From the NCBI GenBank assembly GCA_030141605.1, contig JAQGDQ010000403.1:147069-211068 (forward strand): 64,000 bases of DNA, written 5' to 3'. This document shows positions 1 through 64,000 of the stretch, in pieces. The position numbers and the translations under genes were made by a program. The notes beneath the pieces were generated by a model. The model was not told where the DNA came from, did not search any database, and was given only the letters and a program-made list of their open reading frames with translations. Numbering within the stretch: the first letter of the stretch is position 1; the number at the start of each line of letters is the position of its first letter. This stretch comes from Tubiluchus corallicola. Lineage: Eukaryota; Animalia; Priapulida.

Positions 1-288
1 CAGAATCTCACACACGTAATAATTCTCGATCAAAAATTTATATAAATTAATTTTAGCTTTTACCATAAGAATTCATAAAGATTTATTTAAAAAGTCATGA
101 AAGTTTAATTTTATGTTTAAATATTTACTTATTTCAAATTTAAAAGCACTAGTTAGCGATTACGATTTAGATTCTTGAAAATTTTGATTTCTTTCATATC
201 TTGATTATTTTCATTGTTGTTGTCTAGGACACATCTTGCATGCATCAATAAACACATTTGAACTTTATATAAGTATAATATAACATAC

Positions 289-1618
289 CTCTTTAGAGTT
301 TAAGCATGCTGTTTTATCTATACAAACTTGAAGAACTTTTAGTGCTGAATGCACTGACTGCTTTTTTTGGTGATGTATCTCAAGCTTAAATTTCTAAACG
401 AAGAACAGAAAAATCTCACAAACTTGAAATTTGACAATATAAATATGTCTACTTCTAAATATGTTAAATTCCAAAAGGGGATAAGAAAGAATATTCTGAA
501 TTATACTAATTAGACATTTCTAAAGAACAAAATCAAAGTTTAAACTCCTGTGCCTCTAGACATGGCCATTTTTATATGCTGTTGTCTGATAAGAAATTAA
601 AGCACTGTTAATACATCTACATTTTATAAAAAGTAAGCAAGCAAATCGTTGGCTTTGCAAAAACAAAGTGTTATGCCAAGGATAAATTTGGCAGCATGAT
701 TCCCTAAGTCATAAAAGCTTTTTGGCCATAGAGACAAATTACTTGAATTACTGAAAATTCATTGTTACTAACCGGAATCTTTCCAGTAAGATAAACAGCA
801 TTTCGCAACATACTTCAAGGCTCACCTTTCTTACTCTAAAAATGATATACAGTACAAAAGCTATTACTGAAACTAAAGTACGATTTGAAACAAAGACCTT
901 ACTCACTGTTACTGCACGAAACACCAATAAAATGATCAGCATTTAAAAAACAATTAAATCTGCAGATAAGAAAAGTTGGGATCTGCTAACAAACTAAAAT
1001 GCAAAAAATTAGGAAACACAACTGCACCTTAGACAACATACTGTTCATTTACTTGCATGGTATTAAAAATTAATAATCACCATGTGATGATGTGGATTTG
1101 ATGTAGCGGGTTTGGTGAGAGTGCTGTGGGTGTTGTGTTGTGGATAGTGTGGTGGGGTGGTAGGGTGTTGGTGGAGTGGTGTGGTGTAGTGTGGTCTGGG
1201 TGGTGCAGTGAGGTATTGGTAGTGTGGTGTGGGTAATGTGGTAGGGTGTGGGTGCTATTGATTTGGTTTGTGGGCATGGTGTGCTACGGTGTGGATTATG
1301 TGATGTTGCGGCATGGTGTGGGTGGTGTGGCGCGGGTGGTGAGTTGTGAGTTGGTTTGGTGCGGGTGTTGTGCTGTGAGTAGGGTGGTGGGTGGTTGTGT
1401 GGTGTGGATTGTTGTTGAGTTTATGTGCAAAATTCTTTTTGCAGAGTTTGGCTAGTTAAACATTAATTTACATATATTATATCTGCCTCATAAATTAACG
1501 ATGAAAAAATGAAAATTTCCAGCTTGTTCAGTTAAGCAGGCATTACCTTGATACTATCATCCAGTCGGGAAGGCTGGTTATCCTTGATTGCAGCGAGCAG
1601 TTTATTCATTTCTTCCAT
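289..1618 (-). CDS. 5' part of a spliced gene running off the window start; product uncertain (weak resemblance to Mediator MED1 N-terminus)
   Basis: Coding exons 1618-1547 (ATG, MEEMNKLLAAIKDNQPSRLDDSIK|GTAATG; acceptor CAG before 1639) and 393-289 (TAG|KFKLEIHHQKKQSVHSALKVLQVCIDKTACLNSKE|GTATGT). Both are phase 0 and in frame. Probable non-coding exon 1 ends at 2716 (GCG|GTATG). The MED1 resemblance is from memory and weak. Confidence 0.5.
1082..1420. repeat. G/T-rich low-complexity tract (degenerate TGG/GTG repeats)
   Basis: Almost only G and T (gtgtggtggggtggtagggtgttgg...). It produces the spurious ORFs 1077..1277 and 1246..1455. Confidence 0.8.
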
Positions 1619-4600
1619 TTTCAGTTATTGCACAATGACCTGGATTAAACTTTATTATTTTCCACAATGATACATTGAATTAATCAAACTGAAATAAAAT
1701 TCAAAATTGTAAGTGGCCTTGAACATTTCAAAAACCAATTTGTGATAAAGTAGAATTAATTCAGGCTCCTTTATCCTGACTAACCAGTTCTTAGTCATTT
1801 ATACCCTGAACTTGGCTCTCCCTCCAGGTAGGGAAAACAGCATTTTTAGTATGTAACTATATTTATGAAGCACCCATGGTGTGTATTTATATGCACTAAT
1901 TAGAGTTCTTTTAGTATGTAAAAATAATTACAGCAATATTACAGGCTAAATCTAACTGTATCATAAAAATAAAGCCTAGCTATTGCTGAAGTCAGGAATG
2001 CAGAGTTCAGTTCAGCTCAGGAAGTCCTGAAACTATAACCATTTTCAATTTTTGTATAAAAATGTATTTTAATTTGGCTGTAAACAATTAAGAAAAAAAC
2101 ATGGTAAAACAATTACAACAATTTGAGTGCAGCTATTTTTGAGTATGCAACTAGCTTAGTGTAAGTCACATCGATGTGTAAAAAATGCAAAAACGGAAAT
2201 GCAAATAGAGCCCTCATCTCTGAGCAATGACTACTGTCTGTCTAACTACAAATTAGCCAGCACCGGGACGCCAGCGTTTAGCCCTGGGACGTTTGTAAGA
2301 TTTTCCACCCTTGACTATGAGTATGAGTATGAAGGTAGCTACAACTACAAGAACTCTGGAACCAGATATTGGAATAAAAATTAATTATACATGAGAAATT
2401 TTAGCACTAGATCTTGAATACAAAAATAAGTTGTGTAAGAGAGCAACTAGACTATAGAGTATAGTGACAGACGACTCAAAGTTAATTTGACCAATTAAAT
2501 AGACAGTTTCTAGTCTATTCTCTCCTCTCAAACTGGCCAAATATTCCGTTGTCATAATTATAAAATGGAAAAAAAAAGAATATTGCAACTACACGTAAAT
2601 TATTTTACAATAATTCAAAACACTCTTCATGAAATTATCTATCACTAAATTTCACTGCATTTGAAAGAATTTCATTCTTTGACTGAAAATGGAAAAATGA
2701 ACAAATCAAACATACCGCGACGATGCGCATAAGTATAATCCGCAGTTTCGCCTATTGTTAACTCGAAAGCGCAACAACAACGACCCACGCGACAACGATG
2801 ACCAAAAAGTAGAAGATGCCTGGGCCGTAGGGAAATGTAAAGTTTAATAACACTTTAAACACGTTATTACTTTCTGGTTTGGCTACAGAGTTTAGACATT
2901 TATGACTGAGGCACGAGACAAGTGTCGAAATGTTTTGATGTTTTGCATTAATAATATAATAAATTATGTATTATACAATCATTCAGTGTTGGAAATTTTT
3001 AATACTACATGTATTAAGATTTTCTGAAGATAAGCCTTTTAAATTCTCGTTTTTATGGATACAGTTATTGACGAACTTCAGTATCACACAACTTTTTTGT
3101 GTCCATGACCATATTCTCCAGACTATTATCATTTCTGAGCTATACAACTGACTTAGGATGTATGGTTTGATTTGAACTTAAAAAGCATAATAATTACCAT
3201 CAAAGTCATTACTACTGTCTATTTAGCATACTGCTATTCAGCGATAGTATGCACCTAAGCACTGATGCTTAAATACCGCTCTTAGATCATCTATTTTTGA
3301 ACTATCGTTTACTGTGGTTCTGAAGGCAGATTGTTGGCTATGCGGTGTGCAAATATCAACCATTGGTGGTTAATGTTACAAACTAATTGCTTAGTTGAAA
3401 CGATAACCAAGAATCAGGTACTATTGCAGATTTTAAAGCTGCCCATTTGCAGCAAAGGGACTGATAATCCTGCACAACAATCAAAAAGTCCCACAGAGAC
3501 TGTACTTTCAAAGGAGTCGAATTCAGTTTGTGGATTATGCATTGTATGTCTAACAGCAGACCATAGAATTTGTATTATATCACGCACCCATTGTTTGCCT
3601 CATTTTTTTCAACGTCTCTAACAACGTCTGTTTGTGTGCATGTGATTTTTAAAATCTGTGGCTACTGTTCACCAGCTATTGTCACTGGCAAGAGTGAGCA
3701 TTATAAGTCTGGCATTCAACAAGTGACTACCTGTTGTACAAATGGCTCGTGTAAAACCTATCAGCTCTAGAATAAATATATTAGAATGACTTTGAAAAAC
3801 TTTTCATGGTAAGGTGGTAAAATTTTGCATGAAGTCATTTAGATAGATTACAGTTGAGCCCGAGTTTTTTCTTGTTCTCAATACAGGTTCCAAATATGCC
3901 CCTCAAATGGATTTGTCCTATACATTGTTATGTTGATGATATTTCTTTCATTCTAATTAATGCACAAATGCATCTGTACCAACAATGAGCATTCAAAGTT
4001 TGTATGAAACAGATTCTAAATAGAATTCATGGGAACCACAAACACTTGCTTTTCTTATGAAAAACTTCACAAGAAATAAGCAAGCAGGACATACCAGATC
4101 CAAGCACATTAGTACTTCCATTCTAATTTCCTATATACACTGCATTATTGGTATTTTAGAGTAGCTTTTTGGTCAGTATTCCGTGTAAGCTTACACGAAA
4201 TTAGTTGGCCAAACTTATTTTTTACCTGGTGTTACCACCAAGAGAAAAATGACGAAAAACTCAAACCCTGGCTGGCAATGCTCCAAGAAGTAATCCTTTC
4301 GTGGGAATTCGAAACCAGGGTGAGGTTGTAATTTAGATACCAATTATACAGGTTCCAGTTTAGGTTCAGGTTCACAAAATTTTCATGTTGGCTGTCAAAA
4401 ACGAAAAATCTATGCAACTTGCAAGCACCCAACAGCACAGTCATTTGTTACTATTCATACAACAATTATTCTAATTACATAGGTTCCCGGGTTTTTAATT
4501 CCCTGTAGCTTTCATTTGTTTCAACTGTGGTTAGCTTTAATAGCATGCAAAGACAATTTTTAGACAGCTCCGCCCCCATTCCTACAGGCCACACCACGTC

Positions 4601-5576
4601 ATGTGGTTAGGTGAAGCAAGCAGTTCAGTGGCTCCCCAATTCAAAACCTGCCTGACGTTGTACTTTAAATGCGATTGCAAACAAGTCACAGAGTTTTCAT
4701 GCTGGTTGTCAAAATGAAAATCTGTGCAACCTGTTATGCACTAACAACATCAGACTGGGATGCTCACTAACACCAGATGTGCTGTTGTTATATGCAAATA
4801 CAGATAATTATATTTATTTGGGTGTTAACTCAGTGCCAAATACTAACTTCTAAGTAACATGCAATGTGGAAATGAATAAACTCTTGAACTCTTGAACTTA
4901 TCTATTGTGCTACAGTCTAGCTGACGAACTATAGTGCTATTATATGGTATGAACTATAATATTCATTTCTCACATCATAATGCGTTCAGTCACACCAGTA
5001 ATACTCGAAAGTAATAATAATTTAAATAGTGTGTGAGGAGTGTACAACCACGTAGTCATTTATAAACTCCCCTTGCTTAATAGATGTAATATGTTTAATA
5101 TGCGCGAGTCTGTAGAAAAGTACAGCAGGTCTAACAATGTAACTAATGAGGGCGTGATAATAGCAATAAGGATATGAATGTTAGGGAGGGAAAATATAAT
5201 AAATGCAATTTTAGTTGAGCCATAAAATTAATGGTGAACATAAATAGTTAAAAATTTTAAATTGTTAAGTGGTAGTTATATGAATATACATCTCATGCCA
5301 TGTCAATACCATGAGTTGCCAACTTGCTGAACGAGTTACCGTTTTTGTTTTAATTGTACAAGTCGTGAAGAATTTCTTATGTGGAGTACAATAATGATGC
5401 AAAAGTTGAAGATGGTAAAAGACGCGGTTTAGAAGAATGCGCTTCTATAAAATCAGTCACATGACTTTTATCGGCTTTTCGACTTGTATTTTCGACATTT
5501 TTAGGTTTTTGTGTTTTTGATATTAGTAATATTAACATTTGAAGAGACAAATTACAACTATATTATTGATGAAGTG

Positions 5577-8500
5577 ATGCCAGAGTTAACCGAACCCTTT
5601 ATTGTGTCAAGAGTCAAGTGCCATGACTTGAGCAGGCTCAAGCGCTTAAACTGCTGGTTGGTAATCCTATTCCTACCTGCATTTTGCCATCCTAAAGGAT
5701 GGGAGCTTAATGCTGAATTCGCATCTTTACTTAATTTATTGATCTGTTGGTAACAAAGTAATTGGGTTTAGTAAAAGTTTGGGTATTTGGTGCAGTAACA
5801 GTAATGCATGCTCAATTACCGAGAAAACTGATAATGCAAGTGTGCTGCAAAGTAACCCAGTTATTGATTTATTGTTGGAGCTACATCAAAGCTACCTAGA
5901 TCAAATTGATGTCAGCTTTCGGGTAATTTATTTTGACATAAATATTTGGTTAATTTTAAGTTTGATTCCATATAGTGCAACTGTCATGCCTGTAATATTT
6001 ATTGGTAGACCAAGTTTTTATGCTGTTTTTTGAGACATCAAAGCCTCAAGTTTAAGTTTTAACATCCTAAGCTCTTCAACAGCTTAAATACAGACCTGAT
6101 CAACAGAAAATTAATAAGATAGATTTGTTTTCTGGTGACATTTTAGTATAATAGCTTTAGCAGTGCTAACATTATAGCATCCAGTTAAATTAAAAGCTTT
6201 AAAGTTGAAAAATTTCTAATAGAACATATAAAACTCTAGTGCTATACACAGTAAAAGAACAATGGAAAATTGTTCTTTCAGTACCTAGATGAGAAGTGAC
6301 ATTCTAGATGTGTGACTGGTTACTGATGATTTAATTCTTCAAAAATGATGGCAGAAGCACCGCCCGCTGGCTCAACAGTGTCTGCTACAGAAACAGTTAC
6401 TGAAGAAGAAAGTCAAATGCCAACTTTGAAGTTAAGACTGAAAAAAACCAAAACTGACAAAAAAGTGAAATGGACAAACGAAACAGTTGATAATGAGCAT
6501 ATGGGAAAAAAGAGTTCAAAATGTTGCTGCATTTATGAAAAGCCTCGAGCTTTTGGTGAGAGTAGTTCAGATGATGATGATGATGACGATGAATGTGAAC
6601 ATTGTCGCGGTCATAAATCAAAGTGGGATAAACGACCACCCACTCCGCATGATGATAGCAGTAAGCAAAAACAATCACCTAGTGAAAACAAATCTTCACC
6701 ACCGCAGACATGAATTTAATTAAAATCTGAGATTCAAATGTTGACATGAATTATCAAGCAGATTTAATGTGTTTTTGTTTGATAAGAAATTTTCTAAATA
6801 CTTGATTGTATGCAGTTGAGCTTGTATAGTATTGTTAATGTTAATGTTATATTTGTGCATACCTAATTTAAATAAGAACAATTTAATGGCTTAATAATTG
6901 AAAAATGTACTGGACTGCTTTATAATTTTAATATTATTTAATAAATTTAATATTTGTAATGAAAATTTATTTGGCATTTCAGACATTGGTTTGGTTAATT
7001 GTCTGTACTTATTTTTTGTTGGCAAAATTTGATTTATATTAATTGCAAGCAAATTGCATCAGCACATGAACATTTGATTTTCAGAAAACAAAAAATAGTT
7101 TATTTAAGCCCTATGCTTAATTAGAATGAATTACATCGTTTTGTAAGTGTGACTAATGGTGATATTCACTGTGCAGCATCACGTGGTTGAATATCAGCTC
7201 TTGGTTTAAATAACAAAGCATTTCTTACTACAGTATAACGTTATAGACCATTATGGGTTACAGTGTACCCACGTGGGTAATACAAGCTCAGGAAAAAGAA
7301 CAAACTTGCATCATTTATTTAACTAGTATAATAGCTTTGAATACAGACACACTCGGTTATTGCCTACTGCACTCCATTGCTGTTTTACAAATTATTTATT
7401 GGTTTAAGTCACTTTTCCCTTTGCCGGTCATTTCTGTATTAATTCACAGCTAAATTTAACCCGCCATTCCTGGTGCTGCAGAATTGATGTTGGGCATGCA
7501 TTATGCAAAGTTGTCGTTTCGAAAGGTCGTGATCATTTTGTCTACTAGCTGTAGAAAAACAATGAGTCATTCAGTGGCTCAACACCCAGGTGTTTTACAT
7601 ACGTACTCTGGCAGCACCCTGCTGAGATGTTTCATCAAGTGATGTTCTGTACTGTAGTTTCTTTGTTGCAAATATTACTTTTGTAAGAGGGATAAACAGA
7701 AATTTTGTGCAAGCAGAATCTTCTGACTTTTTGTATCTTTACTGACTTTACTGAACATGTTACGTAAACTTACAACATATTACATGTACGTTCAATTAAA
7801 TAAGAATCGTTCATTAATTTTTAGTTTATTGAAGTCACTTTTCATTGCAAAGTTGTTGATAATTAACAGCATCTTCTGAAAGTACTTTACATCTTGTATG
7901 AAGCCACACATTGTACATTAATATGTGCTCATTCATCTAGTAGTCACATACATATGATTAGCTGTATTTGCTTCTAGAGTACCTCAGTTGAGTATTTTTT
8001 CTGGGTCCTTTCATATAATAATTATGTGAAAACACTATTGACTTGGAGACCCAGTATGATAAACTGACAATCTACGCTCCACTCCTTTATGCCAGTCTCA
8101 TCAATTAGTATGAGCAGCAAGCAGTATTTATCCAGTACGTTATTTTTTCACTTATTTAAAATTTTGACGTGCTGCACTTGATGGTTATTTTCTTGCCATA
8201 TAATTTTTGTATTTAAAAGAAGAAAAGCAAGTTTGTATGATAGTTACAAAGGAAGTTTGTCTGGCAAACTTGTAAGCATTGTACAGCACATGGCATTTTG
8301 GTGTGAGCTGAACTTTGCATTGTAAGATACAGTGTTGTGATCTCGTATCATGCAAAGTACATGTACATGACTACATGTACTTTTCTGTTCGTTATCACTC
8401 TTATAACAAGTAGGGCAACTCATCTGATTGTAGTTATCAGTTCTTGTGCCACTCTCATCCATAGAGTGCACTGACTTTTCATGATTTCTGCTATTGACTC

Positions 8501-11500
8501 ATGTTATTTACAAATGGCTGGTAACATGTGTCTAAAAGCAATCATGAAAAACCCAAATCAAGAAACGAGATTACCATTTGTGATTATTTCGAAAAGTGAC
8601 ATTATTAGTATCTATTCCTCATCTTAGTTATATAATTCTAAATTCCCAAACTTTCAGATTTACTGTTGTGAGGTACACAGTGTTGCAATACTAGCTGTGT
8701 TGAACTTTAATTTGGCAGTGAAATTTAATTAATGTACTGAACAATACAATCTATGAATGAAATTAAGCTATATATGATTTTCTCAGTTATAAGAAAATAA
8801 AACATTACTCGTGACTTTACATTCAACTGAAAAGACTTTATGCAGATGAACCAAAAACATAAGGGTAATGGGTGATTCATAATGTCTTAGTGTTGTACAA
8901 ATCTTCTACTCAAAACTGATCATGAATGAAAAAATAAAACAAGGGCATGCATCAACACTAAGCCATGCAATGTGCTTTGTTCATTTTCTACTAAGTTCAA
9001 GCTAAACTAAATGCAGTGTATTTTCTCTTGTGGATGATCAAATTATGAACGCACTGAAAATTCTGAATTCTTTAGTGTAAAATTTTTATGCATTTCCTTT
9101 GGATTTCATTGTTAATGATTTGGTAAAGATAAGAATTTAGTATCAAAGATTTGTAGTCGTATAAGAAGACTGTCCTAGTACAACTTTTCTGCACTTTCTT
9201 TAAAGAGCAAAATTAAGCATTATACAGCACACAATCAAAGAAAAAAGTTTTCATAATTCGCTTTCAGACCTTTACAGTCTTTTGGGAATCAAATTTGAAG
9301 GAAAAAACTGCAAAAGGTAAAATAAACAAATAGTGATTCCCATCATGAACATGATAGGGATTCACTGACTCGAGAATTACACTATGAACTGAGGCAAACT
9401 GACAATGTCTGTCAGAAGACTACTGATTGCTGACAAAGACACTTCTGATTTTTATAGTGAAATCAAAACATATTAAACATTGTCTCAGAACAAAACAGAA
9501 GGAATCATTTAGTATTATGAAGATAATTTGATCTTACATATATTTTTTAGCGTGCTGATTTTGACATCTATCTTTTTAGTGCAATTCCTATACAGATTTC
9601 CTCTAACAAAGGCAATGGCTGCTCATACTAAGGGGCCACAGTGAAAATATAATTTACAGATCCAGAACTCTTGTTATAGTAACTAAGGTTCTTCGTGAAG
9701 GAAGTAACTTTGTAGAAATATTGGGAGAGTTTTTATATAAAGTATGAACTGATAAGTGGCCAAGGGAAGACAGGATTTATAAACAGCTGTTCTGCATCTG
9801 GTCCAACATAAGAATAATAGAAATAGCAGTTAAGAAAATCAGTAAGAAGCTAATCAATGAAAGAGACCAGAAGTTCCATGGAATTGGCAGTAGTGAAACA
9901 AGGTTTCGTTTTAACGACGTTAAACATTTGACACATTTTTTTCACTTAACGACGTACGTTTCATTTTAACGACAGTTTTTTTTACTTTACCGAAAGCCCA
10001 TTTTCATTTTATCAACAACTTTTTTACATAATTTGAAGCATTAAAATGGCACATATTGGGTTATTCTGTTTTAAAAGTGCATTAGTAACATAAACGCTGC
10101 AATTATATACATGTTTTTGCTTCCCGACTGATTATGACCAAATTGTCAGAAATGGCTGAGTGTTTCACCAATTTATTAATCAGGATTAGTGCAAGAAAAG
10201 AGATAGCAGTGTAGAAATTTGTGTGATTCCGGCCTTTTTCTGTCTATTAACGTTTATCAATGGACATTTAGGCTACGAATTCTGATGACTAGTGTGCTTT
10301 GATATCTTCACCTTCCTTGGAATTAAATTAACAAATCAACAGTTAAGAGAACTGACATTTCATCGCAAACCTCTTTTGCGATTATTTAGTCAATCACCCT
10401 ACGATCTGGTTAGCCAGTGCTGCACATCGGATAAGGAAACTTCAGGTGTGATGTGTTTATACCAATAGGAATCATTGAAAGTTAATGGATGATATTTTTT
10501 AACTGTATGCTAGCAATATAAGAGCAGCAATTCTGGATACCTTCTACATCTTATTTACATTTAAACAGTTCATTAAATGCTTCGTTGCTGACAGAAATTT
10601 AATTGTTTACCAACATTATCACTTTGAATGCAAGTTTAGTTACTTCTTTTGGAAATTTGTTTGTCAACATTAAATTTTTTTTGTTTCAGGGGTTGCGGAA
10701 TTTCAGATGTTAGTGTTCTGAGACATTTGCCAAATGTGGAGGTGCTCAGTTTAAGGTAATTCAGTATCATTTTAAATGAATTTTTAAACTTCTTCACCGT
10801 AGATTTGTTATACAATATCTAACTTGTGAAACTTCTCTTATATGTAGTTATCAGCCAACAAATAAGTTAACAACCAATTCTATCACCTACGAGGTCTGGG
10901 TGTTACTATACTGTACAAGTCTCTTTTGCTGGCGTTGGCATTTGGCATATTCAATTCTATCACCTACGAGGTCTGGGTGTTACTATACTGTACAAGTCTC
11001 TTTTGCTGGCGTTGGCATTTGGCATATCCAATTCTATCACCTGCGAGGTCTGGGTATTACTATACTGTACAAGTCTCTTTTGCTGGCGTTTGCATTTGAC
11101 TTATAAATATTGTTAAAAGTACAATAAAATGCTATTATAATTCTGATACTATAATCCATTAGAATAAATGAGACCATTTTATTCTCAGTATTTTGTAACT
11201 AGCCTGGCTGTTTACTGCGTACATAACTCAGCAACAGCTAGTGTTAACTTTTGCTGCACTGCTGGCTGCCGGCCTAAGTCCCGTTTTTTGCTGCATGTAT
11301 GAAGTAGTTACTGACTGTAAGTCCCTTGCGTTATTTGTGTTATTCGTTCATGTACAACATGCAGTTCACTAGCTAAAATGATTCTTAAGAAGCAGTATGC
11401 ATCACCCCTTGTAGACTAAGTATTGTATAGTATACGTATTTTAAGGTTTGTATTCATTTCTTATTTGATGTCATGTGGAGACGTTGAGTTGTTTATACTG

Positions 11501-14500
11501 ATTAAATATTGCAGCAGCAGAACCATCTAATGACATTTGTATTCAGAAGGAAAAATGCTTAGCATTGTGTTTTAAATGAAGAATTCTCAAGCAAAATTGC
11601 CAATTTCTTTGTATTCATTTTAGCTAATTATATTTGCTGGTCTTAATTGCTTTTACAGCATGAATAACATCAAATCGCTGACCGATTTTGCTTACTGTAA
11701 AAATCTTCACGAACTTTATATAAGAAGGAATATGATAACAGACCTTTCCGAGTTACAGTATTTGCGGGAGCTTCCAAAACTCAAGGTATGAGCTGAAATT
11801 GATGATAATTTGCTGTTGTTGTATTTTAATAGTTTAATAATTTTATACTATAATTATTTAATATTATTATTAGAACTTCATTGAGGATTTTATGGTATTA
11901 GTGTGACTGTTTCTATAAAACTGTTTTGTTGGATTAGTAGAATTTTTGACATTAGCAACCAAGAAGTTATAGTTGCTTTGGAATAAAATTTTGGATTTTT
12001 TAGGACTTGCACAGTGTGAGCAGTATAAAGCAAATATTTGCAGCATTAAACAAAATTATGAAGAAATTTATGTTGAGCTGCAAGTTGTATAAATAGCATG
12101 CTGGCATATGTCTAATTAGAGAAAACTGTTTACGGAAAGTTACCCTCTGGTTATAAAATAAAATAAATTATTGAATGAATGGATTTTTGAAAATTTTGGA
12201 GATGTTATTTTTATTGATTTATTGATTTTTTTTTGCAGGTGCTATGGTTGGCAGATAATCCGTGTTCAGCAGTTGATAACTACAGGCAAACGGTGATAAA
12301 TACGCTGCCTCAACTTACAAAACTTGACAACATGAGTGAGTTAAATATTACAAATATTATTCAGTGCTCATGATTAAGGCAGCACCATGTTGTAATGCTA
12401 TAGTGGCACCATGATTAAAGGTGCATCATCTTATAATCTTTGTTTCAAAGTTATTGATTAATAACGAAACAAATCCACAATCATTAAATTTTTGAGACCA
12501 AACTTGCCTGAAATGCAGGAAGTGTGAAAAAATTGGCACTGGACCAGGGTTTGAATTAGGGCCTTTGTATTACAAGTACAAGTCCAAGCCCACGACCACT
12601 AGATTACATAATTCCTTGTGATAGTGATTCATGAAAACTCTAATTTAATTAAATAACTGTTCATCTAGTCCTTCATATCCAAGTGTTAATTTCATTATTC
12701 GTTTGTAACTGATCTAGATTCTCCTGGAGGAATACGTAGATCCACTTCTATTAGATTTTTGCTTTTAGGGAGCTGTCTCACGGGGGATAGCACTTACAGT
12801 ATATTATATATTAAAATATTTGTTTATCCTTTCTGCAAAATATTTATCATTCATGTATTAATAATGACTCTCAACCTTTATTTTAGAATTTAGATGATAG
12901 GTTTTTTTTGCTTTTCTTTCTTTCTTCTTCTTCTTCCCAGCTTTTCCCTATGCGGGGTCGCCGTTGTGAATGAGTCTTCTCCACGCATTCCTGTTGTTGA
13001 CCATCTCTTCATTTATGTCTTCCCTTCCCACATGATCTTCACCGACTCTTCTTTGCAGGTGTCCATATCATCGCAATCTTGCGAGGCTTCCACTACTTTT
13101 ACTGTTCCTCTGATATTATTATTTCTAATTTTATCTCTTCTTGTTATTCCCACCATCCATCTCAACATCCTCATCTCCACCACACCCATTTTCTGCTCTT
13201 CGGTCTTCTTTAGAGAAGCTGCTTCCAGCCCATAGATTAGAGCGGGTCTGACCACTTCTTTGTGGACTTTACCTTTAAGTCTCACTGACTCATTCGTAGA
13301 AGGTTTTGGCGGATGCCCTTCCTGACCCTAACCCTCCCTATTTATCCGGGCTTGGGACCGGCACTAAGTTGGGCTGGCTTGCCCCTGGCTAGGTTTTTTT
13401 TGCTTTAATTACCAATAATGATTACTTTTGTAGCCATAACAAGAGAGGAAAAGGAAGCTTCGTCCACTGATGGTTCTTCTTGCACGTTAAAGTCGTCGAA
13501 GAGCTATGAAAATACCATGGTTTATCGCGCGTCTTCGCTTGGTGAACTGCGTGAAGTTGAGCACAAGGCGTTTGTGGAATGTGAAATATATACTGGCAAA
13601 AATGAGGCGGCACGAGAAAAGAGGCGAGTTCGCATTGCCAAACAAAAGTCAGACACTGCAGTAACAGACAGTTGTAAGGTGAGTAGAGATTTCTTCAAAT
13701 TTTCTATTTTAAAGGTTTCAGGATTCTTTCCTGCATGGATTCCTTATTTTTAACCCTAAACTTGGAAAACTGAGCATTGGTTTTCTCCGACTGTGTGGGT
13801 TATTAGCTTTTTTTACATCTATTTGCTTGAAAAAAATCACAATTCTATTGCAGTCAACATTTTTTGATGTGTAGTAAATTTTACAATGACGTTAATGAAT
13901 CAAAGTGAAATTATAATGTCAGAACTTGATTGTGATATCTCGTTCCTCGTTGTCATTTTTGATTATTCGATACAGTTATTTTTTGTACAAGCAATTTGTT
14001 TCTATTTAAATTTATAGACGTGTGTAATGGTATTTTATTTCTGTTAGGCTTTGAGATACTAGGATTAGAGAGTTGGAAAATTTGATAAGGTAGTATAATG
14101 TAACAGCTTGGTTTGCAGTGTTATAGCTGAATTGCACATACAAGTGAATCACTTTTTGCACTCTTTCTTCATTTAACTGATTACAGGCCACAGAATTTAA
14201 GTGTGTATTGTGATGTTATTGTGATGACAGTGGGAGTGTTTTAGTGTAGCAGTCAATGTGAAAAACAAATTTTACTTTTATCATAATGTGCAACTTTTAA
14301 TTTGATCAGACTGCTTCTGGCATGTTCTGTAATTTCTCAATAATGCACAGGTTTATTTTACTTCTAAATCAAAAATTATTGTTACACTACCATATTGAAG
14401 TTAAATCTGCTCAAATCTGTTTTCGAATTAGAGTGCTTGACTGAAATATATGTCTTATAGACAATCAGTAGCAGCTCGTGTATAGGTACTGTTGAAATGC

Positions 14501-16086
14501 AGCACCCCCCATTTTCACTTAATGTTATCGATAATATTTAACATAATAAGTCTTTCTTTTTTCTGTAGTCCTTTCTTTATACTTGTACAGAAACAGGGAA
14601 TGTGAGGGTAGTACTGTTTCTTTACAGCCCAGCATTATTGTGTGCTCCAGCAACGTGGTGTTTGGCTGTTGTGTACCTGTGGCCATGCACATGTTTCTGA
14701 GCCAGGTAGAGAAAGTGCTGTCACTCACATAGTTTGTCGTGAGTTGTCATGTGGTTACCGTGAGTGGATCAAGCTTGAACTGCGACAATTTAGGCTATTA
14801 GTAAGCAAAAAATATTTTTGTTTTGGATTTTATCAAGTTTATGTATAAACTTTCGTATGTTTGTTTGTTTAAAATTACAATTACAAATTACAACATTAAA
14901 ATTACATATGTTTGTTTCGTTTTATACAGTATTAAAACAATGGTTAAAAATTGTCTGAAGCAGCACCCCCACTAATTTTAGCTACGAGCCGCCACTGGAC
15001 ATAATACCTGCACTACTAATGTGCATTAAAGCACATTCTCAAAAGTCAAATCAACCCTGTGCCTTACTGGCAAATAACTCTAACAGAACAAGAATGACAA
15101 ATATTAGAACACTTTCAACTCAGCAAATTGCAGTTTAGAAACAATTTTGTATTTGTGGTTAAATAAAATACTCTTAGAGCAAAGTACAGTTGAATAACTG
15201 CCTCATGTAATTAGGTTGCAGGTAAGTATTATAAAAATAATTAATAAATAAGTAATTGTCTAAGAAATTAAAATGCTATACAGAAGAGGAGTTATTGATG
15301 TCATTAGGCTTTTGTGGAAGTCATCGATATTGTTGAGTTTCTGTTTGTGGTAAAATGTCCAGATCCAGATGTAGTGTTGTCAACATTTACTCATTTCTCA
15401 TTTATTTATAAAATATTCAGTATTACTTTAATGTTATTTCATTTTACTTCAGTTACTTGTAAAATAAACTAATCTTAATCATGGCAATGCCTGTCAGTCA
15501 TGAACAAATATTTTATCATCTGACTACAGCTTATTGACAATATTGCCATTTCTAGGACAGTTAACATTGATTCATAATTTTTGTGTTCAACCATTTTATT
15601 TGCCCCATAGAAACCATCTGTTACTTGAGTGCAGTTTCTTTTTGTGTTTGAGAGAGTGTTAGTTCCTAAACTTGGTGCATAAAATATATGATGGGTGAAC
15701 TTACTAAAAATCAAATTTCTCTTTTACAGGCAAATAACAACATTCTTAGTGCTACCTTGTGTCTGATCAAGGAACTAGACAAAGAATGTTTGGATATCGT
15801 AGCTGATGCAATTAAAAATCGTCTAGAAAGTATCACTGAATGTGAAAACGTCTGTCGATTTTCAAATGAAGTAGGCTTACTCTCACCACCCGAAGAGTTG
15901 AAATCTTCAGGTACATGTGATTCACCGTCACCGTGCGAAGGAGTGGTGGATCCATCCAGTACTTCCAGTTCTTTGTCAACCTCTGAAGCTATACCAGAGT
16001 CACCTTCTCCAGAAGTAATGCCATTACACGAAGGTGATGCACCGATTCAAATGTCTGTTAGTGCCATTCGAAGGAAAAGCGGCTGA
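5577..16086 (+). CDS. CFAP410: Cilia- and flagella-associated protein 410 (C21orf2), LRR protein, 6 coding exons
   Basis: Exons 5577-5656 ([27 protein letters not shown]), 10690-10755 ([22 protein letters not shown]), 11659-11785 (MNNIKSL...[25 protein letters not shown]), 12239-12335 (VLWLADNPC...[18 protein letters not shown]), 13434-13678, 15730-16086 ([16 protein letters not shown]-terminal motif). All introns are GT-AG with consistent phases. Motifs match C21orf2 (LNCWG, ELYLRRN, VLWLAENPC, LDN). AATAAA at 16485-16490. Confidence 0.93.
6345..6713 (+). CDS. PPP1R11: Protein phosphatase 1 regulatory subunit 11 (inhibitor-3 / Ypi1 family), single-exon CDS
   Basis: RVxF-type KKVKW followed by the family signature [28 protein letters not shown]. 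Splice acceptor TTTCAG at 6276-6281 in the 5' UTR. AATAAA at 6940-6945. Confidence 0.95.
10875..11099. repeat. 77-bp tandem repeat, about 3 copies, in CFAP410 intron 2
   Basis: Unit caattctatcacctacgaggtctgggtgttactatactgtacaagtctcttttgctggcgttggcatttggcatat(t/c) starts at 10875, 10952 and 11029. Confidence 0.95.
12480..12610 (-). mobile_element. Degenerate tRNA-derived SINE-like repeat
   Basis: Reverse complement of the copy at ~41000-41120 (tagtggt...gaattcc...aaatttttcacatttcctgc...aagtttggtatcaaaa). Box A/B-like remnants. Confidence 0.55.
12915..13389 (-). mobile_element. Internally deleted, non-autonomous RTE-clade non-LTR retrotransposon
   Basis: 17-bp TSD TAGGTTTTTTTTGCTTT at 12898-12914 and 13390-13406. 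(GAA)n 3' tail near 12920-12935. RTE C-terminal peptide [20 protein letters not shown]...[19 protein letters not shown] is joined directly to a 5' UTR-like head. Confidence 0.88.
13330..13395 (-). ncRNA. Twister ribozyme-like sequence at the 5' end of the RTE element
   Basis: Minus strand reads AACC-TAG-CCA...GCCGGTCCCAAGCCCGGATAAA-TAGG-GAG-GGTT. The core GCCGGUCCCAAGCCCGGAUAAA...GAGGG matches the eukaryotic twister P4/L4/T1 core as I recall it (Osa-1-4 type). L1 is UAG instead of UAA and P2 has a mismatch, so activity is uncertain. Confidence 0.75.
14466..14997. mobile_element. hAT-like MITE (degraded)
   Basis: Termini cagtagcagctcgt / acgagccgccactg (imperfect TIR, CAG...CTG). gcagcacccc occurs near both ends. 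TSD is degenerate. Confidence 0.55.
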
Positions 16087-16852
16087 TGCGTAGTAGTACA
16101 AATACATGTCTGTTGGAGAAATACACGTATCTTCTAACTTATTTGTCATGTGCAATTTTTTCGTTTGAGAAAATTATCGGTTTAAACCACAATGTAAATG
16201 TAGAATTTGAGAAACTAGGATTTGTTCTTCTCTTATGATGCACAGTAAGTGCTCGCTGATGGGGCCAAGTGATGTGTGTTTTTATTGCCCGAACTGGATT
16301 CAGGCATTACATACAAGTCCATGTTGGAAAATAGCTTTTTAACTGTTATAAAACACAGTTTTTTTTTGCTAAATGGAATTTTTGTTATAAGTTTGTTTCT
16401 CTGGAGCTATGTAGTAAACTTGAATTTGAGTATGTGATTTTTTCAATGTTTATCTTGTATCATTCTTTCTTTTTGTCACTGTTTAATAAATATAATTATA
16501 GTTATTTTGACATTTGCTTTTGCTGCGTTTTAAACTTTTTGTATAGTACATTAACAAATTCAGATGATGAGCCCTGTTAACAATGCAAATGTCTAAGCCA
16601 AGATGTAAAATTTTTAAAATCTGTGGTTTACTAAAATGTGAATATAAAATCTAAGAGCTATTCTTATGTGTTCATAGATTGCTTGCAGGCATATATTTTC
16701 TGTATTTTTTGCAACTGTACATGATACAACCTGAATAAGAAATGTCTACCTATTCGTTTGCTTCAGAATCACTGTAGTCAGTGTAGTGCAACAGAGTTTT
16801 GACTTCAGATGAAGTGTCATTCTGGTTGTGGAGGTTTGTTTAAGTCAAACTG

Positions 16853-18439
16853 CTATGTCAGACGCTCATACTTTATATAATCCTTGCTGCCTATCCGTTG
16901 TTTGTGATTAGCGATTTTCACAAAAGCTATTTTCATAGTTAAAACTAAAATCACTGCTACAACAAATAGGCCGCTGATAGTGTAAATGTGTAGTGGCAGA
17001 TTTACTGAGCCTGGACTTTTAAACGAAGTTGTGTTATTCTTCTGAATCTCAGTGGAGGAAGTCTTTGTGACATTCTTCTGAATCTCAGTGGAGGGAATCT
17101 TTGTGTTATTCTTCTGAATCTCAGTGGAGGGAGTCTTTGTGTCATTCTTCTGAATCTCAGTGGAGGGAGTCTTTGTGTTATTCTTCTGAATCTCAGTGGA
17201 GGGAATCTTTGTGACATTCTTCTGAATCTCAGTGGAGGGAGTCTTTGTGTTATTCTTCTGAATCTCAGTGGAGGGAGTCTTTGTGTTATTCTTCTGAATC
17301 TCAGTGGAGGGAGTCTTTGTGTCATTCTTCTGAATCTCAGTGGAGGGAATCTTTGTGTCATTCTTCTGAATCTCAGTGGAGGGAGTCTTTTCCTTAGAGA
17401 ACAGCTTATCCGGCGCCACATGCGGTATATTATTTTGTTCGAAACTGCCTAGATCTTCAAGTTCCTTGTTATATGGAAGGGGTACGCTTGCATCTGCTGG
17501 AATTTCATTGGATAAATTCAAGTTATCCCCGCGACAAATAGAGGGTTTGTCATTGCTGCCATTGGTATAGTACATCAAGTAAAGATTGCACATTTCGTCA
17601 TTGCTGTTGTGTCCCATACGTGTTTCTTCCCTTCTTTTAGAAGAATCGTACGTACATCGAGTAACCAGTTTATTTCCAGGATACACAGTGACTTCTCTTT
17701 CCAGTAGATAGAAATTTTCTGGCCACAGAGGGTTTCCTTTAGCTATTAGTGTCCAGCTGTCATTAGCAATTACATAACCAGTTATAACTCTACCTAATTC
17801 GTGAGCGTGTGGCCTGAATGCAAAAATGTGAAATGGTGAAATGTTATCATCCATTTTGCAAGACACATCAACATATGCTTCTTTCATGTGTGGTGGTATG
17901 ATTCTAGTGGCAGACATGCCCGTCAGTAATAGCACACCTGCTGCAAGAGGTTGACTCAATGTCGTAGTCTTAAGTGTCAGTCCTGAATGATCCTTCTGCC
18001 CTTTCTTAGAAGGTGACGCATAATGTACCTGAAGTACCAGTGATTCAATGTCATTATTGACACCGATACCAAAACCAATTTTCTCTGGTAGAACAAGGGG
18101 AGATGCGTTGCGAGCATAGGCATATAATACTCGGCAGCTTCCTCCGAATTTATATATCTTGTGTTTGCACCTCCACGAGGTTCCTTCTCCGCCATGGTAA
18201 GAACTACAGCCATAAAGTAACATATGATGCACCTTGCTCATCACGTTCGGGCTAAATCCTGTAACGTAGACGTCTTCAGTTACTGGGAATACCGTGCAGA
18301 TATATTCATCCTTTACTGTTGGTGTTACACCAGGCATCAACAAGTCCATCGTAGAACTGCTGTCCACAAGATTTGCCTTGATAACTTCAACTACAACGTC
18401 ATAATATAGCAGTGCAATCAGTAATTTATGTCTATTCAT
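16853..18439 (-). CDS. PHM: Peptidylglycine alpha-hydroxylating monooxygenase (PHM), monofunctional, intronless, with repeat stalk and C-terminal TM helix
   Basis: CuH ligands VHHMLLYGC and LQVHY; CuM ligands RPHAHELG and EMCNLYLMY; GNPLWPENFY. Likely start is ATG 18439 (MNRHKLLIALLYY..., signal-peptide-like); the ORF is open from 18526. No PAL domain. TM segment IYTISGLFVVAVILVLTM; tail ends YERLT. Confidence 0.92.
   Translation of the reverse strand: MNRHKLLIALLYYDVVVEVIKANLVDSSSTMDLLMPGVTPTVKDEYICTVFPVTEDVYVTGFSPNVMSKVHHMLLYGCSSYHGGEGTSWRCKHKIYKFGGSCRVLYAYARNASPLVLPEKIGFGIGVNNDIESLVLQVHYASPSKKGQKDHSGLTLKTTTLSQPLAAGVLLLTGMSATRIIPPHMKEAYVDVSCKMDDNISPFHIFAFRPHAHELGRVITGYVIANDSWTLIAKGNPLWPENFYLLEREVTVYPGNKLVTRCTYDSSKRREETRMGHNSNDEMCNLYLMYYTNGSNDKPSICRGDNLNLSNEIPADASVPLPYNKELEDLGSFEQNNIPHVAPDKLFSKEKTPSTEIQKNDTKIPSTEIQKNDTKTPSTEIQKNNTKTPSTEIQKNNTKTPSTEIQKNVTKIPSTEIQKNNTKTPSTEIQKNDTKTPSTEIQKNNTKIPSTEIQKNVTKTSSTEIQKNNTTSFKSPGSVNLPLHIYTISGLFVVAVILVLTMKIAFVKIANHKQRIGSKDYIKYERLT
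17030..17389 (-). repeat. Coding 36-bp tandem repeat, 10 copies (K[T/I]PSTEIQKN[D/N/V]T)
   Basis: Ten near-identical units ttcttctgaatctcagtggaggga[g/a]tctttgtg.. inside the PHM ORF. Confidence 0.97.
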
Positions 18440-19904
18440 ATTGAATCGAAATCTTCTGATTTTAGCTGATGGCTCAGTCGATGTGACACACTGAACCACA
18501 TCATACCTAATAGTTACTTGTACCATTACAGCTGCGTACTAGCAGACAGGCAGTACAGTACAGTTAAAGAGTACAGTTAAATGTACAGTACACATCATAT
18601 GCATGAGTGCTGTAACAGAACTCGCCCATAGGCGCTGTTCCATTTCTTTTACGTAATTTTTCGTCATACAAACGCGGTTAGAGGTTCAAAAATCACCGCT
18701 CCACTAATGAACGTATACAGTAATTGTGACATAACAATTAAAACCAGTCAAGTGACTTTGAACTTTCTAGTTTTTCGTCTTAATTCAGTATTTTTGTAAC
18801 TTTTGAAATGAATGAAGCAGAAGAAGACACTACAAAAAATGTAACAGCATTTTATTTCAAAAATATCTAACACATCAGAAAAACGGTAAATAACAAATCA
18901 CAAAAGATCTATTCACACCAAATTCAGCACCAGGGCCCAGATTCATGTACGGGCCGCAACTTTATGCACTTCCAAGTGCATTGTCTTACGACACCTCTGA
19001 GACAGTCGTAAATCGTATTCATATAGTTGTCTTAGGGTGCAGTCAAGTCCATCTCGTTGGTTGTCGTAACCTTGCTGTTAGTTGAAATGCATAAAACTGT
19101 CCTAGGGGTCAGTGAAGACACGCGGGGCGGTGCTAGCTTTAACGAATCGTGAAAACTGTAACTCGCAAAATGTAATACACCAGAATGAATAAGCAGCACC
19201 AGACAAGGCTGGACCGCGCCGTGTTTTATAAACGCCTGTCGACTTATTCGCTTTTAATACATAGATGTACAGCTTTTATCTGTTGAATTAGTCAGAATTA
19301 ACTCGCTAAAATTGTCTTATAATATTTTAGGCCTAACAATGCAAACTTTTTTCTTATTAATAATTATTGTATCAATGAACTGCCTTGCTTATACATACAT
19401 ATGAAAGCAAATGATAACAGTTAGTAAATCTATTTGAATAAACTATAAATTAGTTTCAAAGGGTTCGGCAACGAACGAATTGCACAATGTTGCTAGTCCG
19501 ATGAGGATACGCAGATCTCTTGTACGCGAATTCGATATTAGGGGAAAGTTATACTGAGTTAGCGGTTTTTTGGCTTTTTGACATAACTTACCGAGAAAAT
19601 ATAAAGTTTGGAAGCAAACTGTTAGTAAAATACGTGATAATAGTAACAGAGAAAAAAAGATAGACTATAAGCATTTAGATTCAACAAATTTTTATTAATT
19701 TTATGTAATGGATTATTGTAGCTGTATCAAGTCTCGCTGATTACTAATACAGTTCTGTACATTGTTCTGTGTATTATTTACAAAAAGTAAATTTACAAAT
19801 ATTTTCTGTAGGCCAGCAGCGTGTACGAACAGTCTATGCTTTTTTCAGTTGCACATGGTTTTGCTGTTTAATAGAGAAGCCTTGTACTTAAAGAAGAAAA
19901 AAAA

Positions 19905-20005
<101 letters not shown>

Positions 20006-20328
20006 ATTAGTTCTAATATTAATTGACTTGCACACTTTTATTTGTTATTGTCTGTAGCTAACTGTAGTTTTTAATTATACCTTGATGTAGTAAATGTTTG
20101 CTTCTATGTGGCCATTTGACGGATGATAATTTACTATTAGTCACTTGTTTAGTAACTATTAACTTGAGTAACTACCGCTACTGTATTTACAGTATTTCCA
20201 AACTATCGATCAACCATTTTGTGATTTTTGAAATCTAATACTAATAATAACAGTAGTATTTATCGAGTTACGACAGCTCCCCAGGTGTCGTAAAGTTAGG
20301 CGTGGCGGCTAAGAGAAATTTTGTTTAA

Positions 20329-20872
20329 AGCGAAACCGGACGATTGTGTAAACAGTTCAGAATAAACAATGCTCTAAATATTGAAAACTACAATAGCTTT
20401 TTTTAAACAACTGCTTGGATTAAATAATAATTACCTCGGATACTCAAATTTTGTTAAACTTTCAAAGCTACGCGCGGCTCAGCGAATCTACTGAGATTGG
20501 CAACAGCGCTTTTTTGTCACATGCGCGTGGCGGACAAATAGAAAGCGGTACCATGATAACCATGATCTTGAATTGCAGTGTTAGTTTCTGACGTTAAATG
20601 ACGTAGAGCCCATTTTCGTGACATCACGCGTTTAAGCAGTACTGTAACATTTACGCAAACGTGTTTGACGCGCAAGGGAAGATGCCTGCCATTGCACAAA
20701 CTGTGGTTAGTTTCTGACGTGAACAATAGGTGCGTTCGGTTGCTGTTAATTAACTTTCTCAGCTAATTATTCAAATATAAGAAACATTTACTAACTTTTA
20801 TAGGTAAGAAAATGTATATTTTGGACAATAAATTAAAACAAAATTGACTCTAAACAATCGTCCGGTTTTCCT
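20329..20872. mobile_element. TTAA-TSD MITE (Kolobok/piggyBac-like) nested in the larger element
   Basis: TTAA|agcgaaaccggacgattgt ... acaatcgtccggttttcct|TTAA. Confidence 0.85.
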
Positions 20873-22367
20873 TTAATGAATCCCTAAAATCGCTAATTGC
20901 GCACAAAGTTAGGCGCGACGTGATGCAACTTAAGACGTCTACTTGAATTCTGCCTAACTTTCCTACTAGCGCGGAAGCTAATCGCGACTATGGTGCGACT
21001 GAGGAGATTAGACATCTGTATATATATATATGTGTGTGTGTGTTTATAGACTGATTAAGAGATAGTCGAACATGATGCTTTAGTTCAGTCCATAGATCAC
21101 TACAAAAAGGGACTTATGATCATATAACATGATCATTACTGTCCAAAAATAACTGAAGAATTATTTGCAAATTCTCACTACACACCTATTATCGCCTAAC
21201 ATGATCATTACTGTCCGAAAACAGCTAAAGAGTTATTTACAAATTCACAATATGACATTGGGTTTCCATTGATCTACATGAATTCAATGCAAATAATTCC
21301 GCGCGCCTAAACCCCACTTAAGACAACGAAACTGTCGTAAGTGCAGTACGTGAATCCGACCCCAGTACTCAGTACAACTAGTGCCTCAGTTCAACTGCAG
21401 CAGTATTATATCACCTCTACTAGGTTCATCTTCTAAAGCACGTTTCTTGTGCTTTAGAAGATACCGACCTAGAATGCGTTGTTTAGTTAAACACGGTAGT
21501 CGTTTATAACTAGCTGTCAACTCCAAAACAACTAGCTAGATGAATTAGTAAGCCATTTAAATGATTCATGCGGCAGTATGCCATTTGAACACTGCCATAT
21601 ACAATGTTGGGCCGTCGTTGTGATTTTTTGCATGTGCGAGAGCGTTTAACCCTATGGTCTAAATTACCGGCTCTAGGGAATGCTTGCATTGTTGATGCAG
21701 GTTTGACTCCTCCTTGTAATTTTAAATAAAATGTTATACAAATTTTGTTCCAGTTGTTGGGAATGTAATCATCTTTTATGTCAAGGAATTCCATCTACTG
21801 GCGTTCACTGGTCTTGTTACTCATGAAATACTTCCGTCTGAAAACAAACAAACAAACAGAAATTTGGCTTTGTCCGAAGTGTTTATGTAATAGCTTATTA
21901 AATTTGTATAACATTTTTAAAATACATAAATAACAAATAAATGCTGTATAGTTTATTTAATATTAATTAAGACGAACAGACACTAGAAGTCATCATAACT
22001 TATCATAGAGCTTCCAGGCCAGTTCTGGCGCGTTCTAACCATTTCTGCAGCTGCTGGAGGTAAGATACTATAACTTGTTTAAAGCAGAATTCTCTACAAT
22101 AAATGGCATTTCTTTCGTTTAATGGACAGTTATAATTCGCCGTTCTTTCCGACAGCTGACTTTGTATAATGAGCTAAAATGACGAAAAGGGGTACCTGCT
22201 GTAGGTTTCAAAAAAATCGCCTTAAAAATTATATTACTTTATAGCAATTTTATACGTATATTGTATTCGCGTTGAAAGGATCTTTGTTTGTTTTCATTTC
22301 AAGTCTCCCGCAATACTGTTCCGACGGCGCCATTACATGACGTTATATACGTACAACATAATTCATT

Positions 22368-22425
22368 TACTAATCAGGCTCAGCATTGCTTAACTTCAGT
22401 TGTTAGGCGTAGACTATGCCTGCCC
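22368..22425 (-). pseudogene. Possible 5S rRNA-derived fragment (SINE3-like head or 5S pseudogene)
   Basis: tactaatcaggctcagcattgcttaacttc resembles the reverse complement of the 5S internal control region (tactaaccaggcccgaccctgcttagcttc). Short and diverged. Confidence 0.35.
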
Positions 22426-23237
22426 AGCTGTTCACTTGTTTGGACAAAGAGCTGTGCACAGTAAAGCGAATCCAGATAAAAAATCATGGGAAAAAAGAAA
22501 TTAATCATAAGCCTAACCCAGCCAAATTTTAACTGTGACTTTTCCAATGGGTCAATGGTAAATCATTCTGACAGACGGGAGCTGTTAATTATTAATTGCT
22601 TAACTATTAGTGATTACGCAAACACACCAAAGCTGACTACCTAATTACGCGCTGGTAGAGTTTGAAATGATAATTTTCGAATGTGCTTCAGGTATTATAC
22701 ATATGTTGATTTAATCAAAAAACTGTCATATGGCTGCACATTTATTGTGCTGACTGCCTTGTCACTGGTTTACGACATGCTATTATATGCATCAATAATA
22801 ACACTATAAGTTGAAGTTCATTGACCTCCAGGGATGTTGCAAAACCGGGTACATCGTGACACTGCACTGATTATTAATTCATCCCGATGCTTAAAATATT
22901 CAGCAGTCTTCACAGCAGCTTAGCCTTTTACATTATAACAAGCCGATGATGAACAATGGATGCGTAATGGCGCTTCTAATAGGTGAACTTTTATGAGTGA
23001 AATCTTAGAGTGTTGTAGACTGTTATACAGTTGCCCTTTATGTAAAGGAAACTGTACATTTAGTTTCTGGGATTTATATGGCATGTAGTGAAGATGTATA
23101 TCTGAAGCCCGGTGGGATTATATTTATAATTTAATTATATCCACCTTGATTTGGTAAGAATGATTCCTGGAATTATAACCGCTTATTAAAATAGGGTACA
23201 ATGTGAATATTTGTAGAAAAGTATGAAAAGTAAGAAC

Positions 23238-23670
23238 GTTGATGATGATGATGATGATGGTAGTGGTGGAGGTGGTGGTAGTGGTAATGGCGGCAGCGGC
23301 GGTGGTGACAACGATGATGACTGTGATGTTGAAGAAGAAGATTGTGATGATTATGACAATGACGACGGCGATAGTGTGATAATGATGGCGACAATGACAA
23401 TGAAGACTTTGATTTTTCTGTAATGTCTATTCGTAGACAGCAATGTGCTAATGACGAGTGTGTGATTTAACTAATAATCACAATGATGAAGATGATGAAG
23501 ATGATGGCAATGACAATGACTGGATGCTAGTGACGGCGAGGAACGAAATGATGAAGAGTAATGACAACAATGATGAATCGCTGACGATAACAATGGAACT
23601 GACTAATAATGTGTGACGACATGGCTTTGCTTGATGATAATAGCAATGTTGACGATGATGTTATCATTAT
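23238..23670. repeat. Degenerate (GAT/GGT/GAC)n low-complexity region
   Basis: Trinucleotide-rich tract giving the poly-D/G and poly-H ORFs 23223..23423 and 23173..23400. Confidence 0.8.
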
Positions 23671-24354
23671 TACATCAGTATCTGAAAAGAGCGTTCGATT
23701 TAACATTAAATTTTCGAATTTTGTTCGACAGTCCTGACCATTTCATACTCTAGTATTTGTGACAAATTGAAATTAACGTTCTATTTTACATGAAACGCTT
23801 ATCATCACGATTTTGCACAGAAAGATTTAAACACTTCAGCATTGATCCTTAGAAATAAATGTACTTGGGGCATTGCGGCGAGCGGGAAGTCCTGGCATAG
23901 GGAGGTGAACAGAATCATGTCACTGGACGTGTGATTCATTGGATGATGATGATGATGATATTATCACGCTAAATTTCATGAAAATTTAGAATGCAGAAGC
24001 CTTGTGGTTTTGTTGTTAGAGTTGCTGTTCTGATGAGTGATGAAGATGATTGGTACTACATATTGTTTAAATCAGCACTGGGTATCACCCATCATCATCA
24101 TCATCATACTCCCGTCACGTCTATTGTAGACATTGGGCAGGCAGAATTCTAAAATTAAAGAAATCTGCCTTCAGACAGGTATCACCCGTCTATTTGTTAA
24201 CCAAGTCTGGCACCGCCTACCTTCGTTATAGCCAATTACACACACCACTCAGTGAAGTTTGTCACCCGATTTCATGTACATAAATTAACTAACTGAAGTT
24301 TCTATATTACATAATGATGCCATCCTTCCAAACTCATAGAAGAGCTTTTATAAG

Positions 24355-24461
24355 CAGGGCCTATTTCAGGGGGGGGGGAAGTGGGGATACTTCCCCGGGG
24401 CCTCGCGCCAAGGTAACATTTTTTTGCTTTATGCGAACATACTGCCTCCTCTCTCCCCCCT

Positions 24462-24513
<52 letters not shown>

Positions 24514-24720
24514 CGCAGGCGCGCCGTTTGCCAGTATTGATAAGCATTAAGGACTGGTCTTGAAAATAAAACAGTTTTTCTTTCAATTGTTCTTTCCTTT
24601 AACGACTGTATAACTCCATATTTCCTCTTCGAAAATGCTTCTCTGGCGCTCTAGCAGTTCAAAAATTTTCTGAAATACGCCCCACTTCCCCGGGCCTCGC
24701 TTAGGCTGAAATAGGTCCTG
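24355..24720. mobile_element. hAT-family MITE with internal (CT)n
   Basis: TIR cagggcctatttcag / ctgaaataggtcctg. Perfect 8-bp TSD TTTATAAG at 24347-24354 and 24721-24728. Confidence 0.92.
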
Positions 24721-25609
24721 TTTATAAGGCAGCTATAATACATTTTAGGCTTGGAACATTTGCTTGCGTAGTTCTCGCAACGTTACCATGGTATTCTTTT
24801 TTTAAATTTCCCAACTTCAGAGAACTACGGGACTTGTTTTCAGAATAAATACCTGTACTTGCCGTATTACTACGTTAATGCAAATATTTTATTTTGTCCA
24901 AGAACAGTTTCATTGCCTATGTAGGTATTAATAATAGAACCAGTTGATACCGTCCGCGCATTGTATTTTTGATGTGCATAACTAGGACATTCTGGACATT
25001 GATGAATTGAGGGCGCCATTGATCCAGGATAGACAAATTGACAGGCTTCTATTCTAGCTACATTCCTGTATTCTCGCTATTCCTGCCGCATATAATGGTG
25101 TAAGGCACCTCGTGGTACCAGGTGGACACGGTTACGGTTTCTATAATGTTGCAACACAAACATCATATCTTATAAATAGGTAACTACATGTTTTTATGGA
25201 TTTATACCCAACGGGGATTGCAGCCTCATTATTACCTGCTATTAGTCAGCTGTTACTGAAGCCTGTAATAGGTGCACAGGGAGCACGAATCCCCGTCGGG
25301 TCTCATTCGCAAGCGTGCGGCTTCTGCTGATGACTAGACTTTGCATAACCTGTCTGTCGCTGGCATGATAATAGAGATGGGTTAAACATTAATCGCTGGT
25401 TTGCATAATCGTATACCGATTTAATCATAAAATTATAATATTTGCATTTCTTTGCTATTGTGTAAAAGAACTCGCGGATCAGTTTGGAAATTCAGTCAAC
25501 TTTATTCCGACTATGACGTGACAGCAGCAAAATAGGTAAGCCCATGTGGGAAAGCTAATGAAAGTTTTATTAGACTACTACAGTTTTTCTAACTATGCAA
25601 ATATCCGAA

Positions 25610-25761
25610 GGAATTTATAATTCCCCACACAAGTAAAATTCACTTATCTTAACCCTATCCCTAATGCCAATCCGAACCCTAACCCGAACCCTAATCCTAA
25701 TCCTAATCCTAATCCACTTTAATAGACAAACTAATTTCTTGTGTGTGGGGAATTGTAAACT
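25610..25761. mobile_element. Small foldback/MITE with internal (CCCTAA/CCTAAT)-like repeats
   Basis: ataattccccacaca ... tgtgtggggaattgt inverted ends around ccctaa/cctaat repeats. Confidence 0.55.
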
Positions 25762-28222
25762 TTAGCCCAAGTATCTTAAACGTACACAACTGTTACTAAT
25801 GACTTTCTTAATTATTTTGTAATCAAGCATCAATATCTAGTTTTGCTCAAAATATCTCATTGCAATGACTATGATGAGGATAATGACAGTCATGGTAGCA
25901 ATATTGAGGATGATGGTGATAGTGAAAGCAGCGAAGGTAGTGTTTGTAATTATGATTATTATTATTATGATGATGATGATGATGAAAACGAGAATAATAA
26001 AAACTGACTAAAACGACATTACACTGATGGTGATGGTGGCGACGAAATGGAGTGATGATGATGACGGGCCAGCAGCGGGAGCTGCAATTGTAGTGATAGC
26101 AATGATAATCTTAAATGGCAGCTAGCTGTTCTTAACTCTGGTACTCTGGCAAAAATAGAGATAGCTTTATTGTAGTAACATTCAGTTCTGTACATGTTTT
26201 CTAGTTTTTTGAAAACATCTTGTAGGCCTAATTTATTTTTTTTTATTTGCTGAGAAACATTTAACGTAGACACTTGAAATATTACGTTGTGAAGTTTAAC
26301 TTAAGATGGATCTTAACCGGTTATATATGAGTAGATGATTGCACATGTGAAAAAGCTTAATCAGCGATCGACCAATCTTTGTGCAGTAAAAAATCAGAGT
26401 GAAATGAATCTAAATTCAAAACACATGTTTGGCATAATTCACGCGCATATTTTGCACAATTAATTTATTACGTGTTTTGTAATTCGACAAAAAAACAGAA
26501 TAACTTTATCCAAAATACAGGCAAAGGCCAAGTGTTTGCCGGCAGAGTGCAGTCAACAGATGGGCAAAAATATTTACAGGTGTAATTAACAGATGGTCTC
26601 ATAAATGCAAATGGTAGCCATGATAAAACAATGATTAATATTCCATGATTATTTAAAAACGTTAATTAGTTGGGCGCACTGTGTCGACACAACAATCATA
26701 CATATAAACATTACTAGCCTTACTAAACCCATACAACCGTAGGGCCATCGTTACCCTTACAATTCATTTTAATGTACTGTGTAACCTCAATGGCTTGTGC
26801 TTAACTCAATTATGTTGTAGCAAATCGAGTGGCCATTGGCTGTGAACTGAAACACTGAGACTGCAACGATCGCATGATAATATGTAAATATCTCTAATTT
26901 GTTTTCTGCGCATTGTATCCTAAAAACATCCTGTAAAAATAGCTTAGCTGGGAAACATAATGTAGTAGTATAATTATACATTAAGTACTGTATAATGCAA
27001 AAAGCAATTAAATGTTCTGGTGTGAATGAACGGCTTGCCATAGCCGCACAAGATATTCAACGCTAATTTCCACTAATTACGCCAGTAACGCAAGTACAAA
27101 AATCTCTAACTAATATCTAATTAGGCACCACAAATCTTTTAGCATCTTAAATTATGTAAGCCTACGTTACTTTTGCAGTCCATGGCAATTACCAAAAGTT
27201 CTGAAAATTAATTGCAGACTGTGTATGAAGTTCTTCATACGAACAGCTAAGGTTAGGATGATCCCATCAAATTTCAACACAACTGGATCATGGGAACGTG
27301 CAATTTAAATAAATTTAAATGAATTTAAAATGATTTAATTAATTAAACAGCTTTAGTTAATTAACTAATTAGCAAATTGCTGCATTTTTAAACCAAAAAC
27401 ATCTTATCTCATCCCGATAAATACTTTTGATATTGGATAAATAGGCCTGTTTTTGGAGACAAAAAGAATGTGACAGACAAACGGACAGACAAACGGACAG
27501 GCAAAGTGATTTAATCACCAGATTTTTTGCTAGGAATTTGTACGGATGGCACATTCAACACAAAAAGATAATTTTTGACTGTTTAACGCAGTCAATGAAT
27601 CAAGGGACGACATCACTGATTACCAGGGTTCACATAATCGCTGTAATAGGCGATTTGATTTTAAAACTCTGCCCGTTTCTTTGAATGTGTCTTTGTAGAA
27701 TGTTAATGATGCCAGATACAGGCAACGCCAGCAAGCAATCTCAGCAGCATATTGGAAACGTTTGGGAACTTCACTATTGTGCCACATGTTCAAAAACATC
27801 TACTGTGAAAAATTACACAGAGCTGTTCGGGCGTAATGTAGAGAGCGCATGCGCGCTTTATTCCGGCCAACTTATCGCAGTTATGTTCAAGCTGTATTAT
27901 TAGAACTTGATACGCATAAGTACATCACTAAAACACAGCAGCTCTTTATCAATATTCAAGTCTAAATTAAAAAAACATTTAATGACTCGTTTTGAATATC
28001 AGACATACGAACACGACGATACTTACTCAAATCATAATTTCATTTTTCCTAGACCTTACTAAACTAGTTTACATTTTATTTTTGAATTTCTAGTTGCACT
28101 TATAGTTTAGCTTGCACCAGACGCTTTTGCCCAGAACAGTGTACGTTTTTTATATGAACTAACACCGATTGTCTGTCTTTTATTATGATGGTCAATGTTT
28201 TTAAAATGGCAAATAAAGATTT

Positions 28223-28330
<108 letters not shown>

Positions 28331-28371
28331 ATTGAAAACTGGAAGAATATGCACAATGAACGTAACAAAAG

Positions 28372-29043
28372 GCTAATAATATCGATAAATCTTCTATAGC
28401 TATGTTATGTAAGCCATGTCAACCATAAATTATTAATAGAATCGGCCAGGTGGCCTTTCTGATCGGTGACAGTACGTGCCTGGAGTACGTGCATAATCTT
28501 TTGACAAATCAGTACATTGGAAAAGTGATAACCTTACACGAAAGCCATACACAATATAAATACAACATCAATTAGTTCTTAAATTCCACAGTTAAGGCAT
28601 TTATTCCCAGGAGGGCATTGTTCAATTTAAGGAGTATCACATTGTCGCTCGACTGGATGGTGTGATTTTAAAGCTTTGCCTTTTTGTCTCAGCTGGCAAT
28701 CTCCGGGGCGTCACGGAAAAGTATGGTAACTTGATCATTGTGCGACGCATATTCAGTAAATACTCCAATCTAATTTTTCCTAGCAGTCCGGTGTCTCACA
28801 GAACTGCCTTTAGGCCTAAATTATGCCATACGTGTTTGTATTTATTGGCGCAAACATAACAGTTTTTTTCAAATAGGCTAATAGATGTGTATAGGCAATT
28901 AATTACTGGTAACTGGAAAAATTAGCACAATAAATTTAACACGCTAATAATATCAATAAATCTTCTAGCTATGTATGTCATTTACAAATTATTAATAGAA
29001 TCGATGAGGCGGCGCTTGTGATCGGTGACAATACGTACCAGGA
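28372..29043. repeat. Dispersed ~105-bp direct duplication (28372-28487 and 28943-29043)
   Basis: gctaataatatc.ataaatcttcta...aaattattaatagaatcg...gatcggtgaca.tacgt.cc occurs twice. Confidence 0.8.
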
Positions 29044-29893
29044 ACAGCCATGCTAATGGGTTACACCGCACACTTAGCAACTAGTACGCAAGGACGTAAT
29101 AGGGCTGATTGAAAAGAAAATCCGAGAATGTTGTTATGGGAACAGTCAATATTACTGTTAGGTATAGACCTAAGGGTTGGGCCATAGCATTGCGTTTTAA
29201 AATGATGTATTAATCACTACAATTCTAATAAAATCCGAAAATGAAGTGTTCTGAAGGTTTTTAATTACATACCACCCAATGAGCTACGCCAAGTAACGCG
29301 ATACGTACAAGTGTTTAACAGTATAATTTGTACCTCATTGATTTAATGATGCACGTAAAAGCAATAATGTTCAAAAGTTCAGATCATTCCTTAAAACTTA
29401 AAATTTTATAATTAATTAGAAATTTAATATGGACTTATGGATTTAATTACGGCTGATTTTTATATTACATGTATTACGATTTTAGTTTGATTTATAACAG
29501 CCTATTGTGTATGTACTACTTAGGTGTTAATATTTTAAGTATGTAAAATCTCTTTGTCCATTTTTAATGTTAATGCAGTTTAAATATTAAATAAATTATT
29601 ATTGATTATTATTATTATTATTATTATTATTATTGTTATTATTATTATACAACTCAAGCTGTCTTCATTTTAAAAAAATTACGCTATTCACGCATGTTTT
29701 AGCATTTTCGTTGCCGGTCGAGAGTTTTACGTAACGTTTGGGTATTACTGCAAATATAGCGCTGACATTTTGGTCAAGGCTGTTGCAGTAGTTTACAATG
29801 CAAAATATGATGTAGTACGAATTCTGTGTTTAAGTAAAAACACAGTCCGAGAATTAGGTAGGAAACTATAAACAAATCTGAAAAAACTTAAAC

Positions 29894-29965
29894 TGCGTCG
29901 GCCGGGAGTCGAACCCGGATCAACTGCTTGGAAGGCAGCTATGCTAACCGTTATACCACCGACGC
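29894..29965 (-). tRNA. trnG-TCC: tRNA-Gly(TCC)
   Basis: GCGTCGGTGGTATAACGGTTAGCATAGCTGCCTTCCAAGCAGTTGATCCGGGTTCGACTCCCGGCCGACGCA. 7-bp acceptor stem, anticodon loop CT-TCC-AA, T-loop GGTTCGACTCC, followed by an oligo-T Pol III terminator. Confidence 0.97.
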
Positions 29966-30437
29966 TGAACAAAAATAAGTACACAAACACATACTTGGAA
30001 AGTGCTGCAATTCAGTAAGCGTCACACAACGAGTTTCTTAAACAATGTTATCTTTCGGCCAGGAAATGAGCATTACCTGATCATAAACACAAACAAAATT
30101 AATGTTACACAATACACGCAGATTTCTCAGGACTGAGCTAGAAACACGCGTAAAAGTGGGTTGTGGGACTGCAGCTTGGCGCTATCTCTCGACCGTTAAA
30201 TGAATTATCTTGTCGTCTGCATTGCAAACAAACATGCTTCACAGGAGTACATGATTTTTTAAAAAGTTGTTTAGAACATGTGCGAAAGTAAATATTCGGA
30301 GAAGTATGACAAGGTAAAATAAAAACAACATGAAGATCTGTGTGTGTTTATTTGTAATAGGAGCAAATATTTTTATGACCAAAGGAATAATAGGAATTAC
30401 AGCATTAAACTGTGTTGACTAAACAATTCCAGCCAAA

Positions 30438-30755
30438 TGTTACTATAACAAGATAAGATATTACAATACTCGAAAATTAAATTGTCAGAAAATTAACGGT
30501 TACCGCACGTGTGCAACAGCAGCCTATCTGTTCAAAAACAAAAAGCAGTGCAACCAACAGTGCCTATCCAAACCAGGCAATCCACTTTTTTGCTTGGCAT
30601 CCAAAGAGCTTTTAAAATTACGAAAAAATGTCACTATAATAAACTGTGGTATTACAATGCTCGAAAACTCGAATGGTTACTGCACGTATCTAACAGCAGC
30701 TTATGTATTCCACAACAAAAAGCAATGCAGCCAGGACTGCACATTCAAACCAGCT
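30438..30755. repeat. Diverged tandem duplication, period about 190 bp
   Basis: tgttactataa..attacaatactcgaaaa..ggttaccgcacgt..aacagcagc..aaaagcagtgca..ccaaaccag recurs at ~30629-30755. Confidence 0.65.
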
Positions 30756-32766
30756 ATGTGCAACAATCACTAGCAAAGGGGCCATGTGTGTTGTGTACCG
30801 TTTGAAGAGATGGCATTATCTCTTCAAGAAGAAGAAGAAATGTAAACAATTTGATTATCGAGGTTGAGAAGGAAATGCAAACAATTTTTTGAGCAAAAAA
30901 ACAATGTGAAGAAAAGTGCAAAAAATATTCAGTTAATTTTACTTGACTTGTTATGTACATATAATTAAGGACTAATAAATAAATTATTTATTTTCAGATG
31001 ATAAAAAGTGTCATTAATTAGCTATTACTAAGTAAAACAATCACAGCTTAAATGTCGCCGTGAAGACACTAATTGGATTTTCTTCATACACAATGTGCAG
31101 TTAAAGATTCTTCAAATTCAAAGTTTAGTCACCAAATTTAGTGTTCAGTCCAGTACTGTTCAGTGACTTTTTGTATCAAGGTAAGCAGTCAAAAACTGCT
31201 ACTCAGGTGAAACAGGCAAAAACAAACTTAGGCAAAACTTGCAATTATTATCTCATGACATTTCTTTATTAGCTGATAAAGAAACTTCCTCCTACAATGA
31301 ATATTTTTGGAATAATGACCAACTCACATGATCTTCATCTGAAACATCTTCCCAACTATACATACTCAAATCTTTCAGTTTCATAATTATAATAAGGAGT
31401 GCACAGTAAAATATGTTGTAAGTGCTCCAAGTCCAAAGCATACTTGTTCATGGCTACTCTGTCATGTTCAGCTATTTTCTAAGTTCCACCTAAGTAAGGC
31501 TTTCACATTCACTTCCAAGGCACTAATTTTCGCCTTTATAGGCAGCACAATAAGGCGGAGAACATGCTTCAAGTTTTTTTGCCACTGTCACAAACCTTTT
31601 TCCATCTATGTCAGTTGTTTTTAAACCCACCCCAACCCAATGCTAGTGCCGAAATGTTTCCAAAGACTTCTAATTTAAGTGTATCTTCTAAAACATGATT
31701 CTTTTTATCCATTTAGACTTTATCCCATTAAGCACTGCAAATGATATTACCCCTGTCATACCGTAATAAAACTTGTAGCAACATGCAGTGCAGCTACAAA
31801 TTATTATTTTAATGTCGGTCTGAATGGATTTGTCACCACAGATTTGATCGAGAACAAACTCAGCATTATCTAGAAGCAGAAAGGATTGAAATTTCTCTAC
31901 CTCATAAGAGAGGGCAGTAGCTGTTCATTTGTTGTTTTTACAGCAGACGGTTGTTGTAAGATGAAAGCCTGTTTTTGGTTACGCGGTTCAACACAGTAAT
32001 ATTTAAAAAATACATGAGTGACTACTTTTTCCTTTTAAGAATGACAATGTAGCATTGACTGTTGATGCCAAAAGCTGGCAAGATACTCTTTTTCTTGTTT
32101 GAGGCTGTAAAACTAGTGTAGTCTCTGAAAATAGGAAGATGAGTAAAATTTGCAAGATCTGGGTAACTTTTCTCTTTCATGTACATGATAAATTTTTAAT
32201 TTTTGTGGCAATCCTGAAGAAGAAAAAAAAGTTTTGCTGTACTTTCCTATAATTATAAGTATTATAACCTGATGGTTGGAGGAAAATTTTAATGTGGGTT
32301 CATTCAGTGCATTGTCCAACAAATTAAGAAAAATCTGTGCATGTGTTAATTGGGCAAAAAGTCTTTGAAAAGATAAACTACTATGAGCAATTCAATTGTA
32401 ATTCGTTAACTGAAAATAAACAAAACTTGCAAGATGAAAGTCATGAAGCTAATAAAGATCCTAGCAAAAAATTAAGTTCATTTTGCTGGGGCATTATCTA
32501 AAAGGAGGAGTGCAGCCATCTTTACTCATGCGACTACCATGCCCACCTCTTCAATTAGCAATCTCCAACCTAGGATAAGCTAAAATCTGTTTACTGTAGA
32601 CCAAAATACTAAGTAGTTGACATGATTTTTCCTAAATTTCCAAGAATCAGATTTTATAGTGAAATATACCAGAATCGTTATCCATGTAAAAAGTTTTAAC
32701 TTTGTCCATTTTACAGAATGCATTGATTATGTACAATATAACAAGTGTTTTTATTTATGTGCAGAA

Positions 32767-35700
32767 ATGGAAATAGACACAAAGCTATTGGTGTGGATGT
32801 TCTTCTTAATACAGGCACTCACAACAGCACAGGAAGTATCCAGTAAGTATATGTGCTTAAATAAACCTGAAACTCTCAACTTACTGTAGTTAAGAGAACA
32901 TTAGGTTTGGAGATAGGTTTAGGATTTAAACTTTATGCTACAACTACAGTTTCTTTTTCATCAAAAGGTAGTTGGCAGTCTATCAGGCTTAAAGAAAACA
33001 ATAAACTCACAAACTAACATGCTATCTTAGGAAGAAATGGACAGGCCAATGCACAAAGAGGCAAATGTGCTGTAGTGCTAGGAACCTGCATTTGCTGACA
33101 GTCAAACAAGTTGGAAATTTGTTAACTATCTAATTTTCAGTTCATTAATTGAGGTTCAATGTGGTATAGGAACACAAAATTACGTTTATTTATTACGACA
33201 TTTAAACCCTCTTTAAAACTGTTTGGTAGGTTATGTGACTAAATACATCCACTGGGTAACTAGTCCAGTAGAACTTCATAAACAGTTGTCCTATTTGGTC
33301 ATGATGGAAAATAAAGGCTTTACAGAACCACTTACTCGCACAAGACTGAATGCTTAGTTGCATATGCTCCTTAATCTTCAAAATAGTTGTTATGTAACTT
33401 ATGTAAACAACTGGGCAACTGAGTAAATGTGTATTATCACACAGTGTTATATCAGTTACAAAAATATCATAAAATTCACACTGAGGTAGCTTAAGTTAGT
33501 AAAAGGATGTTCTTAGTCATGCTGCAATCTGTATAGTCAATTAGTAAGTAGCTCAGTTGGTCGTACAAACACTAAAATGGTAAAATTCTTTGTACACTGT
33601 TGCCAAAAGTGAGTTTGGATAGCTATATATGAGAAATAAGCACTCATCATATCAAATGAGTGGGGGGGGGGGGCAGTAAAGTTCATTCACTGTTGAAAAC
33701 TTTGTTATTCTGACTGACTAACAGAAGTTATGCAGAAAAAGTGCCTTTTTTTACAATCCTAACAAGTTTCTGTCACTTTTAGAAAAAGATGTAACTTGTA
33801 ATACCGATGACATCCAATTGGATCTGCTTTTCGGGGGGCGGTTTAATGGTATTGTTTATGCAAAGGACTACTTCTCAAGGTCAAGATGTCGACAAGAAGG
33901 AGAAGGTTCCAGAACCATGAGATTCTCTCTAGAATTAAACACGTGTGGTGTTAATGAAGATGTAATGATCTTGAGATATTTTTGTACTTTTTATATTAGC
34001 ACTACACATGTAGAACCAAACTGTTAGAACAGCCAGTAAATAGCTCTCATGAGATTTATGATTATTTGAATATTAATGAAACTTGTGCGAATTCAATGGT
34101 TGATGCTATTCCAACACTTGCTGTTCATTTGAAGCAATTTCTTCTATGATGTCTACATATATTTTGCAGGATGATATTGCTGAAGTTACCATCATTGTAC
34201 AAAAAAATCCTGATGTTATACTTGATGGCGATGAAGCATACCACATTACTTGTGATTATGGCACTCAGGTTGGAGACACCGTGAATTTGAATGTTGGTCT
34301 TCGCCCAAAGTAAGTTCAAATTACCATATACAATCACACAATTGAAGAAGTAACCTAATGAGAATGCAATGTTTTACTGTTTTAAAATATTGTAAGCTAT
34401 GTTTCTTCTACTAAATATGATACTTAATATGTCTGCCTGCAGGAAAATCTGCATTATGTGAAAATCTGAAATCCATACTCTTAAAAGTAAAACTTGTATT
34501 CTATAAACACTTTTGTTTTAATAGCGATTTACCAACAGAATCTCTTGACTCAGCTGCAGAAGAACTAGCTGTAGTCATGAGCATTCTCCCAGACAACGAC
34601 GCGTTTCGCGACGATGAGGTGACTGAAGTGGATGTCGGAGATACTATCGTGCTGGCTGTTGATCTGGTGGACACTGGTAAGTTGCCCTCTACCCATTTCT
34701 AATGCAGAGAAGTGGACTGATTTGATGCTTTGAAATATTTTGGAAAGTGAAAAGGTAATCTAATAAACTCAGTGGAGCTAAGAAAGAAGGTTAAAGGTGT
34801 AGCCACCATTTTTATGTCTGCCTATCTGGCTTTACATTTTCTTCATCTGATAAACAGACTTTGAATTTCAAAGTATTTTTCAGTTCCACTGATCATTTAT
34901 ATCAACAAATTAGGCAGCTGCAAACACAGTGAAGAAAGACCTGGAAAACTAATTCCAAAAATAAATCGGAGAATCTGTTATCAAAAGCACTTTTCACATT
35001 CACACCACAATGATATTTTGGCTAGCAAACAAACATTGAATGGTAAAATTGTAGCTTTCCCAAACATTTTATTAACCAATTTAGTTGGACCAAGCTTCAG
35101 CACATTTCACACATACTGTGAAATTTTGTAATGAATTCAAATTATTTATGATTGCCAACGGTTTTTAGCTGGTCCACACCTTTCATGTCAGTGCTTGGGC
35201 CAGTATGAAAGCTATTTGTTTATTTTAGCAGTCCTTTTGCTGGTGTGTAATATACTATTTATTCTCAAAAATACCTAACTGCAAACACTTTAAAGTAAGC
35301 TCTTAGGAATCTTGCTGTCCACATTTAAACAACTTGACTCTAAACCAGAACTTGAACATCTAAATTGAGTCACAAATTTAACATGTGCTATTGTGTGCAG
35401 AAGGTATTCATGCTTGTAAAATCCTGCCATTTGCTACATGTTCACCAGTGGTTGTGGAAACATGGCAGTGAACAGATCAAATTAGTGAAATTCTGTTGTG
35501 TGGTCCAAAAAATGGAAATAACTTGTCAATATCTTTTCAGAATAAGAGATATTTATATTTCTTTTGAGAAATACTTTTTAAGATTTGCCTAGTCATTTGT
35601 TATGGCACACATGCACATTTTCTGGTTTAGTTCCAAATATCATACATTAAAGCGGATAATAATATTTTTTACTAATATACATTAATAAAGAGGTAATTAA

Positions 35701-38345
35701 TTTTGTTTTAGATGATTATGAGTCATTTCGCTTGTATTCTTGCACTGCAGAAGACAATGATGGAAATGAATTATCACTTGTAGATGACGATGGGTAAGCT
35801 GCCTTCTCAGTTTTTTTAATAAAGAAACATTTTTTCATACCAATTAATACTAGTAGTTCGTACAAGTATTTGTTAGTGTATGTATGTACAGTACAAGGTT
35901 CTACTACAAATTGCTTTATGAATTTCAGTAGCTTCAGAAATTTTTTTGCTGAAAACACTGAATAAACTCATTAACATGGTAGATGCGAATCGTTAACATT
36001 GTGTGAATTAGGCAAATGACTATCAGACTATTGATAAATGATACGGATCACGTTATAGTTAAATATGGCTAATGTTCCTTTTTTGTGCAATTCGGAATCT
36101 TGAGACCGATATCTGATTCAGTACACACCCTCTCTTTACGATGTAAACAGCCATAATCAGCACGGCGAATGAAACAGCCCAGAACGAAAATCGATGTGCC
36201 TCACACATTCAATCACTGATCAATCTGGGGTCCATTCTCAAATAAACTTAAATAGAGAAGCTTTAATTAACTCGTGAACCTAATTAAATGTTCCTAGTCA
36301 TAGAAATATTAATGCCAAGATTAAATCAGTAAAATTGGTTATCATTGCAAAGTGGAATAATTTCACGATTTGTAACGACATCTTTCTCTTATAATTGCCA
36401 GTGTTTAATGTCATTGCAGATGTGTTGAGAGTGACGCCTATGACCAAGACATAGTCAGTACACCAACTGTCCGCCGTAGACAAAATCAAGATGACGAATA
36501 CAGGAAATACTTTGAAATGAAAGCATTCAAATTCCCAGATATGGATCAAGTGACATTTAAATGTGTTGTAACTCAATGTGAACCAGATGATACCAGTTGT
36601 TCATTGGTAAGTAAAATTTCTGTATTACTTGATTTTGTTCTGTACTAGCAGAAGCCTGATGTAGAATACATGGGTACTAATCATTTGAAAAATAAAAAAG
36701 ACAACATTACTGGTAAACTACTACAGAAAAGGTAACTTAGAAAAATTACCTACCTTCAGTAATAAACCACTTATTTTTTGAGCAATCAACTGCCCCTACA
36801 ATTACTTAAAGAAAGTAACTCTTTTTAAAAACAGCTCATCTGTAATGTCTGAGCGACAAACATTTAATACAGCTAACAATTAGGTGTGGAAGCAAAACGA
36901 AAAAAATCACAAATCAATGGAATCATGTATGACAGTTTTATTTTAAAGACACAAAAATCTTTTTGGCTAGAGCAGTAAGTTGTAAGTTACCGTAAAGTAT
37001 TTGTAGTAACTACATATATATTTCATCCAAGGATGTTACCGAAACTGAATTTAGAAACCGAAACCGAAATTTAACAAACATAAGAAATGGATATCGAAAT
37101 GAAACTGAACAGAAACACTTTTGCGAAACCAACTAGTATTAAAACTTAAAAAAGGGAAATTATCGAACCGAAAATTTAGTTTTGGTAACATCCCTGATTT
37201 TATCTAATACGAAAATGACGGATGGTAAAAAATTAAAATCATAAATTTGGCAGCCGGGTAAACAAATTCACAGGGAGAGCTCTACTGCAAAAAAAACAAC
37301 AAAACTAGCATAACTGAACTACTGTTACTGACATTTCCTATATCATTGCAACAGTAACTTACATGTTAATTTACGTCTGAATTCAGCAATGTGATGCTCA
37401 AAGCGACGAACCAGAAAATGTTAGGACTCCTCAGACAGCAAGTAGCAGGAGACGCTTCAAGCGTGGCGTAGAGGAAATAGTAGCGAGAGCCAGTCAAATT
37501 ACAGGTACAACCAAGCGGACCACTCCAACACCGCCTGATGGAAAAACGAGGCTGTTCGGAACGGTTACGGTGAATGCACCACAACTGGAACCCCCTACAA
37601 CAACTGAAAGTGAGTACAATGCTTACAAGATAAATACGATTTCAATCATAAACAAGATTTGACATTAAAGTGGATATTAACAGTATCGTGATGGCCGTGG
37701 CGCCTGTGAAATCATTAACGTTACTTAAAATTTGCTGTTATTTGATATAATCCTGTGAGACTACAAGTCTTTAGTCAAAAAGCTACAGAGCAATGGCAAT
37801 AAATTAAGGTTAAGGCCTGACACATTCTGTGCAGTGTCACACATCAGACATGAAATGAACTGTATCGTGATTTTTCACTATTTATTTCACACGAATGTAT
37901 AGTCCATTTTGTTTTTAAACCCACAAATCACATCTATTGCATATTTCAACTCTCTTTATGTTCATGACACTGTATCAATTTTGAAGTAACATTAGAATGT
38001 GTACATTTTCAACATCTCTTGGAAAGCAAAGCACGTAGTACATGGTAATACAGTAATACTAAGTTTTTATCTCATACAGCACCAGAAGAGGAAGCTGAGA
38101 AGCAACAATACTGTTTTACCGTATCTTATCTGGTGGCGTGTGCATGCATCGTCTTTGGGTTGATCATGATGGCATTTACCGCGTGTCTTTGCTTCTGCGT
38201 CCGCTGGCATCGTGATGCAAAGGCACGTCAGCTCGCCGGGGATAGTCAACAATCAATTCTGAGCACCTCAAGCAGAGTGGACATGACCCGCATACCTCGA
38301 CCGTCTTTGATACAGCGAGATAACAGTGAGCGTCCGCGTATCTGA
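32767..38345 (+). CDS. ZP (zona pellucida)-domain type I membrane protein, cuticlin/dusky-like, 8 coding exons
   Basis: Exons 32767-32842 (signal peptide), 33783-33961 (VTCNTDDI...FNGIVYAKDY...C...CG, ZP-N), 34170-34309, 34525-34676, 35712-35793 (SCTA...LVDDDG), 36420-36606 (C...AFKFPD...FKCVVTQC, ZP-C), 37387-37609 (furin site RRRFKR), 38080-38345 (TM and tail). All GT-AG with consistent phases. Confidence 0.9.
37028..37196. mobile_element. Small hAT-like MITE in a ZP gene intron
   Basis: TIR caaggatgttaccgaaac / gttttggtaacatccctg. TSD atttcatc / attttatc (7/8). Internal gaaacc repeats. Confidence 0.8.
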
Positions 38346-40759
38346 TGAACTCGTCTGAACAGAAATCGTGCTCAATCGTCAGTTAATGATTTGAATGTTC
38401 ATTTGGCTGCCAGACATATAAAATCAAACTGGAAACAATGTCCATTTCAATAAAGTTTAAACACTACATGAGCAGTAATTTAACATAAACCTTACACACA
38501 CTGAATTCATGATGACCATACCCTGGGTGATTCAAGTTGGTTATACAGAAATACTTAAGCAAGGTATCTATATTCTGAGTACTTACATCAAGTTATATAG
38601 TGTGACTGTGTTTTGTGTCTGTTAACAATATACAGGTAGCTACCTATTAAATTTAAAAAATTGTGCAATATCAAGTAATTTTATGGTTTTGCCTGAACTT
38701 GTAACATTTTTAAGTGTCGCTAATTGTTTGATATAGAGGTTTTGACACATACTTGGTGTCTGTTACTGGAAGTTTTTCTAGTCAAAGAACTTGGTTGAAA
38801 ATATTTATCTTTTAATTTGCTAGATAAGTATGGTGTCTTTACCCGTTATGCTGCATTTTGCTTTGTGAATAACATTTAATTTTTACAAACAACGTAATAT
38901 TCTATTAAAAGAAATAACAATGCATCATCTCCGAGTCTGCGGCCAATGCTGAAAAGCAGCTAAATACATGGTATGACACTGCCAGAAACCTCAGATAGAC
39001 ATGCTACTTTGCACGAATACTTAGGTATTTTAATATTGCAATGTAACTCGTCGCCTTTTAGACTGTGTCATATGTTGGTTTGTATTTATAAAATACTTTA
39101 AATATAAAAAAAAATCTGCTTATCAACGTATTGAACTTGGATCATATTCTATTGGTTTTAATCATTAAATTTTTATGAATTTGTCCTAATATTATATTGC
39201 TTGCAGTGATGAGTGTGTAATGTAAAATGTATGCAATTGCTAACTATTATATACATGTATATTGATATCTATCCTTTCAATTATTTTATGCATCACTGTA
39301 AGCTAAATCTGTGATAGTTTGTGTTTTGTAACCTAATCAGTCACTAATGTAACAGTATAATGTAACAAGATCTACAAGCCAAATTTCGGTTATAGAATTC
39401 ATTATGGTTAGTTACCCACTGAGAATTCTGCAAAATTACTATTTTAAGGAATCGTTAAAATAATATGTAATGTAAATAGAGATATGACTCATGGTCCATA
39501 ATCAATGAAAGTGTTTTTTAATTAATGTATCTGAAATTGATTTTGCAAACTTATGAAACTTATGCTCGGATAATCTTATTGGAACATATTTTTATTAACA
39601 ATGGTAACTGGTATAATATTAATTATAATACAATATTGCTTTTTTTAGAATAAACCAGTAGCATTCACGTTTTTCCAAACTATCTGATTTTGCAATAATT
39701 GAACACTACCTAAAATTATATGTAATAGAAATCTCATGGATATGGTATATCATAATGCAGTTATAATTACAATGAATCTACTGTAAGTCTGTAATGCCTC
39801 TACTATAATGTAGATAGAAGTTAGAGTACAAGTTGTATAGCTTTTGTGTTGTTTTTTTATGCACATGCTTATGTTTGAATTGTAAATTCTTCATTTTAGT
39901 CGCATTCAGCTACAATAACAGAGAAAAAAGATATATGGAAAAATTATTAAGCCAGCGACATAAATTTTCACACCTATGCAATTTTTATTACGAAGATTCC
40001 TCTACTGATACTAATTATTGACGAAATCTTCATAGCAGAAAGATTTGGGAGTATCAGAAGACTAGTTATCCTGTTAAAATGGTAAAAATAAAACTCTGCT
40101 GTATCAAACTACTAATAAACGCAACACTGTTATTCTCTACAATTGTATTCATTCTGAGTATGCGTGTGTGCGTAAAAATTTTGTCAACAAAAATAACAAG
40201 TTGCCGACATGTATTATGCAGTAATTTCAGTGTAGATAAAAGTACTCAAAACCATCAAACATTTCTGTTTAATAACATCTATTTAGGAGCTCGTAAAATC
40301 AGTATCACAATTTTTTGAACTGTTACAAATAGCTAATAATTATTGGAAAAGTGACTAACAATTAAAGATCTAAAAAAGTCGTGGCATAAAACTGTAAAAT
40401 CATATTGACAATTCATCCCTGAATAGTGACTACAATTATTGAAAATAGTACAAAATATTTCAGTACAACTATAATTTACAGTGAAACGCGACAACATAAT
40501 TAAATAGAAAATAATGGAAAAATGATATGTATGTCTCATCATAAACAGGACTGCAAATATTCACTGTACTTCAGTATGCTGAATGTTGATCACTTGAATA
40601 CTGCAAGAATACTACAAAAATCTAACGTAGCTATAAAGCAATTTCTTCATTCTGCTGTCGCACTGTACCGTCATAAGAGCAAAAATCACAAAACACATAA
40701 AATTTTAATTATAATCTTAATGCCAAGGTTATAATAAATAATGGATCATGGCACAAACC

Positions 40760-41122
40760 CACATTATTTATTAACAATTCTGATACCGAACTTGAATAAC
40801 ACGAAATACAGAAAAGTTGTGATACAGCCTAGATTTGAACCAGGGACCTGCTTAGAAGGCGACACTTTAGACCACTCCCGGTGGTAAGGCAGTCGGAAGT
40901 TCATCCCTGCAGCTGGCTAGCCGAATTCTGCATATCACACTATAGATATTTTAACTAAATAATTAATTTATGAACTTTAGACAGCTTTGACTAGTGAGAG
41001 ATACAGCGACCTAGTGGTCCAAGTCATCTGCATTGTGAACAAAAGATCCAGGCTGAATTCCAACCAAATTTTTCACATTTCCTGCCTTTCAAGTTTGGTA
41101 TCAAAACTTAATTAATTGTGGT
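40760..41122. mobile_element. Two divergently oriented tRNA-derived SINE-like copies
   Basis: 40760-40880 (- strand; gatttgaaccagggacc, gaccact) and 41000-41122 (+ strand; ctagtggtc...gaattcc...aagtttggtatcaaaa). Same family as 12480-12610. Confidence 0.55.
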
Positions 41123-41528
41123 TAAGTTCCAAATTTTATTCTGCATAGTCATAGCAATGATGAGAAAACTCAAATTTTTCATCCCCAATCCAACCTAGTG
41201 TCATTGCGTCATTTCATTCACTCCAGCAAATGGATTAAATACATTCTCATATTTTTCAACTAGTTTTACCACACCAACTAGAAATACAGCACCCAGAAAG
41301 CCAAGAAAACTCAAGTAAAGTCACACAATAACGAATCCACTGATTTATCAGAATCAGCATGTGAAAACTGCAGACCTATGAGCTAAAACATGTCACTAAC
41401 GAACTAAACACACCTGTAACGTCAAGTATCTAGCACCATGGACATACTGCGCAATGCGGCACAAAAAATTAAAACAACCTACTTACTTAATCGCTTTAAC
41501 ACATAAAAAACTCTTCCAATTTCATTTC

Positions 41529-44500
41529 TTACACGGACTGCGTAGAAGCCTTGCGACTTTCTGACAACGACGAAACTGATTCATGTGTCTCCTCAAATTC
41601 CTTGCGAATATGTTGAAGTAGGACTGGGTCCGACAAAATTTCAACAGCTGTACATGCCAGAGCCTTTGCAGCAACGATGGTGTATTCCTGAGCTTCATCA
41701 GTTCCAGCTTGATCTTTAAAAGCCTTAGGTAGAAGTTAAAAACATTTCAGTTGATAAATCTACCACTTGACAACTTAAGATGTATAATAATGTGACTAAG
41801 ACACTTCTGCTGATTTACTGGTTCATTCTTGATTATGAGCGAAGTTCCAGTCTCGCCACAATAATCAACGTTAAGCACATTGCTATTAAATGCTAGATTC
41901 CAGCTTGCAGTTTGCTGCAGTTTATAAAAAATCTGAACTACTTCCAAACAAATGACGACGTTGTTTTCAAACAAATGTCACAAACACATACAGTGTTAGA
42001 AACAACTCTAATATTCACAAATCTTGCGAAAAAATTACGTTAAATTTACACAAGTATATGTATTGTCTTCAGAGCTTGAATTATTTCCATTAAATTCTGG
42101 AAATTTATGGACATGGCCTGGTGGATAAAATAAGATTTTGGAACATTGAGCCAGTTCACAATGTAGCTTTGCTGGTATAGACAAATTATATGATAATACA
42201 AAATAAGAAAAAAATCCTTGGCAGATTTGCAAGCCCAAGGTAAAAATATCATTTCCAAACGACAACTTTTTTTATTTATTTTATTTATTTATTATTATTA
42301 TCACATTCAGTACAATATAATGACATTAAGCACACAGTGACATCAAAATCATTACATCATACTGTATTAAATTGTTATGTTTAATACACTATCGTTATTA
42401 TAAAAGAATAATTGTACTGCAGTGGGATTGAGAAGCAAAGGCTTGTATAAGCCCACTGTCATGTGAACCCGATAAAAAAAGAATGGATGAGTGAACAAAA
42501 AATTAAAGAACTGGGAGAAAGGTTAGATCACACAGGAAGGGTAGAAGGATGTGTCAGTGGAAATGGTAGGAAGAAAGACAATAGATTGTGGTATGATGGC
42601 ATCAGCTCTAAAGATTTATCAATGATGCCTTGTTTTGCATAATCTGTACCAGGATTGTGGTATGACTGCTCCAACAGTTGTGGGAAATTAGGAAGTGTTG
42701 TACTTGTTAAAAATCATTGCTCTGTATTTCTTTTTAATTTTTTGAATTGGCTGAACAGTTATTAATTCATCATTTATGTCATTCCAAAGCCTTGGACCAA
42801 CATTTGCAATGAATTGCCGTGCCACGTCTATTCTACAGAAATTCACGACAAACTCCTTCATTCTGGTTGCATAACGCCGATTATTTGGTTGGACTGGATT
42901 ATTAAAGAACGTTGGAAAGAGATTATATTTAGTTTTATACATGCATGTAGCTGTATTCATGCGTATTAAATCGTCAACAGTTAAAATTTTATCAGTTTTA
43001 AAACATTTCACAGTTGCACGGCGCAAATAGTAAAAAACAGCTCTTACTGTGGTGTGGATTTGTGACTCGGTGCCAATGTAAAAAGTCGGATGTATGCTCG
43101 GGACGACCTGCGAGACATTTCCCATGTCAGTTGATCCACCTGGTCGACCTTCAGGAGCAGATATAAACACCGTGCCTGAAGCATTACAGAAACTTGCGAT
43201 ATTAATTCTTGTTCTGTGTTAAGTGGAAATAATACAAAACAAAATGTTGATGATTTATAAGCAGAAACAGCATTTTGAAGTACAAACATTTTATGAATGA
43301 GGTGTGATGGGCAAGCAGACAAAGTGAGGTAGCTACAGCAAGTTTTATTACCACTCACAGCTTCACATTGCATTGTTAACATGCAAGACATGCTCTATTC
43401 ATGTTGAATTGCTTCCTTACCTTGAAAAATCACCAAAGCAAAACAATAAGGTCCAAGCTCAACTTTCATAGAAAGTCATACATATTCAAGTTCACTGAAA
43501 AAACATTTTCTCCAGTTTTATGTGTCTGATACTTGAATATGTATGAGTTTCTACAAAAGTCGAGCTTTGACCTTATTGACTTGTTCTGGTGATTTCCCAA
43601 AATAAGGAAGCAATTCAACATTCACCGTTTCATCTCACCTCATCTACATAAATAAGACCTGAAGTGTCCACTATGTCCTAGCCAGTGAGTCGTTCTGAAA
43701 AAAGCACGAAAGAAAGAAGAGAGAAAAAGGGAGGAAGAGGCAGAGACAGACAGAGAAATGAAAGGGAGTGAGTGACAGAGTTTAATTAGTGGGTATTATT
43801 TACGAACTAGATGTTGTTCATGACATATGTATATACGCCATTCAACTAACTCTAAGAGATACGTAACACAAAACAAATTTCAAACTATAAGAGGCGGGAA
43901 AAGCAATACTAAACTCAGTAATTACCTAGCTCTTCAGCATATTTTTGATATACTGAGGCCATTACAGTATTGTGGTTCATAGACGCATAGCCTTTTGGTG
44001 AAAACTCATATTCAGTTTCGCAGTCAGTTGCCTTCGCTGCACCAATAATACACTGCACAACTCGCTGAGACAACAGCATGAGTTCAGTTTGATTTGGCGC
44101 GCGGACATAGATGAGCATCTCAGTTTCGGCAGGTATAATATTAGGCTTCACTCCTCCATTCGTGATAATAGCTGTCAAGAAATAAAACAGATCAACCAAT
44201 AAGTGAGCAGTTTGATTAAAATAATGTTTACAACACATTTTAGTTACATAAATTACATTATAGAGAAGGGAACTAGATAGATACAATCAATGCAATCAAT
44301 TGAATTGTAACTGTGGATTTCGATTTGAGTCTGATGAACACTTTTTATTGCACTGCCCATTGTATCAACAAACTAGGGTTGTTATGTTTGATAGACTAAA
44401 TGAAATGCTTCTGCCCGAAAACCTTAATATAGCTATCTTAGGAAATAATGATCTGTTGAAGTTGTTATTATTTGGAAAAGATGAATTTAACTATGTTGCA

Positions 44501-47500
44501 AAATGTAAAATATTCCAATGCATACATGACTTTATATTACGTACTAAACGCTTCCAGTAGTTTCTAGCTGATATAAAATGCATCAGTCTTAAATATTCGT
44601 ACATTAATATTTTCTAACCGTCATTTTCTACTAATGTCTAATGTAATCTTGTAGTAAAACTTGTCAGCTTGTGTAGTTACGTCAATTCTTACTGTAAATG
44701 TTACTAATGTCTAATGTAATCTTGCATACTTTGTGATCTTTGATCATTCGTATCGGCCCGGTGCCCAGTAATAAAGTCGCCAGAATAAAGTCACGGAAAA
44801 AGTCACAATTTTGGCTAAGAAAAAAAATCACAATTAATTTTGGCTAGGGTTAGGGTTAGATTTAGGAGTTAATGTTAGAGTTAGGGTTGTGATTAGGGTA
44901 AGAGTTAAGATTAGGCTTATTTCTTTTTTCTGTGCCTTTCTCCTCCGACTTTTTTCCTGTGATTTTTTTTCTGTGACTTTTTTACCTGTGACTTGATTAC
45001 CAGGATTCACAGCCTCAGGCATGAGTTAGGATAGATAATTGAACAAACATTGTAGTATTACAGTTTCATAAAAAGTTCATTAACGAGACAAAATTACTTC
45101 CAAAAGTTCAACATCAGAACTATTGTTATAGGGATGTTGATTCCCCTGGACAGTCCTGTACCAGGTCCGGACTACTGTGAAGCGTCACGACCTAGAGTAT
45201 ATTTACCAAGTTATTTGCATTTCCTTCTTCGTCTAACGATGCTGGTAGCTGATATAAAAACAGTTCAGGCATTAAGAAAAAGAAGCCAAAGAACAGAGAG
45301 AAAAAGCAGGCAGAGTGGAGAGAGCTGTTTTGTCTCTGAGATTTGGCATAAAGTTGAGAATAACTTCGTTGTTATTGTACTTTATTTTGGACTAGCAAAC
45401 AAAGATTTTTTCTCTAGTGAAATGTGTTGAAAAATAAACGAAACCGATTTTTCTCAAGAGTGAGTTCTAAAGTCGTTCCTGTTAGTTTATGACTTTACAC
45501 TTTAAAATCTGACCAAAAGTTATAATAAACAAGAAGCAACAACACTCTGATGCTTCACAAAAATCATTGAACCAGTGACATCTGGTGAACTCCAAGCAAA
45601 CATATAAGCATAAAACCATACTAGTCGTTTTATTTAGGGATTTTGCTCTCGATTAATTGAATTACTATTCAATAGCCGATTATATCAATTTATAGATGGT
45701 TAAAATCTCGAAAAATTCGATTAACCTATTAAATGCCCATCTCTATGCATACCACTGCTATTACTACTTACCATGAATTCTGCACTTGGGCTTCATTTGC
45801 TGTCTTAACAGTGATATGTTATTATAACAGGCTACCGCAGCATCTAGTGCATTTCGTCCATCCCAGGGGGCAGCAGCTGCATGAGCCGCTTTCCCGTGAT
45901 ACTTCACAGTCAACTACACAAGAAATAAAAACTTCAGCAAAATGAAATGAAACGCTTTACATACTCAAAAAGTAGGTGTACAAGAAGTGATTAACTTGAA
46001 AACTTTAGAAAAATTCAGTAATATAAATTACTTTTTACTTTGTAAATGAGAATTGCTTTACCATTGTAGAATAACGGAATTTAACAATAGAAATTTATTT
46101 TCATTCACTTTCTTGTATTGGTATTTTTAGTATTTAGTTTAACATCAAGATTTTTACATATTTAAAAAAATACGATCCAAACCATTTAGATCCGTCTTTT
46201 ATATAAATTAATTATATTACATTTAAAAAGTTTTCATAATAAAACATTTTACAAGACAATATGTGTGACAGACAAGCACAAAAGTTAGGATTTTCTAATT
46301 TAACGTTAAGTTAATAAAACATGCAAATCAATACCACATGCAGTTTTAGTGTTACAAGCATCACTTTCATATACACACATAGGAGAAGATTAAATTAGTA
46401 GTAAATGAAAACCAGTGTTTTGCAAATATAAATTTTATGCAAAACAAAGAAATAAATGAAATTGCTAGCCAGAGAAGATAGACAGCGCTAATCCACATAA
46501 GCAACTAACACAAGCAACTTCTATGCTATTTAAGCTCGAACATTTAACAAACAGTAACAAAGCAATGCATTTGTGGTAGATTGTTGTTCGTTGTTCACAT
46601 GATGCACGCTACCAGCAATAGAAATTACAATCATAACAGTATGTACCTAGGATGGTCATCTTTAACAGATTACATGTACAGTCACCACCATAGCACAAAT
46701 CCAGGCCTAATTTCAAAGCAATTTCCAGCAAAATATTTGAAATTAAACTACCAAAGCAGAAATGGCAAAAGAGCCTCTACTGATTAATCCTGAAAATACA
46801 TTTTATTTTAAACCATGTTTTTTGTTTATAAAAATATTCTAATCATATAAAGTAGTATATAACAAAGAATTTTAATTTAAAAGCTAACCCATTTACAACA
46901 GTGATTTGAGCACAATAGGTACTACATCAGCTATAGCTGCAGAAAACAGTGCAAGCAGCTGGTAACTCCAAATACTAGCAAGGCCTATTATTAATAGTAA
47001 TAAGTTTTAAGTTTGATCCACAACTAAAAATCACACATGATACATGTTGAATCTTATACCTTAAAAAATGTGGCGCATCAGTGGATAGTTGCGAAAATAT
47101 AATTTTTTTCTAACTGCATGCTAGTTATTGCAACATAAATAATTGATAGTTGTGGCTAAAAATAGGTGAAAGTGTTGAATATGTAAGTTTAACTGATGGT
47201 CAGAGTAACTGATAGCTAAAAAAGGTGGTTACAGTCAAATCAATGACTCACACTAATCTGGTTTTACTGAGCATCGGTCTAACATGTTTTTTGGCAAAGC
47301 TTGTCGTCTAATTCTTCAAATTCACATTTAAAAATACATTATACAGTTTATCCTTCAAATCACATCGTTTATCAGTCCAAATATTAAAACAGTTTGCCAG
47401 AGGCAGATAGAACACACTCCAATAAACTATGCATAAATTGACAAAGCCAAATGTTGTTGTACTTTTTCACTAATTCTAAATGTACTTTGCTACCAACTAG

Positions 47501-50500
47501 TTCATTTAGCCTAGTCATTAAATTTATCAATCTCAATCTAAGACAGCAAATTCAGGTAATAAAATACTTATTTCCAAATGGTTGCCTGAAATTTATGCTA
47601 AATGCACGTTAATGGCAGCATTGCAGAATCCAGTAACATTATTATGGATCCCTTAACCAGAAGCTACTGGTGGTATTCATGCACACATGCCATGATTAAA
47701 TGAATATGTTTGCTCCCCCGGATTAAATATTAGTAACTAACTAATAGAAAAAACATAGCCGTAAATATGGTTACAAAAAATCAACCAGCTAATTCAAATG
47801 CTGTTAATTTCCAGTCTTGCACTCACAGCATGCACTGCAAAGGCCAACAAATATTCAAAGCCAGGAAAAATTGCAATAGACCAAAGACATGCATTTCCAA
47901 AATACTTGCCGCAGTTTGGGCCAGATATATACGATCATTGCAATTAAAAGCATAAGGATGAACCATCATTGCAGACTCAACTTCGGAGAAAGCTCCCGCC
48001 ATGAGCAAATCCTTTTTTCCACATCCTCCCTCCTCCGCTGGTGTCCCCAAAACTATCAACTACAATTGTACACACAACACTACATTATGATTACAGATAC
48101 TTTGAATACAGGTGCTTTAAGCATAACTGCAAATACTCACAGGGGAAGTATTTGCACAACGAGGGAAGATAACTGAATTTATCAACCGCTACCAATAATC
48201 CTGCTGAAGACTGGGATGAATTTCAGTACCACTAAGATATGAAACATTTTCCGATCCAGGAATATGCAAGGAGATCCATGAACATCCCGACCACTGTATG
48301 CAACTATGTATTACTAATAATTAGCCGAAAAAAAAACAAAAACAAGGAAATGCTGTCAAACATGATTAAAAGAATGTGCCCAACTCATCAGAGAGAATAT
48401 TATCACGAAGATAACTGATGCAAAGTACAAACAAAGTCGGAGCTAACGCAGATCCTTGCAGAACACCAGGAGGAACATAGTGAACAGTAAAATTCCAGCC
48501 CATCAAAAATGACATGCGGACATCAATAAGAAAAAAATCGATAAGATTAACTTTAGAGATAGTTTGAGTTTCCAATAGTTTGAGTATGAAAAGCAGCCTT
48601 GTGCCAGATCTACCACGTTATCAAAGGTCTCGAAAATATTCAGGGGCATTGCTCTTGGTAACGCTTAGTGCAAGTTAGAGTAGAAATGGACCGATGCAAG
48701 TCACAATTCAATACTCAAATGCTATGAGCTACAAGACAGGTTTTAGTTATGTTTGAATGCAGGTACATGCACTCTTAATGAGAATTAGTAGGTGCTAAAT
48801 GTTAACAAGATTAACACTTACACCCTAGCTTTACAGAGCAGAGATTCCACCCTATTCTACTCAGAGATTATACTCTGGAAATAAATTTTCTGTTAAGGAT
48901 GCTCACAAAACTCTTGTTTCTTGGCTTAAAGTCCCATTAGACAACTTATGACATGAAATGGAACACAATTTCCAGAAAGAAATATTAAATAGTAAACACC
49001 CATTACAGTTTCCAAAGAAAAGACCAATGTTAAAAGTGGATAAAAACCACTGAGCACATAAACTAAGAGAAAAACCTGCAAACGTATGACTAAATAAACA
49101 ATGCAAAAATTAAAACAACTACTATTTTCAAACATGGAAAAAATCTGCCAAAATTATTAATACTAATTCAAAGTTATTTTAACTTTATTTATCTTAATGC
49201 GTCTTCATAGTATTTGAAAACGAAAACTATTGTCACCCCGATAAGCAAGGATTGCATTTTATCATAACTAATTTTTAAAATTCAGTAAAGTAAACAGAAT
49301 TCTGATTAAAATATCTTGTATATAAATTTTAAAATGACAAATAAACAGTAATCTGATTAAAATACCTTAGATATAAATTTTAAAAGGACAAATTACATTT
49401 GTTTACAACGTTTTGCAAGGATTATGTGCTACAATGGTGCTATGTATGCACACATGCATATGGATTGACTGCAAAGTCGTCATAGTCATAGTCAGATGTT
49501 GACTAAGAAGGGGTAGTACTATCAAACAGACATTTGCAGAGCCTTGCGTAAGTCCTTACTTGTAAACAAAAAAACAATTGACTGAGTGGAGTCAGTTGTC
49601 TTATGTGGAAAGCAGACAATAGCATATTTACACCAAAGGCAACTTCACTAAATAAAGACAAGGTATAATGACTGAGCATACAAGGTTAGTAGCAGCAGCA
49701 ACAAGTATATACACTACACAGAAAGTTTACTTATACATGTAAGTAGATATATATATATATATACAAGAGACACAAAATAACAAGCAAATTTTCAAAACAC
49801 TGTCAAATTGCCTTCAAATACTGAGCACAGACCACAGATTCAATTAAATTGCATCCTTGTTTCCATGAAAAGGATACATAAAATACAATAATATTAATTA
49901 GCATCACTGAAATTAAAATTAACATCATAATATAATGAGTATTCATTGTAGACTTGTAATATTCTGTCATTCAGTGCATTGTGAACAAAATTTATGCAAC
50001 AGTTTCGTTTGGAGATACTTTAGCGTCACTTGTGACTCATTCACATTTTTAAATTTTACATTTATTACGAGTTTACGAAAATGGCAGTAATAATCTCAAA
50101 AAGCCATTTTGGGCTGTTGGACTGATATGACAGTGTCACAAGTTAACAGCAGAATAACATCTTCACAGCAAATAACTTAAAGACATAAATGTTTAAAATG
50201 AGCAATTTTTAGCATTCTTATTCATATCAGAATTTCAACTGTTAACAATATAATTGCAGATTTTCACCAGTATGTAATTCTTACTTTCTCATTAGCCAAC
50301 CATAACATATAGGCATCATTACGTGAAAACGGGTGGGACATTAAAGCACAATCCACTCCAACAAAAGCGTCAGCATTAAGTAGATTTATCTTCCCACCCC
50401 CACCTTCTTCTGCCGGCGTGCCTAGAACAAATAACTAACAAAGACTAATACAATGAAATAAATTTACAAGTATTTATTTAGAGTCCAGTCTATTCCAGGA

Positions 50501-53500
50501 AGTGCATCAACAGTGCATGGATCTATCCTATACAACCACCCCCCCTCCCTCCCCCCATAGATCAATCCTCTTCTCCTGTTAATGTGTTTGGAACAAATAA
50601 CTAACAAAAATGTATCAAAATGCAATCTATACATACTCATTTTATTACTTAACAATAGCTGCAAAAGTTCTTGCACATTTTGACCAACGAGACTTGCTCA
50701 CCTACTTCTAAGATACTTTCATGCTACTGAGAAATCAAAAGCATCTTATCTACGAATTTAAAGAAATGTAAATTTATCAAAGGCATACCTTAATTAGTAA
50801 TTATTATTTGTAATTTTAAAACCGACATTACAATTGCTCTATAGTAAAGCACATACAAATAGTAAATAACAATCATCCTACAAACCCAAGGCAGTGAATG
50901 CATGTTCTCCTTTTGTGTAAAGAATGTTCCATTTCTTTAGCAATACTAGTTTGTATGTTTAGCTGTAATGGTAAACTTACACTAACGGAAATGCTGTAAC
51001 TTAAAGATATCTTCACAGACTATCAGAACACCTGCTTTGAAAGAACATTAACACCAGCAGTGTTCATACAGAAGTAAAATACAGTACTTGCTTATTTTTC
51101 ATCGATCTTTTTGGTAGCTGAATTTAGCCTGATGTTCCTCCACGTGTGCATATGCATGCGTATGTATCTATGAGTAGATCGGTGAGTAAACATGTGCAAG
51201 AAAGAGTATCATTAATATAAGTAAACTGAGCAATGTCAAGAAAAGTACATTTTGTGATACAAATTATATGGTGCATTTTCCTGTCTTGGTCTCCCTCACT
51301 CACTAAAACACAATTTAGCAAAAAAATTAATTTTTCAGTCGTGTATTGTTATGTGTGTAGTCTAAACATTTCATTAATTCTATCTTCATGGTAATACAAT
51401 AATATTACAATTGCTAAATGTACAGTAAATGTTGCAACGTGGGTTTGCAAGACAATGTAAGTTTACATGCCAACCCTTCACCTATACATTGTAATTACAA
51501 AATAAAGATAATGTGGTACAATATAGTATAAGTATAGATTACAGTTGAAATTAAACAAATTCTAACAATTATGACACAGTGAATCATCATAGCATATGCT
51601 AGATTAAATAATTCTTTTAACCCTGTAAAATACAATTATACTGATTAAAATCATTAAAGCGGTATTATTGTTCATGATTTGCATTTGTGTTGTCACTTAG
51701 TGTATGATAGGTTCAATGTTAATGGTAAATGGTTATGAAAAACAAATTCATGCAATGTTATTCATCTAGATATGCTAGCCAATGCATGCAATGTTATTAA
51801 TTTAAAACATTTTGGCATCAGTTTTGGTTAAATGTCATCTTTACTAGAAGAGAAAGTTTTTTGAATTGTTGTAACAATAAAGGAATCTAAACACTTTTGA
51901 AAATCAGGCTAAAAGTCAGTTGCTGTACACTTAGTTTCCCATATCAAAGGAGTATGATGAGTTAGCCATAGCATAAGACATTAACAAATAACAATGCAAA
52001 AAAATATATATTCAAAGCAAGTAGCTCAGTAGCATTCTTAGCATTATTCCACTGCAAATCACAAGCATGCATTGTGACATGCTAAGCTTACTTTGTCTCT
52101 AGCCAACAGTGATAAACGAGCATTGCTAAACGAGAATGGGTGAGACATTAGTGCACAGTCCATTCCACGAAAGGCATCACAATTGATTAAATCTACTTTC
52201 CCACCCCCACCTTCTTCTGCCGGCGTGCCTAGAACAAATAACTAACAAAGACTATCAAAATGCATCCACCCGTACGGTGCTACTTAAATAACCAAAGCAT
52301 GCAGACATCATCAAATGATAACTGGTCTGACAACAGATCAAAATTCCTTTCAACTAAAACAACAGCAATGCTTCAATCTAACTTCCCTCTAAAACCTTTC
52401 CTGGTGCCTGTTGAAAAAATAACTAACAAAAAAACCTACCAGCAATGTATCGATCCATAAACAATATGACATCAAGACTTAAAGAGCTAATTCTAAGATG
52501 CTCTCAGGCAGGCAACATCTCAAATATGTTCGAATTGCCTAACATAAATAAGCATTCAATTACAAGGTTCAAGTTTTATGAGTTTTGAGTTGACTGGAAT
52601 ATTTGTCATTAAACTTATGACAGCTGAAACACCAAGAAAAACAAAGAATAATGTTTACAGATGTGACAAACATTGTTGTCAAAATTAACAAAACCGTACG
52701 AATGGTTCAATAATGAAATCAGAGATCCAATGGTCAAGTGCTTGCTGCTAGTCTCATTTGATAATGGTCCGCTTTACAATTATAAGAATACATGTAGACC
52801 CAATGCAAAGCTATAAAGTATAAACCTATCTAGCTATTATAAGCACTTTATCATGTGTTTGATTGTATTGCTGCTCATCCACTTTTACATTCAACTATGC
52901 AAATGTTTAATTAATTTAATTAGTTAATTTAACCAATTAATTGCTCCTAACATGCACTAAAACACACTTTTCTAGGATCAATCTAATACCAGAAATTTAT
53001 GATGAATGTAGTTTGTGCTATGGTGGTGCATTGCAAAATGTCGCGTGCTAGAAAATAAATGTTCATTTGGGACACAATGTGCCCTACCTGGTCAAAAGCA
53101 AGATAAAGATCATTTACAGTAGAAGTCTTAAAAGGATGCACCATCATTGCTGCATCTACAAGACTGAAAGCATCACTAGCAATCATGTCAATTTTGCCAC
53201 CGTATCCCTCTTCATCCGGAGTACCGAAAACCACCAACTTGCAGAAAAAAGCATTGTGAGTCAGTTAGGTATTTTAGTCAGTGTTCTAAGAAAATAAAAC
53301 AATGGGCGAAAGACAAACCTACAGTGAATGGAGGGCGATAGTTTGCGCCAGCATGAAAAATGTGAAGCAAGTAATGATAAAGCATCATGCTAGTATCAGT
53401 ATTAGTTTGCTAACATCTTTATTAATGTTAGTCCTTAATTAACAAGTTTAGTGTTGTAAAATGATTGGTTTGTACATGCCATGCACTATAGATTGAATGG

Positions 53501-56219
53501 TAGATACGTGTTTAATGCATTAAGCTCACTTTTTCATTAGTTAAGTGGGCAACCATTCGTATCATTTATAGAAAATAGATGCATCTTTATGCATAGTCCA
53601 TTTCAAAATTCAGCAAAAGTTTTGTCATCGAATAAATCTATTTTTGCTCCCCACCTTCTTCTGGTGGTCCATCTAGAACAAGTGCAAGACAGATCAACGG
53701 GCAAAACATTAAGTGTTGCTCAGTTAACAACAAACATTTAGTCTTAATAGTCCCAAATAGCATTTAAGTTATGCTGTCAACAAAAGCATTCACATCTAAC
53801 TAATCTCAGGTAACGATACATGAAGTGGCACGTCTTAAAATAAGACCTATCATGCATTAGTGCTGCCTTGCAATGTGCCTATCATTCATTGGTAGTGCTA
53901 TTCATTAGACAAATAGCTAATACAATGTTGAAAGCAAAGGCAGCACTAATGAGTGGTAGGTATGTTGCAAGCGAAGGCAGCACTAATGATTGGCAGGCAT
54001 ATTGCAAGCCTATCATTCATTAGTGCTTCCTTTGCTTACAACATTGAATAAGCTATTTGTCTAAGCTAGTGGAATGAGAGTTGGGAAAAACTAATGCATA
54101 AATGTGTGTGCATTTGTCGTAATTAAGTTGATATAAATATATACAGACAAGAACCTAAATTACTTTATCAAAGCATTTAAACTTGAATGTAGTTCTGGAA
54201 CAACAAACCTTTATTTTTTACTGTTCAGGTTTAAAGCGACAAAAGACATTTTCATACATTTCTAACTAAATGTTTTTGTTTATTTAAATAAATAGTTGAC
54301 TAGGATGTTGACTGGCCTGTTTTGTTGGACTAGGATGGTAAATGTGAAAATTAGATCCGCACTTTTGAAAAAACTTTAAAAACAGACCACACAACTGCCA
54401 AACAACTGCTACGTACAAGAGCAGTGAATCTGCGAAGAAAAAATAAAATACCTATAATTGAAACACCTCACATTCTAATCATTTTTTTACTAAGGCAATT
54501 CCTAGAACCATAATGTTAGTTAAGAAACATATGCAGTTAGGTGGCATTAATCGTAGTTGCAAAAATAACTAACCTAAGCAGCGCAGCAACAAAAAACACT
54601 TCAGCAAAAAACACAATAATTATTATTCCGGCAAGGCTAGTTACTTGCCTCATCCAGGCCCAAATATCTGCGCTGGATTTCTGAAATACCGCCTGGATGA
54701 ACAATCAATGCAACACTTATATTCTCAAAGACCTTGGCATTAATAAAGTCTATTTTACCACCACTAGACTCCTCAGCAGGAGAACCTAAAACTGTGAGCT
54801 ACAAGCAAGAAATCGTCAGTATTAACTAGACAATCAATTGCAGCATTTTTCACATGTGCAGGTATGTCACATTACAAGTAAAAATTCCTACAAACACAAA
54901 AATAGATTCATGTTTTTTGCAACTGACAGCAAAACACAAGAGATAAATCTCATGGATATGCAAAAAAAAATGTGGACGTATTGTGCAGCAATAGGAATTT
55001 GGGTATATTATCTCTTATTGAAAACATTGATTGAACAACAGTTAATATAGCCTAAAAAACCTTATCAATGTTGAGATTGTTAGGATACATCATGTCAACT
55101 AGATGGAAGAAAACTCCTACCCACAGCAAGCAATGAGATAAACAGGCCCACTAATTTGGCACTTAGATAAATTATAGCTTTTATTCTTTATCTTTAAAAA
55201 ACCACAATTTTTCAAAAAATCCAAAATTTTGAAAAATGAAATATTAAATATATAGTGTTCAAATATCTTTAATTGCAGAAGTTCTTTTAACCAATGATTT
55301 GAACACCCGTCCCAAAAACATTTCTTTAACTTTTATCTGTTTCCAGATGCGAAAGGATTGAAAACTACTGCTTTAAATGTCAGTGAAATGTTTTGCATTT
55401 AAATTGTAAGAGGCCTTGCTGATAAATCAAATTTTATACCAAAGTATCATGTTTTCATCAATCACACCATGAATAAATCACAGACAAAATCAATTGTTGC
55501 TGGACAAGGCAACACTAATTTACACAATGGTATTTTTGCTCAAACCTAATTCTAACGCATTAGTGGTTTTCTTTACAGTCTTTACCATAGCTGTCATGTA
55601 AAAGTGTACCTCTGTTAATTCACATTTAACTTTTGTATTGTGGCATTTGCAATTATATATGATATTATTATTTAACAAGAAGAAAATGGAACTATAAAGA
55701 CATCATTGTCTATTGATAAAAACTTAACTGTGAGGAATTTATCTAGTTTAGCAGGAGACTGTAAAAAGCTACTGGATCATTTTGGAGTTTTTAGCGTAAA
55801 GCACTTATTAAACTGTATGTGTATACAATAAATTATAAAAAATAATGTAAAACTACCTTTCCGTTAACTTTGCCAGTTTCTAAAGCAGCTTTAACACCAA
55901 GTGAAGCGGCCAGGCCAGCTTCACAAATTAAGTTATGTCCGCACGCATGCCCAATTTCTGGAAGAGCATCGTATTCACATATAATAGCCACATTCGTCCC
56001 TTCTCCTCTAGAGAATTCAGCACGGAATGCCGTAGGAAGCTTAAATTCTCTGGTAACTTCAAAACCATGCTTTTCAAGAAAATCAGTCACAGCTGCATGA
56101 GCCTTAACTTCTTCAAAACCCAACTCTGGGTTTTCCCATAAATATTTGCTTAAGCTATGCAGCTCCGATCGCTTTTTGTCTATGGCACTAAAAATTGTGT
56201 CACTTGCAGTACTACACAT
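41529..56219 (-). CDS. PM20D2: Peptidase M20 domain-containing 2 (M20D/Acy1L2 metallo-dipeptidase) with an array of alternative second exons
   Basis: Exon 1 56219-55857 ([23 protein letters not shown]); one of five exon-2 copies; exon 3 45913-45772 ([19 protein letters not shown]); exon 4 44171-43926 ([13 protein letters not shown]); exon 5 43175-43048 ([15 protein letters not shown]); exon 6 41723-41529 ([11 protein letters not shown]). Phases 0/0/1/1/0 are consistent. Confidence 0.95.
42270..43010 (-). mobile_element. 3' end of an L2/Crack/CR1-group LINE in PM20D2 intron 5
   Basis: [19 protein letters not shown]...YATR...[11 protein letters not shown] is a typical ORF2 C-terminus. (AATA)n-like tail at ~42270-42300. 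Confidence 0.7.
43401..43621. mobile_element. Foldback/MITE with ~90-bp imperfect inverted arms
   Basis: atgttgaattgcttcctta...catacatattcaagt (43401-43491) versus acttgaatatgtatga...taaggaagcaattcaacat (43531-43621). Confidence 0.85.
44300..44560 (+). mobile_element. LINE ORF2 C-terminal fragment (CCHC-like end)
   Basis: CNCG...[13 protein letters not shown]...LLFG...FILRTKRF, typical of non-LTR ORF2 termini. Confidence 0.7.
44757..45010. mobile_element. MITE-like element with aaagtcac/gtgacttt subterminal repeats and an internal TTAGGG-like tract
   Basis: aataaagtcac repeats on the left, gtgacttttt repeats on the right, tagggttagggttag in the middle. Confidence 0.6.
47910..48059 (-). CDS. 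PM20D2: PM20D2 alternative exon 2e (150 nt, GC donor)
   Basis: TAG|[50 protein letters not shown]|GCAAGT. Confidence 0.9.
48370..48680 (-). mobile_element. Degraded non-LTR reverse transcriptase fragment
   Basis: [13 protein letters not shown] (GVPQGS motif) and an upstream FETFDNV (AFD motif remnant). Confidence 0.6.
50285..50434 (-). CDS. PM20D2: PM20D2 alternative exon 2d (150 nt)
   Basis: TAG|[50 protein letters not shown]|GTAAGA. Confidence 0.92.
52092..52241 (-). CDS. PM20D2: PM20D2 alternative exon 2c (150 nt)
   Basis: TAG|[50 protein letters not shown]|GTAAGC. Confidence 0.92.
53088..53237 (-). CDS. PM20D2: PM20D2 alternative exon 2b (150 nt)
   Basis: AAG|[50 protein letters not shown]|GTAGGG. 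Confidence 0.9.
53530..53685 (-). pseudogene. Decayed PM20D2 exon-2 copy (pseudoexon)
   Basis: [11 protein letters not shown]/(frameshift)[14 protein letters not shown]...MHLFSIND, with stop codons. The GTGAG donor is kept and no AG acceptor sits at the expected position. Confidence 0.8.
53846..54064. repeat. Complex inverted-repeat cluster between exon 2a and exon 2b
   Basis: 53905-53960 pairs with 54009-54064 (~56-bp arms). The unit cctatcattcattagtgctgcctt occurs in both orientations. Confidence 0.85.
54649..54798 (-). CDS. PM20D2: PM20D2 alternative exon 2a (150 nt, GC donor)
   Basis: TAG|[50 protein letters not shown]|GCAAGT. Confidence 0.88.
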
Positions 56220-57841
56220 TCTTCTTGTATGTTTTGATTTCCTATTAATTCCAAGATCTAAAAATTTGTTACAGTAATACTAGAAAGTGCTTTCACAATG
56301 TCAGAACATTTTTAGTCTTCCTTTTTCCAAAGCTTAAAAAATTTCCAGCAATTATTGTATAACACTATTAATTCAGTTCTTTAAATACACTTTTAAACAA
56401 TGGCTCCATTGTAATTGTACCGATGTGAAAAGGTTGATATCCCGTGTAAAATAATAATGTAATTTTATATGTTAACAGTGAAAATGCAGTGGCATAGCTA
56501 AAAGGGCAGAGGAGGCAGTTTGTCCTGGGCAGGCAGCACTTTGATTCTGTTGGAAAAACAAAAAGGTGAAAAAAATTGTATGTACACAATACGCAAATAA
56601 TCGTTATCTAATCTGTGCTTCGATTATTGCTGTAGATATAATGATGTACAATTTCTTTGTCATAAGTTGCATCTCTATTGTTGTAGTGTTATGACGTTTG
56701 CATTCATTGTTTTACTTTAGAAGTCAAAAAAGTTTTCAGATGCCAGTGGGTGTGATTTTCTTAACATCAATTTAACAAATACTTAAAGTTGTTCGACGTG
56801 CATGTGTGTTTTGACTAACAAAGAGCAAAACGCATGACATAATTTGTTTCCACGAAACTCATGTAATACAACGAGTACCACGTTCTGGTTACATCGCCCC
56901 AAAATAGCCAAAAATAGTAATTTCTTTCGTACAGGTGCGAATGTTTTGCTTTGGTACATTACCGAAGAAAACAAGTGAACTTAAATATTGTATAATTTAG
57001 CTTTGCGGTTTGCCCTCTTAGTACTTTATGAAACCGGGATTGACAGCAAGTTCAAAGAGCTAAAGTACAAGTCAAGAAATTCTTGGCAGTTAAAAATCTC
57101 CCGGGAAGCCTAATCTTCTAAAAATGTTCCCGACGAATGAGAAAACAGTTTGCCTCTAGTATAACGTAAAATAATAAAATTTTCACTGATTTAATTTTAC
57201 TCAGTTTAAAATAATAACACTAAACTTTCACTTTTAGTAAACCTATGTTGCGCTAAATTTTTCTGAAATTTTATTGCACAAATACAGTCTCTGATTCAAC
57301 TGCAAATTAGCTGATATCAGAAGCCGCAGTGCTGAGCACTTGGGCTTTCATCAATCATCAGTCATCATTGCCAGGCAAACTCAAAAAGTTGGCTTGTAAA
57401 AGATAAGTCCAAGACACCGTAATTAGAAGATATAAAAGTAACAGCTGCTAGTGATGGCAGACTGGTATAGCCCGCTATAATCTTCAGATGTATTATCGGA
57501 GCAGGTTAAACCACAAGATCAAACTGACTAACCTGGAATTGGGTGGTAATACAAACATTTGTTGTTGCATTACTCTTCTTTTGCTTTGCACATAGTGATG
57601 GCTGGATACTAGATACTGGAAAGTGTTTCCCTGTAAATACAGAGTACAAAAGCGCTATACATGGATCAAACTGCTGGGGCAAATAAGAAGGAAGTTTATT
57701 CAAGAGAGAAAAATGTTACGTATTTGCAGAGAGTTTTATATGTATTTGCAATTATTGTATTACTTATTGTAATTTTATTACTTATTATAATAGTCGATCT
57801 GTATCTCATAATAGCTAGTATAACTGTGTAGCACTCAGATG

Positions 57842-59590
57842 TCACTTGGTCATGTTGCTCCAGTGGGTAGCAGTGAGTCGTGTCATATAGAACTCTCCAA
57901 CAATAATTATTTTGGTATTCTTATGGTGTGATGTGGCATCAAACAGGTTTAGAAGTAATTGCTTGTTGTGTGCAGATGTGGACGGACACCTATAAATGCA
58001 CCCTGTAACATATTTGATAGATCTAGAAGTCACTAGTTGAATCCTAGCAGTTTCATTGAAATTATAATTGTTGCAAAGGTCTACATCATTTACTGAAAGT
58101 GTTTCCTTGACAAAAATTAATACATCCTGCATTCCAGTGAGCTGTGTCAGCAAATGGCATGCAATAACCAGGAAGGTTGAATTTACTGAGGTGTCATATT
58201 AAATGAAGAATTTCTTGGTTTTACCTCTGCTATGCAGATCGCATCCAATGTTTTCAAAGCTACTAAAGTTTGCAATCCTTCCAGCCTGTTACTTAATGAA
58301 TCAGCATTAAAAAACATACATTAAATTCGTTTCTGTGCAATCACACATGATCCAATTAAATTGGAATTATTTTGGCATGAAAATTCAAAACTGTGGTTAG
58401 TAGATGAGTCAACTCTGTTTACATTATTTACATTATTACTTTGAACTCGATGATGAAGAGGTTGTCATTTTCCAGTGGTTACTCCACCATTCCAGGCCCT
58501 TGTAACTCTTGGCATTTGATGTGCTATTGTTTGAAGCCTGCATTGTTTTACTATCAGCTGCTTGTGGTGTGTTTGATGCACTTTTGGATTTTGGCACAAT
58601 ACTTGATCAAACGACTGACTCAATTTGTGTTTCAGGATGGTTTGTAGCAGTACTATGTTGCAGATCATTTGATTCCAAATCAGAAGAATAGATTGAACAG
58701 TTGCTGTCATCTGCCACATCTACTGCATTGTCTGTAGGTTCAGTAGATTGAACATCGTTGATGCTTCTGCCCATTGCGTCTACTGTAGCACTGGTTGAAG
58801 TTGCTGCTTTAGTTCTTCTAACTAGTTCTCCCTTCTTAATATAGATATCAGTTTCGTCTTTCGTTTTCCTAGTCTGAAGCCCACTGAGAGAAGTTGTCTC
58901 CTGGCTTGAAAATCCTTTTTTGTTAAATTTTCTTCGATGAAAATTTTTCAATAGATTGGTTGCGATCTCAGTTCTACTCCTTTGCGCAAAATTTTCTATT
59001 TCAAAGACACGGAGTTGGTAATAATTTTTATTGTAACAATCTTTAGCTTTTCCAAGCTGAAACATTTCTATAATTTTACTGAGCTGTGATCTGTACTAAC
59101 ATATTCTGTAATCCATGCTCTTACACTTTGCGCGGTTAGAAAACGAGATATCAGATTCAGGAGCCTGCTTTATTATTACGTTTGCCATCCTACTATCATG
59201 GTCTCGCCCATCACGCAATATTTTTTGAATTTCTTCTCTCAAACTATCATTGGACACTAGATGCTTTATTCTCGTTTCTAATTCGCTGCAACGTTGATTT
59301 ATAATTGTCTTGTTTTTCAACAAAATTTTTATGTTTTTGTTCTGGCTTTTGATTTCTTTGGTGATTTTGTTTAGTAAGCTGCATCTAGGATCTTGAAATA
59401 TTGGTAATTACTCCATCACATCTGACACATGCCTAGTGGATATGAGTACTATGTTCTGCTAAAGTGCTGTATGTCTCATTGGATATTTTTGGCAGATGGG
59501 GTGGAACCATAAACAACATAACTGCCACTGAGTGCCTTTAGAGTTGTTAACAATTTTTTGCAGACAGGACATCTTACTTCTGGATCACTT
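57842..59590 (-). mobile_element. Degenerate CR1/L2-group LINE 5' half (PHD-finger ORF1 and APE endonuclease)
   Basis: ORF1 remnant CPVCKK...QWQLCCLWFHPIC...ACVRC at ~59570-59420, then a coiled coil and ANVII. Endonuclease remnants FFNADSLSN, ICIAEV, VLIFVKE, GCIYRCPS and IIIVGEF, with stops and frameshifts. Confidence 0.75.
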
Positions 59591-59926
59591 GACATACTTG
59601 TTGTGGCCATTTTAATGACAAAGGTATATTATGCATTTTTAGTTTGGATGAATTTTGTAGTAATAATAAGCTCACCAGTTGTATCCGACAAAAAAAACGC
59701 CTTTATGTATATACCTGTATAATTTTCCTTTTTGTACTTGCCAATGTATGTAATGTTATTTGCACAGTTGCACTCTACAGAAGAGAGAATAGCAAAACAG
59801 CGATAACAAATAAAACAGCGATAGCAAATAAAACTGATTGAATCGAAAAAAAATAACGTGGACCAAAGACATGGTGGAAATAAAGACTGCGTCGAGCAAC
59901 TCAAGTTGTCGACAAAATTGAATAAA

Positions 59927-61204
59927 ATGGCTGAACACGTGAAATCTAGGAAAGCAAAAGTAAAAATTTCGAAAAATAAAAAGAAAGGCTGGCGAAAGCA
60001 TGCAGATATTAGTGACGTAGAACAACACTTAGAAGATAGGCGCCAAGAGGAACGTGCCGGTGGGTTAGTATCTGAGAAGCCTGATAGTAGTCTGTTTTTC
60101 ATCGAAAAGTCTGCATCAAAAAACGTCGAAAAGCCACGAAAAACAGAAAAACTTAAAGATATCAAGTTGAAGTGTTTTTCTAACTTGGAGCCTGACCCAA
60201 GAGTTAAACCAGGTTATCTAGGTCGTTTTAAACAGACTGCTACATTGAAACAAAAAGTGGAACATACGCAATGTAAAAATCGCTTGTACAAAAACTCGAA
60301 AGAGAGACGAGGAAGAAGAAACAAGGCAAAGTCACCACCTAGGTCAGTAATTTATGATATATGGGGGGCACCAGAACAGATTCCTGATGTTGCCGCAGTT
60401 CAGAAATTAGAGGAGTTTTATGCTATATCTACGAAACGAAAATTGCCTGCTCCTCCAGATCATCTCAAAACTAAACCATCGAAGTTGGCAGCAGTGATTG
60501 TTCCGCATGCAGGTGCATCTTACAATCCTGCATATGATGATCATCAGGAATTACTCAGGCAGGCTGTGAACTTAGAAGAAGAAAAAATTAAAATCACTGC
60601 CAAAATTGATAGAGCCACCACAGAAATGTTTCCTACAAAAGACGAAGCACCAACAGAAGAAACATGGCTTCGTGAAATGTCGGAAGGGCTTAACAGTGCA
60701 GGGAAGGAAACAACAACCAAGTGCATTGATCAAGAGGACTTTTTTATTCCAGCAGTGAAAAAGAATGAACGTAAACCCAAGAAAAAGCGAAATATGGAGA
60801 TTAAAGAAAAGGCTCTGGGTAGTTTGAAAGCTAAACTAAAAGAAGAAAGGGTGAGAAAAAATGCCATCTACAATCTTAGATCAATAAAAAAAGAAATATT
60901 TCAAGAAGAAAGAACAAAACAGGAAAGACAGAACAGAAAAGCTCAAAAGCAGCTGGCAAAAATTAATGACCCAAAGCGCATTGGCCGAATGAAATATCGG
61001 GATCCAGAATTAGAAGTTAAATTGAGTAGTGAATTGGTTGGATCACTGCGACAGCTAAAGCCAGAAAGTAGTTTACTTGAGGACAGATTTAAAAGTTTGC
61101 AAAAGCGATCAATTATTGAACCTCGAGAACGTAGTTCAATAGTTAGAAAATATAAACGGAAGACGTACGAAAAGGCAAGCCACAAGAGTGTAACAGTAAG
61201 TTAG
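59927..61204 (+). CDS. NOP53: Ribosome biogenesis protein NOP53 (GLTSCR2/PICT1), intronless
   Basis: SKNKKKGWRK...D, LFFIEK (AIM-like), YDIW, PHAGASYNP, ELVGSLRQLKPE..LLEDRFKSLQKR.IIEPR. First ATG at 59927; the ORF track starts at an upstream GTG (59858). Confidence 0.95.
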   Translation: MAEHVKSRKAKVKISKNKKKGWRKHADISDVEQHLEDRRQEERAGGLVSEKPDSSLFFIEKSASKNVEKPRKTEKLKDIKLKCFSNLEPDPRVKPGYLGRFKQTATLKQKVEHTQCKNRLYKNSKERRGRRNKAKSPPRSVIYDIWGAPEQIPDVAAVQKLEEFYAISTKRKLPAPPDHLKTKPSKLAAVIVPHAGASYNPAYDDHQELLRQAVNLEEEKIKITAKIDRATTEMFPTKDEAPTEETWLREMSEGLNSAGKETTTKCIDQEDFFIPAVKKNERKPKKKRNMEIKEKALGSLKAKLKEERVRKNAIYNLRSIKKEIFQEERTKQERQNRKAQKQLAKINDPKRIGRMKYRDPELEVKLSSELVGSLRQLKPESSLLEDRFKSLQKRSIIEPRERSSIVRKYKRKTYEKASHKSVTVS

Positions 61205-62200
61205 GGAATACAGGCTTTATACATCATGCTAGATAACTGATTACTGAAGCTTTTTCTGATTGTATGTAAGCTTAAAAATTGCTTGCCTAATCATTGGCTA
61301 TATTATAAAATTACAGTAACTGAATCCTTACAATAAATAAAGTTTGCCTATTATAAAATTGACTGCCACAGTCGTGCTTAATTATCAGTAATCTCAATTT
61401 CAAGATTTCTGGTTAATGATGGCATGAACCTACCATTACTGAATTTTTTAAACCAAATTTGACTGAAAGAAAGTTTCTTCCTCACCATGAAGCGTGGTTT
61501 AAATGCTTCAATAATGATGGGTCAGTTTCATCATAGTTACTGTTTGTTTACAAAAATTGGCACAAATTACATATCATCAGAAATGTGAAAAATAATTTTT
61601 GGTTCAAAGTTGGCTAGTTTGTTCATCTTACTTAAGGTTTGCCTATTGTGTGCAAGAGTTATTGTGAAATATTATGGATTGTGAAGTTGTAAAATTTTAG
61701 CTTTAATGACAAATGCTTATTCTATATGAGAATAGAAATGAGGTTTCTATTCTCATACAACAGTTTACTAGTCTGTAGGTGGTAATAATGAAATGAATGT
61801 GGAATGGCAAAATTTGAAAATTGGGCAAGTTATGGTAGAAGGACTGCCATTGACAACAAACTCATTATTTTAAAATGTGACAAAAATTTGTTTAGTATTT
61901 GCCACCATTGAGTAGACTTGTTTACCCTTGTAAGTTTGCAGCAAAATAGCATGGTAACATTAAAAATACACATCAAAATTTTATATTTTTTAATGTACAA
62001 ACAGTATTATTACCCACACTGCATCTAATAACATTTATATAATAATAATAATACTAATAATATATATATATATCAAATGATACAGTTATATATGTACAAA
62101 TGACACAGAGAGGGTGAAGTAGCTTTCAGAAAATTGATAACAAACTAACAGTTTAACGCATGTTATATTGTTAATGAGTGTATAATGGCAGAAATAACAG

Positions 62201-63337
62201 TTAGGTTTGCTCCCGGCCATCGCCATTAGCCATTTTTGAACATGATCGGCAAAATTCCAGGGACACGTTGCTGTTTTCGACATGAAGACAAATTCCTCCA
62301 CCAATGAGTGTCTTACTATTAACACGCTTTGAAGCTGGCTCGCTGGAACAAAGAGAATCATTCACGCGTTTCCGACTTACTTCAAATGACGTACTTAAAG
62401 CAGTTTTACTTGCACTCACTGACTGCAGAACAGAAGATAAAGCACTGTCATTGGCAATCACATTTTTCAAGTATAAAATTTCCTCCCGGAGTGAATCTAT
62501 TGTCTTTTTAGATGCTTCGAGTTCTGAACACAACTTACTGTTTTTATCGGATAACTCCTTGACATTGTTTTCTAAACCAGTGATGTATGCTTTTTTTCTT
62601 TCACGGTTAATTTTTGCTTGGATGGCATTTCTCTTGTTTCTGTCTGTGACATTTGCTAAAGTAGTGTTGTCATCATCTGCATCTGTGTCGTCAGTACTAT
62701 ATTTGTTTGTTTGTGTTGTTTGCTGCACATCTTGCTTTTTTGACTTGCTTGCTGGTGTTTTGGTAGTTCTAGTTTTCAGTGAAGCTGTTTTAGTGGTCCT
62801 TCTGCTCCCTGTTTTCTGATTAGAATTATTTGGCATTTGAACAGTTTCCTTGGCAAAAACTGAACTGCTACTGAAAAGACTTACAGCTGCGACTCCTGTT
62901 TCTGTTTCAACAGCAGGAACAACATCCTCTGCTTCAGTACTTTCTAAAATTGGGAGAACAATCTCCTTGCCTTGTTGAACTTGTTTCTTTTCAATCTCTG
63001 GTGACTCGGGCCGATCTAAGCATGCAAGGTCTTTATCACCAATTGTTATGGCAACATCATTTGCAGTCAGGTCATCAGTTAAGTCATTGTCAGCATCTGG
63101 AACATTCAGTAACGCTTCTATAAGGCTTCCAAAATCTCCATCATCTGTAGCTAATGACTCAAGATAAGCTGGTTCGACTGAGTATTTGTCAAGATCACTC
63201 ACAGCAGTGTAACTATATTGCTGAGCTTGAGCACTGCTGTACTGCGGTGGCTGATATTGATACAACTGTGTGTATGATGGAGCTGATTCAAGATCTGGAG
63301 TGTTCATTAGATCTGGGTATTCAGTGGGCTTTGCCAT
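62201..63337 (-). CDS. CREBZF: CREB/ATF bZIP transcription factor, CREBZF (Zhangfei)-like, single exon
   Basis: Basic region RNAIQAKINRERKKAYITGLE plus leucine zipper. The C-terminal GGICLHV...VSLEFCRSC motif is characteristic of CREBZF. ATG at 63337. Confidence 0.85.
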   Translation of the reverse strand: MAKPTEYPDLMNTPDLESAPSYTQLYQYQPPQYSSAQAQQYSYTAVSDLDKYSVEPAYLESLATDDGDFGSLIEALLNVPDADNDLTDDLTANDVAITIGDKDLACLDRPESPEIEKKQVQQGKEIVLPILESTEAEDVVPAVETETGVAAVSLFSSSSVFAKETVQMPNNSNQKTGSRRTTKTASLKTRTTKTPASKSKKQDVQQTTQTNKYSTDDTDADDDNTTLANVTDRNKRNAIQAKINRERKKAYITGLENNVKELSDKNSKLCSELEASKKTIDSLREEILYLKNVIANDSALSSVLQSVSASKTALSTSFEVSRKRVNDSLCSSEPASKRVNSKTLIGGGICLHVENSNVSLEFCRSCSKMANGDGREQT

Positions 63338-64000
63338 AATCAACAGCCTAGTTTAAATGTAAACTTTGAATGCGTGCATCATTTTGTTGAAATTTTGTCA
63401 AATGGAAAGTTACCACAATATAATCCATGGCATTACCAGCCACTGTAAACCTAAAAAAAACAGAAAAACTGTGAACATAAAAACTCAACTTTGTAGAAAA
63501 AATGGCAGTAACTTCTGTTATGCATTATTCGCTAACAACTGGATTCATATACGTGAAACCGCTTGCAAAATACAAAACAAATATATACACGTCACATGTT
63601 TATACTAATAATACTATACTAATAAAGGCTGTGGAGTCGGAGTCGGCAGTAAATCTATTCCCGTGTGCGTATACATATATACATACACATACATATATAT
63701 ATCAGTCTAACCTCGTTATCGCGCCACTGTCCGTCTAGGGCAAATTTTTGGCGAGAGGCGAGTATGGCGAGATAACGGGAATATAACGAAGTTAGTCTAT
63801 ATGTATATACATACTGTACATAATAGTTGATTAACATAGCGTTCCTCTATGTACATATAAAATATATTTCGCATTATGATACCAATCAGCATTAAATCAG
63901 AAATGAAAAAATGTCATAAAAATAATCTTAGAATGTTACTTTTTTATTTAAAAAACCTTTTTCGAGTATACACTTAAATGCAATAAACTTAGCAAAAGAT

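Follow-up and report, generated by a model that had tools for sequence, protein, structure and literature searches.

A candidate downstream docking site with two candidate partners in the exon-2 cluster of a priapulid PM20D2 gene

The choice of one exon by docking site and selector pairing is a known mechanism and is not new in itself; for exon 5 of 14-3-3zeta, a 2011 study by Yang et al. is said to be the source of the docking site and its selectors. In this Drosophila cluster, the selectors are designated IE1 and IE2 and the docking site IEa (PMC4174434 and PMC6071210). Pairing of this kind has been tested mainly in arthropods and in a few human genes, according to PMC6191721.

The window, i.e., the whole stretch of 64,000 nucleotides of Tubiluchus corallicola DNA analysed here, contains a minus-strand gene that hosts the 17-nt complement described below and has PM20D2 (xaa-Arg dipeptidase, of the M20 dipeptidases) as its homologues. 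Homology along the protein identifies it as PM20D2, the identity to the Priapulus protein being 67% in exon 1, 79% in exon 3 and 56% in exon 4; Priapulus PM20D2 in turn matches the PDB entry 7YH4, ‘Xaa-Arg dipeptidase’, with an E of 2e-101. The neighboring gene encodes NOP53. Exon 2 is present in five tandem copies, named 2a to 2e, each 150 nt long and of phase 0/0, which have 20-35 of their 50 residues in common and cluster with the exon pair of Priapulus, while the scallop variants form clades of their own. The encoded segment has invariant E-E and H residues; we take these glutamates to be catalytic and the segment to be part of the active site. Exon 2b reads GTPDEE where GTPAEE otherwise stands.

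Table 1. Exons and candidate pairing elements of the PM20D2 exon-2 cluster, in order of transcription (positions are those of the window; energies in kcal/mol)
Feature	Position	Strand	Remark
PM20D2 exon 1, coding part	55857..56219	-	homology to PM20D2 / xaa-Arg dipeptidase
Variable exon 2a	54649..54798	-	150 nt, GC donor
Decayed exon-2 copy	53530..53685	-	one stop and one frameshift; nhmmer E 1.4e-7
Variable exon 2b	53088..53237	-	150 nt, GTPDEE
Candidate selector for 2b	53012..53028	-	17 Watson-Crick pairs with D1
Variable exon 2c	52092..52241	-	150 nt
Candidate selector for 2c	51135..51154	-	predicted partner of D2, borderline; -27.1 minus strand, -16.1 plus strand
Variable exon 2d	50285..50434	-	150 nt
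Predicted outer stem for 2d, 5' arm	49591..49609	-	borderline; encloses the 2d selector/D1 helix; -26.3
Candidate selector for 2d	49419..49439	-	pairs with D1 at 20 positions, three of them G-U, with one bulge
Predicted stem enclosing 2e, 5' arm	48719..48740	-	-29.3 minus strand, -20.1 plus strand
Variable exon 2e	47910..48059	-	final exon of the cluster; 150 nt, GC donor
Predicted stem enclosing 2e, 3' arm	47812..47832	-	
Element behind 2e	47663..47690	-	resembles the region of the 2d selector; pairs weakly with D1 (12 bp)
Candidate downstream docking site D1	46683..46702	-	
Predicted outer stem for 2d, 3' arm	46492..46509	-	borderline
Candidate second docking site D2	46368..46387	-	partner of 51135-51154; borderline, low complexity
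Constitutive exon 3	45772..45913	-	79% identity to Priapulus PM20D2

An earlier note on this DNA had pointed to a perfect 17-nt complement across the cluster, and it was indeed found that 53012-53028 and 46683-46699 are exact reverse complements of each other, the 2b-side arm starting 59 nt after the exon 2b donor. Within 45913-55857 this pair is the longest perfect inverted match; the runners-up (15, 15 and 14 nt) all fall within one local foldback at 53.85-54.06 kb and are followed by a match of 12 nt. The candidate docking site D1 lies 1207 nt past the 2e donor and 770 nt ahead of exon 3, and its predicted accessibility is below that of its context (mean unpaired 0.28 vs 0.37), a point against the docking reading. 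The match is rare, as the note had held, although its chance estimate of below 0.01 proved slightly optimistic: dinucleotide shuffling gave perfect matches of at least 17 nt at a rate of about 1.8%, with 71 of 3852 global shuffles and 69 of 4064 block shuffles. By itself, the 17-mer is a modest signal.

A stronger signal is the second partner of D1 behind exon 2d. An imperfect partner had been noticed there, and its pairing turned out to be better than first described, with 20 pairs to 46683-46702 and a duplex energy of -29.2 kcal/mol on the transcribed (minus) strand vs -23.6 on the plus strand. The 2b and 2d selectors differ at three core positions, each of these differences resulting in a G-U pair on the transcribed strand only, and the 2d selector makes five extra pairs with D1 that the 2b selector lacks. 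The two partners cover at least 15 bases of D1 in common, and each outscores all 60 shuffles of its own intron; with D1 held fixed, a second partner equal in strength to that of 2d was obtained in 2 of 274 shuffles.

When the cluster was considered as a whole, a site in the last intron that pairs with two separate inter-exon introns was encountered in 3 of 1043 shuffles (4 of 429 for the ungapped version of this two-partner score), and the sum of the top five duplexes in 15 of 1043. The single best duplex is unexceptional, being reached in 115 of 1043 shuffles under the gapped energy model and in 15 of 429 under the ungapped one. The rarity of two strong partners on one site argues against the rival explanation that neither the 17-mer nor the 2d partner is under selection, both being due to chance or left over from small dispersed repeats, and that exons are chosen through splice-site strength and protein regulators. 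So do the G-U-compatible differences on the transcribed strand, the homology that ends at the arms, the absence of any further copy of them in the 64-kb window, and the restriction of the pairing signal to the downstream intron; no shared docking site was found in intron 1, whose best duplex as an upstream dock was -22.8 vs -23.7 to -24.5 in three shuffles. We regard chance as unlikely, even though a 1.8% shuffle rate is within reach of a large scan, two of the five exons have no partner, and an equally strong, complex long-range helix is found in another part of the window (903-925 with 5782-5804, -33.9). It is also to be noted that the non-transcribed strand gives a two-partner score as well, of -63.3 via 51577-51601, and thus the shuffle null may be generous. 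The segment 51577-51601 was considered as a degenerate same-sense dock copy and rejected, since it pairs on the plus strand only and its same-sense alignment is not significant.

Rfam returned five matches over 41-57 kb, all to one hairpin and all under the gathering scores, and a folded mini-construct of three selectors plus the dock, which placed all pairing on 2b, was set aside due to its artificial linkers. A metagenome scan with the NOP53 protein for a related locus produced 73 pattern matches, none of which was confirmed. The sole metagenome match to the 20-nt docking site was taken as chance; its contig has 52% GC, bacterial-looking frames and an unconvincing exon-2 match of 14 residues (E 0.005).

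With regard to the remaining exons, no D1 partner above chance was found behind 2a (38 of 60 shuffles as good) or 2c (49 of 60), and that behind 2e is weak (7 of 60). A candidate selector behind 2a at 54314-54346 was likewise discarded, at 18 of 60 shuffles. The element behind 2e forms the best local alignment between the 2d and 2e introns, equalled in 10 of 150 shuffles. Silent differences occupy 16 of the 24 shared-residue codons between 2b and 2d and 22 of the 25 between 2d and 2e, and with so many of them neutral similarity of the introns should have vanished. The predicted selector for 2c, roughly collinear in position with that of 2d, pairs at borderline strength with the second site D2. 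Thus, when a selector is sought for each variable exon but the last, D1 lacks partners for 2a and 2c, the latter having its borderline pairing elsewhere. Other docking-site clusters are also known with incomplete selector sets. The docking-site and selector reading proposed at the outset is supported in part, by layout and statistics, and falls short in the missing D1 partners of 2a and 2c and the weak one of 2e.

We consider it probable that the PM20D2 cluster belongs to the class with a downstream docking site, of which 14-3-3zeta, Mhc and MRP1 are examples. From the complementarity, the positions, the exon anatomy and the statistics, all observed in the DNA itself, we infer pairing in vivo, an effect on splicing and mutual exclusion in this species. 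In the PM20D2 pre-mRNA, 46683-46702 would serve as the dock, with the candidate partners behind 2b and 2d; a paired selector would place the exons between it and the dock in a loop, and the exon in front of it would be joined preferentially to exon 3. Since D1 could accommodate one selector at a time, 2b and 2d would be competitors. The effective distance to exon 3 would fall on pairing from 7174 to 829 nt for 2b, and from 4371 to 1614 nt for 2d. Exon 2e would probably be the default when D1 is free or bound by the weak partner of 2e itself, and 2c may rely on 46368-46387; 2a, for which no partner is predicted, would depend on weak splice sites or a protein repressor, as would the skipping of upstream exons. 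The dipeptidase produced would carry a single active-site segment out of five alternatives.

It had also been argued that frame and spacing cannot enforce exclusion here, so that a pairing mechanism would be needed. The former holds: phase 0/0 allows double inclusion to escape decay, the closest intact variable exons are more than 800 nt apart, and frame-based decay, U12 splice sites and distant branch points were all rejected as explanations. Steric exclusion of the OGDH type, as set out in PMC7969005, involves a long AG-free zone before the acceptor and a branch point close to the upstream donor; no such long zone precedes the acceptors of 2a-2e, where the AG-free zones measure 20-55 nt. The necessity does not follow, since an NCBI model of Priapulus, isoform X1, joins both exon copies in frame.

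NCBI-predicted isoforms of PM20D2 that are identical outside exon 2 exist in Priapulus, in four scallops (Argopecten, Ylistrum, Pecten and Mizuhopecten) and in the spider Parasteatoda, and the segment exchanged in these sets is the same 50-residue exon. These relatives (Priapulus caudatus, the scallops and Parasteatoda) have two or three variants, in contrast to the five of the window gene; most of their models contain a single copy of the exon, and one Parasteatoda isoform has no copy of it. It is conceivable, though quite improbable, that the pairings are real and selected and yet fall short of strict exclusion, their effect being to skew exon ratios, to reduce the length of long introns or to favor skipping. 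Isoform X1, the escape of double inclusion from decay, and the several further predicted stems, suggestive of a tuning network, are compatible with this; the isoform sets of the four scallops, with one exon copy per isoform, speak against it, as does a tandem repeat of the E-E and H segment, which should disturb the fold.

Least of all do we favor a last, highly improbable reading, in which the arms are the terminal inverted repeats left by an ancient DNA transposon of 6.3 kb, or flank 2c-2e and promote back-splicing into circular RNA. In its favor, the 17-mer duplex has no mismatch on either strand (-32.1 and -32.0) and starts with CAC on the plus strand, and complementary flanks favor circular RNAs. 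Against it, an arm of 17 bp is short for repeats that promote circles, no target-site duplication of 2-10 nt and no further copy in the 64 kb were found, three intact exons but no transposase-like frame lie between the arms, and terminal repeats are not expected to give one arm a second partner.

Beyond the preferred reading of D1 as a downstream dock, a fuller scheme can be offered tentatively. A switchboard of two docks, D1 for 2b, 2d and 2e and D2 for 2c, together with the nested 2d stem and a stem that hides 2e, may pick one of the five exons; the exon would have been duplicated independently in priapulids, scallops and the spider, with a convergent Ala-to-Asp change next to the presumed catalytic glutamates in one variant each of the window and the scallops. 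If true, this would extend control by competing pairing to Scalidophora and offer a natural replicate for the question of whether docking/selector pairs arise from exon duplication as such. Ivanov and Pervouchine reportedly hold that duplication of one stem arm creates such switches, and the alternative use of the exon in at least three animal lineages, along with the separate origin of the scallop copies, would allow a direct test of this idea. A case in a priapulid metabolic enzyme would in any event broaden the range of docking/selector pairing. A literature search found no paper on exon-based variation of the PM20D2 substrate pocket, and exon choice is apparently an undescribed route to it.

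Among the known systems, Dscam1 exon 6 shares the competition of selectors for one site and has the opposite polarity, its site being upstream and a selector lying ahead of each exon (PMC6071210, PMC6191721). In the bidirectional srp and Dscam exon 4 and 9 clusters, the downstream half matches the PM20D2 layout (PMC4691838), whereas PM20D2 intron 1 yielded no upstream dock. Insect Mhc and MRP1 resemble PM20D2 in having the dock within the intron that follows the final variable exon and at least three duplicated exons (PMC6071210); they share no homology with it, and PM20D2 possibly has two docks in one intron and a stem around the last exon, both predicted and borderline. PM20D2 differs from 14-3-3zeta in gene and phylum, in having five exons and a pseudo-exon vs three, in spans of 2.7-6.3 kb and in two exons without a partner for D1; moreover, 14-3-3zeta is backed by conservation and mutational tests, whereas the PM20D2 pairing is predicted from sequence. 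The two are alike in a single site downstream of the whole cluster, selectors behind individual exons and competing pairing (PMC4174434, PMC6071210), and in both the selectors were probably duplicated together with their exons.

The region at 45913-55857 was found to be part of a minus-strand PM20D2 gene, encoding an M20 dipeptidase, in which five interchangeable copies of exon 2 (2a-2e) lie between exons 1 and 3 (see table). Priapulus caudatus PM20D2, which matches PDB 7YH4 (E 2e-101), shows 67%, 79% and 56% identity in exons 1, 3 and 4, respectively; the neighbouring NOP53 also has its top full-length identity with Priapulus (43%), a chiton being slightly ahead in bits. In a tree of 41 exon-2 segments (51 columns), the five exons cluster with both Priapulus variants (support 95/75), 2a pairs with the upstream Priapulus variant (96/76), and scallop variants form clades separate from the priapulid ones. 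The source is therefore probably a priapulid or a relative close to this group. Exon 2 encodes the invariant G-x-P-x-E-E and H-P residues, which we take to be catalytic and metal-binding from M20 chemistry, followed by what is presumably a loop near the substrate pocket; its final 15 residues are highly variable among 232 homologous segments. Exon 2b has GTPDEE instead of GTPAEE, and P-D-E-E occurs in just 5 of 237 homologue motifs, four of which belong to alternative exons of scallops and the fifth to an unnamed protein. This distribution suggests convergence; in the tree, 2b stands apart from the scallop variants.

Predicted NCBI isoform models that are identical except for this exon were found in Priapulus (2), in the scallops Argopecten (3), Mizuhopecten (3), Ylistrum (2) and Pecten (2), and in the spider Parasteatoda (2, with a few residues different). 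Such an exchange was not found in the isoform pairs examined of Haliotis, Patella and Acanthaster, which differ elsewhere. Priapulus predicted isoform X1 contains both exon copies, and one predicted Parasteatoda isoform contains none.

Features of the window (minus-strand gene PM20D2 and surroundings)
Feature	Position	Strand	Remarks
Exon 1	end at 55857	-	exon anatomy
Exon 2a	54649-54798	-	150 nt, phase 0/0, GC donor
Exon 2b	53088-53237	-	150 nt, phase 0/0
Exon 2c	52092-52241	-	150 nt, phase 0/0
Exon 2d	50285-50434	-	150 nt, phase 0/0
Exon 2e	47910-48059	-	150 nt, phase 0/0, GC donor
Exon 3	start at 45913	-	exon anatomy
Decayed exon-2 copy preceding 2b	53530-53685	-	exon-2 similarity
Decayed exon-2 copy preceding 2c	52290-52430		AG acceptor context kept
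Decayed exon-2 copy preceding 2d	50500-50610		AG acceptor context kept
Predicted stem around 2e	48719-48740 with 47812-47832		borderline
Possible second dock for 2c	51135-51154 with 46368-46387		borderline
Predicted stem nested outside 2d helix	49591-49609 with 46492-46509		borderline
Inverted repeat, later PM20D2 intron	43401-43621		91-nt arms, 86%; probably a MITE
NOP53	59825-61204	+	uninterrupted frame, Pfam E 1e-82, upstream of PM20D2
bZIP protein	62201-63352	-	uninterrupted frame, upstream of PM20D2
Open frame, 561 codons	16853-18538	-	about 12 tandem repeats of 12 residues, then hydrophobic segment; by eye, presumably peptidylglycine hydroxylating monooxygenase-like
Frame, presumably PP1 inhibitor-3-like	6330-6713	+	by eye, from motifs
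Exons, presumably of ZP/cuticlin-like gene	33722-38345	+	by eye, from motifs

The two 17-mers of the earlier note, at 53012-53028 behind 2b and 46683-46699 before exon 3, are indeed located as described and are exact reverse complements. They constitute the longest perfect inverted match within 45913-55857, where the next ones measure 15, 15 and 14 nt (all three in a single local foldback) and all others 12 nt or less; in the whole window, longer arms occur in two local hairpins only, besides one AT-rich 17-mer pair 43 kb apart. No second copy of either arm was found within the window, nor any target-site duplication at the arms. The match is rare, as had been claimed, but less so than the estimated chance of below 0.01, as perfect matches of at least 17 nt, counted when 60 nt or more separated the arms, arose in 71 out of 3852 global shuffles and in 69 out of 4064 block shuffles. 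On an ungapped energy scale, the 17-mer helix was equalled in 15 of 429 shuffles, and in our own approximate gapped model (bulges and 1x1 loops) the best duplex was equalled in 115 of 1043. Among 13 other 10-kb tiles, 7 of 26 strand scans held a helix of equal strength, comprising five triplet repeats, one low-complexity run and one complex pair; the latter (903-925 with 5782-5804), used here as a control, is a 23-nt complement whose arms are separated by 4.9 kb, with an energy of -33.9 for the minus strand. Since shuffles and control tiles also reach its strength, the 17-mer alone is suggestive and not decisive.

A better signal is the sharing of one site (46683-46702, the candidate dock) by two partners. 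When the transcribed strand was scanned with this site, the top two partners fell behind 2d and 2b, and the imperfect 2d partner proposed earlier (49419-49439) was borne out, with a helix of 20 pairs interrupted by a single bulge. At the three core positions where it departs from the 2b selector, the transcript gives a G-U pair each time and the opposite strand a mismatch (-29.2 versus -23.6 kcal/mol); it also engages five additional bases of the site. Each partner was stronger than all 60 shuffles of its own intron; with the site fixed and the remainder shuffled, an equally strong partner appeared in 2 of 274. With no preset site, a last-intron site that finds partners in two separate introns between the variable exons was obtained in 3 of 1043 shuffles, the top-five duplex sum was equalled in 15 of 1043, and the ungapped, whole-region version of the two-partner test gave 4 of 429. 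Against this, however, the plus strand likewise yields a two-partner score (-63.3, via 51577-51601), and the score was attained in 6 of 26 control scans, in all of which tiles the top helix was a simple or low-complexity repeat.

An element behind 2e resembles the 2d selector region (83% over 30 columns) and gives the top-scoring local alignment between the 2d and 2e introns (equalled in 10 of 150 shuffles); its pairing with the site is weak (7 of 60 shuffles as good). Silent differences affect 16 of 24 shared-residue codons between 2b and 2d and 22 of 25 between 2d and 2e, i.e., near saturation, and similar islands in the introns may therefore reflect selection. No partner of this site above chance was found behind 2a or 2c (38 and 49 of 60 shuffles as good, respectively), and a search for an upstream dock in intron 1 gave nothing better than three shuffles. 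An unbiased scan of the intron between 2e and exon 3 returned five duplexes at -26 kcal/mol or lower, versus 0, 0 and 2 in three shuffles; they were the 2b and 2d helices with the site and the three borderline ones in the table.

Several other features of these introns were recorded. The 3' arm of the 2e stem (47809-47830) can alternatively pair with the coding interior of 2b (53148-53169; -28), and an intron-1 13-mer (55500-55512) is complementary to the 2a GC donor (54645-54657; -24.1), a strength that shuffles also reach. After 2a, 53840-54070 forms a strong multi-arm foldback (-96.6 kcal/mol, z -8.8) with sub-threshold Rfam miRNA-hairpin matches, which may be either MITE-like or a small-RNA precursor; a related 16-nt motif lies in intron 1 (55504-55519). 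Across the acceptor, a stretch of 39 bases is identical between 2c and 2d (52211-52249, 50404-50442) despite silent differences at 12 of 34 shared-residue codons, which may reflect gene conversion or, alternatively, a regulatory element common to both. Fragments with this acceptor recur about 180 nt ahead of both exons, and the acceptor context of the decayed copies there could act as a decoy. Metagenome scans did not find a related locus.

As the earlier note had argued, frame cannot enforce exclusion, all five exons being of phase 0/0. Their donors are GT or GC, all U2-type. Branch points lying far upstream, as in OGDH (PMC7969005), are an unlikely cause because the AG-free zones ahead of the five acceptors span just 20-55 nt. 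By docking, the 2b or 2d selector would pair with the site, loop out the exons downstream of the chosen one, and shorten the distance between its donor and exon 3 (from 7174 to 829 nt for 2b; from 4371 to 1614 nt for 2d). Exon 2e would be the choice whenever the site is unoccupied or has a weak partner, 2c might rely on the second site at 46368-46387, and 2a would be chosen by other means. The docking-site/selector interpretation is probably right in outline, but it does not extend to the whole cluster.

Among the matches listed for literature on PM20D2/M20 peptidase exons, Priapulus splicing and RNA structure in the taxon, no description of this cluster was seen. The position of the candidate site after the exon cluster is like that of the docks in 14-3-3zeta, Mhc and MRP1, according to PMC6071210, PMC4174434, PMC4691838 and PMC6191721. 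Looping out would account for the exons downstream of the chosen one and not for the skipping of upstream ones, a gap that has its mirror image in Dscam exon 6 (PMC6071210).

Follow-up and report, generated by a model that had tools for sequence, protein, structure and literature searches.

A single PM20D2-type gene of the priapulid Tubiluchus corallicola carries, within the 64,000-nucleotide stretch of DNA analyzed here (the window), five intact copies of the exon that supplies its catalytic base, together with three decayed ones. In the account that we regard as probable, one copy is likely included in each mRNA, the choice is likely steered in part by docking-site pairing in the RNA, and the substrate pockets of the resulting enzymes are predicted to differ.

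A PM20D2-type dipeptidase gene

By its sequence, the gene is a PM20D2-type (M20D) metallo-dipeptidase of predicted activity. Its top matches are PM20D2-like proteins of Priapulus caudatus, at 67% on exon 1 and 67% on exons 3-6, versus 52% for the next match on the latter. A tree of the constitutive exons joins it to Priapulus (100/99), the two lying in a clade of ecdysozoans (100/97). Both the catalytic and the dimerization domain fold are supported, via the Pfam domains (PF01546 and PF07687) of the closest relative, P0003, which is 66% identical over the constitutive part, and via a structural model of Priapulus isoform X2 (pLDDT 95.7), which superposes on human PM20D2 (7YH4) with a Z score of 54.0 and an rmsd of 1.2, and also matches HmrA. 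All M20D metal ligands and the general-base Glu are present, as HACGH (93-95), Glu-Glu in every exon 2, HP and QIHT, and they align with Cys105, His107, Glu140/141, His168 and His370 of N-AGA.

The likeness to human PM20D2, the Xaa-Arg or beta-alanyl-lysine dipeptidase (7YH4, 8ZEI, 8XZC, 8ZEL), extends over the fold and the HACGH, PAEE, HP and GSTDMGN motifs, and includes the final His as well as the Tyr that is mutated in 8XZC. Staphylococcus aureus HmrA (3RAM; MEROPS M20D) shares the M20D fold with the Priapulus X2 model. Human PM20D2 differs in having Asp at exon positions 45 and 50, where none of the five variants has it, and in its absence from the list of human tandem-duplicated exons (PMC8373072).

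Five intact and three decayed copies of exon 2

The gene lies on the minus strand, as do all of the features located below. Exon 1 (55857-56219) encodes 121 residues, including the HACGH metal ligands Cys93 and His95, and ends in a phase 0 donor. Downstream follow, in order along the gene, 2a (54649-54798), psi1 (53526-53698), 2b (53088-53237), psi2 (52271-52432), 2c (52092-52241), psi3 (50441-50610), 2d (50285-50434) and 2e (47910-48059). The constitutive remainder comprises exon 3 (45772-45913), where the dimerization domain starts (GKAAHA), exon 4 (43926-44171), exon 5 (43048-43175), with GSTDMGN and the region of the last metal His, and exon 6 (41529-41723), with the coding end and the stop. 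The junction of exons 5 and 6 is present in a contig of sequencing run X2, presumed to be RNA, and is the one junction of the gene so supported; X2 yielded no contig over exons 1-4, which is uninformative, and no exon-2 junction was seen.

A preceding reading of the sequence alone had proposed five intact 150-nt exon-2 copies of phase 0/0, free of stops and bounded by splice sites, with no other exon duplicated. Both statements held: all five copies are open in frame 0 behind AG acceptors, and tblastn of exons 1 and 3-6 returned one copy each within the 64 kb. The donors are GT in 2b, 2c and 2d, and GC in 2a and 2e, a detail absent from that reading. Any one copy joined to exons 1 and 3-6 gives a 407-residue frame with zero internal stops, and the frame is also preserved when exon 2 is skipped. 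Exon 2e carries odd residues (GGCGKKD).

The psi copies, whose coordinates are approximate, are extra full-length copies that resemble 2c (psi1, psi3) or 2d (psi2) and have decayed by indels and stops, with a donor-like GT retained in psi1. Their best local alignment scores (141, 151 and 112) exceed the shuffle maxima (83, 98 and 82). In the intron between 2a and psi1, nested inverted repeats at 53845-54064, with 56-nt arms that are 89% complementary, would form a long hairpin, possibly a small mobile element.

Divergence and selection among the copies

The five intact copies are 47-76% identical in nucleotides, the upper value being that of the sisters 2c and 2d. Their pairwise amino acid identity is 40-70% overall, 49-83% over the first 35 residues and 7-40% over the last 15. 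The Glu-Glu and HP motifs are invariant in all five, as the initial reading had it, and so are G-K and F. It also called the last 15 residues hypervariable, and the low identity bears this out; variability alone is nevertheless no sign of selection, because the tail is variable in the whole family, the 15-residue window ranking 4 of 375 by entropy among 120 homologues.

Synonymous sites are saturated or nearly so in all pairs except 2c/2d (dN 0.21, dS 0.65), and the comparison of dN with dS that had been proposed as a check gives dN below dS over the whole exon in every pair. The older copies a, b and e remain open at saturated dS, and the three younger, c/d-like copies have decayed. Dead younger copies beside exact older ones are, we infer, the pattern expected from selection on the intact ones. 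Within 2e, contigs of sequencing run X1 reveal four allelic differences. Each falls on a third codon position, and three are silent and one changes Glu to Asp; no differences are listed for 2b in that run, where 2a, 2c and 2d are thinly covered. Purifying selection on the variants is thus supported by dN below dS in all pairs, by frames open at saturation, by the third-position changes in 2e and by the conservation seen in scallops, described next.

The same exon is swapped in other species

Relatives were sought among 386 fetched proteins, many of them bacterial or unnamed, of which 347 could be parsed. Identical flanks with a swapped exon 2 are found in Priapulus X2/X3 (among XP_014669764-66), Argopecten X1-X3 (XP_069102682/689/697), Mizuhopecten X1-X3 (XP_021355348-50) and Pecten X1/X2 (XP_033739665-66). 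The swapped segment, of 50-51 residues, is the sole difference between these RefSeq isoforms, which are predicted automatic models; such models usually rest on aligned RNA. In a control that accepted any internal swap, 8 of 12 pairs proved to be swaps of exon 2, and no other single exon was swapped in any. Isoforms of Haliotis, Babylonia, Patella, Acanthaster, Patiria, Argiope and Parasteatoda were checked and set aside, their differences not being exon-2 swaps, and Porites P0131 and P0081, which contain identical repeats, were omitted from the count. The RefSeq sets share exon and borders with the window's array and differ from it in having two or three annotated variants versus five intact copies; we found no paper describing them in the literature searched.

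In scallops, each of the variants A, B and C has its own supported cross-species clade (100/99, 99/86 and 100/99, respectively). Between species, 11-13 of 15-16 tail residues are kept in A and B, and 7-11 of 15 in C; paralogous variants share only 1-6 of 15. That orthologous tails are held and paralogous ones are not answers the doubt raised by the family-wide variability of the tail: judged from these models, a diverged scallop variant, once formed, is held. The Priapulus X2 exon is nearest to 2d (29 of 50 residues; tail 6 of 15), and the X3 exon to 2e (27 of 50) and 2a (25 of 50). An exon-2 tree places 2a closest to the X3 exon (86/81, not firm), and its 50 columns leave orthology between the window's and the Priapulus variants unsettled. 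A Logan fragment, P0250, is a relative of the X3 exon (37 of 47 residues) that keeps 12 of 15 tail residues and reads through into the intron. An Ala follows the exon in P0250, consistent with a GC donor like those of 2a and 2e.

Grouping the priapulid and scallop genes in one clade is rejected (p-AU 0.0005), and scallop B and C fall together with single-exon paralogues from scallops (95/92). Together these results make at least two independent origins of the swapped exon 2 likely on phylogenetic grounds; an ancient duplication lost many times is the less likely alternative. For Pecten, variant A (P0179, versus P0076/P0127) belongs to a separate, nearly identical gene model with the next accession, so that at this locus duplicated genes and duplicated exons occur side by side. 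A RefSeq model of the spider Parasteatoda, isoform X3 (P0061), skips exactly exon 2, which indicates that the 0/0 borders are conserved there.

Is one copy used per transcript?

Between constitutive exons that are each present once, the window has a tandem row of homologous internal exons that agree in length and phase, and exon 2 is likely spliced one copy per mRNA in T. corallicola. Dscam-like mutually exclusive use had been put forward at the outset. Alternative use is supported indirectly, by models of four species in which the same exon is swapped and by a candidate docking site that fits; strict exclusivity is less certain, as the model of Priapulus X1 (439 residues) contains both copies. 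Two tandem copies also occur in models of the snail Batillaria (447 residues) and the sea cucumber Apostichopus (449 residues), both "hypothetical protein" entries in which ab initio prediction may have chained the copies. Exclusion may thus be leaky, or these models may be wrong.

The fold appears to have a slot for one copy of exon 2. In a structural model of the double-exon Priapulus X1 protein, residues 119-167 fall below pLDDT 50 and lack secondary structure, a result partly built in, since most alignment rows cover one copy. As modes of exclusion, neither steric hindrance nor frame-based decay fits the cluster: the introns between copies, at 846-2225 nt, are too long for steric exclusion to apply, and 150 nt keeps the frame on double inclusion or skipping, so decay of mis-spliced RNA cannot police exclusivity.

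A candidate RNA docking site

A putative docking site (46681-46702) lies in the cluster's last intron, 1208 nt past the 2e donor and 768 nt ahead of exon 3. Its 17-nt core is the perfect complement of a candidate selector 60 nt downstream of 2b (53012-53028); no perfect inverted repeat in the 9.9-kb cluster is longer, and its length is reached in none of 200 dinucleotide shuffles. The 22-nt site, defined from 2b alone, also forms a 20-bp duplex (three G-U pairs, one bulge) with a candidate selector 846 nt downstream of 2d (49419-49440), at -29.1 kcal/mol and 0 of 100 shuffles, background duplexes elsewhere in the window reaching -31 to -33 kcal/mol. An unbiased all-against-all scan of 15 intron segment pairs placed its two lowest p-values (0/30 and 2/30) on this same site, and the docking/selector pattern occurs at exactly three places in the window. 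A downstream intronic site is complementary to sites behind several variants, significantly so for 2b and 2d.

Signals at the other copies are fainter. The 2a selector is weak and depends on site length (3 of 100 shuffles as good with a 33-nt site, 65 of 100 with 22 nt), as is the candidate for 2e. For 2c the search returned no selector, 77 of 100 shuffles being equally good, and a candidate near 51250-51280 was rejected because it pairs at only -12.6 kcal/mol. An upstream docking site of the Dscam exon 6 type was not found in intron 1 (44 of 60 and 6 of 60 shuffles as good), and 2b folded with its own selector is no stabler than shuffles (z -1.09). The selector region at 53007-53031 also pairs with the coding interior of 2b at 53136-53160 (-20.6 kcal/mol), a pairing that may silence the exon in place of docking.

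Protein factors may contribute too. The sense strand carries 14 copies of the hexamer TGCATG where 6.2 are expected (2 of 500 shuffles), which gives it a rank of 39 among 2795 hexamers. Some of the copies lie 17-132 nt downstream of 2b, 2c and 2e, a weak hint at RBFOX-type regulation; the Quaking-type ACTAAC is not enriched. In C. elegans, 11 of 29 clusters have RBFOX elements at their flanks (PMC4165533).

The candidate site fits, by its position and complementarity, the type of control described for Dscam exons 4 and 9, for which docking sites downstream of the cluster are known (Yue et al. 2016, PMC4691838). The serpent exon 4 cluster is a comparable system from the same work. In those cases many variants are backed by conservation and compensatory mutation, whereas here two of five have a significant candidate selector by sequence complementarity; and those genes encode a receptor or a transcription factor, whereas this one encodes an enzyme.

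Predicted consequences for the substrate pocket

In the Priapulus X2 model the tail forms the loop that follows the metal His, along with the first part of the strand leading into the dimerization domain. The pocket was mapped on N-AGA because the literature searched gave no paper on the human PM20D2 structures. For the N-AGA inhibitor complex, PMC7209930 describes an acyl pocket, itself loose, that is lined by Phe170, Phe185, Leu186 and His168, with Glu140 and Asn191 helping to bind the side chain of the C-terminal residue. Glu140/141, His168, Phe170, Phe185, Leu186 and Asn191, all in contact with metal or ligand there, align with exon positions 9/10, 34, 36, 44, 45 and 50, in a distant alignment (E 8e-20) in which pocket positions may be off by 1-2 residues. 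From 2a to 2e, position 36 reads G/F/F/F/Y, position 44 R/L/S/L/I, position 45 Y/Y/L/W/Y and position 50 E/Q/K/K/A. In 2b, PDEE replaces PAEE, a change present in 4 of 120 homologues, three of which are scallop variant C. In carnosinase 2, D195 is presumably the equivalent of the exon-2 metal His. Two residues past that equivalent ligand, Y197 also shapes the S1 pocket of the enzyme (PMC11626516).

The five variants are thus predicted to differ in their substrate pocket. That each copy would give a different pocket had been suggested when the array was first noticed; the N-AGA mapping and the conservation of scallop variants support differing pocket residues, and enzyme activity itself stands as a prediction.

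Neighboring genes in the window

The genes flanking the PM20D2 gene are unrelated to it. Tail to tail with it lie fragments of a cuticlin/ZP-domain gene (33700-39000, plus strand; PF25057, PF00100), in keeping with an ecdysozoan genome. An intronless frame at 16853-18538 (minus strand) resembles peptidylglycine alpha-hydroxylating monooxygenase, or PHM (PF01082 and PF03712), has a stalk of 12-residue tandem repeats and a C-terminal hydrophobic segment, and looks like a retrocopy or a single-exon PHM. Single-exon frames encode protein phosphatase inhibitor 3 (6345-6713, plus strand; PF07491), NOP53 (59825-61204, plus strand; PF07767) and a bZIP factor (62201-63352, minus strand; PF00170).

Weighing the explanations

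It is conceivable that one-of-five splicing is real and alters the chemistry of the enzyme little, the tail drifting and the variants persisting because they serve regulation, stability or dosage (through tissue-specific inclusion, for instance). Few stretches in the family are, after all, as variable as the tail, the N-AGA acyl pocket is loose, and the catalytic residues, like the Tyr, Arg and His of the constitutive exons, are common to all isoforms. Scallop tails that are conserved between orthologues and not between paralogues, radical changes in the pocket, the reversal of charge at position 50 and the rare shift from PAEE to PDEE make us think this rather unlikely. Three copies have already decayed, and one could suppose that just one or two of the remainder are used, the others being relics yet to decay or sources of minor splicing noise; the GC donors of 2a and 2e, the unusual residues of 2e and an RNA contig that supports the junction of exons 5 and 6 alone would sit well with that. 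Yet a, b, c/d and e are synonymously saturated and still open at exactly 150 nt, the allelic changes in 2e fall only on third positions, selector-like sites lie behind 2b and 2d, and the Priapulus models use variants resembling 2a/2e and 2d, all of which renders the supposition improbable.

Very improbable, in our estimate, is a cluster of cassette exons that are often included in tandem, giving longer proteins or unproductive transcripts that tune the enzyme level. The frame would permit it, and two-copy models exist for Priapulus X1, Batillaria and Apostichopus; opposed to it are the single slot in the fold (keeping in mind how far the double-exon model was built in), scallop models that are single-copy isoforms only, and the chance that the snail and sea cucumber models chain copies ab initio. 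We give next to no credence to an assembly artefact or collapsed tandem genes, even with tandem PM20D2 genes in many invertebrates (Saccoglossus, Haliotis, Pecten). The sequence-only reading already thought an artefact unlikely, and its confidence was justified by the divergence of the copies, the single state of the other exons, the unrelated flanking genes, the same layout in Priapulus and, as an argument against a local artefact, run X1 contigs that span 2b and 2e together with their flanking introns.

If, as we favor, one copy is chosen per mRNA with partial steering by the docking site, then pairing behind 2b or 2d would loop out the intervening exons and bring that variant's donor near exon 3. 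Exon 2e, the last copy, would be the default when pairing is absent, and 2a and 2c, for which convincing selectors are wanting, would need protein factors of the RBFOX type or weaker pairings. Catalysis would be unchanged in all five, which keep Glu-Glu and His, while positions 36, 44, 45 and 50 would reshape the pockets in which dipeptides or N-acyl amino acids place their acyl or N-terminal and their C-terminal residues. A bolder proposal, which we advance tentatively and which may well prove wrong, is that invertebrate PM20D2 has in exon 2 a frame-symmetric cassette bearing the catalytic Glu and a wall of specificity, made splicing-switched independently in at least priapulids and scallops (perhaps also in the snail and the sea cucumber); a Dscam-style site would here pick among five pockets, some charge-reversed for acidic versus basic substrates.

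Known parallels

Mutually exclusive exons that remodel the core of an enzyme are a well-known kind. For instance, exons 6a/6e of coq-2 are mutually exclusive in helminths, annelids and molluscs (Tan et al. 2020, PMC7434440). These equal-length exons, found in several invertebrate phyla, remodel the enzyme core and change substrate choice, much as we envisage here; the differences are that coq-2 has two exons and proven function, versus five intact copies, a catalytic base inside the swapped exon and predicted function in the present gene. Tandem exon substitutions in human KHK and ACOX1 likewise place a homologous exon at or near catalytic residues with the catalytic residue conserved, though these are pairs only, of one ancient chordate origin (PMC8373072, PMC9741552), in contrast to the repeated arrays discussed here. 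Convergent exon duplications are common (PMC9741552), and the variable residues of mutually exclusive exons tend to fall near functional sites (bioRxiv 10.1101/292813).

We found no description of a PM20D2 exon array in the literature searched, mostly outside subscription journals, and mollusc or priapulid exon catalogues may list it. The earlier remark that no such system was known for this family holds to that extent, even if the kind of system is familiar. What makes the array notable is the combination of five intact exons bearing the catalytic base, a candidate docking site and a swap that likely arose repeatedly at this one exon.

Outlook

Five proteins (three in scallops) that are identical but for a 50-residue segment with the catalytic base and a pocket wall amount to a natural experiment on specificity. 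Since the isoforms differ in one segment only, they could directly reveal what governs substrate choice in the M20D family, which is poorly understood. That the same exon has likely been duplicated more than once, independently, in distant phyla points to an alternative to the whole-gene duplication seen in other invertebrates, and the candidate docking site suggests that this mechanism may operate in a scalidophoran, outside the arthropod genes in which it is best studied. If the bolder proposal holds, one metabolite-repair gene would have become a set of adjustable hydrolases for dipeptides and N-acyl amino acids.
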